64,000 nucleotides of DNA from Patescibacteria group bacterium (GTDB lineage Bacteria > Patescibacteriota > Patescibacteriia > UBA1558 > GWA2-36-10). Where the stretch lies: the NCBI GenBank assembly GCA_028718865.1, contig JAQUKX010000004.1:35753-99752 (forward strand), in the 5' to 3' direction. Numbering within the stretch: the stretch's first letter is position 1; each line of letters begins with the position of its first letter. Position numbers and translations under genes: made by a program. The notes beneath the pieces were generated by a model. It was not told where the DNA came from. It worked only from the letters and a program-made list of their open reading frames with translations, and did not search any database. Shown here piece after piece: positions 1 to 64,000 of this stretch.

Positions 1-279
1 AAACAAAATCCAATTGAGACTCAAGATTATCAAAACAGTCAAGCAGGCCAAAATTACCTTCAGAGAAAATATCTGATGGAACCATTTCCGCGAATCTTCC
101 GACTCTCTGGCCACTTCTCTAATGATCAAAGGCGACAAGCCCAAGTCTATCAACACTGAAAACATACTGGCAAAAGAAATGGCAAAAAAATACTGACCAA
201 TGCCTACTGTGCCTAAATTTCTAGCCAAAAAAGTAAAATAAACAAAAGAAAGAACCTTTTGCAGAACCAAGGCCGTCAT
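1..279 (-). CDS. partial CDS (N-terminal part only, runs off window start): MOP-superfamily flippase, MurJ/Wzx-like
   Basis: Minus-strand ATG at 277-279 opens a frame still open at position 1 (MTALVLQKVLSFVYFTFLARNLGTVGIGQYFFAISFASMFSVLIDLGLSPLIIREVARE...); N-terminal pattern R-x-LG-x-G-x-Y ... LG-x5-RE-A is typical of MurJ/Wzx flippases; absent from ORF track because no stop lies in the window. Confidence 0.45.
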   Translation of the reverse strand, partial: MTALVLQKVLSFVYFTFLARNLGTVGIGQYFFAISFASMFSVLIDLGLSPLIIREVARESEDSRKWFHQIFSLKVILACLTVLIILSLNWILF

Positions 280-370
280 AAAAAAACTGGTATTGGCAGC
301 GATTTTTTTCCCGCTTAGCATAAGGACATTATAACAAAAAAAAGCTGATAAATAAAGGCAAAAACCATAA

Positions 371-400
371 ACAAAAAGCCCCGTTTCCGGGGCTTTTTTG
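371..400. terminator. bidirectional intrinsic terminator downstream of rpsI
   Basis: aaaaaGCCCCGtttcCGGGGCtttttt: 6-bp GC stem with A-tract before and T-tract after, just past the rpsI stop at 412. Confidence 0.6.
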
Positions 401-411
401 ATTTTTTAAAC

Positions 412-825
412 TTAACGCTTGGACCACTGCGGTGCCCGCCTAGCTTTCCTCAAACCTGGCTTCTTTCTTTCCTTTACTCGAGAATCGCGGGTCAAGAAAC
501 CTTCTTTGCGCAAAGTGGTTCTCAATTCCTCATTGTCTTTCAGGAAAGCTTTGGCAATACCATTTCTAATAGCGTCTATTTGGCCTTTTAAGCCGCCGCC
601 GTGCACCTTGATTGACAAAGCAACATCATTTTGTCCAATCGCTTTAAGTGGCTTGAGCAAAAAATCCTGCCAATCTTTATAAGCAAAATATTCTTTGTAA
701 TCCCGTCCATTGATAGTGATATTGATGCCTTTGGCTGATTGCTTGAGCACTCTCACTCTGGCCACAGCGCTTTTGCGCTTGCCGACAGCGGGAACATAAT
801 CTTTATTTTCAGTCTTCTTTGCCAT
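412..825 (-). CDS. rpsI: 30S ribosomal protein S9
   Basis: 137 aa; GKRKSAVARV...KVHGGG...RRAPQWSKR C-terminus characteristic of S9. Confidence 0.92.
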   Translation of the reverse strand: MAKKTENKDYVPAVGKRKSAVARVRVLKQSAKGINITINGRDYKEYFAYKDWQDFLLKPLKAIGQNDVALSIKVHGGGLKGQIDAIRNGIAKAFLKDNEELRTTLRKEGFLTRDSRVKERKKPGLRKARRAPQWSKR

Positions 826-827
826 AA

Positions 828-1175
828 TTAACTTATTTTTAATCTCTTAATCATGCCTGCTCGCAATTTATTTTTTGGTAGCATGTCATACACCATATCC
901 CGCAGAATTTTATGGGGATTTTTGACTATCATCTCTTTTAGCTGCCTAGTGCGGATGCCACCGGGATAGCCCGTGGTGCGGTGATAAACTTTTTGTTCTA
1001 TTTTTTTGCCGGAAAAATTAATCTTAGCGACATTGGCAACTTCAACAAAATCTCCGTTATCAACATTAATTTTGTAACTAGGCTTATTTTTACCCTGCAA
1101 TAAAAAAGCAATGTGGCTGGCCAAACGACCGGCAATCTTATCAGCAGCGTCAATTTTGTGGGTTTCTCTAGTCAT
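828..1175 (-). CDS. rplM: 50S ribosomal protein L13
   Basis: L13-like core (DAADKIAGRLASHIA...GKNKPSY...VYHRTTGYPGG) begins at internal Met (MTRETHK) at 1175; the longer ORF to 1325 would overlap rplQ by about 140 nt. Confidence 0.85.
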   Translation of the reverse strand: MTRETHKIDAADKIAGRLASHIAFLLQGKNKPSYKINVDNGDFVEVANVAKINFSGKKIEQKVYHRTTGYPGGIRTRQLKEMIVKNPHKILRDMVYDMLPKNKLRAGMIKRLKIS

Positions 1176-1185
1176 TTTTTTAAAT

Positions 1186-1536
1186 TTAAACAAATTCAAT
1201 CTGAGCCATTTTAGCACCGTCTCCTTGGCGCGGAGCCATTTTGATAATGCGCAGATAACCCCCTTTTCTCTGGCTATAACGCGGTCCCAAAACATCCAAA
1301 ATTTTCTGCACAGCTTTTTTGTCATGCAAAAATCTAGTCAACTGCTGTTTGTTGTGGATAGACTTTACTCGGCCACGGCTGACAAGCTTCTCCACCAAAG
1401 GCCTCATTGCCTTGGCTTTGGCCTCGGTAGTGACTATTTTTTCATATAAGACCAAAGAAGTGGCCAGGTTTTCCAAAAGAGCCTGACGCGGGGCTTTGGT
1501 TCTGTCTAGTTTCTTGTTTACTTTTCGGTGTCGCAT
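1186..1536 (-). CDS. rplQ: 50S ribosomal protein L17
   Basis: 116 aa; MRHRKVNKKLDRTKAPRQALLENLATSLVLYEKIVTT...GGYLRIIKMAPRQGD typical L17. Confidence 0.92.
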   Translation of the reverse strand: MRHRKVNKKLDRTKAPRQALLENLATSLVLYEKIVTTEAKAKAMRPLVEKLVSRGRVKSIHNKQQLTRFLHDKKAVQKILDVLGPRYSQRKGGYLRIIKMAPRQGDGAKMAQIEFV

Positions 1537-1551
1537 TGCGGTAAAATTATT

Positions 1552-2355
1552 TTACTTGCTTTTCTTAGTTTTGGCCTTTTCTTTTTTCTCTTTGCTTGAT
1601 TTGACTTTTTCCTCTTTGACTGGCTCAATATCTTCTTCCTCTTTTTCTTTATCAGCAGTCTTGGCAGCCGGTGTTTGGACAAAAATCATAAAATGCTCTT
1701 TTAGCACATCAGCCGCCTTAGCAATGGCTTCCTTGGCATCTACTGTGCCATCAGTGACCAATTCCATGCTCAATCTCTCGTAGTTGGTCATTTCGCCGAC
1801 ACGGACATTTTCTATTTTATAACCGACATTTAAAACCGGCGAAAAGCTGGCGTCAATGGCAATGTTGCCTATTTCCAAATTGGCATTTTCTTCTTTTTGT
1901 TCGGTGGTGACATATCCCATACCCTGCTCCACGGTAATTTCCATATTGAGCTTGGCATTTTTTTCAGTCAGATTGGCAATCACTAGGTCTTGATTGATTA
2001 TTTCCACATCAGAATTTTTCTTGATGTCAGCGGCTGTGACTACTTTTTCTCCTTTGACTTCCAAAGTAAGCTTGACTGGCTCTTGGTTATGGCATTTTAG
2101 TCTCAATCTTTTTAAATTGAGCATTATTTCTACCAAGTCCTCTTTGATGCCATCAACTGAATCAAATTCATGCTGAGCGCCCTCCACCTTGAAAGCCGTC
2201 ACAGCTGAGCCGGATAAAGAAGACAAAAGCACTCTTCTTAAAGAATTGCCCACAGTGACGCCAAAGCCCGGATAAAAAGGCTCTATCACCGCCTGATAGC
2301 GGTTGTCACCGAGATCTTTGATGTCTATTTTATCTGGTAATGTAATTTGTTGCAT
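1552..2355 (-). CDS. rpoA: DNA-directed RNA polymerase alpha subunit, N-terminal domain only with K/E-rich tail (no alpha-CTD)
   Basis: EPFYPGFGVTVGNSLRRVLLSS motif and alpha-NTD throughout; C-terminal 50 aa are low-complexity KEKEEEDIEPVKEEKVKSSKEKKEKAKTKKSK; start placed at MQQITLP (2355) by alignment to bacterial RpoA, ORF track gives 2403. Confidence 0.85.
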   Translation of the reverse strand: MQQITLPDKIDIKDLGDNRYQAVIEPFYPGFGVTVGNSLRRVLLSSLSGSAVTAFKVEGAQHEFDSVDGIKEDLVEIMLNLKRLRLKCHNQEPVKLTLEVKGEKVVTAADIKKNSDVEIINQDLVIANLTEKNAKLNMEITVEQGMGYVTTEQKEENANLEIGNIAIDASFSPVLNVGYKIENVRVGEMTNYERLSMELVTDGTVDAKEAIAKAADVLKEHFMIFVQTPAAKTADKEKEEEDIEPVKEEKVKSSKEKKEKAKTKKSK

Positions 2356-2380
2356 GTCTCTTATTTTTAGATTTTTTATT

Positions 2381-2998
2381 TTACCTTGAATAAAAGTCAA
2401 CAATCAATGGTACATCAATGTTGGCGGGCAATTCATCTTTGTTCGGACGACTATTGACCGTGATGGTCATCTTATCCTTGTCCACAGCTAGCCAACCAGC
2501 ACTGGCAATCTCTCCCTCTTTTTCACCGAATTTTTTCCAATAATCTTTGCTGATTTTATTGTCTTTTACCTTTATCACCTGCCCCGGCTTGACCGAATAA
2601 GAAGGAATATTATTGTTTTGACCGTCAATGGTAAAATGGCCATGGCTGACCAGTTGACGAGCCAGACGTCTAGTCTGGGCTAAGCCCGCGCGATAAATCA
2701 CATTATCTAGGCGATTTTCCAAAAGAGTAAGAAAATTTTGCCCTAGATCTCCGGGCATTTTTCTGGCTTTATCAAAAGTAAGCCTAAATTGTTTTTCCAA
2801 AATTCCGTAGATAGCTTTGGCTTTTTGTTTTTCACTAAGCTGTTTGCCATATTCGGAAGTCTTGCTAAAAGTCTTTTTGGGACCATGGATTCCTGACGGA
2901 TAATTCCTGCCTTTATCCAAAGGAGACTTGATAGTATCGGCGACATTTTCACCAAAGCGGCGAGTAGCTTTATGTCTTGGTTTGAGATTTCTTCCCAT
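2381..2998 (-). CDS. rpsD: 30S ribosomal protein S4
   Basis: S4 signature from MGRNLKPRHKATRRFG...; start at internal Met (2998), the 254-aa ORF extension would overlap rpsK. Confidence 0.88.
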   Translation of the reverse strand: MGRNLKPRHKATRRFGENVADTIKSPLDKGRNYPSGIHGPKKTFSKTSEYGKQLSEKQKAKAIYGILEKQFRLTFDKARKMPGDLGQNFLTLLENRLDNVIYRAGLAQTRRLARQLVSHGHFTIDGQNNNIPSYSVKPGQVIKVKDNKISKDYWKKFGEKEGEIASAGWLAVDKDKMTITVNSRPNKDELPANIDVPLIVDFYSR

Positions 2999-3008
2999 TT
3001 GTTTGCTG

Positions 3009-3407
3009 TTAGACTCTTCTAATTTTCTTAGGCCGACAACCGTTGTGCGGAATCGGGGTAACATCTTTGATCGAAGAAATAGTAAAGCCATTGGCATGCA
3101 AGGCTCTGACAGCTGCTTCTCGGCCGGCGCCGACACCTTTGACAAAAACCTCGACTTCGGTCAATCCGTAATCTTTGGCTTTTTCCGCTGCTGCTCGGAC
3201 AATAACGCCGGCCGCATAAGGAGTGGCTTTTTTTGGCCCTTTAAATCCATTGGCTCCAGCTGAAGACCAAGCCAAAGCATTGCCCTGCAGATCGGTCAAA
3301 GTGACAACAGTATTGTTGTAAGTAGCCTGAATATGAGCTTGACCTTTTTTGACAACCTTTTTGACTTTTTTCTTGCTGACTTTTTTGCTAGTAGTAATAT
3401 TTGCCAT
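3009..3407 (-). CDS. rpsK: 30S ribosomal protein S11
   Basis: 132 aa; ...[28 protein letters not shown]...[11 protein letters not shown]... S11 signature. Confidence 0.92.
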
Positions 3408-3430
3408 AATCTTGATTTTTGGATGCTAAA

Positions 3431-3817
3431 TTATGTCTTTTGAGCTGCCGGCGCTTTGCCGCTACCCATAGTCACTCGTTTATTGCCTCTGACCGTGCGA
3501 GAATTGGTCTTAGTATTCTGTCCCCTGACCGGCAAGCCTTTGACATGCCTGACACCACGGTAACATTTGATTTCCTTGAGGCGCTTAATGTTGGAGGCTT
3601 TTTCCCGGCGCAACTCTCCTTCGGTTCGGAAAGTTTCCAAGCCTTGTCTGATCTGATTGAGTTGGTCTTCACTGAGGTCTTTAACTCTAGTGTCAGGATC
3701 TATCTTGGCGCTTTTGAGTATTTTTTTAGAAAGAGCCAAACCAATGCCATAAATATAAGTGAGAGCCACTTCGACTCTTTTTTCACTAGGGATATTGATA
3801 CCGGAAATTCTTGCCAT
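3431..3817 (-). CDS. rpsM: 30S ribosomal protein S13
   Basis: 128 aa; [24 protein letters not shown]... S13 signature. Confidence 0.92.
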
Positions 3818-3875
3818 ATTTTTATTAATTGCTTATTTGTCTTTAAAAATAAAAAGCCGCTTAGTCAAAAACGAC

Positions 3876-3989
3876 TTAACCTTGCCTTTGCTTGTGTTTG
3901 GGATTTTTACAGATGCAAATAACTCTATTCTTGCGACGAACTATTTTGCAATCCTTACACATTTTTTTTACTGAAGCTCTGACTTTCAT
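3876..3989 (-). CDS. rpmJ: 50S ribosomal protein L36
   Basis: Hand-translated 37-aa minus-strand [40 protein letters not shown] (C-x2-C...C...H zinc ribbon of L36); below ORF-track size cutoff; sits between infA and rpsM as in the canonical operon. Confidence 0.85.
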
Positions 3990-3994
3990 ATTTT

Positions 3995-4231
3995 TTATTT
4001 GCGGTAGGTCACGCGGCCCTTGCTCATATCATAAGGACTCATTTCCACCGTTACTTTATCGCCCGGCAAAATTCTGATTTTAAACATTCTCATCTTGCCC
4101 GACAAATGAGCCAATATTTCATGGCCGTTTTCTAAAACTACTTTAAAATTAGCGTTGGGGAGAAGCTCGGTCACTTCCCCATCCATTTCCAGAAAGCCTT
4201 TTTTATTAACTTTCGGCTCCGAAGTAGACAT
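3995..4231 (-). CDS. infA: translation initiation factor IF-1
   Basis: 78 aa; ...[43 protein letters not shown]... S1-like fold of IF-1. Confidence 0.92.
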
Positions 4232-4336
4232 TTTTATTTATTTACAAAAAAGAAAATCTTTATATAAACCAGTTATATAAGAATTTTCTTAAAATAAAAT
4301 TATTAACAATCAATTTTTTTATAATAATGCTCCTAT

Positions 4337-4364
4337 ATTATACAGATTTTTTTAAAAATGTCAA
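4337..4364 (-). promoter_or_regulatory. consensus sigma70-type promoter for infA-rpmJ-rpsM-rpsK-rpsD-rpoA-rplQ(-rplM-rpsI)
   Basis: Minus strand reads TTGACA-16 nt-TATAAT (plus coordinates 4359-4364 and 4337-4342), about 100 nt upstream of infA. Confidence 0.6.
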
Positions 4365-4440
4365 CGATTTGGGGCAAAAGATAATACTTTTAACTTTTAT
4401 CTAAAAAATAAGCTAATATTAGCCAAATAATAAAATGGGC

Positions 4441-5364
4441 TTAAATCACAATCTGCACTTCTTCTGTCAGCTGAATGCCGTACTTATCCCTTATTTGCTG
4501 TTTAATAAAGCTGATAAGCATAATTACTTCTTCAAAACTGGCCTTATTGGCGTTGATAATATAGTTGGCATGCTTTTCTGATATCTTGGCTCCGCCAATA
4601 CTATGACCTTTTAAACCGGCTTTTTCAATCAAATACGCCGCTGGAATTTTTTTAAATTTTTCAAATTTTTCTATTTCCAATTTTCTAGCCTTGAGCGCTT
4701 CAATGTCAGTATCTTCAAACTTTACATTTTTAAAGATACAGCCGGCTGAAGGCTCATTGGGCTGGGTATCCTGTCTATACTGTAATCTTTCTTTGACAAT
4801 TTGCCGTGCCTTTCCCACATCGCCTTTGGTTAGCTCTATTTCTGCTTCTATAATTATCCAGTCTTTTTTTTCTTTAAAAATACTATGGCGATAGGTAAAA
4901 TTAGCCTGTGATCCTTCCATTTCTTTGAGTTCATTATTTTTGTCCAGATAACTTATCTTTTTAACTATACTATCCATAGCTACTCCATAAGTGCCGGCAT
5001 TACCTCTGATAGCTCCGCCCACAGTTCCAGGGACACCAGCAGCAAATTCCAAACCGACCAAGTTTTCTTCCAAAGAACGATTGAGCAAAAAAGCCAAGGG
5101 TACGCCACAACCAACTTTGACTTTATTGTTTTCAAATTCCAGTTGATTAAAATCCAGTTTCAAAACCAAGCCTTTTATCCCCTGATCAGAAACCAGCATA
5201 TTGGTACCCCCGCCCAAAATAGTCAAAGGCTGTTTTTCTGTTTTAGCCCAAGTTAAAGTATCTTGCAAGTCTTTCAAATCGCTGACTTTGGCAAAATACT
5301 GAGCTGGACCGCCAATTTTAAAACTAAGATAATCTTTGAGCAATATATTTTTTTGGATATTCAT
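4441..5364 (-). CDS. murB: UDP-N-acetylenolpyruvoylglucosamine reductase
   Basis: 307 aa; FAD-binding GGG(T)N and C-terminal MurB domain (SAGCIFKN...). Confidence 0.9.
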   Translation of the reverse strand: MNIQKNILLKDYLSFKIGGPAQYFAKVSDLKDLQDTLTWAKTEKQPLTILGGGTNMLVSDQGIKGLVLKLDFNQLEFENNKVKVGCGVPLAFLLNRSLEENLVGLEFAAGVPGTVGGAIRGNAGTYGVAMDSIVKKISYLDKNNELKEMEGSQANFTYRHSIFKEKKDWIIIEAEIELTKGDVGKARQIVKERLQYRQDTQPNEPSAGCIFKNVKFEDTDIEALKARKLEIEKFEKFKKIPAAYLIEKAGLKGHSIGGAKISEKHANYIINANKASFEEVIMLISFIKQQIRDKYGIQLTEEVQIVI

Positions 5365-5367
5365 AAA

Positions 5368-5964
5368 TTATTTTTCAATTGTTATAAACTCACCTTCTTC
5401 TAAAGCATAAATTGGTAAATTTTTATTCCCATATTTTTCAAGCTCCTTATAGGCCTTTTCCCAGTCTACTGGCCCTCGGGGATCATCAACTCCATAATTT
5501 GATTTATAATGAGGTATAAATTTTATAGGTAGTATTCCCAAACCATCCAGACACTGTCGCCAATCACAAGTCCAAAAATGTGTTGCCATAGCATTTGAAG
5601 AAGCCGAACTAACTGAAACTACTTTTCCTTGCCAAATTTTTGGAAGATCAAATTGCTTTAGCCAATACTGTACCAGATGATCATCTCCGCCAAAAATTAT
5701 AATTGCCTCAGAATTCTTTGTTTGCTCCTCAAATTTATCAGGAAAAGCTAATTCAAAATGAGGAGTGATATTTTTGGGCATCATTTTTTTAAAGCCAGCT
5801 ACTTTCTCCGCAAAATTATTTTCCCAATCCTCTCTTTTTTGGGCAAAAAAACAGAACAAAAGCCTTGGCTTCTCTCCTAAACCCTTGAGAGTTTCTGCCA
5901 CAGATCTCCTAGCTCCTTCTGGATTATTTTTTGATCCTCCTGAATTTATAACATATTTAATCAT
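5368..5964 (-). CDS. peptidase S51 family (dipeptidase E-like) protein
   Basis: 198 aa; AIIIFGGDDHLVQYWL, VSVSSASSNAMA and FIPHY resemble PepE motifs (IIVGGGNTFQLL / GWSAGANLA / INPHF). Confidence 0.55.
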   Translation of the reverse strand: MIKYVINSGGSKNNPEGARRSVAETLKGLGEKPRLLFCFFAQKREDWENNFAEKVAGFKKMMPKNITPHFELAFPDKFEEQTKNSEAIIIFGGDDHLVQYWLKQFDLPKIWQGKVVSVSSASSNAMATHFWTCDWRQCLDGLGILPIKFIPHYKSNYGVDDPRGPVDWEKAYKELEKYGNKNLPIYALEEGEFITIEK

Positions 5965-6039
5965 ATTATAAATTTAATTCTTTTTAGCGTCAGCGACCAA
6001 GCGACTTGGCTTTGTCCAACGAGCCGAATAATTATCAAT

Positions 6040-7395
6040 TTAATCTACTATTTCTCTAGCCAGATTATCTATATCCCCTGCCCCAATAAACAAAATCAAA
6101 GCATTACTGGGATTTATTTTTTTCAAAATTTCTTTGACTGCGGCAAAATCCTGAGCATAATGTTTTTTGCCATGGTTCATTTTGTCTAGCAAGTCTTGGG
6201 AAGAAACATCTTCGTGCTCTTCGTTTTCCCGCCCCGAGACCTGGTAAATCTCCGATACTATCACTTGATCGGCCAGATAAAAGCATTTGGCAAATTCATC
6301 CAAAAGAGTCTGGGTGCGATTGTGATGATGGGGCTGAAAAACAGCAATTAGTTTCCTGTCTGGATAAAAATCCTTAGCCGCTCTCAGGAGCATGGCAATG
6401 GAATCCGGATGATGAGCATAATCAGAGATCACCAGATTAGTTTTCATATTGCCCACTGTTTCAAAACGACGCCAGCTGCCTTTGAACTCTTGCAAGGCAT
6501 TCCAAATCTGGTGCTTGTTTACTCCCAGCTGGTCAGCCACGGCCATAGCGGCCATGGCATTGTAGATATTGTAGAGCCCGGGAACAGACAATTCTATTTG
6601 TTCAAACTTGTTGGTCGTGAATTTCTGCTGGCCTTGACCTAGTTCAATATTGCCAAAAATATAATCGGCCTGCTCATCTTTGCCAAAAGTAATTTTTTTT
6701 CCCCGACAAGTTATTTTTTGGCTATTGACATCATCTTTATTTATCAACAAAATCCCGTCTGGGGGCAATTTGTCGGCAAATTTCTGAAAATGATTTTTGA
6801 TATCCTCTAAATCTTTATAAAAATCCAAATGGTCTTGGGCAATATTGCTAATCACTATCATCTGGGGCTGGAGCTCCAGCATATGCGCCTGCCATTCACA
6901 AGCTTCCACTAGCAAGATGTCCGATTTGCCCAGACGAAAATTAGTCCCCCACTGCGGTACTAGCGAACCCACTATCACTGTTGGATCTAGACCAGCTTTT
7001 TCTAAAATAAGCCCCAGCATAGCAGTGGTAGTGGTTTTGCCATTGGTGCCAGAAACTGCAATAGTGCGATAATTTTTTGACAAAATTCCCAAAAACTGAA
7101 AATAGCTAAAAACCGGTATGGCCAACTCTCGGGCTCGGGCAAGCTCAATATGATCATCGGGCAAAGCCGAAGAATAAATAAATACATCAATATCAGAAGT
7201 GATGTTGGATTCTTTTTGCTTGAAATTGATATCTATACCCGCTTCTTTGATTCTTTTGGTCACTTCCGACTCCAGCAAATCCGAACCAACTACTTCTTTA
7301 CCCAGATCATGAAAATAATAAGCCAAAGCGGACAAACCAATGCCGCCTATGCCTGATAAATAAACTTTATTTATTTTTTCTAAATTTATTTTCAT
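6040..7395 (-). CDS. murC: UDP-N-acetylmuramate--L-alanine ligase
   Basis: 451 aa; N-terminal GIGGIGLSALA Rossmann, central GTNGKTTTTAM ATP-binding P-loop of Mur ligases. Confidence 0.92.
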   Translation of the reverse strand: MKINLEKINKVYLSGIGGIGLSALAYYFHDLGKEVVGSDLLESEVTKRIKEAGIDINFKQKESNITSDIDVFIYSSALPDDHIELARARELAIPVFSYFQFLGILSKNYRTIAVSGTNGKTTTTAMLGLILEKAGLDPTVIVGSLVPQWGTNFRLGKSDILLVEACEWQAHMLELQPQMIVISNIAQDHLDFYKDLEDIKNHFQKFADKLPPDGILLINKDDVNSQKITCRGKKITFGKDEQADYIFGNIELGQGQQKFTTNKFEQIELSVPGLYNIYNAMAAMAVADQLGVNKHQIWNALQEFKGSWRRFETVGNMKTNLVISDYAHHPDSIAMLLRAAKDFYPDRKLIAVFQPHHHNRTQTLLDEFAKCFYLADQVIVSEIYQVSGRENEEHEDVSSQDLLDKMNHGKKHYAQDFAAVKEILKKINPSNALILFIGAGDIDNLAREIVD

Positions 7396-7451
7396 GCGTT
7401 GATTTATAAAAATTATCAGATCTCCTAGTCAAGCCGAAGATGACTTTTTTA

Positions 7452-8486
7452 TTATTTCTTTAATAATTTATCCATTAATATTTTATAATCATTAACTGCG
7501 TTTTGGGGAAAAAGTTGATAAAGGTTTTGACCCAAAGCTCGGCGCAAATCATCATTGCTCATTAGCTTGTCCAAATACCTGTCCATAATTTGATAATTGC
7601 CCTGCCTGACCATGAAAGCGGCATTATGCTTGGCCAAAAAAGCAGCATTTCTTTCTTGATGACTGGCAGACATAGGCACTAGCACCAGAGCTTTTCGCAA
7701 AGCAGAGGCTTCAGAAATCAAAGACATGCCTGCGCGGGAAATAATAATATCAGCTCTGGCCATTATCTCTATGATTTCTTGAGCCGAAAATTTTATAGGA
7801 TGATAGCCATCCAGATCAAGGCGCTGATCAAAATTCTTCTCTCCCAAAAAATGATAAACTTGATATTTTTCCAAAAGCCGAGGTATAAAAGGCGCCATAA
7901 AATCATTGAGTCCGCGAGCGCCAATGCCGCCACCGGTTATCAAAACGCAAGGAGCAAAGTCTTTGGCCTGCTTAAAATCCAAATCCCTGATTGGATTGCC
8001 AGTCAAAAGAACTTTTTTGCGGGAAAAATACTGCTCTTGCTCGGAAAAAACCACTGTTATTTTTTTGGCCAAAGGAGCAATCAATTTATTGGCCAAGCCT
8101 ATTTCCACATCCTGCTGATGGGCTACTATTGGCACTCGGTAAAGCCAAGCTGCCCAAGCCACTGGTACAGCCACAAAGCTGCCCGCTGTCAAAACCAAAT
8201 CTGCCTTGAATTTTAAAAGTATTTTTAGACTTTGAAAAAAAGCGAGTATCAGGCGGAAAATATCCCAAAAATTTTGCCAGGAAAAATAGCGGCGCAATTT
8301 GCCACTTTTGATAGCCAAAAAATTATCAAAACCATGCGAACTAAGATAATGTTTTTCCGGACCATTTTCAGTGCCAACAAAAAGATAATCCGCTGGGTAT
8401 TTTCGGGCTATTGCCAAAAGCGGACTAACTGACCCAAGAGTGCCCCCGCCTACTAGAATTATTCTTTTTCTATTTTTATCCGCCAT
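7452..8486 (-). CDS. murG: undecaprenyldiphospho-muramoylpentapeptide beta-N-acetylglucosaminyltransferase
   Basis: 344 aa; GGGTLGSV N-terminal G-loop, GT28 C-domain ...LITGGGIGARGLN... Confidence 0.9.
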   Translation of the reverse strand: MADKNRKRIILVGGGTLGSVSPLLAIARKYPADYLFVGTENGPEKHYLSSHGFDNFLAIKSGKLRRYFSWQNFWDIFRLILAFFQSLKILLKFKADLVLTAGSFVAVPVAWAAWLYRVPIVAHQQDVEIGLANKLIAPLAKKITVVFSEQEQYFSRKKVLLTGNPIRDLDFKQAKDFAPCVLITGGGIGARGLNDFMAPFIPRLLEKYQVYHFLGEKNFDQRLDLDGYHPIKFSAQEIIEIMARADIIISRAGMSLISEASALRKALVLVPMSASHQERNAAFLAKHNAAFMVRQGNYQIMDRYLDKLMSNDDLRRALGQNLYQLFPQNAVNDYKILMDKLLKK

Positions 8487-8489
8487 AAA

Positions 8490-9641
8490 TCAAGCTTTGC
8501 ATTGTCTAGATATATTAGCCAAAATACCCACGCTAATCAAGCTCACTACCAAATTGGTGCCTCCCAAAGAAATAAAAGGCAAAGTAATTCCGGTCAAAGG
8601 CGCTAGCTGTATCATGCCGGCAATATTGATAAAAACATGAATGGCGAAAAATAAGCTAATGCCTATAGCCAGCAGTTTGGCAAAATTATCATCACTATGC
8701 TTGGCGATTTGAAAACCGCGGTGAATAAGAATAAAAAATAAAAAGAGCAAGGCGGCGGAAAATACAAAACCGATTTCCTCGGCAATAATGGCAAAAATAG
8801 AGTCATTGGCTGGATGAGGAATATAGGATTTTTGACGCGACAAGCCCAGTCCCAGGCCAAACCAGCCGCCTGATCCAACCGCAATCAAAGATTGCTTTAT
8901 CTGCCAGCTAATACCCAAAGGATCACTCTTGGGATCAAGCCAAGCCACTACTCTATCCAAGCGATAAGGCGCCAATTTGATTATAGCGACAAAAGCTGCT
9001 GCCAAAGCCAACATAATAGCGCCGAAATGAAGCCAGCTGGCGCCGGCCACAAAAAACATACCAAAACTGATCAAAGCAACTATAGTCAAATTGCCCATGT
9101 CCGGCTGTTTGAGCAAAAGGAAGCCAAACAAGGAAATGAGTAAAATAAAAATTCCGACATTTTTGATATTTTTTATTTTTTCACCCAAGCTGGCAAACCA
9201 GCCGGCAAAAAAAATCAGCACAAACAATTTGGAAAATTCACTGGGTTGAAAAACAAAAGGACCGACAGCTGCCCAAGACTGAGAAGTGCCAAAATCCGCC
9301 CTGAAGAAAAAAACCAAAAGCAAAGAAACAAGCGCTGCTATAAAAAAAAGATAACGCGCTCTTTTATAAATACGATAATCAACCCGCAAAGCCGCATAAA
9401 ACAAAAGTAAGCCCGGCAGTATGCCCCGGAAAATCTGCTGTTTGACAAAACGATAACTGTCGTCAAAACGATAAAAAGCCAAATCTAAAGAAGCTGAGGA
9501 AAGAAAAAACAAGCCAAAAAATAAAAGCAAAGCCACCACTATCAACAAAGTGATATCAGCCGGCCTCTCCTCCTTTTTTCCAGCGATAAAAGGCTCTATC
9601 AGCCAATGCAAAAATTTATTTTTTCTTTTTCTGGCTATCAT
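8490..9641 (-). CDS. ftsW: SEDS-family peptidoglycan glycosyltransferase FtsW/RodA
   Basis: 383 aa polytopic; ...DPKSDPLGISWQIKQSLIAVGSGGWFGLGLG..S.QK..YIP...DSIFA... SEDS motifs; overlaps murD by 26 nt. Confidence 0.88.
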   Translation of the reverse strand: MIARKRKNKFLHWLIEPFIAGKKEERPADITLLIVVALLLFFGLFFLSSASLDLAFYRFDDSYRFVKQQIFRGILPGLLLFYAALRVDYRIYKRARYLFFIAALVSLLLVFFFRADFGTSQSWAAVGPFVFQPSEFSKLFVLIFFAGWFASLGEKIKNIKNVGIFILLISLFGFLLLKQPDMGNLTIVALISFGMFFVAGASWLHFGAIMLALAAAFVAIIKLAPYRLDRVVAWLDPKSDPLGISWQIKQSLIAVGSGGWFGLGLGLSRQKSYIPHPANDSIFAIIAEEIGFVFSAALLFLFFILIHRGFQIAKHSDDNFAKLLAIGISLFFAIHVFINIAGMIQLAPLTGITLPFISLGGTNLVVSLISVGILANISRQCKA

Positions 9642-11028
9642 TGATTAATTTGTCAAACTGTCTAGCACGATCAAATTCATTGATAAACATATTGAAGCTG
9701 GCTGCTGCCGGCGACAGCAACAAGCAATCAGCGCCTCGGCTATTTACCCAAGCCAGTCCCCAAGCTTTTTCTAAGCTGGGCAGACCAACTATCATACGAC
9801 TCTTGGGAAATCTTATCCGGCGCAACTCAAGTAATAATTTATCGCTGGCACTACCGTCCAAAAGCAACAAAAATACTTTTCCTTTTTTTATTTCCCGAGC
9901 CAAAAGACGATAATCCATATTTTTGTCCATACCACCGGCAATCAATAGAATCTTTTTACCGGCCAAGGCCCTAAGAGCGGCAATGGTGGCATCAGGATTG
10001 GTGGCAGTAGAATCATTGTAAATATCTACTCCGTCAATATTCGCCTTATACTGCAAGCGATAATCAACGCCTTTAAAGCGACTCACTGCCTTGGCAATAT
10101 TTTTGTCTTTGATGCCGACTATTTTAGCTACTGCTATGGCTGCCAAAGCGTTTTGCAGATTATGTTCGCCCAAAAGCTTAAATTCGCCAGCCGACATGAT
10201 AACCCGACTTTTTCTACCATTGTAAAAACAAATATTTCCTTTGGCCAAATAAGCGCCTTTGACTTTTTGCCCAGTAGAATAAAAATAAACTCGGGCTTTA
10301 GTGTCTTTGACAAAAGAACGGCTGTGAGTATTATCAAAATTCAAAACGCAAATGTCACTTTTGACCTGATGCCGGACTATGGCTCTTTTGGCGTTTTTGT
10401 AGGCGGCAAAATTAGCATAAGTATTTAAATGATCCTTTAAGACATTGGTCACCACTGCAATATGAGGCGACACTCGATATTCATCCATCTTTTCCAATTG
10501 CCAGCTGGAGAGCTCCACTACTGGCAGGGATTTAACTTTAAGTTTGTCTAGGGCCGCCAGCATGGGACTAGTGGCAATATTGCCGGTTACTACATTGCTT
10601 TTTATCTCCGTCTTGATGATTTGATGGATCAAAGTAGCAGTGCTTGATTTGCCTCTGGTTCCAGTCACGCCTATAGACCGACCGGGATAAAGCCCAAAAA
10701 ACATCACCGCTTCATTGATAATGGGAATATTATTTTTTTTAGCTTCCGCCAGATAAATAGAATCCCTGGGCACGCCCGGATTTTGAATAATCAAATCCTG
10801 ATCCTTGAAATCTCTGACATCATGCCGACCCAAAGTGTAGCGGATATGCTCCGATCCTTTAAAAAATTTTATTTTATCCAAAGCCGGCCTAAGCTGACTC
10901 CTATTTTTCAAATCCGTAACAGTCAAAATTGCTTTATTTTTTAGCAGCCACTCTAAAACCGCCAAAGCGCCGCCGTGCAAGCCCAATCCCATTAGCAAAA
11001 CTTTTTTGCCTTGGAACTGCTTTACCAT
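9616..11028 (-). CDS. murD: UDP-N-acetylmuramoylalanine--D-glutamate ligase
   Basis: 470 aa; GVTGTRGKSSTATL P-loop, MurD N-terminal LGLGLHGGALA. Confidence 0.9.
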   Translation of the reverse strand: MVKQFQGKKVLLMGLGLHGGALAVLEWLLKNKAILTVTDLKNRSQLRPALDKIKFFKGSEHIRYTLGRHDVRDFKDQDLIIQNPGVPRDSIYLAEAKKNNIPIINEAVMFFGLYPGRSIGVTGTRGKSSTATLIHQIIKTEIKSNVVTGNIATSPMLAALDKLKVKSLPVVELSSWQLEKMDEYRVSPHIAVVTNVLKDHLNTYANFAAYKNAKRAIVRHQVKSDICVLNFDNTHSRSFVKDTKARVYFYSTGQKVKGAYLAKGNICFYNGRKSRVIMSAGEFKLLGEHNLQNALAAIAVAKIVGIKDKNIAKAVSRFKGVDYRLQYKANIDGVDIYNDSTATNPDATIAALRALAGKKILLIAGGMDKNMDYRLLAREIKKGKVFLLLLDGSASDKLLLELRRIRFPKSRMIVGLPSLEKAWGLAWVNSRGADCLLLSPAAASFNMFINEFDRARQFDKLINDSQKKKK

Positions 11029-12074
11029 AAATGCAAATCAATAATAGCCAATATCAGCCCGCCAACCGCGCAAACCGCCGCTATTACCCAAAAGCGCATC
11101 ACCACTTTGGTTTCCGGCCAGCCTTTGGCTTCAAAATGATGATGTATAGGCGCTGATAAAAATACTTTTTTCTTTCTGATTTTTTTCGACAAAATCTGAA
11201 TAATCACCGATAGTGATTCCAAAAGCAATAAAAAGCCGATAATAGGCAAAAGCAAAGGATAGCCCGTAAGCATAGCCACTATTCCCAGAGAAATTCCCAA
11301 AGACATAGCGCCGGTATCGCCCATAAAAAAACGAGCCGGATTGATGTTGAACCACAAAAAAGCCAAAAGGGCTCCTGAAATAACACCGCAAAATGTGGCC
11401 AGATTATAATTGCCTTGAGCAAAAGCAATTGTGCCGTAGCTGGCAAAGGCCGCCAAAACTATGCCGCCGGCCAAACCGTCCAAACCATCGGCTTCATTGA
11501 CTGAAAAAGCAGTAGCCACCAAAATAAAAATGAAAAAAGGAATAAACCACCAGCCAATACTGAAAATACCGACAAAAGGCACTCTCACTAGATCCCAGTC
11601 CAGCTTGAAGTAAAACCACCAAGCGCCAAACATGGCTATCAAAGTATAAATAAACAAACGATGCTTGACTGTCAGTCCTCCACCCTTACCTCCTCCTTGG
11701 CGAGTGACATTGAACCAATCATCCAAAAGACCAACCAAAGCCGAAGCTACCAAAGCACCCAGTGGTAAATAAGTTTCACGACGAGTTAAAAAATTAAATT
11801 GCCCTAAAAAAGAATCTGGCCAAAAATGCTCTATCCAAAAAAAACCTAAAGCCAAAATCAAAACTGTCAACCAAATCAAAACCCCTCCCATAGTCGGTGT
11901 GCCGGCCTTAGTCTTGTGCATTTGAGAAAAAAGAGGTGTCTGGCCGTCGTCACGAATACTTTTTACCATTTTATACTTATACAACAAGTGGGTCCAAAGC
12001 GGTGTTAGTAAAAAAGCTAAAATAAAAGCAAAACCGGTCAAAGATAAAATTTTTACAATTTCTATAGCTGGCAT
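11022..12074 (-). CDS. mraY: phospho-N-acetylmuramoyl-pentapeptide-transferase
   Basis: 350 aa polytopic; DGLDGLAGG, NINPARFFMGDTGAMSLG and PIHHHFE motifs of MraY. Confidence 0.92.
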   Translation of the reverse strand: MPAIEIVKILSLTGFAFILAFLLTPLWTHLLYKYKMVKSIRDDGQTPLFSQMHKTKAGTPTMGGVLIWLTVLILALGFFWIEHFWPDSFLGQFNFLTRRETYLPLGALVASALVGLLDDWFNVTRQGGGKGGGLTVKHRLFIYTLIAMFGAWWFYFKLDWDLVRVPFVGIFSIGWWFIPFFIFILVATAFSVNEADGLDGLAGGIVLAAFASYGTIAFAQGNYNLATFCGVISGALLAFLWFNINPARFFMGDTGAMSLGISLGIVAMLTGYPLLLPIIGFLLLLESLSVIIQILSKKIRKKKVFLSAPIHHHFEAKGWPETKVVMRFWVIAAVCAVGGLILAIIDLHLW

Positions 12075-12075
12075 A

Positions 12076-12447
12076 CTAGGTATTATAATTTAAAATAGTG
12101 AATAAATATAAAAATAAAGCCAAATTGATAAAAAGTATGGTACTAAGGAGTAAATAAGCGCTCAAACGGCTTCTGGTCCACAACAAAATCGCCAGCCAAA
12201 AATTCAAAATAGATGCTGCCAAAAAAATTGCCGGAATAATAAATAGCCAATTATGCCCGGCAATGACATCAATGCCTGAATAAATATTGACATGGATAAC
12301 GGCCAAAGGGTCGGGTTTGACCCTTTTAAACAAAAAAACAGACCAAGAAGACAGGATAAAAAGTAAAGAAAAATTGGTCAACCAAAAGGCCAATTTATCT
12401 TTATACAAAACTTTGGCTGATCTTAAAATTGTCATATTTAATAACAA
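12076..12447 (-). CDS. hypothetical multi-pass membrane protein
   Basis: 123 aa, 3-4 predicted hydrophobic helices, 2 nt upstream of mraY. Confidence 0.5.
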   Translation of the reverse strand: MLLNMTILRSAKVLYKDKLAFWLTNFSLLFILSSWSVFLFKRVKPDPLAVIHVNIYSGIDVIAGHNWLFIIPAIFLAASILNFWLAILLWTRSRLSAYLLLSTILFINLALFLYLFTILNYNT

Positions 12448-12483
12448 TATTTTACCATAATAAGGGATAAAAATCTAACAAAA

Positions 12484-12762
12484 TTATATTGCCCTCACTT
12501 CTTTTACTTCTGGCATCTGACTTCTTATTTCTGCTTCAATGATATGCTTCAAAGTCACATCAGCCAAAGGACAATGGGCGCAAGCACCTTGGAGCACTAC
12601 CTCCACAATCCCTTTTTTCTTATCATAGCTTATCAGCTCGAGATTGCCACCGTCACGAACCAACGCTGGACGAATTTTATCCAAAATTTTATTTAATTTA
12701 TTTTCATCTTTATCAAGCTTGACTGTTTTTTTAACTTTGGGCTTTATATTTGATTTTGGCAT
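12484..12762 (-). CDS. NifU/Nfu-type Fe-S cluster scaffold domain protein
   Basis: 92 aa; ...IRPALVRDGGNLELISYDKKKGIVEVVLQGACAHCPLADVTLKHIIE... NifU C-terminal domain with C-x2-C. Confidence 0.8.
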   Translation of the reverse strand: MPKSNIKPKVKKTVKLDKDENKLNKILDKIRPALVRDGGNLELISYDKKKGIVEVVLQGACAHCPLADVTLKHIIEAEIRSQMPEVKEVRAI

Positions 12763-12776
12763 ATTTTTTAAAATGT

Positions 12777-13499
12777 TTATTTTTTTCTCAACTTAGCAAT
12801 CGTATTACCCGCTTCAAGCAAGGTATCAAAAGTTCCAGTGTCTAACCAATAATGCTCATAAATTTTTACATCAAGCTGGCCGTCTTTGAGGTATAGATTA
12901 TTAATGTCGGTAATCTCTAATTCTCCCCGAGCTGATGGTTTTAGATTTTTGGCCTTGTCTACTACGCTATTATCATAAATATATAATCCAGTAATTGCAA
13001 AATTGCTTTTTGGTTTTTTTGGTTTTTCCTCAATACTGATTGCCTGCCTATCGGCGTCAAATTCCACCACGCCAAATCTCTGAGGATCAGATACTTCTTT
13101 GGCAAAAACCCGACCGCCACTATCAAAACTTTTAATAGCGCTACGCAAAAATTCACCATCGCCAACAAAAAGATTGTCACCAAGAATCAAAGTAACATTA
13201 TCATCACCAATAAAATTCTCGCCAATTAAAAATGCTTGGGCAATGCCCTCTGGCTTGTCTTGAACTTCATAGCTTATCTTTACGCCAAAATCTTTACCAC
13301 TACCCAGAAGACGGACAAAATTACCAATATTACTCGGATCGGAAATTATCAAAATATCTTTTATACCTCCCTCTATCAAAGTTTCCAAGGGATAATAAAT
13401 CATCGGCTTGTCATAAACAGGCAAAAGCTGTTTGCTAGTTACTTTGGTAAGTGGCTGAAGTCTACTACCGGCTCCGCCGGCAAGTATTATACCTTTCAT
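12777..13499 (-). CDS. rmlA: glucose-1-phosphate thymidylyltransferase (short form)
   Basis: 240 aa; [18 protein letters not shown] nucleotidyltransferase G-loop, ...GVVEFD... sugar-binding core. Confidence 0.85.
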
Positions 13500-13586
13500 A
13501 TGTTTCTATTATGTCATTCCTGCGAAAGCAGGAATCTGGCTAGATTCCGCAATTCACCAGCTGGTAAACGGAATAACTAATTAATT

Positions 13587-14468
13587 TTACTTTTTACTAT
13601 CTCTATACTTTTTAATAGCATCCTCTACTGCTTCTTTTACTGGACGCATCTTAATGCCTAATTTTGGCAAATTAAGTGAGGTCATGACATTGTTTGATCT
13701 TTTTTTATCTGCCAAACCGAGTTCGACAAGCTCACCCTCGCTAATCCAATCATTGCTATGACTAGGATCTACATATTTTTTATACATTTCCATAATCTCA
13801 CGCCACTTGATAGAACCGGGATTGGTCACATGATATATACCTTCGGCTTTTTTTTCCAAAAGCTGATGAAATACATCTATCATATCCTCTACTACAGTAA
13901 TACTGTTTTCTACATCAACTATCTTGGGATAGCTAGCTAGCTTGTCTATCAGATTGGCAGGATGAGGCTGGCAGTCTAAAGGTATGCGAATTCTAGCCAC
14001 GCCAATATTTGGCAGTTTGGATAGGACCAAATCAGCCGCGTATTTACATCTGGTATAGACGGCCACTGGATTGGCATAATCCTCTTCTGTCCAAGCCTGA
14101 TTGTCTGGCGCAGTGCCGTAAAATATACAACCAGTTCCCATATGCAAAAGATAAACTCCTTTTTTCTGGCAAGTCTCGGCAATTATCAAAGGTAAAAGAG
14201 TATTACCTTTGTAAGTTTCCACTTGATGAGTTTCACACCAGTCTACATTGGGTTTGCCCACTATACCAGCAGCATTGAGTATAGTATCGGGCTGATGCTC
14301 GTCAATTAATTTTTCAACATCTTCTACTGTCTCGACAATCTTGTCGGTAATAACTGCATCATCCCAACTCTGAGCACAGCGAGTGCCTAAATACCCCTTG
14401 CCTATTATTAATATTTTTCCGCCAGAGGCGGATCCCGCTTTGCGGGGCATATTACTTGTATTCATCAT
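13587..14468 (-). CDS. NAD(P)-dependent sugar reductase, dTDP-4-dehydrorhamnose reductase-like
   Basis: 293 aa; N-terminal GKGYLG Rossmann, ...NAAGIVGKPNVDWCE..., Y-x3-K (YTRCK); RmlD-like fold, substrate uncertain. Confidence 0.6.
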   Translation of the reverse strand: MMNTSNMPRKAGSASGGKILIIGKGYLGTRCAQSWDDAVITDKIVETVEDVEKLIDEHQPDTILNAAGIVGKPNVDWCETHQVETYKGNTLLPLIIAETCQKKGVYLLHMGTGCIFYGTAPDNQAWTEEDYANPVAVYTRCKYAADLVLSKLPNIGVARIRIPLDCQPHPANLIDKLASYPKIVDVENSITVVEDMIDVFHQLLEKKAEGIYHVTNPGSIKWREIMEMYKKYVDPSHSNDWISEGELVELGLADKKRSNNVMTSLNLPKLGIKMRPVKEAVEDAIKKYRDSKK

Positions 14469-14471
14469 AAC

Positions 14472-15155
14472 TCAAGCTTTTAAATGCTTCATGCCTACCT
14501 CAGGAAATTGCAAAAATTCTTTGCTGTTTATCAAATATTCCAAAACTTCCGCCATGTATTTTGGATTCAAAGCTAAAGAATAATCCCTTTTTCTAGAATA
14601 AGCGCTAAATAAAGGCGTATTCATGTAACCGGGATAAAAACCAATAACTCTAATATTATATTTACTTAATTCTGCTTGCAAGCATTTACTGAAACCATCA
14701 ACCGCATATTTACTAGCATAATAGACTACCCGCTCCTCTCTCCGAAAAAAAGCCGCCTGAGAAGCAATATTGATAATCGTCCCTTTTTTATTTTTTTTCA
14801 TAGAAGCAATAACTTCTCTGGCTAAAAGCATAAGCCCTGTCACATTTACATCAATTACTCTCTTTATTTCTTCCGGCTTATTGTTTCCCAACTCGCCCTC
14901 TATCCAAACTCCGGCATTATTTATCAGCACGTCAATCCGCTTGTGCTTTTTCAGAATATTTTTTATAGCTGTTTTGATTGACTGATAATCAGTAACATCG
15001 CATAGCTCATAATCGCATTTCAAAACTCTGGCCGCTCTTTTTAATTTCGCTTCTCTTGGCGATAAAATAATTACTTTATTTTTTGGCGAAAGTTTTTTGG
15101 CAGTGGCATAGCCCAAGCCACTTGTTCCTCCGGATATTGCTATTACTTTTTTCAT
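14472..15155 (-). CDS. short-chain dehydrogenase/reductase (SDR)
   Basis: 227 aa; ISGGTSGLG cofactor loop, NNAG, catalytic YYASKYAV (Y-x3-K). Confidence 0.8.
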   Translation of the reverse strand: MKKVIAISGGTSGLGYATAKKLSPKNKVIILSPREAKLKRAARVLKCDYELCDVTDYQSIKTAIKNILKKHKRIDVLINNAGVWIEGELGNNKPEEIKRVIDVNVTGLMLLAREVIASMKKNKKGTIINIASQAAFFRREERVVYYASKYAVDGFSKCLQAELSKYNIRVIGFYPGYMNTPLFSAYSRKRDYSLALNPKYMAEVLEYLINSKEFLQFPEVGMKHLKA

Positions 15156-15171
15156 AATTTATTTTCTTCTG

Positions 15172-16128
15172 CTAATTATTCTTATACCACTCTATAGTCT
15201 TATCTATCCCCTCTTCAAAACTAACTCTTGGCTCCCAGCCCAATTCATTTTTAATTTTAGAAAAATCAATGGCGTAGCGATAATCATGGCCCGGTCTGTC
15301 AGCTACTTTTTCTATTATTGAATCATATTTACCTAATTTCTCAATCAATAATTTGGCAATATCAATATTTCTTTTTTCATTGTCACCGCCCACCAGATAA
15401 GTTTCACCAATTTTACCTTTATGAATTATTAGGTCTATTGCTCGACAATGATCTTCTACGTAGAGCCAATCGCGGATATTTTTGCCTTCGCCATAAAGCG
15501 GGACTTTTTTATTTTGGAGTAAATTGCTAATAAAAAGTGGAATAAATTTTTCTTTGTGCTGATAAGGCCCGTAGTTGTTGGAGCAGTTGGAAATAGTAAT
15601 TGGCAATCCGTAGGTATGCCAATAAGCCCGCACTAGATGATCAGAGGCTGCTTTACTGGCCGCATAAGGGCTACGGGGATTATAAGGAGTATTTTCATTA
15701 AATTGAGGATCACCATCTTCTAAATGTCCAAAAACTTCATCAGTAGAAACATGATGAAAACGAATATTTTTTTCTTTGGCCACTTTGAGCAGATTATGCG
15801 TTCCCAAAATATTTGTTTTAACAAAAGCGTCCGGTCCGCTAATAGAATTATCCACATGGCTTTCAGCCGCAAAATTGACAATAATATCTATACTGAGCCC
15901 TGCCGAAGCATTCTCTTTGATAATTTGAGAAACCAAAGCATAATCCCCAATATCACCTTTAACAAACTTATATTTAGAATTATTTTCTACTGCCTTTAGA
16001 TTCTCCAAATTACCAGCATAAGTCAAAAGATCCAGATTGACAATTTTGTAATCAGGATATTTAGCGAATATATAATGAATAAAGTTTGAGCCGATAAATC
16101 CGGCTCCGCCAGTAATAAGTAAATTCAT
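15172..16128 (-). CDS. rmlB: dTDP-glucose 4,6-dehydratase
   Basis: ITGGAGFIGSNF, ...HHVSTDEVFG..., YAASKAASDHLV motifs; start placed at MNLLITGG (16128), ORF track starts 16146. Confidence 0.88.
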   Translation of the reverse strand: MNLLITGGAGFIGSNFIHYIFAKYPDYKIVNLDLLTYAGNLENLKAVENNSKYKFVKGDIGDYALVSQIIKENASAGLSIDIIVNFAAESHVDNSISGPDAFVKTNILGTHNLLKVAKEKNIRFHHVSTDEVFGHLEDGDPQFNENTPYNPRSPYAASKAASDHLVRAYWHTYGLPITISNCSNNYGPYQHKEKFIPLFISNLLQNKKVPLYGEGKNIRDWLYVEDHCRAIDLIIHKGKIGETYLVGGDNEKRNIDIAKLLIEKLGKYDSIIEKVADRPGHDYRYAIDFSKIKNELGWEPRVSFEEGIDKTIEWYKNN

Positions 16129-16142
16129 ATACTTATCATTCG

Positions 16143-16544
16143 TCAATTTATCTTTATCTTATTTAATACTTCTTCTGCTTTGCCTTCGGGATACTCTGCC
16201 TGCGACCATAGCTTGAGACCGTCTCCTTCATGTCGAGGTATAACATGAAAATGCAAATGCGGTACTACCTGGCCAGCTACTGAGTCATTATTAAGCTGTA
16301 AATTATAACCAGAGGCTAAATTTTTCTTAATAGATTGGCCTACTTTCTGAACTACCAAAATAACTTTGGCTAAAAGCTCTGGCGGGATTTCTTCAATATG
16401 TTGATAATGTTCTTTGGGCACGACCAATGAATGACCATGATTAACTGGCGCAATATCCAAAAAGGCCAAAGTATTTTCATCTTCATAAACTTTATAGCTT
16501 GGCAACTCTTTCTTAATTATTTTACAAAATATACAGTCTGACAT
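16143..16544 (-). CDS. HIT (histidine triad) family protein
   Basis: 133 aa; CIFCKII..., HLHFHVIP histidine triad. Confidence 0.85.
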   Translation of the reverse strand: MSDCIFCKIIKKELPSYKVYEDENTLAFLDIAPVNHGHSLVVPKEHYQHIEEIPPELLAKVILVVQKVGQSIKKNLASGYNLQLNNDSVAGQVVPHLHFHVIPRHEGDGLKLWSQAEYPEGKAEEVLNKIKIN

Positions 16545-16548
16545 GTTT

Positions 16549-18210
16549 TTATTCTCCTTTTTCTATTATTTTATAAAGTCTAAAACCTTCAATTTCCGCT
16601 ATCTCCTCTAAATCTAAGTTTACCTGATTGGCTGCTTGGCGGTCAAACTTAATTTGTTCTACGCTTTTATCGGCGTAATAATAAATTGGCGCCTGATTTA
16701 TTATTTTTTCCACTCGCGGCCAAAGTGGCAAATCCCCCTGAGGAGCTATCACCCTATATGCCGGAAAAAAAACTTTGTCGCTACGCTCGCTGATAATAAC
16801 TGCTTCGGATTCTATCAGAGCTGACACTGCTACAAACTGTCGGCTATAAGACTGCAAAGTCCGGCTATTTTCCACTAGGCCGTCGGGCTTGGATAAAAAA
16901 GCAATTTTCAAGGAAGATAGCATCAGCGCTGCTACTATTAGATAAAGTGCCGCCTGATTGAAGCGATTGGCTGCATAAAAAAGCCGAAAAATAAAATAAG
17001 CTATCAGCGGCAACACCCAAATGTAAAGCGGTAAAAAATAACGGACATAAGAAATAGAAATAGTATTGAGCTCTTTGACCAAAGGATCAGCCAAATCCCA
17101 AGAAGCGTAATAAAGCAAAATCAAAAAGAAAACAAAAGGTGTCAGTAAAAAATATTTTTTCCAGACACCGCTTGCTTTATTTTTCCAGAGTAAAAATAAT
17201 CCTGCCAGAGCAAAAATAAAGTGCGGCCAAGATAAGGCCATAAAATATTTATAAAAATTGACCGCTATCAGTCGGGGATCAAAGCCAAAAGGGAAAAAGG
17301 CTATTTGTAAAAGTCCGGCCAAGCCGCCCGCCGAACTATCAAGCTCTGTCGGCAATTCGCCCGAAGCCAATTGCAAATAACCGATTGCCAAAAATCCGCC
17401 ATAAGTGGCTTTGTTTAAAAATATAAACAAAAGAAAAATTGACAAAAATGATGCCAAGCCCAGAAGCAAATGCGACCAAGATAGCTGCCGGCGCTTGACA
17501 TACAAAATAAACAAACTAACAAAAGCCAGCCAAAAAAATTCCGAAGGCCGGATAAAAACCGCCAGTGATAAAAGCAGGCTGCCAAAAATAAAATAAAGAT
17601 GATATTTATCTTTTTGCCAGCTTTTGGCAATAAAATGCCAGCCAGCCAAAAGCAAAAAAATAAAAGCCACATTGGGCAGCATCACGGTATTGGCAAAAAA
17701 TACCCAAGGAGCCAGCGATAAAAACAATAAGGTTATTATCAGACCGAGATCAGTGCTTTGAAAAATAACCCGACTCAAACGATAGACAAAATATCCGCTT
17801 AGAGCCGCCAAAAGCGGGGTTAAAAATAAAATTCCCGCTCCACCCAGCAGCTTGAAAAACAAACCGAAAATCAACAACAGAGGCAAAAATGTCATTGGTA
17901 CCAAAAATCCGTCAACCACATTGATGCTGCGGCTATGAATAAGATTGTCAGTCAAAAGATTGAGTGGTTCAAAATAAGTAAAACTATTGCTCCGGGAAAA
18001 AACTTGGGCAAAAAAATAATTGGCATTGGCATCTGGCCAATTAAAAATAATATGACCGTTAGACAAATATTGAGGCAACCAAGCGAAAAAAATTGTAAAG
18101 CTATAAACAAAGAAAAACAAAAAGCAAAGCGCCCAAATAATAATGTTTATCTTCTTTTCTTTACTCATTGATAATATCCAATAATTTTTGATTGTATTTA
18201 TCCAGGACAA
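16549..18210 (-). CDS. GT-C fold membrane glycosyltransferase (PMT/ArnT-like, GT39/GT83-like)
   Basis: 553 aa, about 12 hydrophobic helices followed by a soluble C-terminal domain; architecture and sequence style of polyprenyl-phosphate-sugar dependent GT-C enzymes. Confidence 0.55.
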   Translation of the reverse strand: MSWINTIKNYWILSMSKEKKINIIIWALCFLFFFVYSFTIFFAWLPQYLSNGHIIFNWPDANANYFFAQVFSRSNSFTYFEPLNLLTDNLIHSRSINVVDGFLVPMTFLPLLLIFGLFFKLLGGAGILFLTPLLAALSGYFVYRLSRVIFQSTDLGLIITLLFLSLAPWVFFANTVMLPNVAFIFLLLAGWHFIAKSWQKDKYHLYFIFGSLLLSLAVFIRPSEFFWLAFVSLFILYVKRRQLSWSHLLLGLASFLSIFLLFIFLNKATYGGFLAIGYLQLASGELPTELDSSAGGLAGLLQIAFFPFGFDPRLIAVNFYKYFMALSWPHFIFALAGLFLLWKNKASGVWKKYFLLTPFVFFLILLYYASWDLADPLVKELNTISISYVRYFLPLYIWVLPLIAYFIFRLFYAANRFNQAALYLIVAALMLSSLKIAFLSKPDGLVENSRTLQSYSRQFVAVSALIESEAVIISERSDKVFFPAYRVIAPQGDLPLWPRVEKIINQAPIYYYADKSVEQIKFDRQAANQVNLDLEEIAEIEGFRLYKIIEKGE

Positions 18211-19381
18211 AAGCTGCCACGCTTTGACGGCAATTATCGGCCATCAACTTGATCGCTTCTCTTTGTCTATAAATATCTTCTATTTTCTTGCTCATCATGG
18301 CAAAATCACCAGCCGGAAAAATCCAACCGTTTTTGCCCTCTTGGATTAATTCTGCCGAGCCGCCAATATCAGCCGCCAAAACCGGCATGCCCATGCTCAA
18401 AGATTCATAAATAACCGTCGGCGAATTTTCATAACACAAGGAAGGCAAAACCATCACATCTGTCCGAGACAAAAGTGACAGGAGATTCTCATTGGGTAGC
18501 CAGCCATGGAAAAATATCCTCTTGTCCTTAGCGGCCAGTTCTTTGGCTTTTATAAAATCCTGGCCTATGCCTACTATATGCAACTTAAGATGAGGCAAAT
18601 TTATTTTTCTAAAACTCTCTATCAATCCCAAAACGCCCTTGGCTTTGTTTATCTGACCAAGATAGACCAATTCCAAATCAGGACTGGGATTTTTTTCGAT
18701 ATTTATCAAAAATTTCACTGGATTGGGCAAGACAACTTTTTTGGAGTTGGGGAAAAAAGCATGTTGCTGATAAAAATCCAGCAGAAAACGAGAAGGAGAA
18801 ATAACTATTTCCGGCGATCCCATCAGCCAGCGCATTATCCGCTTATATCCTAGAACTCTAAAAAAACGATGTTCAATGGAATTTTCCCGCCCTCTGATAA
18901 TCAATCCCGAGGGAGTGACCAACTGGACATCATGCACAATATGGACATGTTTGATTTTAAGACGCTTGATAAGTCTGGGCAGTAAAAATCCCAAACCCAT
19001 CAGATTGTGGGTAATTAGCAAATCAGGCTTTTGTTCCAATAATATTTTTTTGACTTTGAAATAAGAAAAAATATTAAAAGTGTCCCACAAATGCCACAAG
19101 CCCCTGATAAAAGCCGGATATTTAAAATCGTCCAGGTAATAATAAAGATTGACCGGATTAAAACGATAAACATCAATGTTGTTGATTTCATCCTTACTCT
19201 CTCCCCAGAGGCGGCCGGAAGAAAAAGAATGGCCATAAACAGGAATCTTAGCGGGACGGGAGCTAATAACAAAAACATGCTGCCAGGCTTTTTTCAAGCC
19301 TTCAGCCTGCATAGCCGCTATTACTTCGGCCCCGCCTCTGACAAAAGGCGGATATAAATTGCTGATAATACCAATTTTCAC
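18161..19381 (-). CDS. glycosyltransferase family 4 (GT-B)
   Basis: 406 aa; PPFVRGGAEV N-term and C-terminal E-x7-E region (ENSPTVIYESLSMGMPVLAADIGG). Confidence 0.85.
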   Translation of the reverse strand: MKIGIISNLYPPFVRGGAEVIAAMQAEGLKKAWQHVFVISSRPAKIPVYGHSFSSGRLWGESKDEINNIDVYRFNPVNLYYYLDDFKYPAFIRGLWHLWDTFNIFSYFKVKKILLEQKPDLLITHNLMGLGFLLPRLIKRLKIKHVHIVHDVQLVTPSGLIIRGRENSIEHRFFRVLGYKRIMRWLMGSPEIVISPSRFLLDFYQQHAFFPNSKKVVLPNPVKFLINIEKNPSPDLELVYLGQINKAKGVLGLIESFRKINLPHLKLHIVGIGQDFIKAKELAAKDKRIFFHGWLPNENLLSLLSRTDVMVLPSLCYENSPTVIYESLSMGMPVLAADIGGSAELIQEGKNGWIFPAGDFAMMSKKIEDIYRQREAIKLMADNCRQSVAAFVLDKYNQKLLDIINE

Positions 19382-19387
19382 TTTTAT

Positions 19388-20533
19388 TTACTTTATGCTT
19401 CTGAACAAATTATCCAGTTGATAACCAATCTTGTCCCAGCTATATTTGGCCAGCACCTTTTCTCGGCCAGCCCGACCATACTCTTTGGCCAGCCTAGGAT
19501 TATCCAAAATAAAACTGATCATGTTTGACAAATTATCTACATTACCCGGCTTGACTAAGAGACCGGTTTTTTTCTTGTCCACCACTGAACGCACCCCGGG
19601 CAAATCAGCCGCTATCACCGGTACGCCTGAAGCCATGGCTTCCAAAGAAACAATGCCAAAGGCCTCTGACTTGTCTACGGAGGGCAAAACCAACATATCA
19701 GCGGTATTATAAAACTGAGGCAAAAGATTATCCGGCACAAAACCGGCAAAATGAATATATTTGCCCAAGCCCATATTTTTGACTAAGCTTTGATAACTAT
19801 CTTTCAAATCCCCTTCTCCCACTATCACCACGCGAAAATCATGACGATTTTGCGCCAAATTTTTGACTGTTTGAATAAGGACATTTACTCCCTTGAAATA
19901 ATGAGCTTTGTCCAAAGCGCCGACGAACAAAATCATCTTTTTGCCGTAAAGGTCGTATTTTTGATAAAGACTCTTATCAGCCAAGCGCGGCTTGAAAAGC
20001 AAATGATTGACACCACAGGGAATCTCGACAAATTTATCCGGATCAACTTCCAAAAGTGGCTTAATGTAAGAATGCCGGGCATAATCCAAAGAAGTGACTA
20101 TCACCCTGTCGGCTCTGTCCAAAATCCGAGGCGCAATATAATTTTTGTGCCAATGAAAAAACTTGGCCAAGAGCCCGCGGCCGACAACATCCATATGATA
20201 AGTCAGTACTATTTTCAAATCTTTGAACTTATCCAAAAAATAAACTATTTCCGCCCCGCCAAAAAATGGATAATGCAAATGAATAATATCAAAAGGCGTC
20301 AACTTATAAAAAAGCTGAGGCAAAATGCCGGCATTACCATATTTGAACCAAGGACGCAAACGCTCAACTGCAAAAGGATACTCATCCACTATCTCAAAAG
20401 GATGTTTGCCCTTCAAAGTAAAAACAGTCACCTGATGGCCTAAAGTAGCCAGAGACCAGGCATTATAATAAGCAACATTGCCCATACCGGCCTTATAAGG
20501 GGGAAACGTAGATGTCAATTCCGCTATTTTCAT
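19388..20533 (-). CDS. glycosyltransferase family 4 (GT-B)
   Basis: 381 aa; PPYKAGMG N-term, EAFGIVSLEAMASGVPVIAADLPG. Confidence 0.85.
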   Translation of the reverse strand: MKIAELTSTFPPYKAGMGNVAYYNAWSLATLGHQVTVFTLKGKHPFEIVDEYPFAVERLRPWFKYGNAGILPQLFYKLTPFDIIHLHYPFFGGAEIVYFLDKFKDLKIVLTYHMDVVGRGLLAKFFHWHKNYIAPRILDRADRVIVTSLDYARHSYIKPLLEVDPDKFVEIPCGVNHLLFKPRLADKSLYQKYDLYGKKMILFVGALDKAHYFKGVNVLIQTVKNLAQNRHDFRVVIVGEGDLKDSYQSLVKNMGLGKYIHFAGFVPDNLLPQFYNTADMLVLPSVDKSEAFGIVSLEAMASGVPVIAADLPGVRSVVDKKKTGLLVKPGNVDNLSNMISFILDNPRLAKEYGRAGREKVLAKYSWDKIGYQLDNLFRSIK

Positions 20534-20548
20534 ATTTTAATCCGCAGA

Positions 20549-21604
20549 TTACCAAAAAATAAATAATTTGACCAGACGCCAATAAATAAAAAAAATAAGA
20601 TTGGCAATCTTTAAAGCTAGAGAATCCAAAGGTTGAAATAATATCACTCCAGTAAAACGCCCTACTACTTGCCTATCGCTACAACGACGCTTAGTTTGAA
20701 TATCTTGCCTCTTGGCTTTGAGGATTTTTCTTTCTCTGGCGGAAAACAAAAATCCATAAGCCCGAATTTTATCTTTAAGTTTTTTGTTTCTTAGTGCATA
20801 AAAAAGCTGAGCTATTTCCATCAGTAGCCAGGCGGGAAAAATCAAAAGCATAGTTGCTATTTTATAATTTTTGAGCATAGTCCAAAGACGATTCCGCTCA
20901 AACCAATAATACTGACGCATACTACGGTCAAATTCATACTTATGGTAAACAATGCTCTCAGGCACCAAATAATTTTCATAACCCAAAAGAGCCAGTTGCC
21001 AACCCAAATCAAGATCTTCCAAATAAGCAAACATGGTCTCGTCAAAAAGCCCGCCTTTCTCTGCCAAGGCTTTCATTGAAAGCAATTCGCCAGCGCCGGA
21101 AGAATAATTTATTTTTTTTATTTTTTGATTGTTTTTATCAAAAGTATTAGAACCAAGACCATAACCAAAGCCTAGAAAATGAATGGCATTGCCCATTGTG
21201 TTTATTCTGTCTTTTTTTGACCATAATCTAAGCTTGGACTGCAAAGACCCAACTTGATTATTTTTTTCAGCAAACTGATAAAGTGGTAATAAAAAATCTG
21301 GTGTCACCACCGTATCCTGATTTAAAAGGTAAATATATTTAGCACCAATTTCTTTGGCATGTTGATAGCCGATATTATTGGCGCCAACATAACCAGTATT
21401 GGAGCTATTTCTGATTACTTTTATCTGCGGATAATTTTTTTCCAAAAAATCGGCTGAAGCATCAGCAGAATTATTATCAACAACTAGAATCTCCACCTCA
21501 AACTGAGCGTATTTCTGCCCAGTCAAAAGCGGTAGTAAAGACGGCCAATACTGCAAACCGTTATAACTAGGAATAATTATTAAAATTTTATCTTTTTCTG
21601 ACAT
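20549..21604 (-). CDS. glycosyltransferase family 2 with C-terminal membrane helices
   Basis: 351 aa; IIIPSYN, VVDNNSAD, ...YLEDLDLGWQ... GT2 motifs (DXD, QxxRW-like region). Confidence 0.85.
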   Translation of the reverse strand: MSEKDKILIIIPSYNGLQYWPSLLPLLTGQKYAQFEVEILVVDNNSADASADFLEKNYPQIKVIRNSSNTGYVGANNIGYQHAKEIGAKYIYLLNQDTVVTPDFLLPLYQFAEKNNQVGSLQSKLRLWSKKDRINTMGNAIHFLGFGYGLGSNTFDKNNQKIKKINYSSGAGELLSMKALAEKGGLFDETMFAYLEDLDLGWQLALLGYENYLVPESIVYHKYEFDRSMRQYYWFERNRLWTMLKNYKIATMLLIFPAWLLMEIAQLFYALRNKKLKDKIRAYGFLFSARERKILKAKRQDIQTKRRCSDRQVVGRFTGVILFQPLDSLALKIANLIFFIYWRLVKLFIFW

Positions 21605-21920
21605 TTTTTAGAGCATCACTTCTGACCAGCTTAGTAATATCAGACTCGATCCGATTGAGCCGGACAAAAATCCTAAACAAAAGATAAAAAATCAAAATCA
21701 CCGATAAATACAGCACCAAATCCGCCCCTCGACCTATGCCCAAAATATTGGCAAGATAAGAAGTGATTTCCGGCTCCCAAAAAACAATCAAAACTACCAG
21801 CCATAGAAAAGACCAAAATAGCAAAGCCGTCCAAGATATCTTATTTTTCTGTTTTTGGAAAAAAAGCTTGCTCAAGGCAAAAACAATAAAAATTGTCACT
21901 AAAATCTGTAAGTAAATCAT
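21588..21920 (-). CDS. small membrane protein, DUF2304-like GT2 partner
   Basis: 110 aa, 3 helices; overlaps both neighbouring GT2 genes; this size and context is typical of DUF2304 proteins next to GtrB-like GT2 (family call from memory). Confidence 0.4.
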   Translation of the reverse strand: MIYLQILVTIFIVFALSKLFFQKQKNKISWTALLFWSFLWLVVLIVFWEPEITSYLANILGIGRGADLVLYLSVILIFYLLFRIFVRLNRIESDITKLVRSDALKNVRKR

Positions 21921-22579
21921 TTGATAATTTTAGAAAATAATAAATCTTTCAGAATCTTAAAAGCACCGCTTAAGCCCTGACCAAATTCGTGATAAATAAC
22001 AGTAATGGGTACTTCTTTTATTTTTAATTTATTTTCATGAGCTTTGACCATAATTTCATTACAATGCGCTTTGCCGTCCTGCTCAATGATTATATTTTGA
22101 GCTGTAGTTCTGGTCATAGCCCGAAAGCCGCTTTGTGGATCACTTAACTTGATTCCCAAAAATACTCGGTTAAAAATTCTAGCCAAAGGAAAAATAATTT
22201 TTTCCTTGAAAAAAGGCAATTCCGATTTTTTGCCCAAAAAACGAGAACCAAAAACTATATCATAATTTTCTTCAACAATTGGCTTAATAACTTCCTTTAT
22301 TTCCTGAGCCAAAAATTGACCGTCAGCGTCAAAATGAACAATAATATCTGCTCCTTGACTTAGAGCGTATTCATTGCCAGTTTGCAAGGCTGCTCCTTGA
22401 TCGCGATTTATCCTATGGCGCAAAACATCAACTGGATAAGAGCAAGCCAGCTGATAAGTGTCATCGCTGGAAGCGTCGTCAACTACTACTATTTTATAAG
22501 GCAAAGCCGACAGGTCTTTGAGTACTTGCCCTATTCTTTTTTGCTCATTATAAGCGGGAATGACTATGAAGATGTTCAT
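21917..22579 (-). CDS. GT2 polyprenyl-phosphate glycosyltransferase (GtrB/DPM1-like)
   Basis: 220 aa; IVIPAYNE, VVDDASSDDT, ...HFDADGQ..., ...SGFRAM... motifs. Confidence 0.85.
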   Translation of the reverse strand: MNIFIVIPAYNEQKRIGQVLKDLSALPYKIVVVDDASSDDTYQLACSYPVDVLRHRINRDQGAALQTGNEYALSQGADIIVHFDADGQFLAQEIKEVIKPIVEENYDIVFGSRFLGKKSELPFFKEKIIFPLARIFNRVFLGIKLSDPQSGFRAMTRTTAQNIIIEQDGKAHCNEIMVKAHENKLKIKEVPITVIYHEFGQGLSGAFKILKDLLFSKIIK

Positions 22580-23067
22580 TTTTCTTTGGCTAAACTCAAA
22601 GCTTTTTTAATTAAAGTTGGGCTATCAATAGCATTATAAAATTTAATAGCCCCTATTTTATCAATATCAATCCATTCCGGCATATCAGCATATTCTTTTT
22701 CATACTCATCAAAATTATCCATTGATAATTCTCCGCTTATCTTCCGACACAAATAATACATTAATATTGAATTACTAAAAACTTCTTTATAACGAAATTT
22801 AAAAAAAGAATTTTTTATGTCTATAATCTTTACCGGTTCTACTTGCAGTCCTGTTTCCTCCCAAAACTCTCTTTTTAAAGCCTCTTCTACTGTTTCGTCT
22901 ATTTCTACTCCCCCACCTGGAAAATCAAAACCATCTTTAAATTGTCTAACTAACAATATTTTATTATCTTCTATTAAAACACCATAAACAGACGGCCTAA
23001 AAATAATATTAGAGGCATTAGTTTTATATTCCTTTCCGTAAATATCCCGACAAACTATTTCTTTCAT
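22576..23067 (-). CDS. NUDIX hydrolase
   Basis: 163 aa; Nudix box GGGVEIDETVEEALKREFWEETGL. Confidence 0.85.
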   Translation of the reverse strand: MKEIVCRDIYGKEYKTNASNIIFRPSVYGVLIEDNKILLVRQFKDGFDFPGGGVEIDETVEEALKREFWEETGLQVEPVKIIDIKNSFFKFRYKEVFSNSILMYYLCRKISGELSMDNFDEYEKEYADMPEWIDIDKIGAIKFYNAIDSPTLIKKALSLAKEK

Positions 23068-23975
23068 CTATTTTCCTTAAACCACTGATAAGTAAACCCC
23101 AGGCCTTTTTCCAGATCAAAACGCGGCTGCCAATAACTAGCTGCTTGCAGACGGCCACAATCCAAAGCACTGCGCCTCACTTCGCCAGCTATAGCCGGCG
23201 TGTGCTCTATTTTTATATCCTGATCAGCAATAAGCTTGATTTTTTCCACTAGCTCCAACAGAGAAACCTCGCGGCCAGTGCCAACATTATAAATTCCCTG
23301 CCCTGTTTTTAATAAAGACACAAAAGCATTAACCGCATCTTCAACATAAACAAAATCCCTAGTCTGCTGGCCATCACCAAAAATATAAATAGGTTTAGAG
23401 CTAAGAGCGTTATTTAAAAATATGGAAATAACTCCCGCCTCACCATAGGGGTCTTGTCTGGGACCATAGATATTAGCCATGCGCAAAGCCGCCCAATTAA
23501 TTTTTCCTTCAGCAACAATTTGCAAATATCTTTCAAAAACCAATTTATTGAGTATATAAGGCGACAATGGTTTTTCCTCTGCGCTCTCATCTATAGGAAA
23601 ACTACTGGCCTCGCCATAAATGCCACAGCTGGAAGCAAAAATAAATTTTTTGGCACCAGCTTTGATGGCTGATTGCAAAACATTGAGCGCACCCAAAATA
23701 TTTATCTCCGCATCCAAGCGCGGATTTTCTATAGAAGCTCGGACATTTTTTTGGGCCGCCAGATGATAAACCACTTCCGGAGCAAAATCAAAAAAAACTT
23801 TTTCCAAAGATTTCTCTCGGATATCCAGCTGGATTAACTCGGCCTGAGGATGGATATATTCTTTTTTGCCAAAACTCAAATCATCAACCACCAACACTTG
23901 ATGACCAGCTTTGACCAAGCTATCTGTCAAATGAGAACCGATGAATCCGGCGCCGCCAGTAACTAATATACGCAT
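23064..23975 (-). CDS. NAD-dependent epimerase/dehydratase (UDP-sugar 4-epimerase-like)
   Basis: 303 aa; VTGGAGFIGSHL, SSCGIYG, Y-x3-K (YILNK). Confidence 0.8.
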   Translation of the reverse strand: MRILVTGGAGFIGSHLTDSLVKAGHQVLVVDDLSFGKKEYIHPQAELIQLDIREKSLEKVFFDFAPEVVYHLAAQKNVRASIENPRLDAEINILGALNVLQSAIKAGAKKFIFASSCGIYGEASSFPIDESAEEKPLSPYILNKLVFERYLQIVAEGKINWAALRMANIYGPRQDPYGEAGVISIFLNNALSSKPIYIFGDGQQTRDFVYVEDAVNAFVSLLKTGQGIYNVGTGREVSLLELVEKIKLIADQDIKIEHTPAIAGEVRRSALDCGRLQAASYWQPRFDLEKGLGFTYQWFKENR

Positions 23976-23980
23976 CTTGA

Positions 23981-25015
23981 TTATTCTTCTTGATTATTAA
24001 AAATCGGCCGATGAAGAAAAGCCGTAGCTTTATAATAATCTATTGCTTCTCTCAAGCCATCATCAATAGAAACCAAAGGAAACCAATTGAGTTTTTCTTT
24101 GGCGCGACTGATGTCAGGCTTAGCCGGCTGCATTGTGTATTGATATTTTTTGGTATAACTGATAACTGAAGAAGAGGAAGTAAGAGCAATGACTTTCTGG
24201 GCTACTTCTGTCAAAGTGTGAACCTGCTCCGATCCTAGGTTGACTGGCTCGGAAACTTCCGAAGCCATCAGCGCAATCATGCCTTCTACTATATCTTTAA
24301 CATAACAAAAACTCAAAACCGATTTTTCATCGCCAGCGATTTCTATTTCTTTATTTTCTGTAGCTGCTTTTATAAAATCCGGAATCTGACGGCCGCTATG
24401 TTGCAGCATCTTTGGCCCGTAAGTGCTAAAAATCCTAGCAATGCTGGTATTAATCTCATAAACATCCCGATAAGTCATCACTAAAGTTTCGGCAAAACGC
24501 TTGCCTTCATTGTAGCAAGCCCGCGGACCCAAAAAATCCAAAAGGCCGTAATAATTTTCCTCTACTGCCCGGCCGTCTTCAGGCGGCTGGCCGTAAACCG
24601 CCGAGCTGGAGGCCAAAAGATAACGAGCCTTGTATTTTTTGGCTAGCTCCAAGCTATTGATGGTGCCAATAGCATTGGCTTTGGCAGTCTCAATAGGGAA
24701 TTTGGTAAAATCCTTAGGAGCGGTCGGACAAGCCAAATTATAAATTTCTTGAAAGCCCTGAACTTCTATTTTGAATTTTCTCAGCTCCGGATAAGCGCTG
24801 AAATCTATCTTGTGGCAGATGTCATGACGGATAAATTCAAAATTGGGATACTCCAAAAGATTGCGGATATTTTCCACATCGGAGGAAACAAAATTATCAA
24901 CACAAACCACATTATAACCTTTTTTAACCAAGTGCTCACAAAGGTGGGAGCCGATAAAGCCTGCCCCGCCCAGCACCAGGACGTTTTTATTCTCCATGTA
25001 AACTTTTGTTGTCAT
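23981..25015 (-). CDS. UDP-glucuronate decarboxylase-like (UXS family) NAD-dependent enzyme
   Basis: 344 aa; VLGGAGFIGSHL, ...RACYNEGKRFAETL... (UXS-type RACYDEGKR motif); start may be MENKNVLV at 24997. Confidence 0.7.
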   Translation of the reverse strand: MTTKVYMENKNVLVLGGAGFIGSHLCEHLVKKGYNVVCVDNFVSSDVENIRNLLEYPNFEFIRHDICHKIDFSAYPELRKFKIEVQGFQEIYNLACPTAPKDFTKFPIETAKANAIGTINSLELAKKYKARYLLASSSAVYGQPPEDGRAVEENYYGLLDFLGPRACYNEGKRFAETLVMTYRDVYEINTSIARIFSTYGPKMLQHSGRQIPDFIKAATENKEIEIAGDEKSVLSFCYVKDIVEGMIALMASEVSEPVNLGSEQVHTLTEVAQKVIALTSSSSVISYTKKYQYTMQPAKPDISRAKEKLNWFPLVSIDDGLREAIDYYKATAFLHRPIFNNQEE

Positions 25016-25139
25016 ATTTTTCTTATTGCTTATAGCTTATGGCCAAGGGCAATATAAGCTATCAACTTATTATTACTTATTATTTATTTTTTAATCTTAA
25101 ACATTTACTATCTATAAGCCGTACGCCATAGGTTATAGG

Positions 25140-25877
25140 TTATAACTCATATCTGCCAAAAGTATCATTGATTCTGATTTTCAATATATGAAGCATGGTC
25201 TTGGGATAATCAAACCACTTGACCGATGAATCAAAATTGTTATACCAGCTTACCGGCAATTCCTTAACCGCCAGTTTATTCTTTCTGGCCAAAAACATCA
25301 GCTCAAAATCAAAAGCAAAACCGCTGATAGTCAACTGGGCAAACAATGGCTTTAACTCTGTCGCCAAGAGCTTGAAACCGCACTGAGTATCTTTGATGCC
25401 CGGATAAATGAGAGCTTGACTCACCAGATTGCCCAATTTGCCAAAAAAAACTTTGAAAGCATTTTGCTTGATTTCTACTTTTGATTCTTTTAAAGCTCGT
25501 GAAGCAATCAATAATTTATAATCGGAAGTATAAGGCCAAAAATTATTCAGTTCGCTAATGCGGGTGGAATTATCAGCATCCATAAACAAAACCCACTCCC
25601 CTTGGGCTTGCGCCACGCCCTTGGCAACAGTATAGCCCTTGCCGTGATTTTTTAAGTTGCGAAAAACTCTTATACCAGTAAAAGCGCTGGCAAAAGGAAA
25701 AGTGCTGTCTTGGGAGCAGTCATCAACCACTATAATTTCGTAATTGCCCTGGCCAAAACGCGCTTGCAAAAAATCATCTACTTCTTTCAAGGTGCTAACA
25801 ATCACTTTTTCTTCATTATAAGCGGGAATAACAACACTTATTTTTACTCCTTTAGAAATCTCTTTTTTTTCCGCCAT
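25140..25877 (-). CDS. GT2 polyprenyl-phosphate glycosyltransferase
   Basis: 245 aa; VVIPAYNEEKVI, VVDDCSQDST, ...FMDADNST..., ...CGFKLL... Confidence 0.85.
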   Translation of the reverse strand: MAEKKEISKGVKISVVIPAYNEEKVIVSTLKEVDDFLQARFGQGNYEIIVVDDCSQDSTFPFASAFTGIRVFRNLKNHGKGYTVAKGVAQAQGEWVLFMDADNSTRISELNNFWPYTSDYKLLIASRALKESKVEIKQNAFKVFFGKLGNLVSQALIYPGIKDTQCGFKLLATELKPLFAQLTISGFAFDFELMFLARKNKLAVKELPVSWYNNFDSSVKWFDYPKTMLHILKIRINDTFGRYEL

Positions 25878-25883
25878 ATAAAT

Positions 25884-27902
25884 TTAGCGTCCTAAAATTT
25901 CAAAATAATAACCATTCCTATCATTGGCCGACCGCAGATAAAAGTTTTCTTTTTCCAGACCCTGATGATCATAAATCCTCATCAATGCGGCCGAGCCTTT
26001 GCTTGGCAGGGCAATTATTTCCGGCAGGAAATCCCCCGATATATCCTTGGCAATTATTCTAACACCAGAAAGCAGCTGTTGACTATAAGCCAAAAACTCT
26101 CCTTTTTGGCGTCCGCGCATGCTAAAAAGCTTGATCTGCGGTGCTCGGCCGCTGGCCGGCACAGTGATTATCTCCTGCCAATTATCGCCACTGACATTAC
26201 CGACACTGATATTTACGCCCGAGGTCATTTTTTCATCATAAGCCAAAAAACTGCTTTTTAGCTGATTACGATAATCAAAGACCCTAATCTCCGGCTCCCG
26301 ACCGCTAGCAGGAGCAACTATAATTTCATCCTCTCCATTATTACTTACATCACCCACCGCTAAATTCACGCCTCCAAAAAAATTACTCTCATAAGCGAAA
26401 AATTCCGAGATCAGCTCGCCGCTGGGGCTAAATACCCTGATGTGCGGTCCGCCGCCAGCTTGAGGAGCAGTAATGATTTCTTTTTGACCATCACCATTGA
26501 TATCACCGATAGCTACTCTGACTCCGCCTCTGAACCTAGCGTCATAAGCGAAAAATTCCGAGATCAGCTCGCCGCTGGGGCTAAATACCCTGATGTGCGG
26601 TCCGCCGCCAGCTTGAGGAGCAGTCACTATTTCTTCTTGCCCATCACCGGTCAAATCACCTACTGCCAAATGCACTCCCCCGCGAAAACTGCCGGCATAA
26701 GCCAAAAAACTATGTTGCAAATTACCTTGCTTGTCCAAAATCATAATCTCTGGGGCCAAGCCGGCTTCTGGAGCCAAAACAATGCGGGGTGAATGATTGA
26801 CATAACTTTTGGCAAGATTCAAAGCAGCGCCCACGTCTACCATGCCAGCGCCCAAGTCAAGATAATTGGTAGGATTAGCGTCTCTGATATCAGCGGCGCT
26901 ATTTATCAAGATATTGTAAATATCGCTGGGCCGCAACTCAGGAAAATTCATCTTAATCAAAGCAGCTGTAGCCGAAACTATCGGCGCGGCCAAAGAAGTA
27001 CCGTTCCAGCCACCTCTGTAAGGCGCATTGAATTCGGGGTTAGCGCTATTGTAATAAACCGTTGAATAAAAACCTGTGCCCGGAGCGGAAATATCAATAC
27101 AAGTTCGGCCAAAATTGGAAAAAGGAGCCAGTCGCCTGTCTTGATCCAGAGCCGCTACTCCCAAAACTTGATTGCCAGAGCTGATTTCACAAACCGGATA
27201 ACGAGGAAAAAGATCCAAATTGATGCCTTGACGATTTTGGTTGCCTGAAGCAGCGACTATCACTACTCCTCTGTTATAAGCGTTATTGATAGAGCGGCGC
27301 AAATTCTCATCATAAAAATCCCCTACCAAGCTCAGATTGATGACATCAGCGCCGTTGGCCACAGCATAGTCAATGGCTTGCGATAAAACTAGAGTATTGC
27401 CAGTGCCTTTTTCATTGAGAATCTTCAGTGGCATTATCTTGACCTGAGGAGCAATACCGACTATACCCTGGCCATTGGCCACAGCGGCAATAATGCCAGC
27501 AACAATAGTACCATGATTGACCGCTGTATAATCATAGCCATCAATCAATTCTGGACGCGGATTATTATTACTATTGATGAAATCCCAGCCACTGACATCA
27601 TCAATATAGCTATTTCTATCATTATCTATACCGTCACCAGCTATTTCTCCGGGATTGACCCAGATATTTTCCGCCAAATCAGGATGGTTTATATCCACTC
27701 CCGAATCCAAAACAGCCACTATTACTTCTTTGTTTACCCTAATATCATTGGACCAGCTGGGATATATATTGATAGTCTCAAAATAATTTTGATAAATAAT
27801 TCCCGGGTCGCTCGGTGTATAATCCTGAGAAAATGCCTGCGCCGGATTAACCAAGGCAAAAAACAAAAAAACCGCAATAAAAAACCTAAATTTTCCAATC
27901 AT
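25884..27902 (-). CDS. secreted subtilisin-like serine protease (S8) fused to C-terminal FG-GAP-like beta-propeller repeats
   Basis: Signal peptide MIGKFRFFIAVFLFFALVNPAQA (start 27902); catalytic D (AVLDSGVD), H (NHGT), S (GTSLAAP); then at least 5 repeats of the form FxAY...F-GGV-x2-AVGD-x2-GDGxxEI-x2-AP-x2-GGGP-x-IRVF with a 51-aa period. Confidence 0.85.
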   Translation of the reverse strand: MIGKFRFFIAVFLFFALVNPAQAFSQDYTPSDPGIIYQNYFETINIYPSWSNDIRVNKEVIVAVLDSGVDINHPDLAENIWVNPGEIAGDGIDNDRNSYIDDVSGWDFINSNNNPRPELIDGYDYTAVNHGTIVAGIIAAVANGQGIVGIAPQVKIMPLKILNEKGTGNTLVLSQAIDYAVANGADVINLSLVGDFYDENLRRSINNAYNRGVVIVAASGNQNRQGINLDLFPRYPVCEISSGNQVLGVAALDQDRRLAPFSNFGRTCIDISAPGTGFYSTVYYNSANPEFNAPYRGGWNGTSLAAPIVSATAALIKMNFPELRPSDIYNILINSAADIRDANPTNYLDLGAGMVDVGAALNLAKSYVNHSPRIVLAPEAGLAPEIMILDKQGNLQHSFLAYAGSFRGGVHLAVGDLTGDGQEEIVTAPQAGGGPHIRVFSPSGELISEFFAYDARFRGGVRVAIGDINGDGQKEIITAPQAGGGPHIRVFSPSGELISEFFAYESNFFGGVNLAVGDVSNNGEDEIIVAPASGREPEIRVFDYRNQLKSSFLAYDEKMTSGVNISVGNVSGDNWQEIITVPASGRAPQIKLFSMRGRQKGEFLAYSQQLLSGVRIIAKDISGDFLPEIIALPSKGSAALMRIYDHQGLEKENFYLRSANDRNGYYFEILGR
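26391..26626. repeat. intragenic near-identical direct repeats (about 83 nt, two copies 153 nt apart) inside the protease FG-GAP region
   Basis: ataagcgaaaaattccgagatcagctcgccgctggggctaaataccctgatgtgcggtccgccgccagcttgaggagcagt occurs at 26391 and again at 26544. Confidence 0.85.
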
Positions 27903-28047
27903 TTTAACTTTATTTTTCTTAATTATTTCCAATAAATTATAACAGAATTGACCGGTGAAAACAAGCAAATTAACAAGCCGTCAGATTGGTTTACAGAAAT
28001 CTTAAAAACAAAAAACAGCCCCCAAGACCGCTAAAGCTCTTTTTATA

Positions 28048-29070
28048 TTAATTTTTACTAAACAAAAACCTGACTAAATTCCAATACTGGTCATTGCCTT
28101 TTTGCTTTTGCAAATACCACCACTCCACTCCCCAAAGATAAGTCTGCTTGAGATCGGCATTGATAGCAAATTGCAAATTGGCCTTGAACTGTTCAAAACT
28201 CAAAGACTTATTATAATCGTCAAACTCCAAATCCGCCAAAGTACCCCGAGGCACCCAAGGCTCGGCCTGCAGCTCGCTGACTATAGCTTGATCTTTACTC
28301 AGTCGATTTAAATGAAGTTTGAAACCGTAAAACCAATCAGGAATAGGATAATAAACATATCTAAATATCGGATTCCAAACTACCCGATACATGGTAGTGC
28401 CAAAAATATCTCCTATTTTGGCTTCCTGGCGCCAGGAGCTCAGCTCTCCTGAAGCACTGATAATAATCGGTCGACTGCTGTCTAGCTCTCTGACCAAAGC
28501 CACCTCTTTTTCCAAAAATTTCCTATCGCCTTTGGGGCACTCGCCAAACCAATCAAACAAAGGCTCGTTTTCTACCTGCCAAGCCACTATCTCTGGTCGA
28601 TTTTGATACCTAGCCACTACCTGTTTTAGCAAAAAAATCGTCCTTGACTCCAACTGATCTTTGTTATAAAGATCAACCCACTCCGGTACATGACATTCAG
28701 GCCAGCGTGGCAAACGGAATCCGATATTAGCAATAAATTTCACGCCACGCTTTGCTCCTTGATCAAAAATATAATCATAAAAAGCAAAGTCAAACTGCCC
28801 CGGACTCTGCTCCACCTCGTCCCAATAAATCGGCACGCGGATATGATCAGCCTGCAAATCATCCAAAATCGCCAAATAAAGCTCGGTTCTATCCAAGCCC
28901 AGCTCATCGGCAAACTTAGGTGAATAAGTCACTCCCCAAAAATCCGCTTTGGCCTCAAAATTTATATCTCTGGGATGGTGCTTGTCTATCTTGAAAGTCC
29001 AAAGCAAAAAAAAGCTCAAGAGTAAAAGCCAAAATATTTTTTTCTTGTAAAAAGTCCGGTAAAAAAACAT
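28048..29070 (-). CDS. glycoside hydrolase, clan GH-A (GH5/GH113-like), membrane-anchored
   Basis: 340 aa; N-terminal TM (IFWLLLLSFFLLW); WQVENEP catalytic-acid motif of clan GH-A (beta/alpha)8 hydrolases. Confidence 0.6.
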   Translation of the reverse strand: MFFYRTFYKKKIFWLLLLSFFLLWTFKIDKHHPRDINFEAKADFWGVTYSPKFADELGLDRTELYLAILDDLQADHIRVPIYWDEVEQSPGQFDFAFYDYIFDQGAKRGVKFIANIGFRLPRWPECHVPEWVDLYNKDQLESRTIFLLKQVVARYQNRPEIVAWQVENEPLFDWFGECPKGDRKFLEKEVALVRELDSSRPIIISASGELSSWRQEAKIGDIFGTTMYRVVWNPIFRYVYYPIPDWFYGFKLHLNRLSKDQAIVSELQAEPWVPRGTLADLEFDDYNKSLSFEQFKANLQFAINADLKQTYLWGVEWWYLQKQKGNDQYWNLVRFLFSKN

Positions 29071-29071
29071 A

Positions 29072-30010
29072 TTATCTGGCTATAAAATAAAGTCCCAAAG
29101 CAATCAAAATAATCGCTAATATTTTTTGCCAAACTATTAAGGCCGAATTATCTTCTTTTAATATCTTGGGATTAAATAAAGTAATAAGAAAAGTAAATAC
29201 CAAGATAAAAGCATACTGCAAGCCCTGCAAAGAAGTAACCAGAGCCACCGAACCCAGAGCCACGGCGTAATTCTGCAAAATAGAACCTGCTGCTCCCAAG
29301 CCTTGCGTGCCGAAAAAAATCAAGGGCGATTTTTTGTTTTTCTTTGACTGCTTGAGATCTTTTTTAATTTCTTGGCGCCAATTTTTTTTCAGCAAAAAAA
29401 CCAACACCGCCGCAAAAGTTCCTAGCCTAATCCAAATAAAAGCGCTGCCAAAATCCTGCAGATTATAAGCTTGCTTGCTGGCTGTCCAAAATGAAGCAAA
29501 GAAAAAAGCCGCCACCAAAGATAGAAAGACACTTTGCCATTTTTGAGCCAATTTGATGCCCAGAGCTTTTTTGATTTCCTGCCAGATGCTATGGCGACTG
29601 GATATACTGGCAATCATCAAAGTTCCCAAAACCAGATAATAAATCGCCAGCCACTGAAAAAAACTGAATTTCTCACGGAAAAAAATCAAGGAAAATAAAA
29701 CCACAAAAACCGGCACTGTCCCGCCTACCAGCGTAAAAATTTTGGAAGCATCATTGCCTCGCAAAGCGCTGTACAAAAAGAAAATACCGCCGGCAAAAAG
29801 AGCGCCGGTAAACAGATTGAAGAAAAACAAGCCCCAGCCCGGCCAAGCCAAAAACCAAGGCGCAGCCAAAACCACTATTGCGCCAAAGAGTCCCACCAAA
29901 AAAGCGTAAGTGCGCGGTCCAGGTATCACCTTTTCCACAATAAATTTATCAGCCACATTGACTATGGCCATAAAAAAATAAGCAAAAATTGCCACTATAA
30001 GCCAATTCAT
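29072..30010 (-). CDS. EamA/DMT-like multi-pass membrane transporter
   Basis: 312 aa, about 10 helices in two halves; 4-nt ATGA overlap with upstream OLD-like gene. Confidence 0.5.
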   Translation of the reverse strand: MNWLIVAIFAYFFMAIVNVADKFIVEKVIPGPRTYAFLVGLFGAIVVLAAPWFLAWPGWGLFFFNLFTGALFAGGIFFLYSALRGNDASKIFTLVGGTVPVFVVLFSLIFFREKFSFFQWLAIYYLVLGTLMIASISSRHSIWQEIKKALGIKLAQKWQSVFLSLVAAFFFASFWTASKQAYNLQDFGSAFIWIRLGTFAAVLVFLLKKNWRQEIKKDLKQSKKNKKSPLIFFGTQGLGAAGSILQNYAVALGSVALVTSLQGLQYAFILVFTFLITLFNPKILKEDNSALIVWQKILAIILIALGLYFIAR

Positions 30011-31341
30011 AAATTATCAATTATTTCTTTTATCTCTGACATTATTTTGGATTCAAATTCATTTTTACTAATTAGGCTGGCTGCTCGCAGAGCATTGAGA
30101 GATTTACTGTTATCATTTTGATAACTACGAGGATAATGAGATTCTAACGCTCCTTTGGAAAAAATAAAGATATTATTATTTTTTAATTGGACGACGAGCT
30201 CACTGGAATTAAGCGGCGGCAAGTGAATGCCTAAGTGTTCAGTCAAAGAATCAATGTAGTTATTTTTTAAAGCATCGTTATCTAGCATAATAGCAAAATC
30301 AATGGCAAAAGATCGCAGTAAATCCAAATAAATATTGGTATTGCCTTTGCCGTGAGTTTGGATGACTTTTATTTCCTTTTGACCATGATAAAATCTATCA
30401 ATCAGCCCCCGCATCAGCAGACGATCAGACACCCCTTCCACCAAAAGCACCTTGTCGGCAAAAAACATTTCCAAATTATCAGCGTTTAATTCCTGCAAAA
30501 GACGCTGGTAATTGTTATAAACTTTTTTATCCAGCGTAAAGGCCAAGGTGCTTTTACCTTCTTTGACCACCCGCACCAACTGGGGCAAAGTAGCCGGCGT
30601 AATAAACAAAGGCGAATGCGTGCTGAAAAGTATCTGGCCAGCCCAAGAATTTTGCATGGCCCAAAGCAATTTTTTGATCATGGCCGGATGAAGATGGGTC
30701 TCGGGCTCATCTACCATTACTACGCTATAATTGGGATGAAAAACATAAAGCAGCATAGTAAAAATCCGAAAAAATCCTGAACCCAAGCGATCAATAGTCA
30801 CTCGCCTCTGCCCCTCATACAAGCCATCATGGCCATAGTTGATATCCAGAGCGTTTTCCCTGGCAGAAATCTTGGCAAAATGCCTTTTCAAACTGTCTTT
30901 GAACTTTTCCAAATTGGCCGGATAGCGCTGCAAGCTGTGCCAGTCCATCTCTATTTGCTTGATATCAAAAAAAGCCGCTTCATCCAATCTCTTGACGCTT
31001 GACGATAAAATTATTTTCAAAGACTGATTATAAGCCAATTCTTTTTCCTTAAAAACAATTTTCCTTTCCTGATTTTGCAGAATAAAAACTCCTTCTTTGT
31101 CCGGCAGTTGATGGCGCTTTACTTCTTGCTCGTCAAATTCCAAATAAATTTCCAAATCGGCGTTGGCATAGTATATCTGCTCGTTATCCAGCGCCCCGGA
31201 CAAAGCAAACTCAATGGCATCTAAGACATTGCTCTTGCCGCTGTTGTTCTGGCCGATAAAAACAGCAATCAAAGACAAGTCTATCAGCATAGGCTGCTTG
31301 ATGCTTTTATAGGTATTGATTTTTATTTTTTTTATCAGCAT
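30007..31341 (-). CDS. OLD-family ATP-dependent endonuclease (ABC-type ATPase + Toprim)
   Basis: Walker A GQNNSGKSN; Walker B/D-loop/H-loop VVMVDEPETHLHP; C-terminal Toprim-like LLVEGVSDRLL ... IMLDNDA; start at MLIKKIK (31341) with a 2-nt gap to the upstream gene stop; the 490-aa ORF extension overlaps that gene. Confidence 0.7.
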   Translation of the reverse strand: MLIKKIKINTYKSIKQPMLIDLSLIAVFIGQNNSGKSNVLDAIEFALSGALDNEQIYYANADLEIYLEFDEQEVKRHQLPDKEGVFILQNQERKIVFKEKELAYNQSLKIILSSSVKRLDEAAFFDIKQIEMDWHSLQRYPANLEKFKDSLKRHFAKISARENALDINYGHDGLYEGQRRVTIDRLGSGFFRIFTMLLYVFHPNYSVVMVDEPETHLHPAMIKKLLWAMQNSWAGQILFSTHSPLFITPATLPQLVRVVKEGKSTLAFTLDKKVYNNYQRLLQELNADNLEMFFADKVLLVEGVSDRLLMRGLIDRFYHGQKEIKVIQTHGKGNTNIYLDLLRSFAIDFAIMLDNDALKNNYIDSLTEHLGIHLPPLNSSELVVQLKNNNIFIFSKGALESHYPRSYQNDNSKSLNALRAASLISKNEFESKIMSEIKEIIDNL

Positions 31342-31343
31342 TT

Positions 31344-32699
31344 CTAGAGCAAATGCACATCCTCTACTTCGCTTACCTTGCTGTGGAGCACTAAATTTTC
31401 TATATGGTAAGCGCCCATTTTGGGAGCATCCAAAAATCCTTCTACCGCTGCTTCCGCCAGCCAGCCTGAATCCAGCCAATCAAAAAGCCACTCGTCGACA
31501 TAAGCCGGATCAAGACTATCAACGCCCGAACCAATAGCCAAAAGCCAGCCGCGGTTGTAAATCTCCTGCGAGCCGACCGGCTCGGACATAATAATAGGCA
31601 GTCCCAGGCCAGTATAAAAAGTCAGCTCTGATGGCTTGGTCCATAAAATATCCGTTTTTCTTAAAATTTTGTTAAAAACGGAAAAGTAAGTCATTTTTTC
31701 CTCGGTGTAGATTATCTTTACATTATCGGAATTAAATAAGCCCAGCCTTTTCACTTCGTCCTCAAAATAAGTATAAACATCATTGCGAGTGCCGGCTACT
31801 AGATTGAGTTGGATATCCTTGGCCTTGATATGTTTTTTTAGCTTTTTCAAAATAGTTATACCGATATCGCGCTGCGCGCCAGCGCCGCCGACAGCAAAAG
31901 TGATAGTCAAAGGCCGTTTGGGTTTTTTTATTTTTTTGATTGGACAAAGATAGTCTTCTATCAGCTTGGCGTATTTTTTGCGATAAACACCGCGGGGGTC
32001 TAGATTATATACTCTGTCCGCCAAATCCGCCCGCAAAACCGATTGATCCAAGCCGCCGATATTTTCCGGCGGCAAAGGAAAGCCGGTGATAAAAATATTT
32101 TTCTCCCTGACGCCGTAGAGTTTTAAACGCTCTTTGACTCTTTTGTTGGGTGCCAGATAAATTATCCGGCTCTTGGACGGATTTGGCGGCGCCCAAGCAC
32201 GGGCAATATCGGCATCGCAAACCACTAAATATATCGGTCCTTTGTAATTATAATATTCAGCAAAGTAAGCCGGAACAAAAAAAGTGGTCAAAAAAGGCAA
32301 GGGTTTTTTATTTAGCTCTCTTATTAATTCTCGACCCAGGCCTTTTTTTACTTGATTAAAAAAATAATTCTGCTGGCTGGAATTAGCGGAAAGGTCGCGG
32401 CGCGGGTAAAAAGGCTCAATTTTCTGAAAACTGTCCATAATAGAAAAAGCCGCTGTGCCTAAAAGCGGAACATTTTTGAAACGAGAAATTATTTCATACC
32501 ACTTACGGCCACTTTGCCAAACTCTCTTTTCTCGAGAGTTGATGCCGGGGTAATTATTGGCATTGATAATACCGTGATAAGCTAAGGAGGCAAAAGGATA
32601 AGCCGCTCGCTGATGTCCGTAGCCCATGTCCACCGCCACAACATACATTTTTTCCGCCGGCAGCTTAGATACTCGGGCTTGAAGGGTTTTATTTTTCAT
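31344..32699 (-). CDS. GT-B fold glycosyltransferase, GT28-like (MGDG synthase/UgtP/MurG-like)
   Basis: 451 aa; N-terminal VDMGYGHQRAA (compare GGGH of MGDG synthases), C-terminal ITFAVGGAGAQ ... ILWTKPSELTFYTGLGLPIIMSEPVGSQEIYN resembling GT28 donor-binding domain; no nucleotide-binding P-loop. Confidence 0.5.
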   Translation of the reverse strand: MKNKTLQARVSKLPAEKMYVVAVDMGYGHQRAAYPFASLAYHGIINANNYPGINSREKRVWQSGRKWYEIISRFKNVPLLGTAAFSIMDSFQKIEPFYPRRDLSANSSQQNYFFNQVKKGLGRELIRELNKKPLPFLTTFFVPAYFAEYYNYKGPIYLVVCDADIARAWAPPNPSKSRIIYLAPNKRVKERLKLYGVREKNIFITGFPLPPENIGGLDQSVLRADLADRVYNLDPRGVYRKKYAKLIEDYLCPIKKIKKPKRPLTITFAVGGAGAQRDIGITILKKLKKHIKAKDIQLNLVAGTRNDVYTYFEDEVKRLGLFNSDNVKIIYTEEKMTYFSVFNKILRKTDILWTKPSELTFYTGLGLPIIMSEPVGSQEIYNRGWLLAIGSGVDSLDPAYVDEWLFDWLDSGWLAEAAVEGFLDAPKMGAYHIENLVLHSKVSEVEDVHLL

Positions 32700-32838
32700 T
32701 TATTTTTTATTTTTATTTTCCCCGAGAAGCTTTTTTAATAGCGCAAACTCGGCACTTCTCGACCGGCTTTTTTGCGATGTTTTTTCTTGGCGATTCTTTT
32801 CTTTTTATTCATAAAATAAAAATATAATCAAAAAGAAT

Positions 32839-32859
32839 AAAAGCGTTATTTACGCTTTT
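32839..32859. terminator. intrinsic terminator hairpin (A-tract / T-tract flanked)
   Basis: aAAAGCGTtatttACGCTTTTatt; downstream of minus-strand gene 33061..33561. Confidence 0.5.
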
Positions 32860-33060
32860 ATTATAACATAAAATAGCCTTGAAGCCAAAATTATTTCTTC
32901 AGCAGACGATAAAAAATAAAAATAAAAATCAAGCTATAAAAATAATATTCCAAATTGATCAGACGATGGACTGCTCCTGGCTTCAATATTTCAAAAATCA
33001 CCAAAAGCAGCCAAGCTGTCAGTGCTGTTCTAAAAAAATCTCTAATAATCAAACTAAAAA

Positions 33061-33561
33061 TCATCTGCTAAAAGTTATCTGCCAATTATTTTTCAACACA
33101 GGGCTAAGGTCATCAGATCCCAGCGCCGGTAGGGATAAAATAACCTGTAAAGAATTTCTTTTGAGCTGGGCATTGGTCAAATCAAAACTAATCTCAAAAT
33201 CACTAGACTCAATTTCTCTAAAATCCCAAGAACCGTCTTTTTGCCGCAATCCCAATCTAACTTCCGTCATCTCCATCTCAAAGCTGCCATTGACTATCAT
33301 TGTTTTGAACTTGGTCGGCAAATAAACATCCAGATAAAGAGGCTCGCCCAAAACCAAAATCTGGCCATTGATAAATTCCACTCTAGACTGCGGATACCAG
33401 CCAAAAATATCACGGCTCAAATCATGGCGGAAATCAAGCTGATAAGTCAAATTGCGCCCCAAAACCAAAGATTGGGATAAAATCCAAATTAGCAAAACCG
33501 TAAAAACCGCTAGCCATAAATAACGGAAAAAATAAACAATTTTCTTTTGGCTTATTTCCAT
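33061..33561 (-). CDS. hypothetical N-terminally anchored protein
   Basis: 166 aa; N-terminal TM (YLWLAVFTVLLIWILS) then soluble domain; divergent from the 701-aa membrane protein gene. Confidence 0.5.
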   Translation of the reverse strand: MEISQKKIVYFFRYLWLAVFTVLLIWILSQSLVLGRNLTYQLDFRHDLSRDIFGWYPQSRVEFINGQILVLGEPLYLDVYLPTKFKTMIVNGSFEMEMTEVRLGLRQKDGSWDFREIESSDFEISFDLTNAQLKRNSLQVILSLPALGSDDLSPVLKNNWQITFSR

Positions 33562-33654
33562 GCTTATATTCTACCCTCAAAGACCTGACTCCGTCAAAAA
33601 AATCAAAATCCTTTCCCTTGTATAGTTGAAAAATTATGTTAAAATAAAGCCGTT

Positions 33655-35760
33655 ATGATTAGCTTCAGCCGAGAGCAAAATATTTTGGGCCAATTCGCTC
33701 TAGCCGGCCTGATACTGGGCAATATTTTTATTTTTCAGCTAAAAGCACTGGCCATTATCTTGGCCTTACTTTTTATCTGGCTAAACAGCCGCAAACTGGC
33801 TGATATCTTTGCCGCTGATATCCATCAGGGTTTCAAAAACTTGGTCGGATTTTTGATAATTATAGCTTATATTAGCCTGACCTACACGCTAGCTTATCAC
33901 GTCTATCAGATTGACTTCTGGGTATTTCTTTTTACTTTTTTATCAATACCGATTATTGTCGAGGTTTTTTCTTATTTTAAAAACAGTCGGCACTATTTTC
34001 TAGCCAATTTGAAACTTTCTCCTCCCAGCTTACAGCATCTCCGCCGCAATCTTTTGCCTATTTTGGTCATAGTTTTTGATATTATTCTGCTTGTCGGCTT
34101 ACAAAAAAGCACCAGCATCGGCATTATCCGCTCTCCTTGGGAGCTTTTGGGTCAAAAATTCTGGACTGTTTTCACTTTGAGTAATTTTTTCCTACTCTTA
34201 TCAATCATTGATCAGTCTTCACGCAAAAACATCCTGCTTATTTCTTTTCATTTTTTTGTTTTGGCCAGCATCGGCATTATCCTCTACCCGCTGGGTTTTG
34301 GCTATGATTCTTTTATCCACGCCGCTGTCATTAAAGTAATAGATCAAACTGGCACAATTGAACCGCGTCTTTTTCTCTATATAGGCCAATACGGCCTGAC
34401 CTTTTTCTTTGGTCAGATATTCCAGATTGACCCCTTAGTGGTAAACAAATGGCTGCTGCCTATTATCTTTGCCATTATTTGGCCGGCCAGTGTTTTTTAT
34501 GGCTTACGCTACGGCTTCAAGTGGCCTTTTTCCATCAGTTATCTAGCCAGCTGCTGGAGTCTGGTGATAGGCTTTAACTTTGCCGTCATGACTACCCCTC
34601 AGAATTTAGCTTATGTCTTCGTAGCCATGATGGTTTTTTTGCTGCCTATAATCATCAAAAAAAGCCTGCCCCTTTTCTTCCCTTGGCTGATAAGCGCTAT
34701 GACTATGGCCGTTCATCCTTTGGGCGGTGTGCCTTTATTTTTTCTCAGCGCTTATATCAGCATCTTGCGAATAAAAAAATTCCCCAAGTTGAGAAAAATG
34801 CTTCTGGGCTTAAATTTTTTTGGCGCCCTACTAGGACTACCGCTTTTGTTTGCTATATACCAAAGGCTCAACCACATCAGCTGGCCGGAAATAATCACTC
34901 CTCAAATCGGATCTTTTTTCCGCCTGCCTGATTTCTATTGGCATAACACTTTTAGTTTTCCCTTGGACATGTTCCACAATCTGGCCAATAATTTTTTCTG
35001 GCTGTACTCTATCTTATTCCTGCTTGGCCTGTATTTTATTTACCAAAACAGCAAATATATATTTTTTCAAAGACTGTTTTATCTGCTTTTGGTGATTTTT
35101 GTCAATTATGTCTTGGCAGCTTTGTTTTTGTCATTCAATCTGCAAATCAACTACCAAAAAGACGCTTATCTGGAGCGACTGCTCTATCTGCTGCTAATTG
35201 CTACTCTGCCGGTATTTCTCACTACTTTTTATTTCCTCTGGCAGCATACCCTCAAAACTAAAAAAGCGTTTTTTGGAAAAACCCTGCTTTTGCTCTTGAG
35301 CCTGCTGCTGGTATCAGTGAGCACTTACTTCAGCTACCCAATATACGACCGCTTGGGCAACAGCAAAAGCTTCAATGTCAGCGCTAGCGATCTTAAAACC
35401 GTAATTTTGATAGACCAGCACTCTCAAGGAGAGCCTTATATAGTATTGGCCAATCAAATGGTGGGAGCAGCTGCTATTGATTCCTTTGGCTTTGCCCATT
35501 ATTACAATGACAATTTCTACTACTCCATGCCTCTGGGCAGTGACAATATCTACCAAAATTATCTGGCCATGATAGAGCAAGAAGCCAGCCGCCAAGAAGC
35601 TATAAGTGCCATGGACAAAACTCAAGTTGACCGGCTTTATTTTGTCGTCAATAATTACTGGCATAGCGCTAAACAAGCCATTGCCCAAGCCAGTGTCAGT
35701 GCTGACCAAAAAATACTAGTGGATCAAGGTGTCAATACCATCTTTGTTTACCAAAGATAA
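33655..35760 (+). CDS. hypothetical large polytopic membrane protein with C-terminal soluble domain
   Basis: 701 aa, over 14 hydrophobic segments then about 130-aa hydrophilic tail; only long plus-strand gene in this region. Confidence 0.6.
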   Translation: MISFSREQNILGQFALAGLILGNIFIFQLKALAIILALLFIWLNSRKLADIFAADIHQGFKNLVGFLIIIAYISLTYTLAYHVYQIDFWVFLFTFLSIPIIVEVFSYFKNSRHYFLANLKLSPPSLQHLRRNLLPILVIVFDIILLVGLQKSTSIGIIRSPWELLGQKFWTVFTLSNFFLLLSIIDQSSRKNILLISFHFFVLASIGIILYPLGFGYDSFIHAAVIKVIDQTGTIEPRLFLYIGQYGLTFFFGQIFQIDPLVVNKWLLPIIFAIIWPASVFYGLRYGFKWPFSISYLASCWSLVIGFNFAVMTTPQNLAYVFVAMMVFLLPIIIKKSLPLFFPWLISAMTMAVHPLGGVPLFFLSAYISILRIKKFPKLRKMLLGLNFFGALLGLPLLFAIYQRLNHISWPEIITPQIGSFFRLPDFYWHNTFSFPLDMFHNLANNFFWLYSILFLLGLYFIYQNSKYIFFQRLFYLLLVIFVNYVLAALFLSFNLQINYQKDAYLERLLYLLLIATLPVFLTTFYFLWQHTLKTKKAFFGKTLLLLLSLLLVSVSTYFSYPIYDRLGNSKSFNVSASDLKTVILIDQHSQGEPYIVLANQMVGAAAIDSFGFAHYYNDNFYYSMPLGSDNIYQNYLAMIEQEASRQEAISAMDKTQVDRLYFVVNNYWHSAKQAIAQASVSADQKILVDQGVNTIFVYQR

Positions 35761-35835
35761 AAATAATAAAACAAAAATAAAAAAGAGCTATCCACTATGG
35801 AAAGCCCTTTTTTATTATAATCTCTTCAAAATCAA

Positions 35836-36117
35836 CTATAGTACTGCGTCTTTGCAGGCTTTGGCTACTCGGAATTTGACCACGGTTTTGGCCGGAATAT
35901 TGATGGTCTCACCGGTGGCTGGGTTGCGTCCCTGTCTGGCAGCTCTAGCTTTTTTTACTAGTTTGCCCAATCCAGGAACAGTAAATTCTCCGTTCTTTTT
36001 GACTTCGCTGTAAGCGACGTCAGTCAAAGTGTCCAGCAGAGTAGACACTTCTTTTTTGCTCATGTTGGTCTTTTCGGCCAAGACATTGAGCAACTGTGCT
36101 TTGCTTAGTTTTGCCAT
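35836..36117 (-). CDS. hup: DNA-binding protein HU
   Basis: 93 aa; ...GEFTVPGLGKLVKKARAARQGRNPATGETINIPAKTVVKFRVAKA... HU/IHF arm. Confidence 0.9.
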   Translation of the reverse strand: MAKLSKAQLLNVLAEKTNMSKKEVSTLLDTLTDVAYSEVKKNGEFTVPGLGKLVKKARAARQGRNPATGETINIPAKTVVKFRVAKACKDAVL

Positions 36118-36247
36118 AAGCTTAAGTTTAATTATTTTAATGATTAATTTTCATCAATAAATATAGCACATTTATAAAAGTTTGTGAATATTTGTCAATA
36201 AAAATAGGCTAAAACACATACACATCCCCAAAAAAATGTCAAATTGC

Positions 36248-36283
36248 TAAAAAATTACCCAGCCCCTCGGCTAAGAGGCTGGG
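36248..36283 (-). terminator. intrinsic terminator of GC-rich islet A (minus strand)
   Basis: Minus strand: ACCCAGCCucuuagccgagGGGCUGGGUaauuuuuu, 27 nt below the stop of 36309..36610. Confidence 0.65.
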
Positions 36284-36308
36284 TAAGCTGTCTGCCGCAA
36301 AAAAACGG

Positions 36309-36610
36309 CTAGATCAGGTAGGCGATGTTGTAGCTACAACGAACCGTGTGTCCGTTGACAGCCCCACACTCGTGGCAGGGCTCGGCCGGTTGCTGAGAAC
36401 GGTCATTGGACTGATTACTCTGTTTTTCCTGGCTCATGCTAGCATCTCCTTGGGTTTGTTCCTGAGGGTTGACTGACGCTAAAATAGCGCCTCTTTCTTT
36501 CTTGATTTTCTGCCAACAACTGACAGGGTTGCAAAAAGCTTGTCCGCAATAAAGACAACGCCACTCTCCTTTGGGCAGGCTGCTTTGACAGCCGCTTTTT
36601 TCATCAGACA
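36309..36610 (-). CDS. hypothetical small Cys-rich protein (islet A)
   Basis: 100 aa from internal Met MSDEKSGCQSS...; AGGAGGA SD 5 nt upstream (gcttcAGGAGGAagcttATG); Cys motifs C-x2-C ... C-x4-C and C-x2-C ... C; GC-rich codons unlike the host. Confidence 0.55.
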
Positions 36611-36627
36611 TAAGCTTCCTCCTGAAG

Positions 36628-36876
36628 CTAAATGGCCGTATTGATGCCTCGTGGATCAAAGCCGCCGCCACACATGCAGTAGATGCTATCATCAGGACAG
36701 CGACAATTCTCCCTAAGAATAAAGGCAATGGAATGCTCGTAGCCACGACGGTGGCTTGAATTTGCTCTACAGCGCTCCAACAAAGCGTAGAGACTATCCA
36801 AAATGGCGATTTTGAAAGGTCCGAGGACCGGCCCTTTCTTGGGCTGATGCCTCAAATCAACTGACAACTGACTCAT
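36628..36876 (-). CDS. hypothetical small protein (islet A)
   Basis: 82 aa; SD GGGAGGTAAGGAGCA then ATG; C-terminal CRCPDDSIYCMCGGG; 17-nt gap to the next gene. Confidence 0.5.
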   Translation of the reverse strand: MSQLSVDLRHQPKKGPVLGPFKIAILDSLYALLERCRANSSHRRGYEHSIAFILRENCRCPDDSIYCMCGGGFDPRGINTAI

Positions 36877-37147
36877 TGCTCCTTACCTCCCTGTTGGTTG
36901 AAAAGATGAAAGTGAACCTGGAACTTAGCTAAAATTGAAATGTACTAGCCAAAAAACAACAAAAAAATCGCCTAAGTATTGGCGATTCGCGTTTTGGTGT
37001 TTAGAGGCTTGATTATTATTACCAGCAAAAAGCGACCGCCTAAGGCGAGAGCAAAATAATGCTAATAATGACAATCAAATTTCTAAACATATATTTATCT
37101 TAAATATAATAACATAAAATATAAAAATGTCAAATTAAAAAATGATT

Positions 37148-37180
37148 GAGCGGGCGGAAAGCAGTGCTTTCCGCCCGCTC
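37148..37180 (-). terminator. intrinsic terminator inside islet A
   Basis: Perfect 15-bp GC-rich stem GAGCGGGCGGAAAGC-agt-GCTTTCCGCCCGCTC; on the minus strand it is followed by aaucauuuuuu. Confidence 0.65.
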
Positions 37181-37184
37181 TTGC

Positions 37185-37325
37185 CTAAAAATGACGCTCC
37201 AATCCCTGGAAAAACTGCCGGATGATTTCCTCCTTTCTGGCTTTGGCTTTATTGTCCTCAGAACCGGCCGGCGAAGCCGAAGCAGGCAGATTTTCTCGGC
37301 CGGGAAGCTGATCTCTCGGATTCAC
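37185..37325 (-). CDS. possible 46-aa ORF with GTG start (islet A)
   Basis: GGAGGAgtagtcGTG then NPRDQLPGRENLPASASPAGSEDNKAKARKEEIIRQFFQGLERHF stop; hand-translated, below the ORF-track cutoff. Confidence 0.25.
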   Translation of the reverse strand: MNPRDQLPGRENLPASASPAGSEDNKAKARKEEIIRQFFQGLERHF

Positions 37326-37342
37326 GACTACTCCTCCTCTGC

Positions 37343-37558
37343 TTAAGGAAAAATCCTAGCCAAGCAAGACCGGAGGTCTTGCAGAACAAAGCGCCGGCAC
37401 TCATCGCCGTCGCAGCAGTCAAAAACCATACAGCCACGGCTGTACTCATAGCGAGCTGGCGCTCCGCAATTACTGCAGATTCTGACCTGACCGCTGGCAT
37501 CCAGCTGCGACTTGGGGTTCAACTGGTATTCCCTAGGTTCTTCCCTGTACTTGCTCAT
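37343..37558 (-). CDS. hypothetical small Cys-rich zinc-ribbon-like protein (islet A)
   Basis: 71 aa MSKYREEPREYQLNPKSQLDASGQVRICSNCGAPARYEYSRGCMVFDCCDGDECRRF...; SD gtcAGGAGGagctgacaATG. Confidence 0.55.
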   Translation of the reverse strand: MSKYREEPREYQLNPKSQLDASGQVRICSNCGAPARYEYSRGCMVFDCCDGDECRRFVLQDLRSCLARIFP

Positions 37559-37810
37559 TGTCAGCTCCTCCTGACTGCTTGTGGTTTGTTTGACCCTGAA
37601 TTGAAGAAGACTTCTAGACTTGGATGTGAAAAGAACAATCAAAAAAGGCCGCTTTTAGGCGCCCTTAGTTTCACTATACTCAAATTATCGGATATATGAA
37701 AAAACTAAGTCGCCAAACGACCAATGAAAAAGTAAAAGCTAAAGAATGACGAATTTGATCTTATATCCATAAATAAATCATAACAAAAATAAAAGATAAG
37801 TCAAGCAAAA

Positions 37811-38821
37811 TTAATCTTTTGCTTCAAAATCCAAAAAATAACCGAACCTAGCTCTTCCTCTATATTGCGGTTTTTTCAAATTCAAAGTAGTGATTATGCC
37901 GCGCGGACTCAAATCATAACCTTCTATTTTTACATCCCGACCGTCAACAATGGCCGTGGCCATTACCGGTTGAGGATGGCCTATGGCATAAGCCAATTTT
38001 ACCAAGACTTCTTTGGCCTGATATTTTTTCAAATACTTTGTAGCCAGATAACGAGCCATATAAGCAGCGCTACGATCAACTTTGGTGGCATCCTTACCGC
38101 TATAGCAGCCACCGCCGACTGGAATCTGCGGGCCATAGTTATCCACAATAATTTTACGTCCGGTTAAGCCGGTATCTGCCTCAAAACCTCCTTGGACAAA
38201 AGGACCAGCTGGATTGATAAAAATATTTTTATAATCCGGTACAATAGTATCTACTATTTCTTTTTGAACCAGTTTTCTCAATTGCTCAATCTCAATCTCC
38301 GGACTATGCTGGGTGGAAATAACTACGGTTTCCACTTGGCCGTTATTGATAGTGATTTGTGATTTGCCATCGGGCCGCAAATATTTTGCCAGCTCTGACT
38401 GGCCTTTTACCCTTACTTCCTCGAGCTTTCTGGCCAAATTATAAGCCAAGACATGTTCGCGAGGAAGGAGCTCTTTGGTTTCGCTGCTAGCATAACCCAC
38501 CATGATACCCTGATCGCCAGCGCCACCGGTATCTACTCCCCGGGCAATATCAGGGCTTTGCTTAACAATATTGACGAATATTTCCAATTCTTCATCATAG
38601 CCGATTTCTTTATAAACTTCCCTGGCAATTTGGGCGGCGTCAAACTTGGCGCTGGTAGTCACCTCGCCCATAATAACTAGCTGGCCATGCCCGCCCAAAG
38701 CTTCTACTGCCACCCGACTGTCGGGATCTTGCCTCAAACATTCATCTAAAATAGCATCCGATATCTGGTCGCAAACTTTATCCGGATGACCGTAAGTTAC
38801 ATTTTCCGCTGTCTTTAGCAT
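37811..38821 (-). CDS. metK: S-adenosylmethionine synthetase (short form)
   Basis: 336 aa; GHPDKVCDQISDAILD, GGAGDQGIMVGYA and other MetK motifs. Confidence 0.88.
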   Translation of the reverse strand: MLKTAENVTYGHPDKVCDQISDAILDECLRQDPDSRVAVEALGGHGQLVIMGEVTTSAKFDAAQIAREVYKEIGYDEELEIFVNIVKQSPDIARGVDTGGAGDQGIMVGYASSETKELLPREHVLAYNLARKLEEVRVKGQSELAKYLRPDGKSQITINNGQVETVVISTQHSPEIEIEQLRKLVQKEIVDTIVPDYKNIFINPAGPFVQGGFEADTGLTGRKIIVDNYGPQIPVGGGCYSGKDATKVDRSAAYMARYLATKYLKKYQAKEVLVKLAYAIGHPQPVMATAIVDGRDVKIEGYDLSPRGIITTLNLKKPQYRGRARFGYFLDFEAKD

Positions 38822-38842
38822 TTTTTCTACTTTAATTATTTA

Positions 38843-38990
38843 AAAAACTCTCCTTTAAGAGAGTGGATAAAAATTATCTTTCCCTCACAAAGGGTTGGAC
38901 TGAGCACCTTTCTCTGCCTGCCAGCTGGCAGACAGCAAGATGGTTGCCGGCGGATCACAGAGCCAATTCTCTCCCCGCTCTCTTGATAAA
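38843..38990 (-). promoter_or_regulatory. SAM-I (S-box) riboswitch with terminator expression platform, in metK leader
   Basis: Minus strand: UUAUCAAGAGAGCGGGGAGAGAAUUGGCUCUGUGAUCCGCCGGCAACC...AAGGUGCUCAGUCCAACC...GGGAAAGAUAA (P1 UUAUC/GAUAA, conserved AGAGNGG, GGCAACC, GGUGC, AGAUAA), then hairpin CCACUCUCUUAAAGGAGAGU plus UUUUUU before the metK ATG. Confidence 0.8.
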
Positions 38991-39109
38991 ACTTTTCCGC
39001 AACTGCTGCGAAAAATATTAAATTGTTAAAAATAGTATAGCTTATTTTGAAAATTTTGACAAATATGCAATAATAATAGAGTAAAAAATAAAAAAGGAGA
39101 AATATAAAA

Positions 39110-39337
39110 ATGATTTTTAAAGAATTGAAATCCCGCAGTTTTATAAAAACTCTTAGCTGGTTTATAGTGGGATTTTCTATAACTTTAGTTGCCTTTTCCC
39201 TGATTACTGGTAATATCAAAGAAGGCTTTCATGGCTCTATTGTTGTTCAATCAATCAAGCTCTTTGCCTATTATTGGCATGAGCGAGTCTGGAGCCGCCT
39301 CAAATACGGCAAGAAATTCAATCCTGGCTTAAAATAA
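39110..39337 (+). CDS. small 2-TM membrane protein (possibly DUF2061-like)
   Basis: 75 aa; SD aaAAGGAGaaatataaaaATG; ...YYWHERVWSRLKYGKK C-terminal motif. Confidence 0.45.
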   Translation: MIFKELKSRSFIKTLSWFIVGFSITLVAFSLITGNIKEGFHGSIVVQSIKLFAYYWHERVWSRLKYGKKFNPGLK

Positions 39338-39341
39338 TTAT

Positions 39342-39653
39342 ATGAAGCTGTCTGCTCTGCAAAAATTTATTCTCAAAGAAAATTTTTTAAATAGCCGGCA
39401 GGGAAAAATTTCACGGCGCAGCTTTGATAATTTTTACAGTCAAATAAAAAAAGCGCCGGCAAAAAAAATCCGCGCTAATATCATTACCAAAAGCATAGAA
39501 CGACTAATAGATAAAGGACTGCTTATTGGTTTTGGTGAAAAAACTCAACACAAGCTTTTTATTACTCATACCAAGCTGACCAGTCATGGCCTTAAAACAG
39601 CCAAAGGGTTATTAGGAAAACAAAGTCAATTACCTTTTAAAAAAAGAAAATAA
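39342..39653 (+). CDS. hypothetical basic protein
   Basis: 103 aa, K/R-rich, 4 nt after the preceding small gene. Confidence 0.4.
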   Translation: MKLSALQKFILKENFLNSRQGKISRRSFDNFYSQIKKAPAKKIRANIITKSIERLIDKGLLIGFGEKTQHKLFITHTKLTSHGLKTAKGLLGKQSQLPFKKRK

Positions 39654-39655
39654 AG

Positions 39656-40387
39656 CTACTCAATTATCACTTTGGTGCCTAGCTGAGCCCACCAGTATAA
39701 ATGCTCCATGTCTTTATAAGCAACATTGACACAGCCGTGGCTCATAGGCTGACCAAAATTATTATGCCAATAAGCGCCGTGAATGTAATAACGGTAGGTT
39801 TTGGTAGTAAAATGCAGATTCCATTTGGTATTGGGATAATCAAAGCCTACCCCGCCATAATGTTTGACTGGTACTTTATCCAAAATTTTAAACTCTCCTT
39901 TGGGCGTTGGCGTACGAGATAAGCCGCCGGAAATAGGAAAAGAGCCAAACTCTTTACCGCCAAAATAATAAGCCAAAGTTTGTTTTTTTAAATCCACTTT
40001 GATTATTTTTTCCAATTGCACTGGCTCGGGGTTGAGAGGATCAAAGCCGGCAGCTACTTCTGTTCCGTCTAGATACAAATCACCGTCGCTGTCTGGATTC
40101 ATCAGTCCAGTACCCAAAATCAATTCCCAATAATCATTGAGATAATCATTATCCGAATCAACGTCAATTAATCTTTTACCGTTTCCGTGACGAGGCGAAT
40201 AGCCATTTTTAATTTCCAAGCCATCAGGATAACCATCGCCATCGCTATCGGGATTAAAAGGATCAGTAAAATAAATATTCAATTCATCATAATCAGACAA
40301 ACCATCGCCATCGCTATCTATCACTGCCTGAGCTGACAAGCCTAAAGGAAAACTTAAAAAAATAATTGCCAAAAATATTTTTCTCAT
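39656..40387 (-). CDS. L,D-transpeptidase (YkuD domain) with N-terminal Asp-rich Ca-binding (thrombospondin type 3-like) repeats
   Basis: Signal peptide MRKIFLAIIFLSFPLGLSAQA (start 40387); four D-x-D-x-DG repeats (DSDGDGLSDYDE, DSDGDGYPDGLE, DSDNDYLNDYWE, DSDGDLYLDGTE); catalytic YIHGAYWHNNFGQPMSHGCVNV. Confidence 0.8.
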   Translation of the reverse strand: MRKIFLAIIFLSFPLGLSAQAVIDSDGDGLSDYDELNIYFTDPFNPDSDGDGYPDGLEIKNGYSPRHGNGKRLIDVDSDNDYLNDYWELILGTGLMNPDSDGDLYLDGTEVAAGFDPLNPEPVQLEKIIKVDLKKQTLAYYFGGKEFGSFPISGGLSRTPTPKGEFKILDKVPVKHYGGVGFDYPNTKWNLHFTTKTYRYYIHGAYWHNNFGQPMSHGCVNVAYKDMEHLYWWAQLGTKVIIE

Positions 40388-40448
40388 TTTTATTATTCTA
40401 AATAATATTTGATATATTAGCATATTTTTACCTAAAATTACAGCTGAA

Positions 40449-40477
40449 TTGACAGAGAGCGTATATTATTGTATATT
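40449..40477 (+). promoter_or_regulatory. sigma70-type promoter for islet B plus-strand gene
   Basis: TTGACA-17 nt-TATATT; followed by about 115-nt leader containing three AAGGAG(G) repeats. Confidence 0.5.
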
Positions 40478-40598
40478 AAAAAAATACAAAGCCCTTTACA
40501 ACCCTTGCAATAGAAAGGAGGTTATTGAAGGAAATCAAGGAGGAGTTGGTTGTAAAACCAGCAAAAAACTTTCCCTGGGGAACAAGGAGTTGGCACGC

Positions 40599-40955
40599 AT
40601 GTGCAAGCAAAACGGAACGGCCATTCTTGGTCAATTCACCAGCAGTCTCTTCGGACTGGATCGTCCTCGCAGTGAAGCCCAAGCGGCCGAAATTGCCAAG
40701 CAAGCAGTCTTGTCTTGGGCTGCTGACCCGAGGCGGATCCGCTCCGCCTACGGTGCTCTTTCCGGAGCAACCAACGAGGCCCGACGCCTCGCCGCTCTGC
40801 CTGAGAACGACCCCCATCGACTACTGGCCACCGCCATGGTGGCCAGGATGAATGAGCTCGCCACCGACGAGCTCAAGAAGAGTCGGCAGTTCGCCGAGAT
40901 CATCAACGAGCTCAACGCTTCCCTTTATCCTCCTCGTCAAGCCGCCACGGCTTGA
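40599..40955 (+). CDS. hypothetical alpha-helical protein (islet B)
   Basis: 118 aa MCKQNGTAILGQFTSSLFGLDRPRSEAQAAEIAKQAVLSWAADPRRIRSAYGALSGATNEARRLAALPENDPHRLLATAMVARMNELATDELKKSRQFAEIINELNASLYPPRQAATA; SD AAGGAG 9 nt upstream; GC-rich codons. Confidence 0.5.
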   Translation: MCKQNGTAILGQFTSSLFGLDRPRSEAQAAEIAKQAVLSWAADPRRIRSAYGALSGATNEARRLAALPENDPHRLLATAMVARMNELATDELKKSRQFAEIINELNASLYPPRQAATA

Positions 40956-41002
40956 TCCTCTACCTCTCGCCCCTAGCTCCCTGAGCTAGGACCATGCCCC
41001 GC

Positions 41003-41035
41003 TTGCTGCCCGCAGTAGGCGGGGTTTTCTTTTTT
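41003..41035 (+). terminator. intrinsic terminator after islet B plus-strand gene
   Basis: GCCCGCagtagGCGGGGttttcttttttt. Confidence 0.6.
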
Positions 41036-41103
41036 TAAACTAAAAAATAAGGCGCCAGACAAAACTGTCCAGCGCCCAAGAGGAAAGAGGCCGATGTTTC
41101 GGC

Positions 41104-41481
41104 CTAGTCCCAACCGGCCGGAGCCGGATCCGGAGGTACGATGTGTCCGACCAGTTCTAGATAGCTCTCCAGATCCTGCGGTTTGACCGCAGCGGCTGAG
41201 CGTAAGTTGCGCCAAGCCACCACTACTTCGTCGCCACCAGCCAAACCGGCTGGCAGAAAGAGCTTGAAGCCGCGGTTGCTGGGAAGATAGACGGCAAAAC
41301 GGAAAAGGGTACGCCCATTTTTCTTGCCAGCCGGCTGCAAACAAGCTAGACGAGGCAGAGCCCATCTAGCCGCACGAATGTGGGGCCTGATAAAATATGC
41401 GGCTGCCCCGGGCGGAATGATGATCTTCTGCCCTTGGGCAACTTCAAAGCTGGGATTTTCCAAATGAATGCCCTGATTCAT
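41104..41481 (-). CDS. hypothetical protein (islet B), convergent with 40599..40955
   Basis: 125 aa MNQGIHLENPSFEVAQGQKIIIPPGAAAYFIRPHIRAARWALPRLACLQPAGKKNGRTLFRFAVYLPSNRGF...; SD cctGGAGGtcaaaaATG. Confidence 0.5.
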   Translation of the reverse strand: MNQGIHLENPSFEVAQGQKIIIPPGAAAYFIRPHIRAARWALPRLACLQPAGKKNGRTLFRFAVYLPSNRGFKLFLPAGLAGGDEVVVAWRNLRSAAAVKPQDLESYLELVGHIVPPDPAPAGWD

Positions 41482-41573
41482 TTTTGACCTCCAGGGAAGA
41501 GGGTGTTGTCAGGCACTCTTACTCCTTAATGCGGCGCCTAACTTATTAATATAAGCGGATTTTATAAGCAAAG

Positions 41574-42725
41574 TCAATACTGACGGCTCCGGCGGCTGGC
41601 TTGACGACTAAAACGATGCGCTTCTTCCCGACTTTGCAGCAGAATATTTTTTATACTATCGGTCAACTGCTTAAACTGCTTGTCGGCTCCTCTGGTATAG
41701 ACTAGTTTATCACCGGCTAATTTGGAAATACCGACTATCGGCACTCTGATATTTTTTAATTTAAAAAAATTATCCACAAAATCAACCTGCGGCCGGCCGC
41801 CATCCAGCATAATAATATCAGGCTGGGGCCACTCATGATGATTAAAACGCCTAGTTAAGACTTCAACCAAGGCCCGCAAATCATCGGCGGCCGGAGCGCT
41901 TTTTATTTTAAACAAACGATACTGACTTTTATCAGCTTGACCGTTACTAAAAACTACCATGGATCCATAAGGCTCCTTGCCAGCCAAATGGGATATATCA
42001 TAACCCTCAATGCGGCTCAGGCCGGCCATACCGAAATCATCACGGCTGATTAAAGAAGCATCGCTGATATGTTTGAGGCTGGCTATCAAATCTGGATTTT
42101 CTTTGGCCAATTTTTTGACCAATCTTTTTTTGTCGCCTTGTAAAAGCAAAATTATATTTTTTATATTATTTTTATATTTTGCCCGACTGACTTCGCCAAC
42201 ACAAATACCTGGACACAGACCTATCTGATAATCAAAACAAGGCCGGCCTTGCTTGGGCCGACAAGTGCTATAAGGGAAAAGGCGACGGATTATGCGCAAG
42301 GCACCGCGCAGTAAATGCTGAGCCTGATAAGGCCCAAAAATATAAGCCTTGCTTTTGGGAAATTTTTTTAGCTGGCGACCGCGGACAATAAACGGATAAG
42401 GATAATCACCTTTGGCAATGACTATGTAGATAAAAGAACGGTCATCGCGATCACGGACATTATACTTGGGCCAAAATTTCTTGATCAAATTGGCTTCCAA
42501 AATTACACTGTCAAGGATAGTCTCGGTTTTTTCGTATTTAATATCATTAGCTTGGGTAACCATCTCTTCTATTCTTGGCTCCAAATCTTTTCGAAAATAC
42601 TGGGAAATTCTCTTTTTGAGCGAGCCAGCCCGGCCAATATAAAGCACTCCTCTCTTTTTATCCAAAAAGCGATAAACGCCCGGTGTATCAGGAAAATTTT
42701 TAATTTTATTTTTCAAATTCGGCAT
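41574..42725 (-). CDS. uvrC: excinuclease ABC subunit C, short form lacking the C-terminal (HhH)2 domain
   Basis: 383 aa; GIY-YIG (PGVYRFLDKKRGVLYIGRAGSLKKR), Cys-rich region, UvrBC-like helix and RNase H-like domain (EGYDISHLAG...); ORF stops where the HhH region would begin. Confidence 0.8.
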   Translation of the reverse strand: MPNLKNKIKNFPDTPGVYRFLDKKRGVLYIGRAGSLKKRISQYFRKDLEPRIEEMVTQANDIKYEKTETILDSVILEANLIKKFWPKYNVRDRDDRSFIYIVIAKGDYPYPFIVRGRQLKKFPKSKAYIFGPYQAQHLLRGALRIIRRLFPYSTCRPKQGRPCFDYQIGLCPGICVGEVSRAKYKNNIKNIILLLQGDKKRLVKKLAKENPDLIASLKHISDASLISRDDFGMAGLSRIEGYDISHLAGKEPYGSMVVFSNGQADKSQYRLFKIKSAPAADDLRALVEVLTRRFNHHEWPQPDIIMLDGGRPQVDFVDNFFKLKNIRVPIVGISKLAGDKLVYTRGADKQFKQLTDSIKNILLQSREEAHRFSRQASRRSRQY

Positions 42726-42726
42726 T

Positions 42727-45237
42727 TTATTTTAAATACTCTTTTAAATATTTGCCGGTGACTGATGCTTGATTGGCAGCCACTTGCTCCGGCGTGCCTT
42801 TGGCCACCAATTTGCCGCCAGCCTGGCCGCCTTCTGGGCCAAGATCAATCAGATAATCCATAGATTTGATGACATGAAGGTTGTGTTCTATCACCACTAC
42901 TGAGTTGCCCTTTTCTATCAGTTTGTTTAAAACTTTCAATAACAATTCTATGTCATGATAATGCAGGCCGACTGTGGGCTCATCCAAAAGATAAAGGCTG
43001 CGCTTACCCAGCTTATGAGTAAGCTCTCTGGCCAATTTTATCCTTTGAGCTTCACCGCCCGATAAGGTGGTAGCGCTCTGGCCGAGTTGTAAATAGCCAA
43101 GCCCGACTTCCTGTAAAACTTTTAGCTTGTCAATGATATGATAATTGCCGTCAAAATAATCTATGGCTTCCTCAATGGTCAATTTCAAAACCTCGGCGAT
43201 ATTTTTGCCTTTGTGCTTTACTTGCAAAGTTTCTCTATTAAACCTCTTTCCCCGACAAACATCGCACTCCACATAAACTGCCGGCAAAAAATGCATTTCT
43301 ATCAGCTTGTAGCCAGCGCCGTCACAAGCCTCGCAACGGCCACCTGCCCGATTGAAAGAAAATCTTGATAAGGTATAGCCGCGCTCTCTGGCATCAGGCA
43401 ATTGGGCAAAAAATTCTCTGATTGGCGTAAATATGCCGGTGTAAGTAGCAGGATTTGACCGCGGCGTACGGCCAATCGGCGACTGGTCTATCACGATTAC
43501 TTTGGCTACATATTCACTGCCTTCCAAACGGGTCAAGTCCTGCAGTTTGAATCTACCGGGACGGTTTTTGATAGCAGCCAAATTTTTGTAAAGCACATCA
43601 TAGAGCAAAGTTGACTTACCGCTGCCGGATACTCCGCTGATGCCGACCAGTCTTCGCAGAGGTATTTCTACTTGCAGATTTTTCAAATTATTAGCTCGGG
43701 CGCCGATTAATTTCAAACTTTCCGTGCTCCTCTGCCGTCTTTTTTCAGGTACAGCAATACGCCTATCGCCGACAATATAATCCACTGTCATTGACTGAGC
43801 CGTATTTTTCTTGGCCAAAACCTGTTTGCTAGGCCCGGCAATTACGACCTCGCCGCCATGCACTCCAGCCATCGGACCCAAATCAACCAAATAATCCGCA
43901 TCCAAAATAGTCTGCTCATCATGCTCGACCACTATCACGGTATTATTTTTGGCTCGCAAAGATTTGAGAGTATCTATCAGCTTCTGAGTATCTCTTTCGT
44001 GCAGGCCTATGGTCGGCTCGTCCAAAACATAAAGGGTGCGGGACAAATGCGAGCCGATTTGCGAAGACAGCCTGATGCGCTGGGCTTCGCCGCCTGAAAG
44101 CGTATGCGCCCGCCTATCTAGCGTCAAATAATTCAAGCCAACTTTTAGCAAAAACTCCAAACGGCTGATTATCTCCACTACTACCGGCTCAGCTACTGCC
44201 CTGTCCTTGGTCGGCATTTTTTCAAAATAAGTATTGAAAAATTCCTGCGCTTGATCAATCGGCAAGGCTGTCAACTGGGCAATGTTTTTATTGCGGATTT
44301 TGACTGACAAAGTTTCGGGTCTCAATCTCTGGCCACCACAATCAGCGCAAGCTTCGTCGTTTTCCCAAGAGGCTACTCCCAAGCCATTACAAGCCGGGCA
44401 AGCGCCGTGCGGGCTATTGAAAGAAAAAAGCCTAGGCTCCACTTCGGGAAAAGAAAAATTGTCCTGCGGGCAAGTCCAATTGGAAGAAAGTAAAAACTCT
44501 TCGGGCTTTGACTTATCATCGTCAAATAAAACTGTCATTACCGATTGGCCGTAATCAAGGGCGTTTTCTACTGCCTCGGACAAACGGGATTGGTCGCTCA
44601 GCAATACTTTGTCCACGATGATATCTATGTCATGCTTTTTGTATCTGGCTAGATTTATCTTTTCATGCAGATTGTGATAGCGGCCGTCAATTCTGGCTTG
44701 AGAATAACCCAAAGCCAGATAATCATACAGGAGCTGATAATACTCGCCCTTACGGCCTCGGATCACTGGCGCTAAAATACTGACATACTGCTGCTTCAAT
44801 TCTTTGCCGCGCTTGACAATAATGTCTGCCATTTCATCCACTGACAGCTTTTGAATTTTTTGTCCGCAAAGCGGACAAAATACTTCTCCCAGCCGTGCGT
44901 ACAAGACCCGCAGATAATCATAAATCTCAGTCAAGGTGCCGACTGTGGAACGCGGATTGTGGCTCAAAGACCTCTGATCAATGGAAATAGACGGCGCTAG
45001 TCCGATAATCTCATCAACGTCTGCCGGCTTCATTTGTCCCAAAAATTGCCGCGCATAAGGCGATAGCGATTCAATATAGCGCCTTTGGCCTTCGGCAAAA
45101 ATAGTGTCAAAAGCCAAAGACGATTTGCCGCTGCCGGAAACGCCGGTGATTACCGTCAATTGATTATGAGGTATAGTCAGGCTGATATTTTTCAAGTTGT
45201 GCACTCTGGCGCCCTTGATAATTATATTTTCTTCCAT
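42727..45237 (-). CDS. uvrA: excinuclease ABC subunit A
   Basis: 836 aa; two ABC ATPase modules (GVSGSGKSSLAFDT / GVSGSGKSTLLYDV) with zinc-finger Cys clusters. Confidence 0.92.
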   Translation of the reverse strand: MEENIIIKGARVHNLKNISLTIPHNQLTVITGVSGSGKSSLAFDTIFAEGQRRYIESLSPYARQFLGQMKPADVDEIIGLAPSISIDQRSLSHNPRSTVGTLTEIYDYLRVLYARLGEVFCPLCGQKIQKLSVDEMADIIVKRGKELKQQYVSILAPVIRGRKGEYYQLLYDYLALGYSQARIDGRYHNLHEKINLARYKKHDIDIIVDKVLLSDQSRLSEAVENALDYGQSVMTVLFDDDKSKPEEFLLSSNWTCPQDNFSFPEVEPRLFSFNSPHGACPACNGLGVASWENDEACADCGGQRLRPETLSVKIRNKNIAQLTALPIDQAQEFFNTYFEKMPTKDRAVAEPVVVEIISRLEFLLKVGLNYLTLDRRAHTLSGGEAQRIRLSSQIGSHLSRTLYVLDEPTIGLHERDTQKLIDTLKSLRAKNNTVIVVEHDEQTILDADYLVDLGPMAGVHGGEVVIAGPSKQVLAKKNTAQSMTVDYIVGDRRIAVPEKRRQRSTESLKLIGARANNLKNLQVEIPLRRLVGISGVSGSGKSTLLYDVLYKNLAAIKNRPGRFKLQDLTRLEGSEYVAKVIVIDQSPIGRTPRSNPATYTGIFTPIREFFAQLPDARERGYTLSRFSFNRAGGRCEACDGAGYKLIEMHFLPAVYVECDVCRGKRFNRETLQVKHKGKNIAEVLKLTIEEAIDYFDGNYHIIDKLKVLQEVGLGYLQLGQSATTLSGGEAQRIKLARELTHKLGKRSLYLLDEPTVGLHYHDIELLLKVLNKLIEKGNSVVVIEHNLHVIKSMDYLIDLGPEGGQAGGKLVAKGTPEQVAANQASVTGKYLKEYLK

Positions 45238-45339
45238 AAATTTAATTAAAAATTTCTGCGGACAGATAATACTACGAGCGATTTAGGCGAAGCCGTTAAG
45301 CGAATAATATTATCTGGAAGCGATATTATTCGTTAGTTA

Positions 45340-47193
45340 TTATTTTTTAATTTTTGGCTTAGCTTCAATATCCAAAAATCTTTCCATTTTTTTAATAATG
45401 GTTTTAGGTTCTATTTTGTGTTTTTTATTATAAGCCAGTTGTAAAAAACGGCGGCGATTGACTTCATTGATTGCTCTTTTGATAGAACCAGTGAGCTTGT
45501 CGGCATAAAGTATTACCTGGCCTCTGACATTTCTAGCTGCTCGCCCCATAGTCTGAACCAATGAAGTTTCACTGCGCAAAAAGCCTTCCCGGTCAGCATC
45601 CAAAATCGCCACCAAAGACACCTCTGGCAAATCCAAACCTTCCCGCAAAAGATTGACGCCAATCAAGACATCAAACTTGCCGCGCCGAAAATCCAGCAGA
45701 ATATCCGTCCGCTCTATTGTCTTGATATCCGAATGAATATAATTGGATTTTATGTTTTTTTTCTTTAAATAAGCGTGCAAATCCTCGGCTTGACGCTTGG
45801 TCAAAGTATTGATTATTGTTCTTTCTTTTTTACTACTGATTTTTTCTATTTCTTTGATAATATCGTCTATTTGGCTTTGATTATTTTTTTTGTCAAAAAC
45901 CGGCCGGACTTCTATTGGCGGATCTATCAAGCCAGTAGGCCGGATAAGCTGCTGGGCTACTTGCCGACTGTGCTCAAGTTCCCATTTGCCTGGAGTGGCT
46001 GAGGTAAAAATAGTCTGCCCAACGCGGCTGATAAACTCATCAAATTTTAGCGGTCGATTATCCAGCGCTGAAGGCAAGCGCCAGCCGTATTGCACTAGAG
46101 TTTCTTTGCGACTTCTGTCACCCTCGTACATACCTCTAACTTGAGGCAAAGCAATATGCGACTCATCCATAATAGTCAAAAAATCTGGCCGACCGTCTTT
46201 GGCTGGAAAATAAGCCAGCAAAGTATCCGGCGCTTGGCCAGCCGGCTTGCCCGTCAAGTGGCGGGAATAATTTTCTATGCCATGGCAGTAGCCCAGCGAA
46301 GCCAGCATCTCCATATCATAGCGAGTCCGCCTTTCCAGACGCTCCTGTTCCAGATAAAGTTTTTTCTTGGCCAGATAAGCCAGCCTTTCTTTGAGCTCGG
46401 CTTTGATATCCCTTATGGCTCGCTTGGTTTCTGGCTGGGAAGAGACAAAATGCTTGACTGGAAATAACAAGGCTTCTTGCAAATCTTCTTTTACTTTTCT
46501 GGTCAGTTTATCTACCAGCAAAATTGAACTAATTTTTTGTTCAGTAAGCTCTAAACGATAAATCAGCTTCTGGGCAGCCGGCATTATTTCAAACACATCC
46601 CCCCTGACTCGGAAAAGCCCTCTTTTCAATTCTCCGGGCGTGCGAGTAAATTGGATATTGACCAGTTGTTTTATCAAATCGCCTCTGACTATATTCTGCC
46701 CCAGAGTCAAATGAAGGCAAGACTGCAAATAATTGACCGGTAAGCCGAGATTGTAAATACAGGAAACCGAAGCCACTACTATCACATCTCTTCTGGTCAA
46801 AAGAGCGGAAGTAGCTTGATGGCGCAAGCGGTCAATTTCATCATTGATCATTGCTTCTTTTTCTATATAAGTATCAGTGATAGGCATATAAGCCTCAGGC
46901 TGATAATAATCATAATAAGAAACAAAATAATTAACCGAATTTTCCGGAAAAAAATTCTTATACTCACGATAAAGCTGAGCAGCCAGAGCTTTGTTGGGCG
47001 CCATTACCAAAACCGGCTTGTCAAACTGAGCAATTACATTGGCCATAGTAAAAGTCTTGCCCGAGCCAGTTACTCCCAAAAGAGTTTGATAATCATAGCC
47101 TTTTCCCAATCCAGCAATAAGCCTGTTTATAGCTTGAGGCTGATCTCCGGCCGGCTCAAAAGGCGCTTTTAATTTAAATATTTTTTTAGTCAT
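45340..47193 (-). CDS. uvrB: excinuclease ABC subunit B
   Basis: 617 aa; LGVTGSGKTFTMANVI Walker A, helicase motifs, C-terminal UvrB/UvrC interaction region. Confidence 0.92.
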   Translation of the reverse strand: MTKKIFKLKAPFEPAGDQPQAINRLIAGLGKGYDYQTLLGVTGSGKTFTMANVIAQFDKPVLVMAPNKALAAQLYREYKNFFPENSVNYFVSYYDYYQPEAYMPITDTYIEKEAMINDEIDRLRHQATSALLTRRDVIVVASVSCIYNLGLPVNYLQSCLHLTLGQNIVRGDLIKQLVNIQFTRTPGELKRGLFRVRGDVFEIMPAAQKLIYRLELTEQKISSILLVDKLTRKVKEDLQEALLFPVKHFVSSQPETKRAIRDIKAELKERLAYLAKKKLYLEQERLERRTRYDMEMLASLGYCHGIENYSRHLTGKPAGQAPDTLLAYFPAKDGRPDFLTIMDESHIALPQVRGMYEGDRSRKETLVQYGWRLPSALDNRPLKFDEFISRVGQTIFTSATPGKWELEHSRQVAQQLIRPTGLIDPPIEVRPVFDKKNNQSQIDDIIKEIEKISSKKERTIINTLTKRQAEDLHAYLKKKNIKSNYIHSDIKTIERTDILLDFRRGKFDVLIGVNLLREGLDLPEVSLVAILDADREGFLRSETSLVQTMGRAARNVRGQVILYADKLTGSIKRAINEVNRRRFLQLAYNKKHKIEPKTIIKKMERFLDIEAKPKIKK

Positions 47194-47335
47194 AAATATT
47201 CCTAAAATACCGCAAACGCCCCAAGTTTTTTGGGGTGTTTATAGACGATAAATATATCATAACATATATCAGAAAAAAGGCTAGTTTTGATATCTATTAA
47301 ACAAAAAAATCAAGCTCAAAGCTTGTTTTAAAATA

Positions 47336-47364
47336 TTGACATTTAATAATATTTATGCTATATT
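47336..47364 (+). promoter_or_regulatory. sigma70-type promoter for islet C gene
   Basis: TTGACA-17 nt-TATATT about 45 nt upstream of the SD. Confidence 0.5.
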
Positions 47365-47408
47365 ACTATGTTTTTTGTACAAAAACCCTCTGCCTAAGGG
47401 AGATAAAG

Positions 47409-47666
47409 ATGGAAATCCGAATCATCCTCTACCTCATGATGGCTACCCAAATGGTAGCCTGGGCTTGGATGCAATCCAAGGGAGGCAAATTGTCCGACCA
47501 CCGTTATATCGCCTTTTGTGCGATGATGATGGTCGGCCAGACCGGCGCCAGCTTGGAATGCATTTTCAACCAAGCTTGGGGCACCCTGGTGGTGCAAATC
47601 TACTTCTTCCTCTTTACCGCCTATGGCGGCTACAAGAGGTATCAACAAATGAGACCCACCTCATGA
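47409..47666 (+). CDS. hypothetical small membrane protein (islet C)
   Basis: 86 aa MEIRIILYLMMATQMVAWAWMQSKGGKLSDHRYIAFCAMMMVGQTGASLECIFNQAWGTLVVQIYFFLFTAYGGYKRYQQMRPTS; SD ctAAGGGAGataaagATG; three hydrophobic segments; GC-rich. Confidence 0.5.
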   Translation: MEIRIILYLMMATQMVAWAWMQSKGGKLSDHRYIAFCAMMMVGQTGASLECIFNQAWGTLVVQIYFFLFTAYGGYKRYQQMRPTS

Positions 47667-47671
47667 ACATG

Positions 47672-47713
47672 ACCCGCTAAGTAGCTTCGGCCAACAGCGG
47701 GTTTAATTTTTTT
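47672..47713. terminator. intrinsic terminator between convergent islet C gene and NUDIX gene
   Basis: ACCCGCTaagtagcttcggccaacAGCGGGTttaattttttt. Confidence 0.55.
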
Positions 47714-48232
47714 CTACAACAATTTTAAATAATCCAAACCCAAATAAGCCGACTCAATATCTGTAAGTTGTCCACCTTTTAAATGTTTCCTAAATTCTGC
47801 CAAAGACATTTCTACTATTTCTATAAACTCATTTTCTTCTAACTTTTGTTTCTGTATTTTATGGCAATTTATAGCAACAAAATTATACCTAATCATCGTT
47901 GAATAAGCACAATCCAAGCTCTCTCCCACAAATTGAAAATCTCCTATATAACCTGTTTCTTCCAAAAATTCTCTTTTGGCCGCCTCTAGAGGAGTTTCGT
48001 TTTTATCCACCAATCCCCCTGGTAATTCCAAAAGTGTTTTTTCCGGACCAGGTCTAAACTGTCTAGCCAATACTACATTATTATCTTTACTAAGAGCCAA
48101 AATACAAACTGCCGGCCCTTCTTTTTTAATATCAAAATCCTCTATTTTACCATTTGGCAACTGAAAAGTTTTTTTAATCAACTTCCTAAAACCTGCTTGA
48201 AAAGAATCTTCTTTTATTTTTTTCCAGTCCAT
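47714..48232 (-). CDS. NUDIX hydrolase (ADP-ribose pyrophosphatase-like)
   Basis: 172 aa; Nudix box GGLVDKNETPLEAAKREFLEETGY. Confidence 0.85.
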   Translation of the reverse strand: MDWKKIKEDSFQAGFRKLIKKTFQLPNGKIEDFDIKKEGPAVCILALSKDNNVVLARQFRPGPEKTLLELPGGLVDKNETPLEAAKREFLEETGYIGDFQFVGESLDCAYSTMIRYNFVAINCHKIQKQKLEENEFIEIVEMSLAEFRKHLKGGQLTDIESAYLGLDYLKLL

Positions 48233-48247
48233 TAGTTTTTTAATTTT

Positions 48248-48862
48248 TTATTTCCCCAGTTCATTTTCATTTAGCACTTTTTTATTTTTGTTTTTTATAA
48301 ACCTACTCCTATAAATTATCAGCATCAACGATGAATTGAGAATAAGCAGATATATAGGAAAAGCTATTTCTGAAATAGCAAATGTCCTTAAAGCGAAAAA
48401 ACTAGTCAAAGAATTGAATACTCCTGTTGAATAAGCTTCTACTGATTCTGTTTCTGGATATTTCCAAGACTTGATAAGAGTCGGCATAGCCGCAAAAAAA
48501 TCAGCCGCCAGGGCAAAGATAATAGCCACTACTGGCTCCTTGGTAATCCACCAAAGAATTAGGGCTAAAATTGATAGAGTGCCACAAGCATAATCAAAAG
48601 TTCTCAATCGCCAATATGATTTTTTATTTGCAAAAGAAACAATAAAAACCAACAATGGAGCAAAGCCAGCCATAAATACTGGCAACACAGCCAAACGAAC
48701 GCCATCAGATAAGGCTGCTGAAGTGGCAATCAGCGGTGCTATAGACCACATTAGCCAAGTGACCCGATTGGGTTTTGTGTTGCCTTTGATTGTTTCTTTT
48801 ACATAGATATATATTCCAGCCAACTGGACAAAAGCACCTATGAAGACTATGTATTGGGTCAT
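48248..48862 (-). CDS. hypothetical multi-pass membrane protein
   Basis: 204 aa, 6-7 hydrophobic helices. Confidence 0.5.
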   Translation of the reverse strand: MTQYIVFIGAFVQLAGIYIYVKETIKGNTKPNRVTWLMWSIAPLIATSAALSDGVRLAVLPVFMAGFAPLLVFIVSFANKKSYWRLRTFDYACGTLSILALILWWITKEPVVAIIFALAADFFAAMPTLIKSWKYPETESVEAYSTGVFNSLTSFFALRTFAISEIAFPIYLLILNSSLMLIIYRSRFIKNKNKKVLNENELGK

Positions 48863-48875
48863 GTATTTATCTATG

Positions 48876-49871
48876 TTATTTTTCTCTCTTTACCACCAAC
48901 TGCCCGCAAGCAGCCTCTATATCTTTGCCAAAACTATAGCGCTGAGTAACTAACACTCCTTCTCTTTCCAAAATGCTTTTAAATTTTCTGATTTCTGAAC
49001 TACGAGAAGCTTTGAAAACTTCCGTAGGATTATAAGCAATTAGATTGAGTAGATAAAGCGGTTTTTTCATCAGCTTGGCCAGCTCTTGAGCATGCTGAGG
49101 CTGATCATTGACACCTCGGATCATCAAATATTCAAACATCACTTGCCTATCGGTCTTGGCAATATATTTATCTACTTCGGCCAAAAGATCTTTAAGGGGA
49201 AAGCGTTTGTTAATTGGCATTAGTTGAGTACGCAATTTATCATTGGGAGCATGTAAAGATATAGCCAGATTAATTTGCTTGTCATAAGTAGCTAATTTTT
49301 TGATACCATGAATAACTCCGCTGGTGGAAATAGAAATTCGTCTGGCGCCAATTTTGAAATCTTCATTGAGATATTTGATAGCCTTGATTACATTATCGTA
49401 ATTTAAAAAAGGCTCGCCCATGCCCATAAAAACAATATTGCTTATCCTCTGCTTGTCTTTGGCCAAATAGCGAGCAAAAAATAAAGCCTGATCAATTATC
49501 TCGCCATATTGCAAATTCCTGACCAGACCCATTTTGCCGGTAGCACAAAAACTGCAACCCAAAGGACAGCCAATCTGACTGGAAAGACAAACTGTATATC
49601 GTCCGTCTTTATGACTAAGGAGCACAGTTTCTATTTTTTGGTCATCGGCCAAAATCAAAAGAGCTTTTATAGACTGTCCGTCTGAGGAAATCTTTGTTTC
49701 TCCTTTTATTTCCAAAGGACAGGCCTGATTAAGCTGATTTTTGAGTTCTTTGGGCAAAGTACTGGCTTGCTCCCAATTATCAGCTAGTTGATCAAAAATA
49801 ACCGCTTTAGCCTGGCTAACGCGGTATTTGGGCTGATCTTTTAAAATCTTATATAATTTATCAAAATCCAT
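48876..49871 (-). CDS. rlmN: radical SAM 23S rRNA/tRNA adenine C2-methyltransferase RlmN/Cfr family
   Basis: 331 aa; CPLGCSFCATG radical-SAM cluster motif, GMGEP and C-terminal Cys of RlmN. Confidence 0.85.
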   Translation of the reverse strand: MDFDKLYKILKDQPKYRVSQAKAVIFDQLADNWEQASTLPKELKNQLNQACPLEIKGETKISSDGQSIKALLILADDQKIETVLLSHKDGRYTVCLSSQIGCPLGCSFCATGKMGLVRNLQYGEIIDQALFFARYLAKDKQRISNIVFMGMGEPFLNYDNVIKAIKYLNEDFKIGARRISISTSGVIHGIKKLATYDKQINLAISLHAPNDKLRTQLMPINKRFPLKDLLAEVDKYIAKTDRQVMFEYLMIRGVNDQPQHAQELAKLMKKPLYLLNLIAYNPTEVFKASRSSEIRKFKSILEREGVLVTQRYSFGKDIEAACGQLVVKREK

Positions 49872-49916
49872 GTTTGCATTATAGCAAAAGTCCTAGAAAA
49901 TACTAGGACTCTATAC

Positions 49917-51254
49917 TTACAAAGAAAATTTTTCGTAATGGATTTTGCTTGGCGGATTTGGCAATGACTTGAGTAATTTTTTGACACTATCAATCATGGC
50001 TGGCGGACCGCAAAGATAAACTTCTCGCCTATCAATATCCGGCACTAGACGTTTTATTTTTTCCTCATCCACATGCCCTTTTTCCCCAGCAAAGTCAGCT
50101 TGCTCGCTCAAAATATGAATTATCTGCGCTCCTTTGGCTTGAGCCAATTGTTCTAGTTCATCTTTGAAAACAATATCTTGACTACTTCTGTTGGCATAAA
50201 GCAATTTGATGTCCTTGCCTTTTTTTAGCATCTCTTCCATTAGCGATCTAATAGGAGTAATGCCAATACCACCGGCAATCAAAAGAATTGAACGACTGTC
50301 GCTAAATAAATCAGTAAAAATACCATAAGGCCCTTCAATAATTATTGGCGTGCCCGGGACAATTTGATCAATGCGAGAAGTAAAGTCCCCGATTTTTTTT
50401 ATAGTAAAACGCAGAGAATGGCCATCAGGTAATTTGGATAAAGAAAAAGGATGAGCCTGCCACCAATTTTTTTTATCCAAAAAGCGTAAAATCATAAACT
50501 GACCAGCTTGAATTTTAAAATTTTCTAAATTGCGTCCGGAAATATAAACTGAAACAGTGTTGTGGTTTTCCCTAAATATTTTTTCCACCTTAAATTGATG
50601 CTTTTTGAAAAGTATAAAAGGTCTAAAAAAACGAAAAAACAAATGACTAGAAAAAACCAAAACATACAATCCTATCCAGTAGCTATAAAAAACCTTGCTG
50701 GCCAAAAAATCGCCCCCTAACCTGACTTGATGCCAAAAAGAAGAAAAAACTGCCAGATAAACCAGCAAGTGCACAAAATACCAAGCTTCATAAGGTAATT
50801 TTTTACGCACTATATAAATAGAGCTGGCAATCACCACTAAAAATAAAAACAGACCCAAGAAAGCCAAGCCAAGGTCGTCAAAGTTTTTGAAAAAAACTAG
50901 CAGTTGAGCGCCAAAGCCAGAGCGGGAAAAAACCGAATAGCTGGCCACTAAAAAAACAGGATGAAGCAAGAGAAAAATCAAGCTCCATTGTCCGCTCAAG
51001 CGATGAACTCGTGACAACTTGTCCAGACCAAAAGCGCTCTCCAGCCAGGGCATACGACCCATAAAAACAAACTGGAGCATCACTGCATAAGCTGCCAATA
51101 GTCCAGCAATGCGCCCCAGGGCTAGGAGCAAATAGCCTCTGCCCTGAGAAAGAAGCGAGCCTGATCCTTGCCACCAGAAAAATAAAATAAGCAAAGCATT
51201 GACCAGTAGAAAACTCAGCCAAAATCGTCTCGCCCAAAAAATATTTTTGCGCAT
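49917..51254 (-). CDS. ferric reductase-like transmembrane domain fused to FAD/NAD(P)-binding FNR-like domain
   Basis: 445 aa; 6 TM helices with paired His (HRLSGQW...LLLHPV; YFVHLLVY...FWHQV), then HPFSL FAD motif and LIAGGIGITP NAD(P) motif. Confidence 0.8.
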   Translation of the reverse strand: MRKNIFWARRFWLSFLLVNALLILFFWWQGSGSLLSQGRGYLLLALGRIAGLLAAYAVMLQFVFMGRMPWLESAFGLDKLSRVHRLSGQWSLIFLLLHPVFLVASYSVFSRSGFGAQLLVFFKNFDDLGLAFLGLFLFLVVIASSIYIVRKKLPYEAWYFVHLLVYLAVFSSFWHQVRLGGDFLASKVFYSYWIGLYVLVFSSHLFFRFFRPFILFKKHQFKVEKIFRENHNTVSVYISGRNLENFKIQAGQFMILRFLDKKNWWQAHPFSLSKLPDGHSLRFTIKKIGDFTSRIDQIVPGTPIIIEGPYGIFTDLFSDSRSILLIAGGIGITPIRSLMEEMLKKGKDIKLLYANRSSQDIVFKDELEQLAQAKGAQIIHILSEQADFAGEKGHVDEEKIKRLVPDIDRREVYLCGPPAMIDSVKKLLKSLPNPPSKIHYEKFSL

Positions 51255-51256
51255 TT

Positions 51257-51781
51257 TTATTCAACTATCAATTTTCCTACCATGCCCATTTGGCGATGTT
51301 GGCCAACCGAGCAGTAAAATTCAAATTCACCAGTTCTGTCAGCGATAAATTCAATAGTCTGCTCTTCACCAGCCTGCATTTGCCTGGTAGCGGCATTGAA
51401 TTCATCCAGCACCCAGTCATGGAAGCCTTCTTCATTGACAAAACGCAAACGCACCAAGTCTCCCTGCTTGACTCTGATCTCGCTACTAGAATAGCCAAAG
51501 TTAAAAGCAGTTATATTGACCTCGCTGACATTAAGGCTTGTATCAATATCAAGGCTAGTGTCAATTCCTACTTCTAAAACAGAATTGTCACTATCATTGT
51601 CCATTTCCTCTCCTAAATTGCCGTTATTTTCCAGCTCCAGCTCAAAATCGCCATTGTTTTCCTGGGCAACTTCCTGGCCGTTTTGTAATCCCAAACCCTC
51701 TTCGCTTTGACGGCTGGAAACAAACCACAAGCCTCCCAAGAGAACAACTAGCAAAATTATAAATAAATATACTTTATTCAT
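51257..51781 (-). CDS. cupredoxin (type-1 blue copper protein), membrane-anchored/secreted
   Basis: 174 aa; N-terminal TM/signal; C-terminal ...GFHDWVLDEF...YCSVGQHRQMGM with the H/C/H/M type-1 Cu ligand set; 2 nt upstream of the ferric-reductase gene. Confidence 0.75.
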   Translation of the reverse strand: MNKVYLFIILLVVLLGGLWFVSSRQSEEGLGLQNGQEVAQENNGDFELELENNGNLGEEMDNDSDNSVLEVGIDTSLDIDTSLNVSEVNITAFNFGYSSSEIRVKQGDLVRLRFVNEEGFHDWVLDEFNAATRQMQAGEEQTIEFIADRTGEFEFYCSVGQHRQMGMVGKLIVE

Positions 51782-51972
51782 ATATTTTCTTACTATTAAT
51801 TATTATTTATTAGATAAATAGCAATGAATTGCTTTATTTATAATAAAGGAAAAAAGGAAATTCTTCAATAGCTAGCAGGAACATTGACGATTTTAAAAAA
51901 AAATTATATTATAAAAAAACCTGGTTTATCTGGGCAATAGGCAGGATGGACACTGCTCAGGAGGAAATACAG

Positions 51973-52137
51973 ATGCGCAAAAACTACGATCTGCATCACA
52001 CTGTTCTCAAACTAAGCTGGCTATATCTGGCCAGCCAGGTCGCCATCGCCGCCTTGCTGGGCTTCATGCCCAAACACAGTTCTCATGCTCCGCAAGGAGC
52101 AACTCATCATATAGAGCGAGTCGTCTCCTCAAAGTAG
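51973..52137 (+). CDS. hypothetical 54-aa protein (islet D)
   Basis: MRKNYDLHHTVLKLSWLYLASQVAIAALLGFMPKHSSHAPQGATHHIERVVSSK; SD gctcAGGAGGaaatacagATG; one hydrophobic helix; GC-rich. Confidence 0.45.
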   Translation: MRKNYDLHHTVLKLSWLYLASQVAIAALLGFMPKHSSHAPQGATHHIERVVSSK

Positions 52138-52154
52138 ACGACGCTGGTAGCTCC

Positions 52155-52192
52155 GCCGGCAGACGCAAAGCGTCTGCCGGCTTTCTTTTTTT
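52155..52192 (+). terminator. strong intrinsic terminator after islet D gene
   Basis: GCCGGCAGACGCaaaGCGTCTGCCGGCtttcttttttt (12-bp perfect stem). Confidence 0.75.
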
Positions 52193-52211
52193 ATTATTTA
52201 TTAATAAAAAA

Positions 52212-53417
52212 TTAATTAAAAATCGCCGGATTTATTCTAATCACTTTGTCGTCGCCATCTCTGACTTGTCCTCGTCCATCTTGATTGCTGGTAGATAAAT
52301 AAAAATGTCCATCTGGCCCTAAAGCCACAGCTCTAAGCCGACCGAATTCTTTGAAAAAATGATATTTCAACTCTCTTGTCTCTAAATTATATTCATAAAG
52401 AGATTCCCCTCTAAGACCGGCAAAAAATAATCTATTTTGATAATAAAATAATCCAGCCGGCGCCCAAGTAGTACTAGCTCCCGACTGAATAACTGGACTG
52501 ATCATACCCTGACGACTTTCTCCTCCTTGAATAATTGGCCATCCATAATTTCCGCCGGCTTGTATCAAATTGAGTTCGTCATAACCAGAGGTCGCTCCTG
52601 ATCGCCCATGTTCAGTTGCCCAAAGCCTGCCCAAATTATCCCAAGCTAAGCCTTGGGGATTTCTATGACCGTAAGAATAAACTGGGCTACTAACAAAAGG
52701 GTTGTCATCGGGAATACTACCATCTTTGTTTATTCTCAATATTTTGCCTCCCAAAAAATCCAATTCCTGAGCTCGGTTGGCCTGACCCGCATCACCTACG
52801 GCAATATAGAGCCGACCGTCCGGCCCAAAAGCTATCCGACCACCGTCATGATATTGAGCTCCCGGCAAATCATCAATAATAATAGTTCTATTTAAGAGAG
52901 TTTTGTCAGAAATCTGATAGCGCTCTACTCTATTTATCAGACTGCCGTCTTTTCTGCCGGTCAAATACAAATAAAGATATTGATTGGCTGAAAAATCCGG
53001 ATCAAGTGCCATTCCCTGTAAACCACCTTCTCCTACATGAGACACTCCTTCAATACTAACTGTTGTCTGACCGCTGTTTATCAACAAAAGACTACCTGGT
53101 CTTTGGGTGACTAACATTTCTCCACTAGGCAACCAAGCTATTTCCCAAGGAATCTGTAAATCAGTCGCCACCACTTCAATATCGCTTAATTCTTCAATTA
53201 GCTCATTTTCTGACTCAACTATCTCCTCTGGCTCTGGAGCATCTTCTTCTTGATCTATTTCCCTCTGCTCCTCTTGAGTTTCATTGATACTTACGCCAGG
53301 CAAAGCTGTTTGCTCAGTAGGTTGAAAAAAATATTGCTGTAGCTTTTGGGCAAAGAAGAAATAAAACAGCCAAATCGCTACAATTAAGCTGATTATTATA
53401 ATAAATAGTTTTTTCAT
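52212..53417 (-). CDS. membrane-anchored soluble-type (PQQ-dependent/GSDH-like) sugar dehydrogenase beta-propeller
   Basis: 401 aa; N-terminal TM, acidic linker, then motifs ...QIPWEIAWLPSGEMLVTQRPG..., ...YSYGHRNPQGLAWD..., ...LWATEHGRSG... typical of glucose/sorbosone dehydrogenase family. Confidence 0.7.
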   Translation of the reverse strand: MKKLFIIIISLIVAIWLFYFFFAQKLQQYFFQPTEQTALPGVSINETQEEQREIDQEEDAPEPEEIVESENELIEELSDIEVVATDLQIPWEIAWLPSGEMLVTQRPGSLLLINSGQTTVSIEGVSHVGEGGLQGMALDPDFSANQYLYLYLTGRKDGSLINRVERYQISDKTLLNRTIIIDDLPGAQYHDGGRIAFGPDGRLYIAVGDAGQANRAQELDFLGGKILRINKDGSIPDDNPFVSSPVYSYGHRNPQGLAWDNLGRLWATEHGRSGATSGYDELNLIQAGGNYGWPIIQGGESRQGMISPVIQSGASTTWAPAGLFYYQNRLFFAGLRGESLYEYNLETRELKYHFFKEFGRLRAVALGPDGHFYLSTSNQDGRGQVRDGDDKVIRINPAIFN

Positions 53418-53493
53418 AATATTATAGTTAATGCTTATTATTTTTAGTATAACAGATTATTTTATAATATAGTAATCAACCCTAAGCAAAGCA

Positions 53494-53522
53494 TTGACAT
53501 TTAAGCCATTTTTGCCTATAAT
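53494..53522 (+). promoter_or_regulatory. consensus sigma70-type promoter upstream of tRNA-Thr
   Basis: TTGACA-17 nt-TATAAT (53494-53499 / 53517-53522). Confidence 0.6.
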
Positions 53523-53646
53523 TCACCCCGTATTTATTTTATAAACACGCCGAGATAGCTCCCCGAGATAAACTCGGGGCAGGCAGTGGTAGAAATATAA
53601 ATAAATAATATATATAGTATTTATATAAAATTTAAACTTAATTTTT

Positions 53647-53722
53647 GCCGAGATAGCTCAGTTGGTAGAGCAATGGTTTTGTAAACCATGGGTCGGGGGT
53701 TCGAATCCTCTTCTCGGCTCCA
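53647..53722 (+). tRNA. tRNA-Thr (anticodon UGU), CCA encoded
   Basis: GCCGAGAtaGCTCagttggtaGAGCaATGGTtttgtaaACCATgggtcGGGGGttcgaatCCTCTTCTCGGCtCCA; cloverleaf with TTCGAAT T-loop and anticodon loop uuUGUaa. Confidence 0.85.
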
Positions 53723-53847
53723 TCCTTCGCTTGCGAAGAATGTCGTCCGAAGCCCTGTGCGTAGGACGACAATAACATCGCCCCTTGCTTTTATTTATAA
53801 AGCTTCGGATGGCAAGCCATAATAATTAATAATTATAATCAAAAAAT

Positions 53848-54004
53848 TATGTCACAAGATAATCTGGCTAAGCTGGAATGTACTGAATGTAAAAGCGTCA
53901 ACTATAACAGCCGCCGCAACAAAAAAACTATCAAGGAAAGATTGACAATGAAAAAATATTGCAAAACATGTAAAGCGCATATTTTGCACAAAGAGACCAA
54001 ATAA
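53848..54004 (+). pseudogene. rpmG: 50S ribosomal protein L33 gene with apparent +1 frameshift
   Basis: Frame 0: ATG at 53848 gives MSQDNLAKLECY then TGA; frame +1 continues NVTECKSVNYNSRRNKKTIKERLTMKKYCKTCKAHILHKETK stop at 54002-54004; deleting one T of the TT at 53880-53881 restores a canonical 51-aa L33 with LECTEC...CKTC zinc ribbon. Confidence 0.8.
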
Positions 54005-54018
54005 TTTTGGACTCTTTT

Positions 54019-54092
54019 GGGGGAGTAGTATAGTGGTAGTACAGGGGTCTCCAAAACCTCTAGCGAGGGTTCGATTCCTTCCTCCCCTGCCA
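54019..54092 (+). tRNA. tRNA-Trp (anticodon CCA), CCA encoded
   Basis: GGGGGAGtaGTATagtggtaGTACaGGGGTctccaaaACCTCtagcGAGGGttcgattCCTTCCTCCCCTgCCA; anticodon loop cuCCAaa. Confidence 0.8.
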
Positions 54093-54125
54093 ATTGTTAG
54101 TGATTTTTATTGGCAAAATTAAAAT

Positions 54126-54147
54126 CGAGCTAAGGGCTCGTTTTTTT
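54126..54147 (+). terminator. intrinsic terminator after tRNA-Trp
   Basis: CGAGCtaaggGCTCGttttttt. Confidence 0.6.
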
Positions 54148-54370
54148 AATAAATAAACTCCCCTAATTTCTGACTAAATAACTCCGAATTCCAAATATCA
54201 TTTGCCCCATGCCCTCTATAACTGGACGGTCCTCAAAACTCTGATTGTCCGGATAATAAATCATTGATTTTTGGCGCCAAAAAAGCAAAAGGCCAAAAGC
54301 TAAATAAGTAGCTGTTATCAATAAAAAAAAATTATAAGCATTCTTTTGATATTCATCTTTATAAAAAATA

Positions 54371-54622
54371 TCAAACTGATAAGTCTTGCCGAATCAAGTC
54401 TTCAAATTGCTCCCTAATTCTCTCATTGTATTGCTGCAGATAGCGAATCTGTAACTCCAAATCGCTGATATAGACGGATTTCAACCTTGATTTATAAGCA
54501 CAGTTGATCAAAAAAATCAGTAAAAAAATAATTGCCGCCAGAGCCAACCACAATTTCATATCTCTGCCCACCGTCTTTTTCCCGGATATTTTTGCAATTA
54601 AGCTTTGTTTTTTGCCAAACAT
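54371..54622 (-). CDS. hypothetical single-TM coiled-coil protein (FtsB/FtsL-like?)
   Basis: 83 aa (or 62 aa from MKLWLAL at 54559); TM then heptad-like ISDLELQIRYLQQYNERIREQFEDLIRQ. Confidence 0.35.
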   Translation of the reverse strand: MFGKKQSLIAKISGKKTVGRDMKLWLALAAIIFLLIFLINCAYKSRLKSVYISDLELQIRYLQQYNERIREQFEDLIRQDLSV

Positions 54623-54759
54623 AATGTTAAAAAATTTAATTCCCCTTAAGTTAGTGGAATTTTATCATTTTTTTCTCCGCTTGAAAATGCCTACTTAACC
54701 TATTTGCCAAGGCCAGCGCAATGGGCTATAATCACCAAATAATCATTAATAAGCATTAT

Positions 54760-55446
54760 ATGAAAAAAAATCTGCTTATCTTTGCTCTAGCTCTTTTGTC
54801 CTTGGCCTTAGGCATAGTCCTCTTGCTAAACCAAGGATCAGAAAAGAGTATCAGCTCCCAGGAAGCAAAAAACCTAACGGAAAAATTCATCAATGAAAAT
54901 CTTCTGCCCCCCGGCATGGAAATAGCTGTAGAGAGCATATCTCTAGAAAAAGGCCTCTACAAAATGTCTCTTAAGCTGGCTGACGGCAATCAGGTGGATT
55001 CTTATCTGACCAAAGACGGCACTGTCTTTTTCCCTGAAGGCATAGACATAGCTCAATTTGAGCAAATGCTGGCCGAACAAGATTTATTAACTAATAATTC
55101 AGCCGACAATCAAATGCCAAAAGAATTTTTACAAATAGAAGTACTACAAGAAGGTAGCGGAGAGCAAATGACCGAATTCGGTAATTCCATTACTGTCCAC
55201 TATACTGGTACGCTCACTGATGGCAGTAAATTTGACTCTAGTCTTGACAGGGGCGAACCATTCACCTTTACTCTAGGCAGCGGTCAGGTCATTGCCGGCT
55301 GGGATCAGGGTCTTACTAGTATGAAAGTGGGTGAAAAAAGAAAACTGACCATTCCCTACGATCTAGCTTACGGCGAAAGGGGCCAGGGATCTATCCCTCC
55401 TTATGCTACTTTGATTTTTGAAGTAGAGCTTATATCTATAAACTAA
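54760..55446 (+). CDS. FKBP-type peptidyl-prolyl cis-trans isomerase, membrane-anchored
   Basis: Start at [15 protein letters not shown] (54760); C-terminal FKBP domain ...[60 protein letters not shown]... Confidence 0.85.
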
Positions 55447-55466
55447 ATAAAACCTTTATTATAAAA

Positions 55467-55497
55467 ACACTCTCCGCTTATCGGAGAGTGTTTTTAA
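55467..55497. terminator. bidirectional intrinsic terminator
   Basis: aaaaACACTCTCCGcttatCGGAGAGTGTtttt between convergent FKBP gene and 55506..55739. Confidence 0.7.
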
Positions 55498-55505
55498 GAT
55501 AAGAA

Positions 55506-55739
55506 TTATTGTTTGGCAACACCACTATCAGGACTGCTTGTCTGGCTTTGGCTTTTGTTTTTTCTCTTAGGATCAAAAAACAACAGATAAATAATCGGGG
55601 CAACGCCAGCTGTATTGAGGATAAAAAGCACTACATACCATTTAAGCTGCTTATTACCAGCCGCTTTCCATAAAGCAATTGCTTTCCAAACGCCATCCCA
55701 AATTATAATTGGCCACCATTGCAAAATAGCTTCTTCCAT
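55506..55739 (-). CDS. hypothetical small membrane protein
   Basis: 77 aa, two Trp-rich hydrophobic helices, S/Q-rich tail. Confidence 0.45.
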   Translation of the reverse strand: MEEAILQWWPIIIWDGVWKAIALWKAAGNKQLKWYVVLFILNTAGVAPIIYLLFFDPKRKNKSQSQTSSPDSGVAKQ

Positions 55740-55894
55740 TTTGATAATTTTTAATAATTATGCCTATATTATACTATTTACCGCCTTTGCTTGTCCATAT
55801 CAAAAAATAAATGCCCTTATCCGCAGCTCCGCTTGACAATAATGTTAGAATTATATAACATAATAAATAGTTAATTATTTCTAACATTAAAAGT

Positions 55895-56284
55895 ATGAAC
55901 AAAAAAACATTTCTATTTATCAGACTGCTCATCGCCATGCTTTTGGGAGCATTGGTCAGCATCTCCATAACTATCGGTAATTATATTCTGCCAATAATCG
56001 CCGTCCTGAGCATCGTCATCCTCTTTCACACCCTAAAGAAAAAAGTAAAAGGAGTAATTGCCGATGAAAGAGATTATCAAATAGGCGGCAAAGCCGCCCG
56101 AAATGCCATCAGTATATACTGCCTAGCTATGGCTATTTTGGCAACGACAATGATGGCTATGAGTAAAACTCATCCGGATTTTTTTCTGCCCGGACAAATT
56201 ATCGCCTATTCAACTTGTGGCCTACTAATACTCTACTCTATCCTGTTCAAAATATACGGTAAATACGGAGATTATGAAAAATAA
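55895..56284 (+). CDS. membrane protein, DUF2178-like, partner of XRE regulator
   Basis: 129 aa, 4 helices; overlaps the downstream HTH gene by 11 nt, the arrangement known for DUF2178/YozG-type pairs (family name from memory). Confidence 0.45.
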
Positions 56285-56465
56285 TATTAAAAAACTAAGA
56301 ATTCAATCTGGCTTAACTCAAGAGGAGCTAGCCGACAAAGTAGGGGTCCGCAGAGAAACAATAGTTTTTTTGGAGCAAGGCCGCTACAACCCCTCTTTGC
56401 TTTTGGCTCACAAAGCAGCCAAAGCGCTCAAAACAAGTGTTGATAAGCTTTTTTATTTAAAATAA
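56274..56465 (+). CDS. XRE-family helix-turn-helix transcriptional regulator (YozG-like)
   Basis: 63 aa; [45 protein letters not shown] canonical HTH_3. Confidence 0.85.
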
Positions 56466-56560
56466 ATCAAGCACAGCCCTGTCCTAAAAAAAGTTATTCG
56501 TATTTGCAAAAATTATAGAAGTGCTATAATAATGCTGTTAGCTAATAATTAAAAAACAAA

Positions 56561-57886
56561 ATGAACAACGATCACCCTTCGGGGACGCAACTGGAGCCGA
56601 AAAACTTCCTTTTCGTTTCCTTCGATGCGCTCATCAGCGATGTGGCCTGGCGCGTACTAAAAGAAGGCCACAATGTCAAGTACTTTATCAAACACAAATC
56701 CGTCCAAGATGTTGCCGATGGCTTTGTGCCCAAAACCAATAATTGGGAAAAAGAGCTCAAATGGGCGGATATTGTCGTCTTTGATGATGTCCTGGGCATG
56801 GGTGAAATGGCCGACAAAGTCAGAAAAAAAGGCATCCCAGTAATTGGCGGCACTGCCTACACCGACCGCTTGGAAGACGACCGATCTTTTGGCCAAGAAG
56901 AGCTCAAAAAAGCTGGTATCCCCATAATCCCCTATGAAACCTTCACTGATTTTGACGCGGCCATAGAATACGTCAAAAAAAATGAAAACCGCTATGTGAT
57001 CAAGCCTAGCGGTGAAGCTCAAAATACCAAGCATTTCCTTTTTGTCGGCCAGGAAGAAGACGGCAAAGATGTTGTCCAGATGCTTGAAGCCTACAAAAAA
57101 GTCTGGAGCCAAAAAATAAAAGAATTCCAGCTGCAAAGAAGAGTTTCGGGCGTGGAGGTGGCGGTAGGAGCTTTTTTCAACGGCTACGAATTCGTCTATC
57201 CCCTAAACATCAATTTCGAGCATAAAAAAATGTTTCCGGGCAATATTGGTCCTTCTACCGGTGAAATGGGCACTTCCATGTTCTGGTCCGATCCCAACAA
57301 AATCTTCAACCAGACTCTCAAGAAAATGGAAAATATTCTACGACGAGAAAAATATACTGGCTACATAGACCTCAATTGCATAGTAAATGGCAATGGTATT
57401 TATCCGCTGGAATTCACTGCTCGCTTTGGCTACCCGACCATCCAAATCCAAATGGAAGGCATCCTGATGCCTATTTCCGATTTTCTTTATGAAATAGCTG
57501 TCGGCAAGCTCAAAACCTTCAAAGCCAAAAGCGGCTTTCAGGTAGGCGTCAGGCTAGTAGTGCCCCCTTACCCTTATGGCGCCAAAATAAAAAGCCAGCT
57601 GGCCGAATACAAAGATGCGATTATTATCTTCAAAAAACCCAGTCTAGACGGCGTCCATATTGTAGAAACTAAGCTGTTGAACGACCAATGGGTAGTGACC
57701 GGCGACCATGGCGTTGCTCTGATAGTAGTCGGTACGGGCTCCACTATGAAACAAGCCCAACAGCAAGTTTACAATCGCATCCAAAATATCCTTATACCTA
57801 ATATGTTTTATCGCGATGATATAGGCGAGCGCTGGTACGAAGACAGCGATAAATTGCATAATTGGGGCTACTTAAGAGAAGTATAA
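56561..57886 (+). CDS. ATP-grasp enzyme, phosphoribosylamine--glycine ligase (PurD)-like
   Basis: 441 aa; YVIKPSGEAQNTKHF, GPSTGEMGTSMFWSDP, YTGYIDLNCIVNGNGIYPLEFTARFGYPTIQ, DDIGERWYED match PurD blocks (IVIKADGLAAGKGV, GPNTGGMGAYSP, YTGFLYAGLMI...IEFNCRFGDPETQ, KDIGWRAIE). Confidence 0.65.
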   Translation: MNNDHPSGTQLEPKNFLFVSFDALISDVAWRVLKEGHNVKYFIKHKSVQDVADGFVPKTNNWEKELKWADIVVFDDVLGMGEMADKVRKKGIPVIGGTAYTDRLEDDRSFGQEELKKAGIPIIPYETFTDFDAAIEYVKKNENRYVIKPSGEAQNTKHFLFVGQEEDGKDVVQMLEAYKKVWSQKIKEFQLQRRVSGVEVAVGAFFNGYEFVYPLNINFEHKKMFPGNIGPSTGEMGTSMFWSDPNKIFNQTLKKMENILRREKYTGYIDLNCIVNGNGIYPLEFTARFGYPTIQIQMEGILMPISDFLYEIAVGKLKTFKAKSGFQVGVRLVVPPYPYGAKIKSQLAEYKDAIIIFKKPSLDGVHIVETKLLNDQWVVTGDHGVALIVVGTGSTMKQAQQQVYNRIQNILIPNMFYRDDIGERWYEDSDKLHNWGYLREV

Positions 57887-57909
57887 AATACCCAAAAAAT
57901 CATAAAAAT

Positions 57910-57934
57910 ACCCCGCAAAGCGGGGTATTTTTAT
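57910..57934. terminator. bidirectional intrinsic terminator between purD-like and dnaJ
   Basis: aaaaatACCCCGCaaaGCGGGGTattttt. Confidence 0.65.
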
Positions 57935-57940
57935 CTAATT

Positions 57941-59071
57941 TTAAAACCAAGCCTTTTTATCAGACTCTTGGGCAAAATCTTCCAAGAGTTTTTTCTGTTT
58001 TTTGGTCAATTTGGTCGGCACAGCCACCTGCACTGTTACTACCTGATCACCGCGACCGCGGGCTTTGAGGCGACCCAGTCCTTGGCCGCGAAGAATAAAT
58101 TTCTTGCCGCTAGGCGTACCGGCCGGAATTTTGAGTTTGACCTCGCCGTCAATGGTTTTGACTTTTATCTGCCCTCCCAAGGCTGCCAAAGTAAAAGGAA
58201 TTTCATATTCACTAAGAAAATCATCCCCTTCTCGGACAAAGCCCTCTTCTTCCATTACATTGACCCGGATATAAAGGTCACCGCTGGCTACGCCGTTTTT
58301 GCCGGCATTACCCCGGCCAGACAAGCGGATGGATTGGCCGTCTTCAATGCCAGCGGGAATTTCTACGGCAATATTCTCTTCTTTATGCTCTACTCCCTGC
58401 CCTTGACACTCTGGGCATTTTTCTTTGATTACTTTTCCCTGCCCGCGACATTCTGGACAAGGAGTCTGAGTACGAAAATTTCCAAAAACCGTGCTGTTGA
58501 TCACGCCACTACCGGCACAAGTCGGGCAAGTAGTAAAAGCTGAACCATCTTTAGCACCGCTACCAGAACAAGCTTGACAGTTGTCGTCTCTTTCAATAGT
58601 AATATCACGTCTGCTACCAAAAGCTGCTTCTTTTAGGCTGATTTCTATTTCTACTTCTAGACTAGCCCCTTTACGGCTACGGCCACCTCTTCCTGAACGA
58701 CTACCGCCAAAAAAACTGTCAAAAATATCACCCAAATCAAAATCAAAATCTACATTACTGGCATTGCCACTAAAATTCCCAAAGCCGGAAAAATCCCAAC
58801 CGCCTTGAGCACCGCGGCCGGCAAAACCCTGGCCAAAAGGATTGGTGCCAGAAGCGGCATCGCCGGCAAAACCAAAACGATCATACTGCTGGCGGCGATC
58901 CTTGTTGCCTAGCACCTGATAAGCTTCGTTTATTTCCTTGAATTTTTCGGCATTACCAGAACCGTTTTTATCCGGATGATACTGATGGGCTAGTTTACGA
59001 AAAGCTTTTTTAACATCAGCTTCTGTAGCGCTCTTGTCCACTCCCAGTATTTTATAATAATCTTTGGCCAT
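57941..59071 (-). CDS. dnaJ: molecular chaperone DnaJ
   Basis: 376 aa; J-domain (YHPDKN), G/F region, four C-x2-C-x-G-x-G zinc repeats. Confidence 0.92.
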   Translation of the reverse strand: MAKDYYKILGVDKSATEADVKKAFRKLAHQYHPDKNGSGNAEKFKEINEAYQVLGNKDRRQQYDRFGFAGDAASGTNPFGQGFAGRGAQGGWDFSGFGNFSGNASNVDFDFDLGDIFDSFFGGSRSGRGGRSRKGASLEVEIEISLKEAAFGSRRDITIERDDNCQACSGSGAKDGSAFTTCPTCAGSGVINSTVFGNFRTQTPCPECRGQGKVIKEKCPECQGQGVEHKEENIAVEIPAGIEDGQSIRLSGRGNAGKNGVASGDLYIRVNVMEEEGFVREGDDFLSEYEIPFTLAALGGQIKVKTIDGEVKLKIPAGTPSGKKFILRGQGLGRLKARGRGDQVVTVQVAVPTKLTKKQKKLLEDFAQESDKKAWF

Positions 59072-59088
59072 TATTTGATAATACTATT

Positions 59089-59445
59089 TTATTTTTTTAA
59101 TTCGGATCTAATTACAGAAACACCAGCAAGAATGAATATTGCGTAAATAACCCAAATATACACATTGTTAATTATTGCAACTACTTGTGTTATTCCAACA
59201 AAAACAAGAGCCGAAGTTAATATTAATCCCATCTTACTTAATCTATGATTTTCAGCAGCCGCTTTTTTATTAGAGTTAATAATACCATCTGATATTTTCT
59301 GTAATGATTTTGACAAATAAAAATTTGAAATTATATTTGCCTGATTTGCTGCTGCTGTATTGGCATAATCTGGAATACTTAAAAATTTTTTTTCATTATC
59401 AGATAATTCCAACTCTTCTACAAGATCGGAAATTACTTTATCCAT
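59089..59445 (-). CDS. hypothetical C-terminally anchored protein
   Basis: 118 aa; hydrophilic N-part, C-terminal TM pair; between dnaK and dnaJ. Confidence 0.45.
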   Translation of the reverse strand: MDKVISDLVEELELSDNEKKFLSIPDYANTAAANQANIISNFYLSKSLQKISDGIINSNKKAAAENHRLSKMGLILTSALVFVGITQVVAIINNVYIWVIYAIFILAGVSVIRSELKK

Positions 59446-59499
59446 ATATTTAATTAATATTTACTAAGCAACGCCAACTTGGCGAACATTAGGCTGTTG

Positions 59500-61404
59500 T
59501 TACTTTTTAGCTTCCTCTTTTTTTACTTCTTCAAAATCCCCTTCGACCGGCTCTTTTTTGTCAGCAGACTGAGTATTTTCAGTAGAAGCCGACTGATTTT
59601 CTTGGGCTTGAGACTGATACATAGCTGCGCCAATAGCCTGTACCACTTCCTCCATTTCGGCAATGGCTTTTTTGACGGTTTCTAGATCCTTGTCTTTGAC
59701 CTCTTTCAGATTCTTCATTTTCTCCTCGATTTTTTTCTGATCGTCTTCTTTGATTTTGTCTTTATTGTCTTTGAGGAATTTTTCAGTGCTGTAGATGATA
59801 TTATCAGCGCTATTTCTCACTTCCACTTCTTCTTTTTTCTTTTTGTCCTCTTCCGCGTGCACTTCCGCGTCCTTGGTCATCTTTTGCACTTCTTCATCTG
59901 ACAAACCAGAAGAAGACTTGATAGTGATGGACTGCTGTTTGCTGGTGGCTTTGTCCAAGGCTTTGACATTCAAGATGCCATTGGCGTCAATATCAAAAGT
60001 GACTTCAATTTGCGGCACGCCGCGCGGAGCTGGCGGAATACCGTCTAGGATAAAGCGTCCCAATGACTTGTTGTCAGCGGCCATTGGTCTTTCACCCTGC
60101 AAAACATTGATTTCTACTGATGGCTGATTATCGGAAAAAGTGGAAAAAATCTGACTCTTGGAAGTCGGGATAGTAGTATTTCTCGCTATCATGGCTGTAG
60201 CTACGCTGCCGGCAGTTTCAATAGCAAGTGTCAAAGGCGTAACATCCAAAAGCAAAACATCCTTGACATCGCCCTGCAACACTCCGGCCTGCACTGCCGC
60301 TCCCATAGCCACTACTTCATCTGGATTGACCGAGATATTGGGCTTTTTGCCGAAAAACTCCTCTACTTTTTTCTGCACCAAAGGCATTCTGGTCATACCG
60401 CCGACCAAAACCACTTCTTCAATATCTTTGGCTTCCAAATTGGCGTCTTTGAGAGCTTGACGGCAGGGCTCTAGAGTTTTTTCCACCAAATCACCGACCA
60501 GTTCTTCCAGCTTGGCTCTGGTCATTTTCATTACCAAGTGCTTGGGACCGGAAGCGTCAGTAGTGATAAAAGGCTGATTGATTTCTGTTTCCATAGAAGA
60601 AGATAACTCCATTTTGGCTTTCTCAGCCGACTCTTTGAGGCGTTGCAAGGCCAAAGGGTCTTTGGACAGATCTATGCCTTCCTGTTTTTTGTATTCATCT
60701 GCTATCCAATTGATTATTTTCTGGTCAAAATCATCACCGCCCAGATGAGTATCGCCGTTGGTGGATTTTACTTCCACAGTATCGGCGGAAACATCCAAAA
60801 TAGAAATATCAAAAGTACCGCCGCCCAGGTCATAGACAGCGATTTGCTGATCTTTTTTCTTATCAAAGCCATAAGCCAGAGCTGCAGCTGTGGGCTCATT
60901 GATAATGCGCTTGACTTCCAAGCCGGCGATTTGACCGGCATCCTTGGTGGCTTGGCGCTGGCTGTCGTCGAAATAAGCCGGTACAGTAATAACTGCTTCT
61001 TTGACTTCTTCGCCTAGTCTTTCTTCAGTATCAGCTTTTATTTTTTGCAAAATCATAGCTGATATTTCTTGAGGAGTATAATCTTTGTCGCCCATCTTGA
61101 CTTTGACGCCGTCGCCGGATTGCACTATTTCATAAGGCACACTGGCCGTGTCTTTTTTTATTTCTGCATCACTGAAACGGCGGCCAATAAGTCGCTTGAC
61201 CGAAAAAATAGTATTTTTGGGATTGGTGACAGCTTGGCGCTTGGCCGGCAAGCCGACTAGACGCTCATTGTTTTTGGAAACAGCCACAATAGAAGGAGTG
61301 GTGCGATTACCTTCTTTATTTTCCAAAATCTTCGGCTTGCCGCCTTCTATGACTGCTACCGCCGAATTGGTCGTTCCCAGGTCTATTCCGATTATTTTTG
61401 GCAT
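59500..61404 (-). CDS. dnaK: molecular chaperone DnaK (Hsp70)
   Basis: 634 aa; [22 protein letters not shown], and other Hsp70 signatures. Confidence 0.95.
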
Positions 61405-61410
61405 AATTGT

Positions 61411-61746
61411 TTATATTAATTTCTTTAAACTGCTGATTAATTCTTTTTTGCTGATAAGCTGATAGAGAGACAGGACATCATCCGCCCTCAAATCATCGCC
61501 GGCGGCAAATTCCAGCACTTCCTGGGGCTGTAAGTCGGTCAAAATAGCATTGCCGATAAGCCCTTGAGGCAAGGCAGCGAACTTGGTCAGCAGATTTGCC
61601 CCGCAAGATTGGCAACTAGCATAAGTGAGCGCCCCCAGCTCAGACTCATCCAAAATCTGAATCTCGTTTTGCCGATACTCAATGTTGCAAATCGGGCATT
61701 GCCTGATAAGCCGCAGATTTTGGGAAGAGTTAAAATTATTTAACAT
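61411..61746 (-). CDS. hypothetical zinc-ribbon protein
   Basis: 111 aa; CPICN...20 aa...CQSCG; embedded between hsp20 and dnaK. Confidence 0.45.
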   Translation of the reverse strand: MLNNFNSSQNLRLIRQCPICNIEYRQNEIQILDESELGALTYASCQSCGANLLTKFAALPQGLIGNAILTDLQPQEVLEFAAGDDLRADDVLSLYQLISKKELISSLKKLI

Positions 61747-61755
61747 TATTTTAAT

Positions 61756-62154
61756 TTATTTTTTATTGATATCAATTTTAATGCTCTTGGTTTTGGCTTT
61801 TTCTTCTTTGGGCATAACGATTTTTAGCAAACCGTTTTCAAAAGTAGCCTTGGCCTTGTCAGCTGTCACGGAAGCCGGCAATACCAGCGAGCGGTGGAAA
61901 GAACCGCTTCTGACTTCTTTGCGATAATAATTCTTTTCTTCTATTTCACTAGAGCTTTCTCTTTGGCCTTCGATAGTTAAGACATCTTCGTGGATTTTGA
62001 TATCCACATTTTCCGGCTTAATACCGGCCAGAGTCGCCTCCACCACTACATTATCATTTTCCTCATAGATATCTATGGCGGGCACAAAATTGGAAAAATT
62101 CTTTTCCAAAGCGTCAAAAGTGTCTAAAAATGGTGTCCATGGTATAAGTGACAT
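61756..62154 (-). CDS. Hsp20/alpha-crystallin family small heat shock protein
   Basis: Start at MSLIPWTPF (62154) with SD AAAGGAGAaatattATG; ...PAIDIYEENDNVVVEATLAGIKPENVDIKIHEDVLTIEG...FHRSLVLP...AKATFENGLLKIVMPK ACD domain. Confidence 0.85.
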   Translation of the reverse strand: MSLIPWTPFLDTFDALEKNFSNFVPAIDIYEENDNVVVEATLAGIKPENVDIKIHEDVLTIEGQRESSSEIEEKNYYRKEVRSGSFHRSLVLPASVTADKAKATFENGLLKIVMPKEEKAKTKSIKIDINKK

Positions 62155-62242
62155 AATATTTCTCCTTTCTATTATCTTTGGCCGGGGCTTCTCTTTAGGA
62201 AGAACAGCCAAAAGATTTTTTATATTTTTATTATTAATTTAA

Positions 62243-62737
62243 TTAATTATCTTTTTGATTATTAATGATGACTTTGGCCGGTCGTATCAGCCTGTCTTTG
62301 AGCCGGTAACCAGTCTGTTTTTCCTCTACTATTTCCTGATCAGCCTTGCTTTCATCACTTACTTGGCCGACCGACTCATGCCGCTGGGGATCAAATTGCT
62401 CACCAATGGCTTTTATTTTTACTATTTCCTGATCAGCCAAAAATGACTCCCACATTTTCAAGATATGCTCCAAGCCCATAGCCCACTGCTCTTTTCTCTG
62501 TTCTTGAGGAATATGCTCCATTGCCAGCCGATAATTGTCAAAAATTGGCAAAAGCTGAAGAATATAGGAGCTACTGATAAAATCGCTCAAGTCGGCAATT
62601 TTTTTGTCGGTTTCTCTTTGCAGATTCTGATAGTCAGCCAGAGCTTTTTGCCAGCCCAAGAGATTCTGGGCAGCTTTGGTCTCTAGTTCATCTAATTTTT
62701 TATCTTTCTTGTTTTTGTCTTTTTCTCTACTGGACAT
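62243..62737 (-). CDS. grpE: nucleotide exchange factor GrpE
   Basis: 164 aa; coiled N-part then ...KKIADLSDF..., C-terminal GrpE beta domain ...TGYRLKDRLIRPAKV. Confidence 0.85.
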   Translation of the reverse strand: MSSREKDKNKKDKKLDELETKAAQNLLGWQKALADYQNLQRETDKKIADLSDFISSSYILQLLPIFDNYRLAMEHIPQEQRKEQWAMGLEHILKMWESFLADQEIVKIKAIGEQFDPQRHESVGQVSDESKADQEIVEEKQTGYRLKDRLIRPAKVIINNQKDN

Positions 62738-62762
62738 TTTTTCTACTATTGCTTATTAATGA

Positions 62763-63422
62763 TTATTTGGCGATATTGATAGTTTCTTCCAAAATTCCCA
62801 AGACCCGATTATAATCCATGCGCAAGGGTCCCAGTATTGCCAGTAATCTATCTTGAGAAAGCGGAGCAATAGCTACTGAACAATCCGGGCTAAAAGGATT
62901 ATCCTGGCCCAACAAAACTTCTGGCTTGCTTATTTTAAGGTAAATATCAGCCATAGCTATTTCTAGAGTATCCACTACCTGGCTCATAGACAAAACCATT
63001 TTATAATCTTCAAATTCTGGCTGGGAAAAAAGATTGAACAAACCGGTAAAGTAAAAGCTGCTGGGGCCAAAACCGACCAGAGTTGCCAAATTGGTTTTTT
63101 CCACTATCAGCTTGGCCAAATCGCGCAGGTCTTTTTGATAAGCTAGCGCCAGTTCTTTTTTTTCTTGAGCTGGCGGTCGTTTGACTGACAAAAGCCCGTC
63201 CAAATAGTAGCGATAGCCGGCAGCTGTTGGCAGTCGGCCAGCCGAAGTATGCGGCTGGGTAATATAACCGGCTTGCTCCAGCTCGTTCATTTCATTTCTA
63301 ATGGTAGCTGGTGAAAGATCAAACTGTCCGCTCTCAGACAATATCTTTGAGCCGACCGGCCCGGCGGTTTTGATGTGGATTTCTACAATTGCCTTCAATA
63401 ATTCTTCGCTCCTTTTTTCCAT
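62763..63422 (-). CDS. hrcA: heat-inducible transcription repressor HrcA (short form)
   Basis: 219 aa; N-terminal winged helix LLKAIVEIHIKTAGPVGSKIL, sits directly downstream of a perfect CIRCE element. Confidence 0.8.
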   Translation of the reverse strand: MEKRSEELLKAIVEIHIKTAGPVGSKILSESGQFDLSPATIRNEMNELEQAGYITQPHTSAGRLPTAAGYRYYLDGLLSVKRPPAQEKKELALAYQKDLRDLAKLIVEKTNLATLVGFGPSSFYFTGLFNLFSQPEFEDYKMVLSMSQVVDTLEIAMADIYLKISKPEVLLGQDNPFSPDCSVAIAPLSQDRLLAILGPLRMDYNRVLGILEETINIAK

Positions 63423-63441
63423 AGATACATTATAAACTAAA

Positions 63442-63468
63442 TTAGCACTCTAAGTCAAGGAGTGCTAA
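63442..63468. promoter_or_regulatory. CIRCE operator (HrcA binding site)
   Basis: TTAGCACTC-taagtcaag-GAGTGCTAA: perfect match to the TTAGCACTC-N9-GAGTGCTAA consensus, 20 nt upstream of hrcA. Confidence 0.9.
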
Positions 63469-63513
63469 TAACTATCTTTATTTATTTATTTTTTAGCCAA
63501 TTTTAGCAAAAAA

Positions 63514-64000
63514 TTATTCTTTACGCAAAGCGCTTATCGGATCCAAATCAGCGGCTTTTTTGGCCGGATAAATGCCGAAGATCAAACCAACGGCAATAGA
63601 AAAAGATAAGGCCACCATAATGCCGACCAAAGAAAAGGACAGGCTCCAATCAAAACCATAATTTTGAGCTACAAAATAAAGACCATAAATCATAATCAGA
63701 CCCAAAGACAAACCCAAAAAGCCGCCTAGTATTGTGATGATTATGGCTTCAAACAAAAATTGTTGCAAAATGGCTTTTTTGCTGGCGCCAATGGATTTTC
63801 TCAGACCGATTTCAAAAGTTCTCTCAGCCACGCTAGCATACATTATATTCATAATCCCCACTCCGCCAACTATCAGAGAAACTCCGGCCAAAGCCAAAAG
63901 CAAAATAGTCACGCCGCCGATAACCGTGCCCAGCATATCTTGAGCCTGATCCATAGACATCACTTCAAAATCATCTCTGTCCGGATTGGTGATGCCATGA
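63514..64000 (-). CDS. ABC transporter permease, FtsX/MacB/LolE-like (C-terminal part; gene continues beyond window end)
   Basis: ...GGVGIMNIMYASVAERTFEIGLRKSIGASKKAIL... FtsX-domain signature; frame open to position 64000. Confidence 0.7.
   Translation of the reverse strand, partial: HGITNPDRDDFEVMSMDQAQDMLGTVIGGVTILLLALAGVSLIVGGVGIMNIMYASVAERTFEIGLRKSIGASKKAILQQFLFEAIIITILGGFLGLSLGLIMIYGLYFVAQNYGFDWSLSFSLVGIMVALSFSIAVGLIFGIYPAKKAADLDPISALRKE

Follow-up and report, generated by a model that had tools for sequence, protein, structure and literature searches.

Two GC-rich orphan genes with conserved structured leaders in AT-rich Patescibacteria DNA

In bacteria without RNase E, orphan Shine-Dalgarno (SD) sequences, like stem-loops at the 5′ end, stabilise mRNAs independently of translation (review PMC3997798, citing Agaisse & Lereclus 1996, Hambraeus 2002). 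I analysed a GC-rich islet (islet B) of a 64-kb stretch of Patescibacteria DNA (the window), in which two small genes, ORF1 and ORF2, converge. In STAB-SD of the Bacillus thuringiensis cryIIIA 5′ UTR, as in the ORF1 leader, a strong SD-like box precedes the real ribosome-binding site (RBS) by tens of nucleotides; it lies far from the start codon and has none attached to it. The host group is likewise expected to rely on 5′-end-dependent decay. The ORF1 leader differs in having two orphan boxes and a GNRA hairpin instead of one box, and in its Patescibacterium host; the likeness is one of sequence. The window's AGAAAGGAGG includes GAAAGGAGG, reportedly the sequence of the cryIIIA element.

The 5′-terminal stem-loops of the Bacillus subtilis aprE leader and ermC are said to be stabilisers of another kind, reportedly described by Hambraeus in 2002 and by Sharp and Bechhofer in 2003. 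The ORF2 leader is predicted to open with a stable hairpin (P1) at about +1 of the transcript, with an RBS element downstream. However, the P1 loop itself holds a conserved SD-like GGAG, and a second helix (P2) appears to occlude the true SD. A short anti-SD:SD helix and an accessible upstream ribosome-binding element are likewise found in SD-sequestering switches and thermometers (ROSE, fourU) and at stand-by sites (tisB). Stand-by sites are said to go back to de Smit and van Duin, with tisB as a further case. The ORF2 leader differs from these systems in that P2 has just 4 bp and lacks both-sided covariation.

A GGA in a hairpin loop combined with a GGA at the SD is typical of CsrA targets. 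The ORF2 leader is arranged in this way, and several GGA boxes lie in the ORF1 leader. However, ORF2 has no sequence similarity to CsrA, and homology between the two was rejected. A tblastn search with three CsrA sequences found no CsrA gene at E ≤ 0.01 in the window or in the fetched loci; sub-threshold matches (E 0.017–0.24) were limited to unrelated Sphingobacterium loci. As a protein, ORF2 is modelled as a small five-stranded barrel, like the TRAM/OB barrels (the TRAM domains of RumA and RimO, archaeal stand-alone TRAM proteins, and IF1/eIF1A). Its segment GFKLFLPAGLAGGDEVVVAW presumably resembles the TRAM motif vFVPgalpGdeV.V.i. Unlike them, it has 40 additional residues in its N-terminal part, a helix at the C-terminus, and a conserved GWD tail. 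Candidate Phyla Radiation (CPR) bacteria are uncultured, and to my knowledge almost nothing is known of their post-transcriptional control or of their lineage-specific small proteins.

Layout and coding status of the islet

As the first-pass annotation had claimed, islet B is the highest-GC part of the window. The maximum over 200 nt is 0.645 against a window mean of 0.404, and GC is above 0.575 nowhere else in the window. The promoter, the AAGGAG(G) boxes, both ORFs, and the terminators of that annotation were also found at or near their assigned places (Table 1). The ORF1 terminator had been given as 41003..41035; it exists, but its stem begins slightly earlier, at 40996. ORF1 and ORF2 have a promoter and a terminator each, and their 3′ ends do not overlap. 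Each unit has a promoter of the sigma-70 type, a 5′ UTR that is conserved and structured, a GC-rich coding region prone to folding, and two hairpins at its 3′ end.

Table 1. Positions of the islet B features within the window (TSS, transcription start site)
Feature	Position	Strand	Basis or remark
ORF1 promoter TTGACA-17-TATATT	40449..40477	+	matches 11 of 12 consensus positions
ORF1 5′ leader, ~115 nt	40484..40598	+	TSS predicted from sequence
Orphan SD-like box AAGGAGG	40515-40521	+	ORF1 leader
Orphan SD-like box AAGGAGGAG	40537-40545	+	ORF1 leader
GNRA-loop hairpin GUUGGUU-GUAA-AACCAGC	40545..40562	+	centroid structure of ORF1 leader
Presumed working SD of ORF1 (AAGGAG)	40584-40589	+	ORF1 leader
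ORF1, 118 aa	40599..40955	+	NCBI MDD5749581.1, PHO91_02215
Hairpin across ORF1 stop codon CAAGCC-GCCAC-GGCUUG	40938..40954	+	kept in L001 and L002
ORF1 3′ UTR	40973..41035	+	two hairpins, the second being the terminator
ORF1 3′ UTR hairpin CTAGCT...AGCTAG	40973-40989	+	before the terminator
ORF1 intrinsic terminator	stem 40996..41025, U-tract to ~41035	+	sequence
ORF2 promoter TTGACT-18-TATATT	41548..41577	-	sequence
ORF2 leader RNA motif (P1 + linker + P2)	41482..41547	-	RNAalifold, pair counts, covariance model
P1, 9-bp hairpin	41542-41534 pairs with 41516-41508	-	covarying
AAGGAG in P1 loop	41527-41522	-	ORF2 leader
P2, CCUC:GAGG over SD	CCUC 41502-41499, GAGG 41491-41488	-	after linker AACAC
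ORF2 SD GGAGG	41488..41492	-	sequence
ORF2, 125 aa	41104..41481	-	NCBI MDD5749582.1, PHO91_02220
ORF2 3′ UTR	41040..41105	-	small hairpin, then terminator
ORF2 3′ UTR small hairpin	41105-41088	-	precedes the terminator
ORF2 terminator stem	41077-41050, then U-tract	-	G-U pairs form on the minus strand only

Relatives of both proteins were obtained through an exhaustive phmmer search and exact-protein look-ups, while peptide pattern scans of JGI metagenomes, GTDB genomes, and IMG/VR gave no relatives of either. The relatives lie in loci designated L001 to L007. Compared with a 67%-identical relative in L001, ORF1 has a dN/dS of 0.165 (dS 1.29), and its differences at the three codon positions number 23, 23, and 57. 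The low dN/dS with an excess of third-position changes indicates that ORF1 is a real gene. By sequence comparison, both ORFs are genuine protein-coding genes. They may encode small cytosolic proteins confined to a narrow Patescibacteria (Parcubacteria-type) lineage.

ORF1 has only three close relatives and one distant relative (P0003 at 67% and P0011 at 58% identity; the distant homologue is in L007, hhalign E 1e-3). The ORF1 model has seven helices (pLDDT 62.6), suggesting a small all-helical protein. Its C-terminal RQAATA is conserved, and the Ala-rich ...QAATA tail presumably looks like a degradation tag. Both proteins had been described as helical; this is wrong for ORF2, whose AlphaFold2 model (pLDDT 79, pTM 0.72) shows a beta-barrel, followed by a single helix at the C-terminal end and a disordered tail that closes with GWD. 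The ORF2 relatives are P0004 to P0007, at 34–52% identity, and the two-copy protein P0009, found down to E 5e-28, and an ORF2-like protein is encoded in L007 (hhalign probability 94.5%). ORF2 thus represents a rare family, with about seven members known, each of them encoded in AT-rich DNA of CPR type.

The statement that neither protein belongs to a recognisable family was confirmed in Pfam, PHROGs, NCBIfam, PADLOC, and PDB sequence profiles, and the seven ORF2-family members gave no match in Pfam, PHROGs, NCBIfam, or PADLOC. Foldseek searches of PDB and BFVD with the two models gave nothing significant. The top matches of ORF2 are all RNA-binding barrels of the OB/TRAM/IF1/S1 type, at non-significant scores (best E 0.2 and 0.11). 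Comparison with TRAM/OB representatives gave no significant structural or profile match, and Pfam gave no TRAM, S1, or CsrA match. The OB/TRAM-like resemblance of the model, possibly pointing to RNA binding, is the only functional hint and a weak one.

ORF1 and ORF2 are neighbours in the window and L002 and probably also in L001, where ORF2 is seen by its last codons only. In L007, both genes are present, with a capA-like gene of normal GC content between them. In L003, L004, L005, and L006, ORF2 homologues occur without ORF1. The check for co-occurrence proposed in the first pass thus finds the pair in L002 and, by the last codons only, in L001. The window, L002, and L007 hold the genes at the same uvrC-ldt locus, while ORF2 was found in four different genomic contexts, with the leader motif along with the gene. 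ORF1 is known only next to or near ORF2 and is missing from most ORF2 loci. Both genes are missing from 24 relatives whose UvrC is 38–66% identical to that of the window. Since ORF2 homologues lack ORF1 in four loci and another gene lies between the two in L007, islet B evidently consists of two separate monocistronic units and is not an obligate cassette.

Leaders and 3′ ends

The promoter and the three AAGGAG boxes of ORF1 had been correctly recognised in the first pass, and the −35 and −10 boxes are unchanged in L002 and L007. AAGGAG occurs 58 times on both strands of the whole window (38 expected), and the ORF1 leader has the sole same-strand triple within 75 nt (window-wide p ~0.03 by a rough Poisson estimate). 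All three boxes are retained in L002. In L007, an upstream purine-rich block containing GGAGG, GAAGGAAGGGAGG, and the proximal AAGGAG are retained. The conservation of the boxes appears to be a stronger argument than the rarity of the triple. The whole leader is 74% identical to that of L002 (gaps counted), compared with 42–59% at the 4-fold sites of the flanking genes.

Is there a small upstream ORF, as had been proposed for a TTG-start frame from 40449? Among the relatives compared, no conserved start codon lies at a usable spacing after the orphan boxes. There are only TTG codons, 0–3 nt away, of which one is replaced by CTG in L002. Between the conserved block CCTGGGGAACAAGGAGT and the ATG, the distance is 8 nt in the window and 7 nt in L001. 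This difference breaks the frame, and thus the upstream-ORF idea fails; the TTG-start frame, which is not kept across relatives, was dropped both as an extended ORF and as a regulatory upstream ORF. The other proposal, that the repeated boxes are ribosome stand-by sites, is consistent with the long leader and the conserved extra boxes, as is the closely related idea of a STAB-SD-type stabiliser.

The GNRA hairpin of the ORF1 leader is GCUGGUU-GAAA-AACCGGC in L002, where the pairing is held by wobble changes and the loop is still GNRA. In the hairpin across the ORF1 stop codon, two pairs are altered on both sides among the window, L001, and L002 (alignment columns 349–365). Both 3′ hairpins of ORF1 are retained in L001 and L002 despite altered loop or stem sequence, and L007 shows the same two-hairpin layout after its ORF1 homologue. 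As for ORF2, terminator-like stems of the form GGCGC.AGA...GUCUGGCGCC follow its homologues in L002 and L004, and a similar stem, GGCGUCUAG...CCAGACGCC, follows the ORF2-like gene in L007.

ORF2 has its own GGAGG site, as previously noted, and also a folded leader. P1 begins 6 nt past the −10 box in all six loci (the window, L002, L003, L004, L005, and L007). In the RNAalifold structure, six of the nine P1 pairs are changed on both sides. In the leader alignment, 97% of the cells are paired; sliding the partners lowers this to 38–51%, and none of 500 shuffles attains 97%. With L007 added, 94% of the cells are paired. A covariance model (R1) recovers the L007 copy, on which it had not been trained, at 20.9 bits and in the exact place before the ORF2-like gene. 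In a search of ~360 kb (the window and relatives), R1 had no match apart from ORF2-family leaders, a specificity that favours gene-specific regulation. The L006 leader is similar by eye, but it was rejected as a formal member of the motif at a score of just 2.9 bits. A single motif for the ORF1 and ORF2 leaders was also rejected, R1 having no match in the ORF1 leader.

Six leaders share A-N-GGAG in the P1 loop, with GGAGG as the SD. The GGAG core of the loop is just 4 nt in L003, L004, and L007. The SD-like boxes are read against the canonical anti-SD CCUCC; the window has no rRNA gene. Conservation extends beyond the SD core to the loop positions A.GGAG.A.G and the linker ACAACA. These positions would suit a specific protein ligand at least as well as pairing with 16S rRNA. 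P2 is kept in five of the six leaders via C-to-U wobble changes. A conserved pseudoknot between the loop and the anti-SD was rejected, since the complementarity, judged by eye, is inconsistent between loci. Rfam has no gathering-level match in 40300–41700; the best permissive match, of the terminator to anti-hemB, scores 22 bits against a required 49.5. All typical ORF2 homologues share this 5′ leader, a covarying motif that Rfam lacks, that belongs to a single rare protein family, and that is newly found here.

Base composition and candidate functions

In all loci, the islet has a GC content of 50–63%, compared with 34–42% in the flanks. Measured against the codon usage of the host, every family member has a GC3 z-score of +3 to +10. 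The enrichment extends to C-ending as well as G-ending codons, in which the islet genes differ from the host chaperone and HU genes; translational selection was rejected as the cause, since DnaK, HU, and Hsp20 do not share the bias. At the uvrC-ldt locus, the 4-fold sites are near saturation (42–59% identical; 33% for ORF2), and GC3 is still high or higher. Thus, the GC content has been kept in place, and GC-richness is a lasting feature of both families and no local accident. A stabiliser function alone leaves the enriched G- and C-ending codons of every family member unexplained. Both proteins evolve faster than their neighbours (49–60% against 71–90% identity).

The mRNA folding z-scores range from −2.3 to −3.8 in ORF1 and from −0.7 to −3.4 in the ORF2 family, with a control mean of about −0.3; control values as low as that of uvrC_740 (−3.1) occur occasionally. 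The antisense strands fold as well as the sense strands. RNAalifold across the ORF1 coding sequence gave a positive (penalising) covariation term. One RNA structure spanning this sequence was thus rejected, and local hairpins alone are kept.

The best reading of the islet, held tentatively at somewhat below an even chance, is that it encodes two independent units of stabilised, translation-gated mRNA, with leaders of the STAB-SD or stand-by type. The orphan and loop SDs would draw in 30S subunits without initiation. P1, showing its SD-like A-N-GGAG in the loop, would lie at the extreme 5′ end of the ORF2 transcript, a placement at +1 that comes solely from the spacing to the −10 box. A 5′-terminal hairpin with a bound 30S subunit may shield the 5′ end from 5′-dependent decay, as STAB-SD and aprE-type stabilisers do. 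The same SDs may double as stand-by sites, feeding ribosomes to a partly sequestered real SD; in ORF2, the CCUC:GAGG helix after the CA-rich linker would occlude it. The GC-rich structured body and the double 3′ hairpins may add to the longevity of the mRNA.

It was also considered that ORF2 is an RNA-binding barrel recognising its own A-N-GGAG loop and the GGAGG at its SD, in the manner of CsrA or ribosomal-protein feedback. In the clade of the window, it would also bind the three ORF1-leader boxes, with ORF1 as its target. I regard this as unlikely. The leader motif stands solely upstream of ORF2-family genes and was carried into four contexts, and loop positions past the 4-nt core and the linker are conserved. 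The weak Foldseek matches are all of RNA-binding type, and four of the seven family members have a pI of 9.4–9.8. Similar boxes occur three times in the ORF1 leader. However, the fold matches are not significant, similarity to CsrA and Pfam matches to TRAM, S1, or CsrA are lacking, the pI is near neutral in three members, and most ORF2 loci have no ORF1. A recent and repeated gain from GC-richer donors (phage, plasmid, or host bacterium), with the GC content as un-ameliorated composition, is improbable. The atypical composition of every locus would fit such a gain, as would the enrichment of both codon classes, the patchy distribution, the four contexts of ORF2, and the fast evolution of both proteins. 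Nevertheless, the same locus is used in the window, L002, and L007, and GC3 is high at near-saturated sites. The islet carries neither an integrase nor a transposase gene and shows no terminal inverted repeats or target-site duplication. IMG/VR and PHROGs gave no homologue, and none came from a GC-rich genome in a search of 1.8 billion representative proteins. All the promoters are host-type AT-rich TTGAC-N17/18-TATATT. A mobile element was rejected, since flanking direct or inverted repeats are lacking and synteny is kept across diverged genomes.

A two-gene module, that is, a toxin-antitoxin or regulator/effector pair as the first-pass annotation had suggested, is highly improbable. The genes are adjacent in the window, L002, and probably L001, both proteins are small, fast-evolving orphans, and the ORF1 tail presumably resembles a degradation tag. 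However, the genes converge, each is served by its own promoter and terminator, and the terminators do not overlap; ORF2 is also solo in four loci and apart from ORF1 in L007. As to type II toxin-antitoxin systems, there is no operon, no obligate co-occurrence, and no toxin or antitoxin domain in Pfam, NCBIfam, PADLOC, or PHROGs, nor is there a defence domain in Pfam or PADLOC. Is the GC-rich stretch a structured non-coding RNA, with the ORFs as mere high-GC artefacts? GC-rich islands of AT-rich CPR genomes frequently prove to be RNA genes, the folding z-scores reach −3.4 and −3.7, and the stretch has many alternative-frame ORFs. This idea is essentially refuted by the dN/dS of ORF1 with its excess of third-position changes, by protein homology that persists where the DNA no longer aligns, by the confident ORF2 model, and by the empty Rfam search and the positive covariation term over the coding sequence.

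The locus is a lineage-specific curiosity, not a toxin-antitoxin pair; if the units are merely stabilised mRNAs for two orphan proteins, the result is a modest improvement of annotation. The ORF1 leader is a conserved example of orphan SD boxes outside Firmicutes. GC-rich synonymous usage is held in place in an AT-rich genome beyond neutral saturation, for which translational selection or recent transfer are poor explanations. The ORF2 family and its attached leader could be, though this is rather doubtful, an undescribed Patescibacteria-specific pair of an autoregulatory RNA-binding protein and its RNA motif, with the GC enrichment reflecting selection on the mRNA. If this were true, such selection could favour an unusually long-lived or dual-function RNA, and GC islets would represent a class of their own, namely armoured cassettes of small genes within reduced, AT-rich genomes.

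Two convergent genes and their transcription units

Islet B, on a contig of about 100 kb from a Patescibacteria MAG, consists of ORF1 (118 aa; NCBI hypothetical protein PHO91_02215, MDD5749581.1) and the convergent ORF2 (125 aa; PHO91_02220, MDD5749582.1). The promoter, the three AAGGAG boxes, ORF1, its terminator, and ORF2 with its GGAGG site, as described in the first-pass annotation, are all present, and 40600-41500 is indeed the highest-GC stretch of the window (54-67% in 100-nt windows versus a mean of 40.4%).

Positions of the features of Islet B and its flanking genes
Feature	Position	Strand	Remark
L,D-transpeptidase (ldt), YkuD-type, with TSP3 repeats	39656..40423	-	one flank
ORF1 promoter, TTGACA-17-TATATT	40449..40477	+	
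ORF1 leader	40484..40598	+	
AAGGAG boxes of ORF1 leader	40515, 40537, 40584	+	
ORF1	40599..40955	+	
ORF1 intrinsic terminator	stem 40996..41025	+	stem and U-tract
ORF2 terminator	41077..41050	-	G-U pairs close the stem on the minus strand only
ORF2	41104..41481	-	
ORF2 SD, GGAGG	41488..41492	-	
ORF2 promoter, TTGACT-18-TATATT	41577..41548	-	
uvrC	41574..42725	-	other flank
uvrA	42727..45237	-	other flank, beyond uvrC

Since each gene has its own terminator, the transcripts do not overlap, and about 10 nt separates their ends. At the 3′ end of each gene, a small hairpin precedes the terminator. Both hairpins are kept in three homologous loci (L001, L002, and L007) despite changed sequence. A further hairpin, which spans the stop codon of ORF1 (40938-40954), is also kept, and synonymous changes have replaced both partners in two of its pairs.

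ORF1 has relatives on L001 (a 568-bp ENA contig, 67% identical) and L002 (58% identical). Differences from L001 fall 23/23/57 by codon position, and the dN/dS of 0.165 at a dS of 1.29 means that the ORF1 frame is under purifying selection. A non-coding reading of Islet B is thus disfavoured. A conserved block, CCTGGGGAACAAGGAGT, lies 5′ of the ORF1 ATG at a distance that varies by one base among relatives. Thus, the TTG-extended 168-aa frame and any peptide from an upstream ORF, as proposed earlier, are rejected. No ORF2 relative came from a word-indexed search. When 1.84 billion representatives were searched exhaustively with phmmer, four relatives with a single domain (52, 49, 44, and 34% identity) and one protein of 231 aa, composed of two tandem copies, emerged. 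Two long repetitive proteins were set aside because they match via a generic LP.G..GD hairpin motif. ORF1 and ORF2 are real, lineage-restricted orphan genes that are predicted to be independently expressed.

Compared with their L002 counterparts, the window's ORF1 and ORF2 proteins are 60% and 49% identical, respectively, versus 71-90% for the neighbouring proteins; thus, both evolve fast. The two proteins had been described as helical, which holds for the predicted ORF1 structure (a seven-helix bundle, pLDDT 62.6, with no informative match in a structure search) but not for that of ORF2. The AlphaFold2 model of ORF2, built from five sequences (pLDDT 79, pTM 0.72), is a beta-barrel (strands 44-54, 57-63, 72-76, 85-91, and 95-99) followed by a helix (101-112) and a disordered tail ending in a conserved P.GWD-COOH. 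Foldseek gave no significant match to this model in PDB and BFVD; the weak best matches are all OB/TRAM/IF1/S1/NfeD barrels, so that the resemblance may serve as a weak lead rather than as membership. By inspection, both proteins lack signal peptides and membrane segments, and the pI values are mixed.

Genomic contexts and GC enrichment

L002 has the same arrangement as the window (uvrA, uvrC, ORF2, convergent ORF1, ldt), and L001 covers ORF1, both terminators, and the last ORF2 codons (…GWD*). ORF2 homologues without ORF1 lie 5′ of a csoR-thioredoxin operon (L003 and L004), next to a secreted TSP3 protein gene (L005), and after a radical-SAM gene (L006). The L006 protein (5592-6287) is the 231-aa tandem one and lacks the GWD tail. 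In L003 (1430-1470) and L004 (5825-5850), a palindrome, ATACCCC[CT]AGAGGGTAT, directly precedes the csoR-type repressor gene located after the ORF2 homologue. It is likely a CsoR operator, and its presence in both shows the two loci to be syntenic.

A UvrC scan of GTDB species representatives gave 35 loci, 25 of which are CPR-type relatives (L007-L031). Of these 25, L007 (Ca. Parcubacteria nzgw376), the closest relative (UvrC 66% identical to that of the window), is the only one with the genes, in the order uvrC, ORF2-like, capA-like, convergent ORF1-like, ldt. The ORF2-like gene encodes 112 aa (hhalign probability 94.5%), and the ORF1-like gene 138 aa (hhalign E 1e-3; C-terminus …AAATA versus …QAATA in ORF1), while the capA-like gene between them has normal GC. 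Eight GTDB records (L008, L016, L017, L019, L020, L022, L029, and L030) are titled 'uncultured Gammaproteobacteria bacterium'; with UvrCs 56-66% identical to that of the window, they look like mislabelled CPR MAGs.

The first-pass annotation had proposed a paired cassette. Co-occurrence was found in L002, in L001 (last ORF2 codons only), and, at close range, in L007, but not in L003-L006. ORF1 is always near ORF2, while ORF2 is frequently alone and the two are separated in L007; thus, they form two units rather than an obligate cassette. The locus and its relatives also disfavour toxin-antitoxin and mobile-element readings.

In every locus, the ORF2 homologue has 50-60% GC versus 34-42% in the flanks, and ORF1 homologues have 59-64%. 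The excess reaches synonymous sites: in all members, GC3 exceeds the expectation from host codon usage for the same amino acids (z +3.0 to +9.8), with C over U in NNY codons at 0.57-0.81 versus 0.15-0.33 and G over A in NNR codons at 0.47-0.65 versus 0.28-0.37. Since DnaK, DnaJ, HU, Hsp20, and GrpE do not show this shift, ordinary translational selection is an unlikely cause. The locus of both genes is shared by the window, L002, and L007, whose 4-fold sites are almost saturated. Thus, the GC enrichment is actively maintained at this locus rather than being a relic of recent transfer. Coding-region folding z-scores (ORF1, -2.3 to -3.8; ORF2 family, -0.7 to -3.4; control mean, about -0.3) lean negative but are suggestive only, as one control reaches -3.1 and folding is just as strong on the antisense strands.

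Between the HU gene (35836..36117) and metK, at 36250-37650 (-), GC is also moderately raised (0.55-0.575 in 200-nt windows); this is probably the 'Islet A' of the first-pass annotation. Cys-rich orphan ORFs form two small operons there, each with GGAGG sites and its own terminator: one starts at ATG 37556 (-) and encodes 71 aa and about 46 aa, the other starts at ATG 36876 (-) and encodes 82 aa and 100 aa, the latter with CxxC pairs. Relative to host codon usage, GC3 z is +3.3 for a TTG-start 99-aa ORF (37343..37642) enclosing the 71-aa ORF and +2.1 for a GTG-start 145-aa ORF (36309..36746) enclosing the 100-aa ORF. A SAM (S-box) riboswitch (61 bits, 38871-38992, -) lies directly 5′ of the metK-like gene (37811..38821).

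Leader RNAs of ORF2 and ORF1

Comparison of the upstream regions of all ORF2 homologues revealed one architecture. For five leaders, RNAalifold predicted two helices: P1, a 9-bp hairpin with A[AC]GGAG[UA]A.GA in its loop, and, after a CA-rich linker, P2, a 4-bp helix in which CCUC pairs with GAGG of the true SD. In P1, 6 of 9 pairs changed on both sides. Pairing holds in 97% of cells; sliding the 3′ partners by 1-3 columns lowers this to 38-51%, and not one of 500 shuffles reached either the pairing or the covariation of the real alignment. The five leaders served to build a covariance model (R1), which matched the untrained L007 leader directly 5′ of the ORF2-like gene at 20.9 bits (E 0.017 over 531 kb) and nothing further in the window and the 25 relatives' loci; with L007 included, 94% of cells pair. 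The L006 leader, alike by eye, scored 2.9 bits and was not counted; it and the L003 leader both contain ACAACACCUCAGUCGG(G)AGG. P1 starts 6 nt past the -10 hexamer in all six loci and should thus lie right at the transcript's 5′ end. An Rfam search gave no match. Judged from sequence comparison, the ORF2 leader is a new covarying RNA motif.

The ORF1 leader is 74% identical to that of L002 (gaps counted), versus only 42-59% at 4-fold sites of the flanking genes. L002 keeps all three AAGGAG boxes and the block ahead of the working SD; its GNRA-loop hairpin, GCUGGUU-GAAA-AACCGGC, preserves by wobble changes the pairing of GUUGGUU-GUAA-AACCAGC (40545-40562). Folding of the leader as a whole lacks significance (z = -0.56), so that only this hairpin is proposed as structure. 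The shorter L007 leader has an upstream purine block (GAAGGAAGGGAGG) and then a proximal AAGGAG. No start codon lies at usable spacing 3′ of the two upstream boxes (TTG is 0-3 nt off, and one such TTG is CTG in L002); thus, both are orphan SDs. The window's only other close same-strand AAGGAG pair, 42 nt apart at 22351-22398 (-), possibly marks another such leader. Both Islet B leaders carry UUCCCUGG(G/A)G abutting or overlapping the working SD (41484-41498, -; 40571-40585, +; inverted repeat I19), which could be a coincidence or an element common to the two.

Possible role of the leaders

Among described elements, those most like the Islet B leaders are the orphan-SD stabiliser STAB-SD and the 5′ stem-loop stabilisers of aprE and ermC, together with ribosome stand-by sites, which had already been suggested for the ORF1 leader. 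Orphan-SD and 5′ stem-loop mRNA stabilisers have been described in bacteria lacking RNase E (PMC3997798). A tblastn search with CsrA sequences, covering the window and the relatives' loci, gave no support for CsrA involvement in Islet B. The main rival to a stabilising and gating role is specific autoregulation, ORF2 acting on its own leader: the motif is exclusive to the ORF2 gene family, its loop and linker positions are conserved beyond the SD core, and the predicted barrel is of an RNA-binding type. Stabilisation with gated initiation would draw on the whole transcript: a 5′-terminal hairpin, SD-like boxes that would not initiate translation, a real SD that would be partly occluded, a GC-rich body prone to structure, and double hairpins at the 3′ ends. 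Taken together, these features agree with one another and fit ORF1 and ORF2 mRNAs that may be built for long life and gated at initiation.

Follow-up and report, generated by a model that had tools for sequence, protein, structure and literature searches.

Among the closest known relatives of the locus considered here are the 'MsrQ-like' systems, in which a ferric reductase domain (FRD, PF01794) carries an NAD-binding domain (PF00175) at its C-terminus and the gene for a small secreted carrier lies right beside it, with NAD(P)H as the proposed donor. Meheust et al. (2021, eLife, PMC8238504) read the version of this system that is linked to FMN_bind and ApbE as NAD(P)H-fed extracytosolic electron transfer; the FMN_bind acceptor, encoded downstream, is covalently flavinylated by ApbE, and that paper makes no mention of cupredoxins. 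The Streptococcus pneumoniae NOX, SpNOX (PDB 8qq7, 8qt6), for which O2 and cytochrome c reductase activities have been measured, lacks a canonical O2 site, and its outer heme lies highly exposed; direct reduction of cytochrome c by SpNOX outpaces that of O2, and the authors say that a protein acceptor may exist (PMC11564096). In E. coli MsrPQ, the FRD-family di-heme protein MsrQ (YedZ) likewise sends electrons out to an adjacently encoded periplasmic partner, MsrP, although this acceptor is a molybdoenzyme catalyst and not a pure electron carrier, and MsrQ uses quinol or Fre in place of a fused FNR domain.

Cupredoxins are known as electron suppliers in a different setting. The cupredoxin domain of the three-domain NirK of H. 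denitrificans (2dv6, 6tfd/6tfo), like azurin and pseudoazurin, supplies electrons to a catalytic copper enzyme, NirK. Danczak et al. (2017) reported that each CPR genome with nirK also had a cupredoxin, to which electrons pass 'by an unknown means'. The PQQ sugar dehydrogenases (3a9g; T. thermophilus 2ism; E. coli YliI/Asd 2g8s; A. calcoaceticus sGDH 1c9u) share the GSDH propeller with its YHDGGR and GHRNPQG motifs. Proteins of all three kinds are encoded side by side in the Patescibacteria DNA analysed here, a stretch of 64 kb referred to below as the window.

The NOX-like flavocytochrome and its tethered cupredoxin

A sequence-only reading of this DNA had proposed an extracytoplasmic redox module of three minus-strand genes. 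All three open reading frames were confirmed (Table 1), together with their motifs and outward topology; Pfam searches back the GSDH, cupredoxin, ferric reductase and FAD/NAD assignments, and homology to SpNOX bears out the claimed arrangement, in which the copper protein and the propeller lie outside and the FAD/NAD domain inside. The proteins themselves are catalogued as products of a Patescibacteria MAG, from a contig of 100 kb.

Table 1. Features of the locus, in coordinates of the window
Feature	Position	Strand	Details
NOX-like (SpNOX/'MsrQ-like'-type) flavocytochrome	49917..51254	-	445 aa; Pfam, SpNOX homology, AF2
Membrane-tethered type-1 (blue) copper cupredoxin	51257..51781	-	174 aa; Pfam, 2dv6 homology, AF2
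Sigma-70 consensus matches (promoter-like), cupredoxin 5' side	51840..51937	-	51868-51840 and 51937-51908
Palindromic hairpin	52155..52181	.	perfect 12-bp (10 G-C)
TM-anchored extracytoplasmic PQQ-type (GSDH/sGDH-fold) sugar dehydrogenase	52212..53417	-	401 aa; Pfam, 3a9g homology

The NOX-like protein matches Ferric_reduct (PF01794, 6.5e-15), FAD_binding_8 (PF08022, 8e-11), NAD_binding_1 (PF00175, 5e-23) and NAD_binding_6 (PF08030, 4e-8), the same architecture as in the MsrQ-like systems (L002-L024), which are its closest non-CPR relatives at 31-42% identity. Its best relative in the PDB is full-length SpNOX (8qt6/8qq7, 2e-31 by phmmer), a protein of a distant clade and only ~27% identical, with which it nevertheless shares the full-length fold, the four heme histidines, the FAD and NADPH motifs, the short outer loops and a C-terminal aromatic residue (F443, corresponding to F397 of SpNOX). 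The AF2 model (pLDDT 86) has six TM helices and short outer loops, and gives TM-scores of 0.76/0.84 on 8qq7 with Foldseek.

Bacterial NOX proteins were defined at sequence level by Hajjar et al. (2017) through the FAD motif H[PSA]F[TS][LIMV], an NAD(P)H motif (here GIGITP), bis-histidyl pairs in TM3 and TM5, and three to seven TM helices, and the window protein has each of these features. The FAD motif is HPFSL (268-272), of which H268, P269, F270 and S271 are invariant in 21 orthologues; GIGITP (329-334, within GGIGITP 328-334) is also invariant, and together with CGP (415-417) makes up the NAD(P)H motifs. The TM histidines H84/H98 (13 residues between them) and H162/H175 (12 between) are likewise invariant in 21 orthologues, the inner heme being paired by H84 and H162 and the outer by H98 and H175. 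They align, in the phmmer comparison with the PDB, with H69/H83/H129/H142 of SpNOX, whose roles as heme ligands have been described (PMC11564096).

Only 2 nt separate the stop codon of the cupredoxin gene from the ATG of the NOX-like gene. The cupredoxin matches Cupredoxin_1 (PF13473, 1.8e-8) and Copper-bind (PF00127, 2.3e-7), both above the gathering score, and has the full type-1 copper set of H121, C157, H162 and M167, invariant in 34 family members, within a Greek-key beta-sandwich. AF2 predicts a TM helix (3-24), a disordered acidic linker (25-84) and a confident beta-sandwich (85-174, pLDDT 92-98), which matches cupredoxin domains in Foldseek. The design of anchor and linker is shared by the GSDH: each protein has one N-terminal hydrophobic anchor (residues 4-22) with MKK/MNK before it and an acidic linker after it. 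The closest solved structure is the N-terminal type-1 copper domain of the three-domain nitrite reductase 2dv6 (5e-13), which is the best match in sequence and fold, lines up with all four ligands and has the same C-x4-H-x4-M loop, and the window cupredoxin is most like those cupredoxin domains through which electrons enter NirK and N2O reductase. In contrast to the NirK domain it is free-standing and membrane-anchored, and the 64-kb window yielded neither a NirK nor a multicopper oxidase or any further copper protein.

Conservation of the pair and replacement of the carrier

In the closest Patescibacteria clade, a cupredoxin gene lies directly upstream of the NOX-like gene, on the same strand, in the same order and at a distance of 2-32 nt, in 12 of 15 loci (the window, L103, L001, L081, L084-L087, L089, L094, L095 and L102), which represent about 9 of the 12 lineages; in the other three loci (L082, L099 and L101) no cupredoxin adjoins the NOX-like orthologue. 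The flanking genes differ across every lineage, and no third gene conserved beside the pair was found in the compared loci. Conserved order, strand and spacing within variable flanks thus mark the cupredoxin and NOX-like genes as a conserved unit of two genes, probably an operon. Of three homologues sampled from the cupredoxin side, two do not adjoin a NOX-like gene.

In a neighbour-joining tree of the NOX-like proteins, midpoint-rooted and without support values, the cupredoxin-linked genes make up 10 of the 13 leaves of a single clade. In 20 leaves of the clade next to it, which has 27, FMN_bind lies 0-30 bp downstream and ApbE is also present; nested within that clade is a monophyletic group of four in which a CxxCH cytochrome c replaces FMN_bind. 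In five to six loci of a distant NOX-like clade the partner is a TM-anchored cytochrome b5, and a single Sumerlaeota locus has a Tat-lipoprotein rubrerythrin beside the NOX-like gene. Each of these swapped-in partners has a signal or anchor sequence at its N-terminus. Where the MsrQ-like systems have a flavinylated FMN_bind acceptor downstream, the window has a type-1 copper cupredoxin upstream; HMMs built from the neighbours in related loci found no match to ApbE or FMN_bind in the 64-kb window, and neither occurs in the cupredoxin-linked loci. The carrier beside the NOX-like gene is one that has been replaced clade by clade. In 62 of the 97 NOX-like loci, those of Streptococcus SpNOX included, no recognisable neighbouring carrier is present, and fixed substitutions specific to a clade, looked for on the outer face, did not turn up.

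It may be, and we offer this tentatively, that prokaryotic NOX-like (FRD-FNR) proteins are general quinone-independent exporters of electrons from NAD(P)H to the outside, each with a lineage-specific and swappable tethered one-electron carrier as its physiological acceptor. One Patescibacteria clade would use a cupredoxin for this, Actinobacteria, Chloroflexi and Dormibacteria a flavinylated FMN_bind protein or a cytochrome c, and DPANN archaea, along with some Patescibacteria and Gammaproteobacteria, a cytochrome b5.

Proposed electron path

For the cupredoxin-NOX pair itself we favour, with a probability of about 0.6, a function in which NAD(P)H drives electrons out across the membrane with no need of a quinone; they would run from NAD(P)H through FAD and two b hemes to the cupredoxin copper and on to an outside acceptor. 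The case for this is drawn from genomic context and homology, with the MsrQ-like systems as a precedent. Weighing against it are the three orthologues of the clade and the 62 NOX-like loci with no carrier beside them, the cupredoxin homologues located away from NOX-like genes, the absence of clade-specific substitutions on the outer face, and the lack of a terminal acceptor in the window and of a third conserved gene. Cytoplasmic NAD(P)H would pass hydride to the FAD in the C-terminal FNR-type domain, single electrons would then move via the inner (H84/H162) and the outer (H98/H175) b heme, and from the exposed outer heme they would go on to the cupredoxin's type-1 copper. We propose that the cupredoxin takes up the electrons of the NOX-like protein on the extracytoplasmic side, where a TM helix of its own and a flexible linker of ~60 residues would keep it at the outer face. 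Once reduced, it would feed a terminal acceptor that the unit does not encode; candidates are NirK, in genomes that have it, some other reductase or a peroxidase on the extracytoplasmic side, metal ions, or a component of a partner cell. The likely benefit to a fermentative, quinone-less Patescibacterium would be an NAD(P)+-regenerating sink, reducing power on the outside, or both.

Blue copper sites have potentials of about +0.2 to +0.4 V, against some -0.25 to -0.32 V for NOX hemes and NAD(P)H. Because of this difference, electrons can run only from NAD(P)H to copper; the inward direction, from outside oxidation to NAD(P)+, is thermodynamically implausible, being uphill by ~0.5 V or more and against the membrane potential. 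The sequence-only reading had suggested a complete path linking substrate oxidation outside to cytoplasmic NAD(P)(H), which these potentials do not support, and since the GSDH and the NOX-like protein would both donate to the cupredoxin, the three genes form no complete path and the terminal acceptor is missing from it. Patescibacteria are generally regarded as incapable of heme or PQQ synthesis, so these cofactors would need to be scavenged, which also weighs against the proposed path.

If the exporter function is correct, the pair would be a missing link through which NAD(P)H electrons reach a periplasmic cupredoxin and, from there, NirK or other outside reductases, and 'respiration-less' Patescibacteria cells would gain a minimal electron sink. 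The pair bears both on the electron supply to CPR cupredoxins and NirK and on the physiological acceptor of bacterial NOX homologues.

Alternative roles and the sugar dehydrogenase gene

The NOX-like protein could instead be a true O2-reducing NADPH oxidase, producing surface superoxide or consuming O2, with the cupredoxin as an accessory, for example in product handling or sensing, in oxidative-stress defence or as a p22phox-like stabiliser acting via its TM helix. We consider this unlikely, even though the protein satisfies every published sequence filter for NOX and SpNOX does reduce O2 in vitro. Some neighbourhoods also fit such a role: one cupredoxin homologue (L104) lies directly after genes for Fe/Mn-SOD, peroxiredoxin, glutaredoxin and MsrB, and a secreted rubrerythrin adjoins the NOX-like gene in L010. 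R48 in TM2 is nearly invariant in the orthologue alignment and, by our own comparison, might correspond to the arginine of the eukaryotic O2 site. A classical buried type-1 copper site, however, transfers electrons and is not catalytic, and in sister clades the same position is occupied by proteins that do no more than carry electrons (FMN_bind, cytochrome c, cytochrome b5). The histidine expected in the canonical O2 centre, +4 from the outer-heme ligand of TM3, is missing (H98-P-V-F-L), and SpNOX also lacks that centre, its authors doubting that O2 is the physiological acceptor. Less probable again is an assimilatory or detoxifying metal reductase of the FRE/STEAP kind, which would reduce Fe(III) or Cu(II) outside while the cupredoxin binds or presents the metal, and we think it very unlikely. 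A weak C-terminal match to the copper-resistance protein CopI might hint at metal handling, but it covers 26 residues and scores 29 bits against a cut-off of 280 bits, and the invariant H/C/H/M site with its YCSVGxHRxxGM loop points, partly on textbook grounds, to a fixed redox centre and not to an exchangeable metal site. The FRD superfamily does contain ferric and cupric reductases, and a VIT1 iron transporter is found in some published MsrQ-like clusters, which were proposed to be iron reductases (PMC8238504). Although a CDF cation-efflux gene follows the L101 orthologue and a P-type ATPase gene lies near that of L082, no metal transporter is conserved beside the pair, and SpNOX has a very low direct ferric reductase activity (kcat 0.05 s-1; PMC11564096).

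Electron export by the pair alone must also be set against a three-protein circuit, in which the GSDH would oxidise a sugar outside and reduce the same cupredoxin, in the weaker form as a second donor and in the stronger form with electrons flowing inward to NAD(P)+. The dehydrogenase itself is well assigned: PF07995 is matched at 2e-80 over profile positions 1-329 of 332, its best structural relative is the P. aerophilum PQQ sugar dehydrogenase 3a9g (8.5e-83), and the alignment keeps the YHDGGRIxFGPDG and GHRNPQG motifs, of which we take YHDGGR, from what is known of sGDH, to be the catalytic-histidine motif. At sequence level it therefore has the six-bladed propeller, catalytic histidine and PQQ/Ca motifs of its family, to which it adds the N-terminal TM anchor and acidic linker. 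A circuit would suit the anchoring of both GSDH and cupredoxin on the outside, and we know of no generally established natural acceptor for soluble-type PQQ dehydrogenases. The three genes adjoin one another both in the window and in L103, whose gap between GSDH and cupredoxin is only 98 bp and keeps just the left arm of the hairpin; L103 is, however, no independent evidence because it comes from a near-congener, with a 90% identical NOX and syntenic flanks. No GSDH occurs within +-6 kb in any of the 10 remaining cupredoxin-NOX loci. Of the proposed three-gene module, then, the cupredoxin and FRD-FNR genes stand as a functional pair conserved across the Patescibacteria clade, while membership of the GSDH lacks support, and the co-occurrence across related genomes that the sequence-only reading had looked to holds for the pair and essentially fails for the trio, independent lineages being without it. 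In the unrelated Parcubacteria locus L109 a cupredoxin lipoprotein is encoded ~800 bp upstream of a GSDH orthologue, but it is CuA-type (C-x3-C-x3-H-x2-M) and belongs to another class than the window cupredoxin. Given also the uphill inward flow, the circuit appears quite unlikely.

Within the window, the 430 bp between GSDH and cupredoxin hold a strong hairpin and promoter-like sites, which speak against a shared unit. The hairpin lies ~30 nt past the GSDH stop, with a T-run only on the plus strand, and is likely a terminator dividing the GSDH from the cupredoxin-NOX unit. Consensus matching found 18 sigma-70-like matches against 12.5 expected in shuffles, and those on the 5' side of the cupredoxin gene might possibly include a promoter of the unit's own. 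Most likely, the GSDH gene is transcribed on its own and is only a neighbour of the pair; its orthologues elsewhere lie in other surroundings, one of them sharing an operon with genes for MsrB and a soluble FNR-like protein.

The cupredoxin–NOX-like gene pair and its neighbourhood

The three minus-strand genes were recovered at exactly the coordinates, and with every one of the domains, that the sequence-only reading had assigned to them (see table), and all three exact proteins are already recorded as Patescibacteria MAG proteins from a 100-kb contig. The stop codon of the gene for the cupredoxin, a membrane-tethered type-1 copper protein, lies 2 nt before the ATG of the gene for the NOX-like protein, a flavocytochrome; the third gene encodes GSDH, a PQQ-type propeller. 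The remaining window genes are housekeeping ones (Mur ligases, UvrABC, DnaK/DnaJ, glycosyltransferases).

Features of the window and of the comparison loci (L001–L109); positions are those of the window unless a locus is named
Feature	Position or loci	Strand	Details
GSDH	52212–53417	−	401 aa; ORF and Pfam GSDH, 2e-80, above gathering score
Cupredoxin	51257–51781	−	174 aa; Pfam Cupredoxin_1 and Copper-bind, above gathering score
NOX-like	49917–51254	−	445 aa; Pfam Ferric_reduct, FAD_binding_8 and NAD_binding_1/6, above gathering score
63-aa ORF	51946–52137	+	inside GSDH–cupredoxin gap
Promoter-like site of 63-aa ORF	51884–51912	+
Hairpin and T-run	52155–52181		perfect, 12 bp; after 63-aa ORF
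RlmN-like gene	48876–49871		between NOX-like gene and 204-aa ORF
204-aa ORF	48248–48862	−	multi-pass membrane; no Pfam match
UvrB/UvrA/UvrC	41574–47193
tRNA-Thr(TGT)	53647–53722	+	upstream of GSDH
tRNA-Trp(CCA)	54019–54092	+	upstream of GSDH
SAM riboswitch	38871–38992	−	Rfam RF00162, 61 bits
336-aa ORF	37811–38821
701-aa ORF	33655–35760	+	no Pfam match
553-aa ORF	16549–18210	−	no Pfam match
OLD-family ATPase and DUF6938 protein	30007–32699	−	490 aa (AAA_21/AAA_15/OLD-like_TOPRIM) and 451 aa
Rubrerythrin	L010, 4925–5857	+	PF02915; Sumerlaeota MAG
Stress-gene run with cupredoxin	L104, 2613–11225
FNR-like, MsrB, GSDH	L107/L108, 3930–6161		Buchananbacteria
CuA-type lipoprotein locus	L109, 3620–4186 and 7548–8030		Parcubacterium
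Cupredoxin–NOX pair	window, L103, L001, L081, L084, L085, L086, L087, L089, L094, L095, L102
FMN_bind/ApbE-linked NOX-like	L002–L024, L061, L090–L093
Cytochrome-c-linked NOX-like	L017, L025, L029, L030
Cytochrome-b5-linked NOX-like	L039, L063, L065, L069, L070, L077

For comparison, 109 loci were collected by a genome scan, a metagenome scan and twelve neighbourhood look-ups, and the ORFs of all of them were searched with the window proteins and with HMMs from recurrent neighbours. The genome-collection scan, made with the NOX orthologue alignment, served distant clades well and had one close relative among the matches listed; the metagenome scan, with a single NOX-like protein as query, gave 10 loci. 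The closest clade, with at least 46% identity to the window NOX-like protein, is modestly sampled, at 15 loci from about 12 lineages. In it, a same-family cupredoxin lies directly upstream of the NOX-like gene, on the same strand and with a gap of 2–32 nt, at 12 of the 15 loci, or in about nine of the 12 lineages after merging near-identical loci, Peregrinibacteria and Taylorbacteria included. An adjacent cupredoxin is absent from the other three (L082, from Peribacteraceae, L099 and L101). Flanking genes vary between lineages, and the adjacency is therefore not mere synteny. Seen from the cupredoxin side, two of three sampled homologues, too few to give a rate, have no NOX-like neighbour, so members of this cupredoxin family also occur outside the pair. 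No cupredoxin–NOX fusion was present among the best 120 matches of either protein's search, and a literature search, with most subscription journals outside its reach, found nothing on the pair or on CPR NOX proteins.

The sequence-only reading had joined all three genes into one electron path, a co-occurrence that did not hold across relatives. GSDH adjoins the pair only in the window and in L103, a near-congener with syntenic flanks in which the NOX-like protein is 90% and GSDH 83% identical and the cupredoxin, well below both, 72%; no GSDH was found within ±6 kb at the other cupredoxin–NOX loci. The gap between the GSDH and cupredoxin genes measures 430 bp in the window and contains a perfect hairpin of 12 bp, rich in G+C, as well as promoter-like sites ahead of the cupredoxin gene; in L103 it measures 98 bp, and only one arm of the hairpin is left. 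GSDH orthologues are very common in Patescibacteria; the contexts of those sampled are heterogeneous, and neither sampled context (Buchananbacteria; a Parcubacterium) has a NOX-like gene near the orthologue. Since GSDH adjoins the pair only in these two genomes and elsewhere sits in other contexts, the conserved unit is two genes, not three; judged by gene neighbourhood, the sugar dehydrogenase as part of the conserved circuit is an over-interpretation and was removed.

At the Buchananbacteria loci, a 222-aa soluble FNR-like protein, with 28% identity to the NOX-like cytoplasmic domain and no TM domain, is followed by MsrB, which overlaps the GSDH orthologue by 4 nt, an arrangement that suggests a different functional link for CPR GSDH. 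In the Parcubacterium, the orthologue comes three genes, about 800 bp, after a cupredoxin lipoprotein of CuA (not type-1) kind, which has the complete motif C-x3-C-x3-H-x2-M at a locus without cytochrome oxidase; a DUF411 (copper-associated) gene lies downstream. The 63-aa ORF in the window's own gap has one hydrophobic segment and a His-rich tail (HSSHAPQGATHH), and was rejected as a conserved component on the grounds that it has no Pfam match and no homologue among 1.8 billion representatives. The whole gap segment of ~330 bp that contains it is absent from L103 and looks like a lineage-specific insertion.

Protein anatomy and the proposed electron path

The best solved-structure relative of the NOX-like protein is SpNOX, the Streptococcus pneumoniae NOX homologue (8qt6/8qq7; full length, 2e-31). 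Four histidines (H84, H98, H162 and H175), with 13 and 12 residues inside the respective pairs, are invariant in an alignment of 21 orthologues, as are HPFS (268–271), GGIGITP (328–334), CGP (415–417) and the C-terminal F443; the histidines align pairwise with H69/H83/H129/H142 of SpNOX, its inner and outer heme ligands (PMC11564096). The AF2 model (pLDDT 86, pTM 0.77) shows six TM helices, with outer loops that are short, and superposes on SpNOX with a TM-score of 0.76/0.84.

The cupredoxin consists of a TM helix (3–24), a disordered acidic linker (25–84) and a β-sandwich (85–174) modelled confidently by AF2; none of H121, C157, H162 and M167 varies among 34 family members. A lipobox replaces the TM anchor in some homologues, and in the wider family alignment the linker is variable and the copper domain highly conserved. 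Among solved structures it best matches the N-terminal type-1 copper domain of 2dv6, a three-domain nitrite reductase (5e-13), and in fold it comes closest to the cupredoxin domains through which electrons enter three-domain NirK and N2O reductase. GSDH has an N-in anchor and acidic linker of the same kind as the cupredoxin; its best solved relative is the P. aerophilum PQQ sugar dehydrogenase 3a9g (8.5e-83), whose YHDGGR and GHRNPQG motifs are kept. The predicted topology has the propeller and the copper protein facing outwards and the FAD/NAD domain in the cytoplasm, so the opposite-sided topology of the sequence-only reading stands.

From genomic context and homology, we consider that the pair probably exports electrons from heme to copper (probability about 0.6). 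Electrons would pass from NAD(P)H to FAD, inner heme, outer heme and Cu, and the simplest acceptor would be the type-1 copper protein, tethered at the outer face and with its gene 2 nt upstream. Blue copper has a potential of about +0.2 to +0.4 V, against about −0.25 to −0.32 V for the NOX hemes and NAD(P)H, and the inside-negative membrane potential also favours outward electron movement. These established redox potentials set the direction as outward; the link from substrate oxidation outside to cytoplasmic NAD(P)(H) in the sequence-only reading, taken in the inward sense, was thus rejected, the copper potential being far above those of the hemes and NAD(P)H.

A true O2-reducing oxidase with an accessory cupredoxin seems unlikely. 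The NOX-like protein has all the sequence features of the bacterial NOX family (Hajjar 2017), with oxidase activity only putative, and the cryo-EM structure of SpNOX revealed an unusually exposed outer heme and no canonical O2-reduction centre; SpNOX reduces cytochrome c directly, faster than it reduces O2, and its knockout has no phenotype (PMC11564096). The authors of that study (PMC11564096) state that bacterial NOX homologues may not have O2 as their acceptor in the cell and may have a protein instead; the conserved, translationally coupled cupredoxin gene, and the FMN_bind, cytochrome c and cytochrome b5 genes at that position in other clades, supply concrete candidates. It is quite unlikely that GSDH is a real donor to the same cupredoxin. 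Were GSDH to use the cupredoxin, it would only add another donor, and the three-gene system would have no sink. A protein and HMM search of the window gave no second copper, flavin-carrier or cytochrome gene of the partner kinds. A metal reductase is a very unlikely description of the pair.

Beyond the cupredoxin, heme-to-copper export could end at NirK, a candidate because the cupredoxin's best match is a NirK-tethered cupredoxin domain; Danczak et al. reported a cupredoxin in every nirK-bearing CPR genome, the electron route to it being unexplained there (PMC5581439). Other candidate acceptors would be an oxidative-stress enzyme (as in the SOD/peroxiredoxin/glutaredoxin/MsrB run of L104, or the secreted rubrerythrin beside the NOX-like gene of L010), metal ions or a host-cell component. 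Patescibacteria are seen as fermenters without electron-transport chains, yet many have nirK and cupredoxin (PMC5581439). If the proposed export is true, one 445-residue protein would move NAD(P)H electrons across the membrane without quinones and fill the CPR cupredoxin supply gap, and redox-balance models of Patescibacteria would change.

Partners of NOX-like genes in other clades

Partners were sought by clustering all ORFs within 2.5 kb of a NOX-like gene, with identities confirmed by Pfam. The other recurrent partners lie 0–80 bp off on the same strand, and all have a signal or anchor at the N-terminus: FMN_bind (carrying the SGAT flavinylation motif) then ApbE at 15–20 loci of Actinobacteria, Chloroflexi and Dormibacteria; a CxxCH cytochrome c at four Gaiellaceae/actinobacterial loci; and a TM-anchored cytochrome b5 at six loci (Pacearchaeota, Woesearchaeota, Buchananbacteria, Saccharibacteria and two Gammaproteobacteria). 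No recognisable partner was found at 62 loci, those of Streptococcus among them. In a neighbour-joining tree, midpoint-rooted and without support values, partner type tracks phylogeny: the cupredoxin-linked genes group in a single clade, where they are 10 of 13 leaves; the FMN-linked ones are 20 of the 27 leaves of the neighbouring clade, with the four cytochrome-c-linked genes nested inside as one group; and the b5-linked genes sit far off, in a clade close to SpNOX. Comparison of the cupredoxin clade with the FMN clade, which is too diverse for such a test, gave two fixed clade-specific substitutions. Both are cytoplasmic, and no partner-specific one lies on the outer face.

The FMN_bind/ApbE version has been published as ‘MsrQ-like’ extracytosolic electron transfer, with NAD(P)H proposed as donor via the fused NAD-binding domain, in a paper that makes no mention of a cupredoxin (PMC8238504). 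The window NOX-like unit is related to these systems and would work alike; however, their defining feature is apbE and FMN_bind in the cluster, and the NOX-like/cupredoxin unit, having neither, is therefore not a member. The cytochrome-b5- and cytochrome-c-linked versions appear to be undescribed, an impression from searches aimed at NOX-like/cupredoxin pairs.

Small secreted redox carriers directly follow NOX-like genes of other phyla, DPANN archaea included, and the Saccharibacteria locus (L070) encodes a 361-aa protein with two cytochrome b5 domains. In L010, the gene for the rubrerythrin, which has a Tat/lipobox leader, stops about 95 nt short of the NOX-like gene; the rubrerythrin may act as an extracytoplasmic peroxidase that the NOX-like protein supplies.

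Other features of the window and of L104

In L104, genes for MsrB, glutaredoxin, DUF3179, Fe/Mn-SOD and peroxiredoxin form a run that ends in a cupredoxin homologue with no NOX gene next to it; UvrB and UvrA come after. The window's Uvr genes lie just downstream of the cupredoxin–NOX unit, and the proximity in both may be left over from a common neighbourhood of oxidative-damage genes. The 204-aa membrane ORF is two genes downstream of the NOX-like gene. An Rfam scan of the locus and its surroundings gave no RNA family beyond the two tRNAs, in place of which L103 has an ECF sigma factor and an unknown protein of 431 aa. Elsewhere in the window, a SAM riboswitch lies upstream of the 336-aa ORF, two large ORFs are without Pfam match, and the OLD-family ATPase, which has a TOPRIM domain, and the neighbouring DUF6938 protein are a probable anti-phage defence pair.
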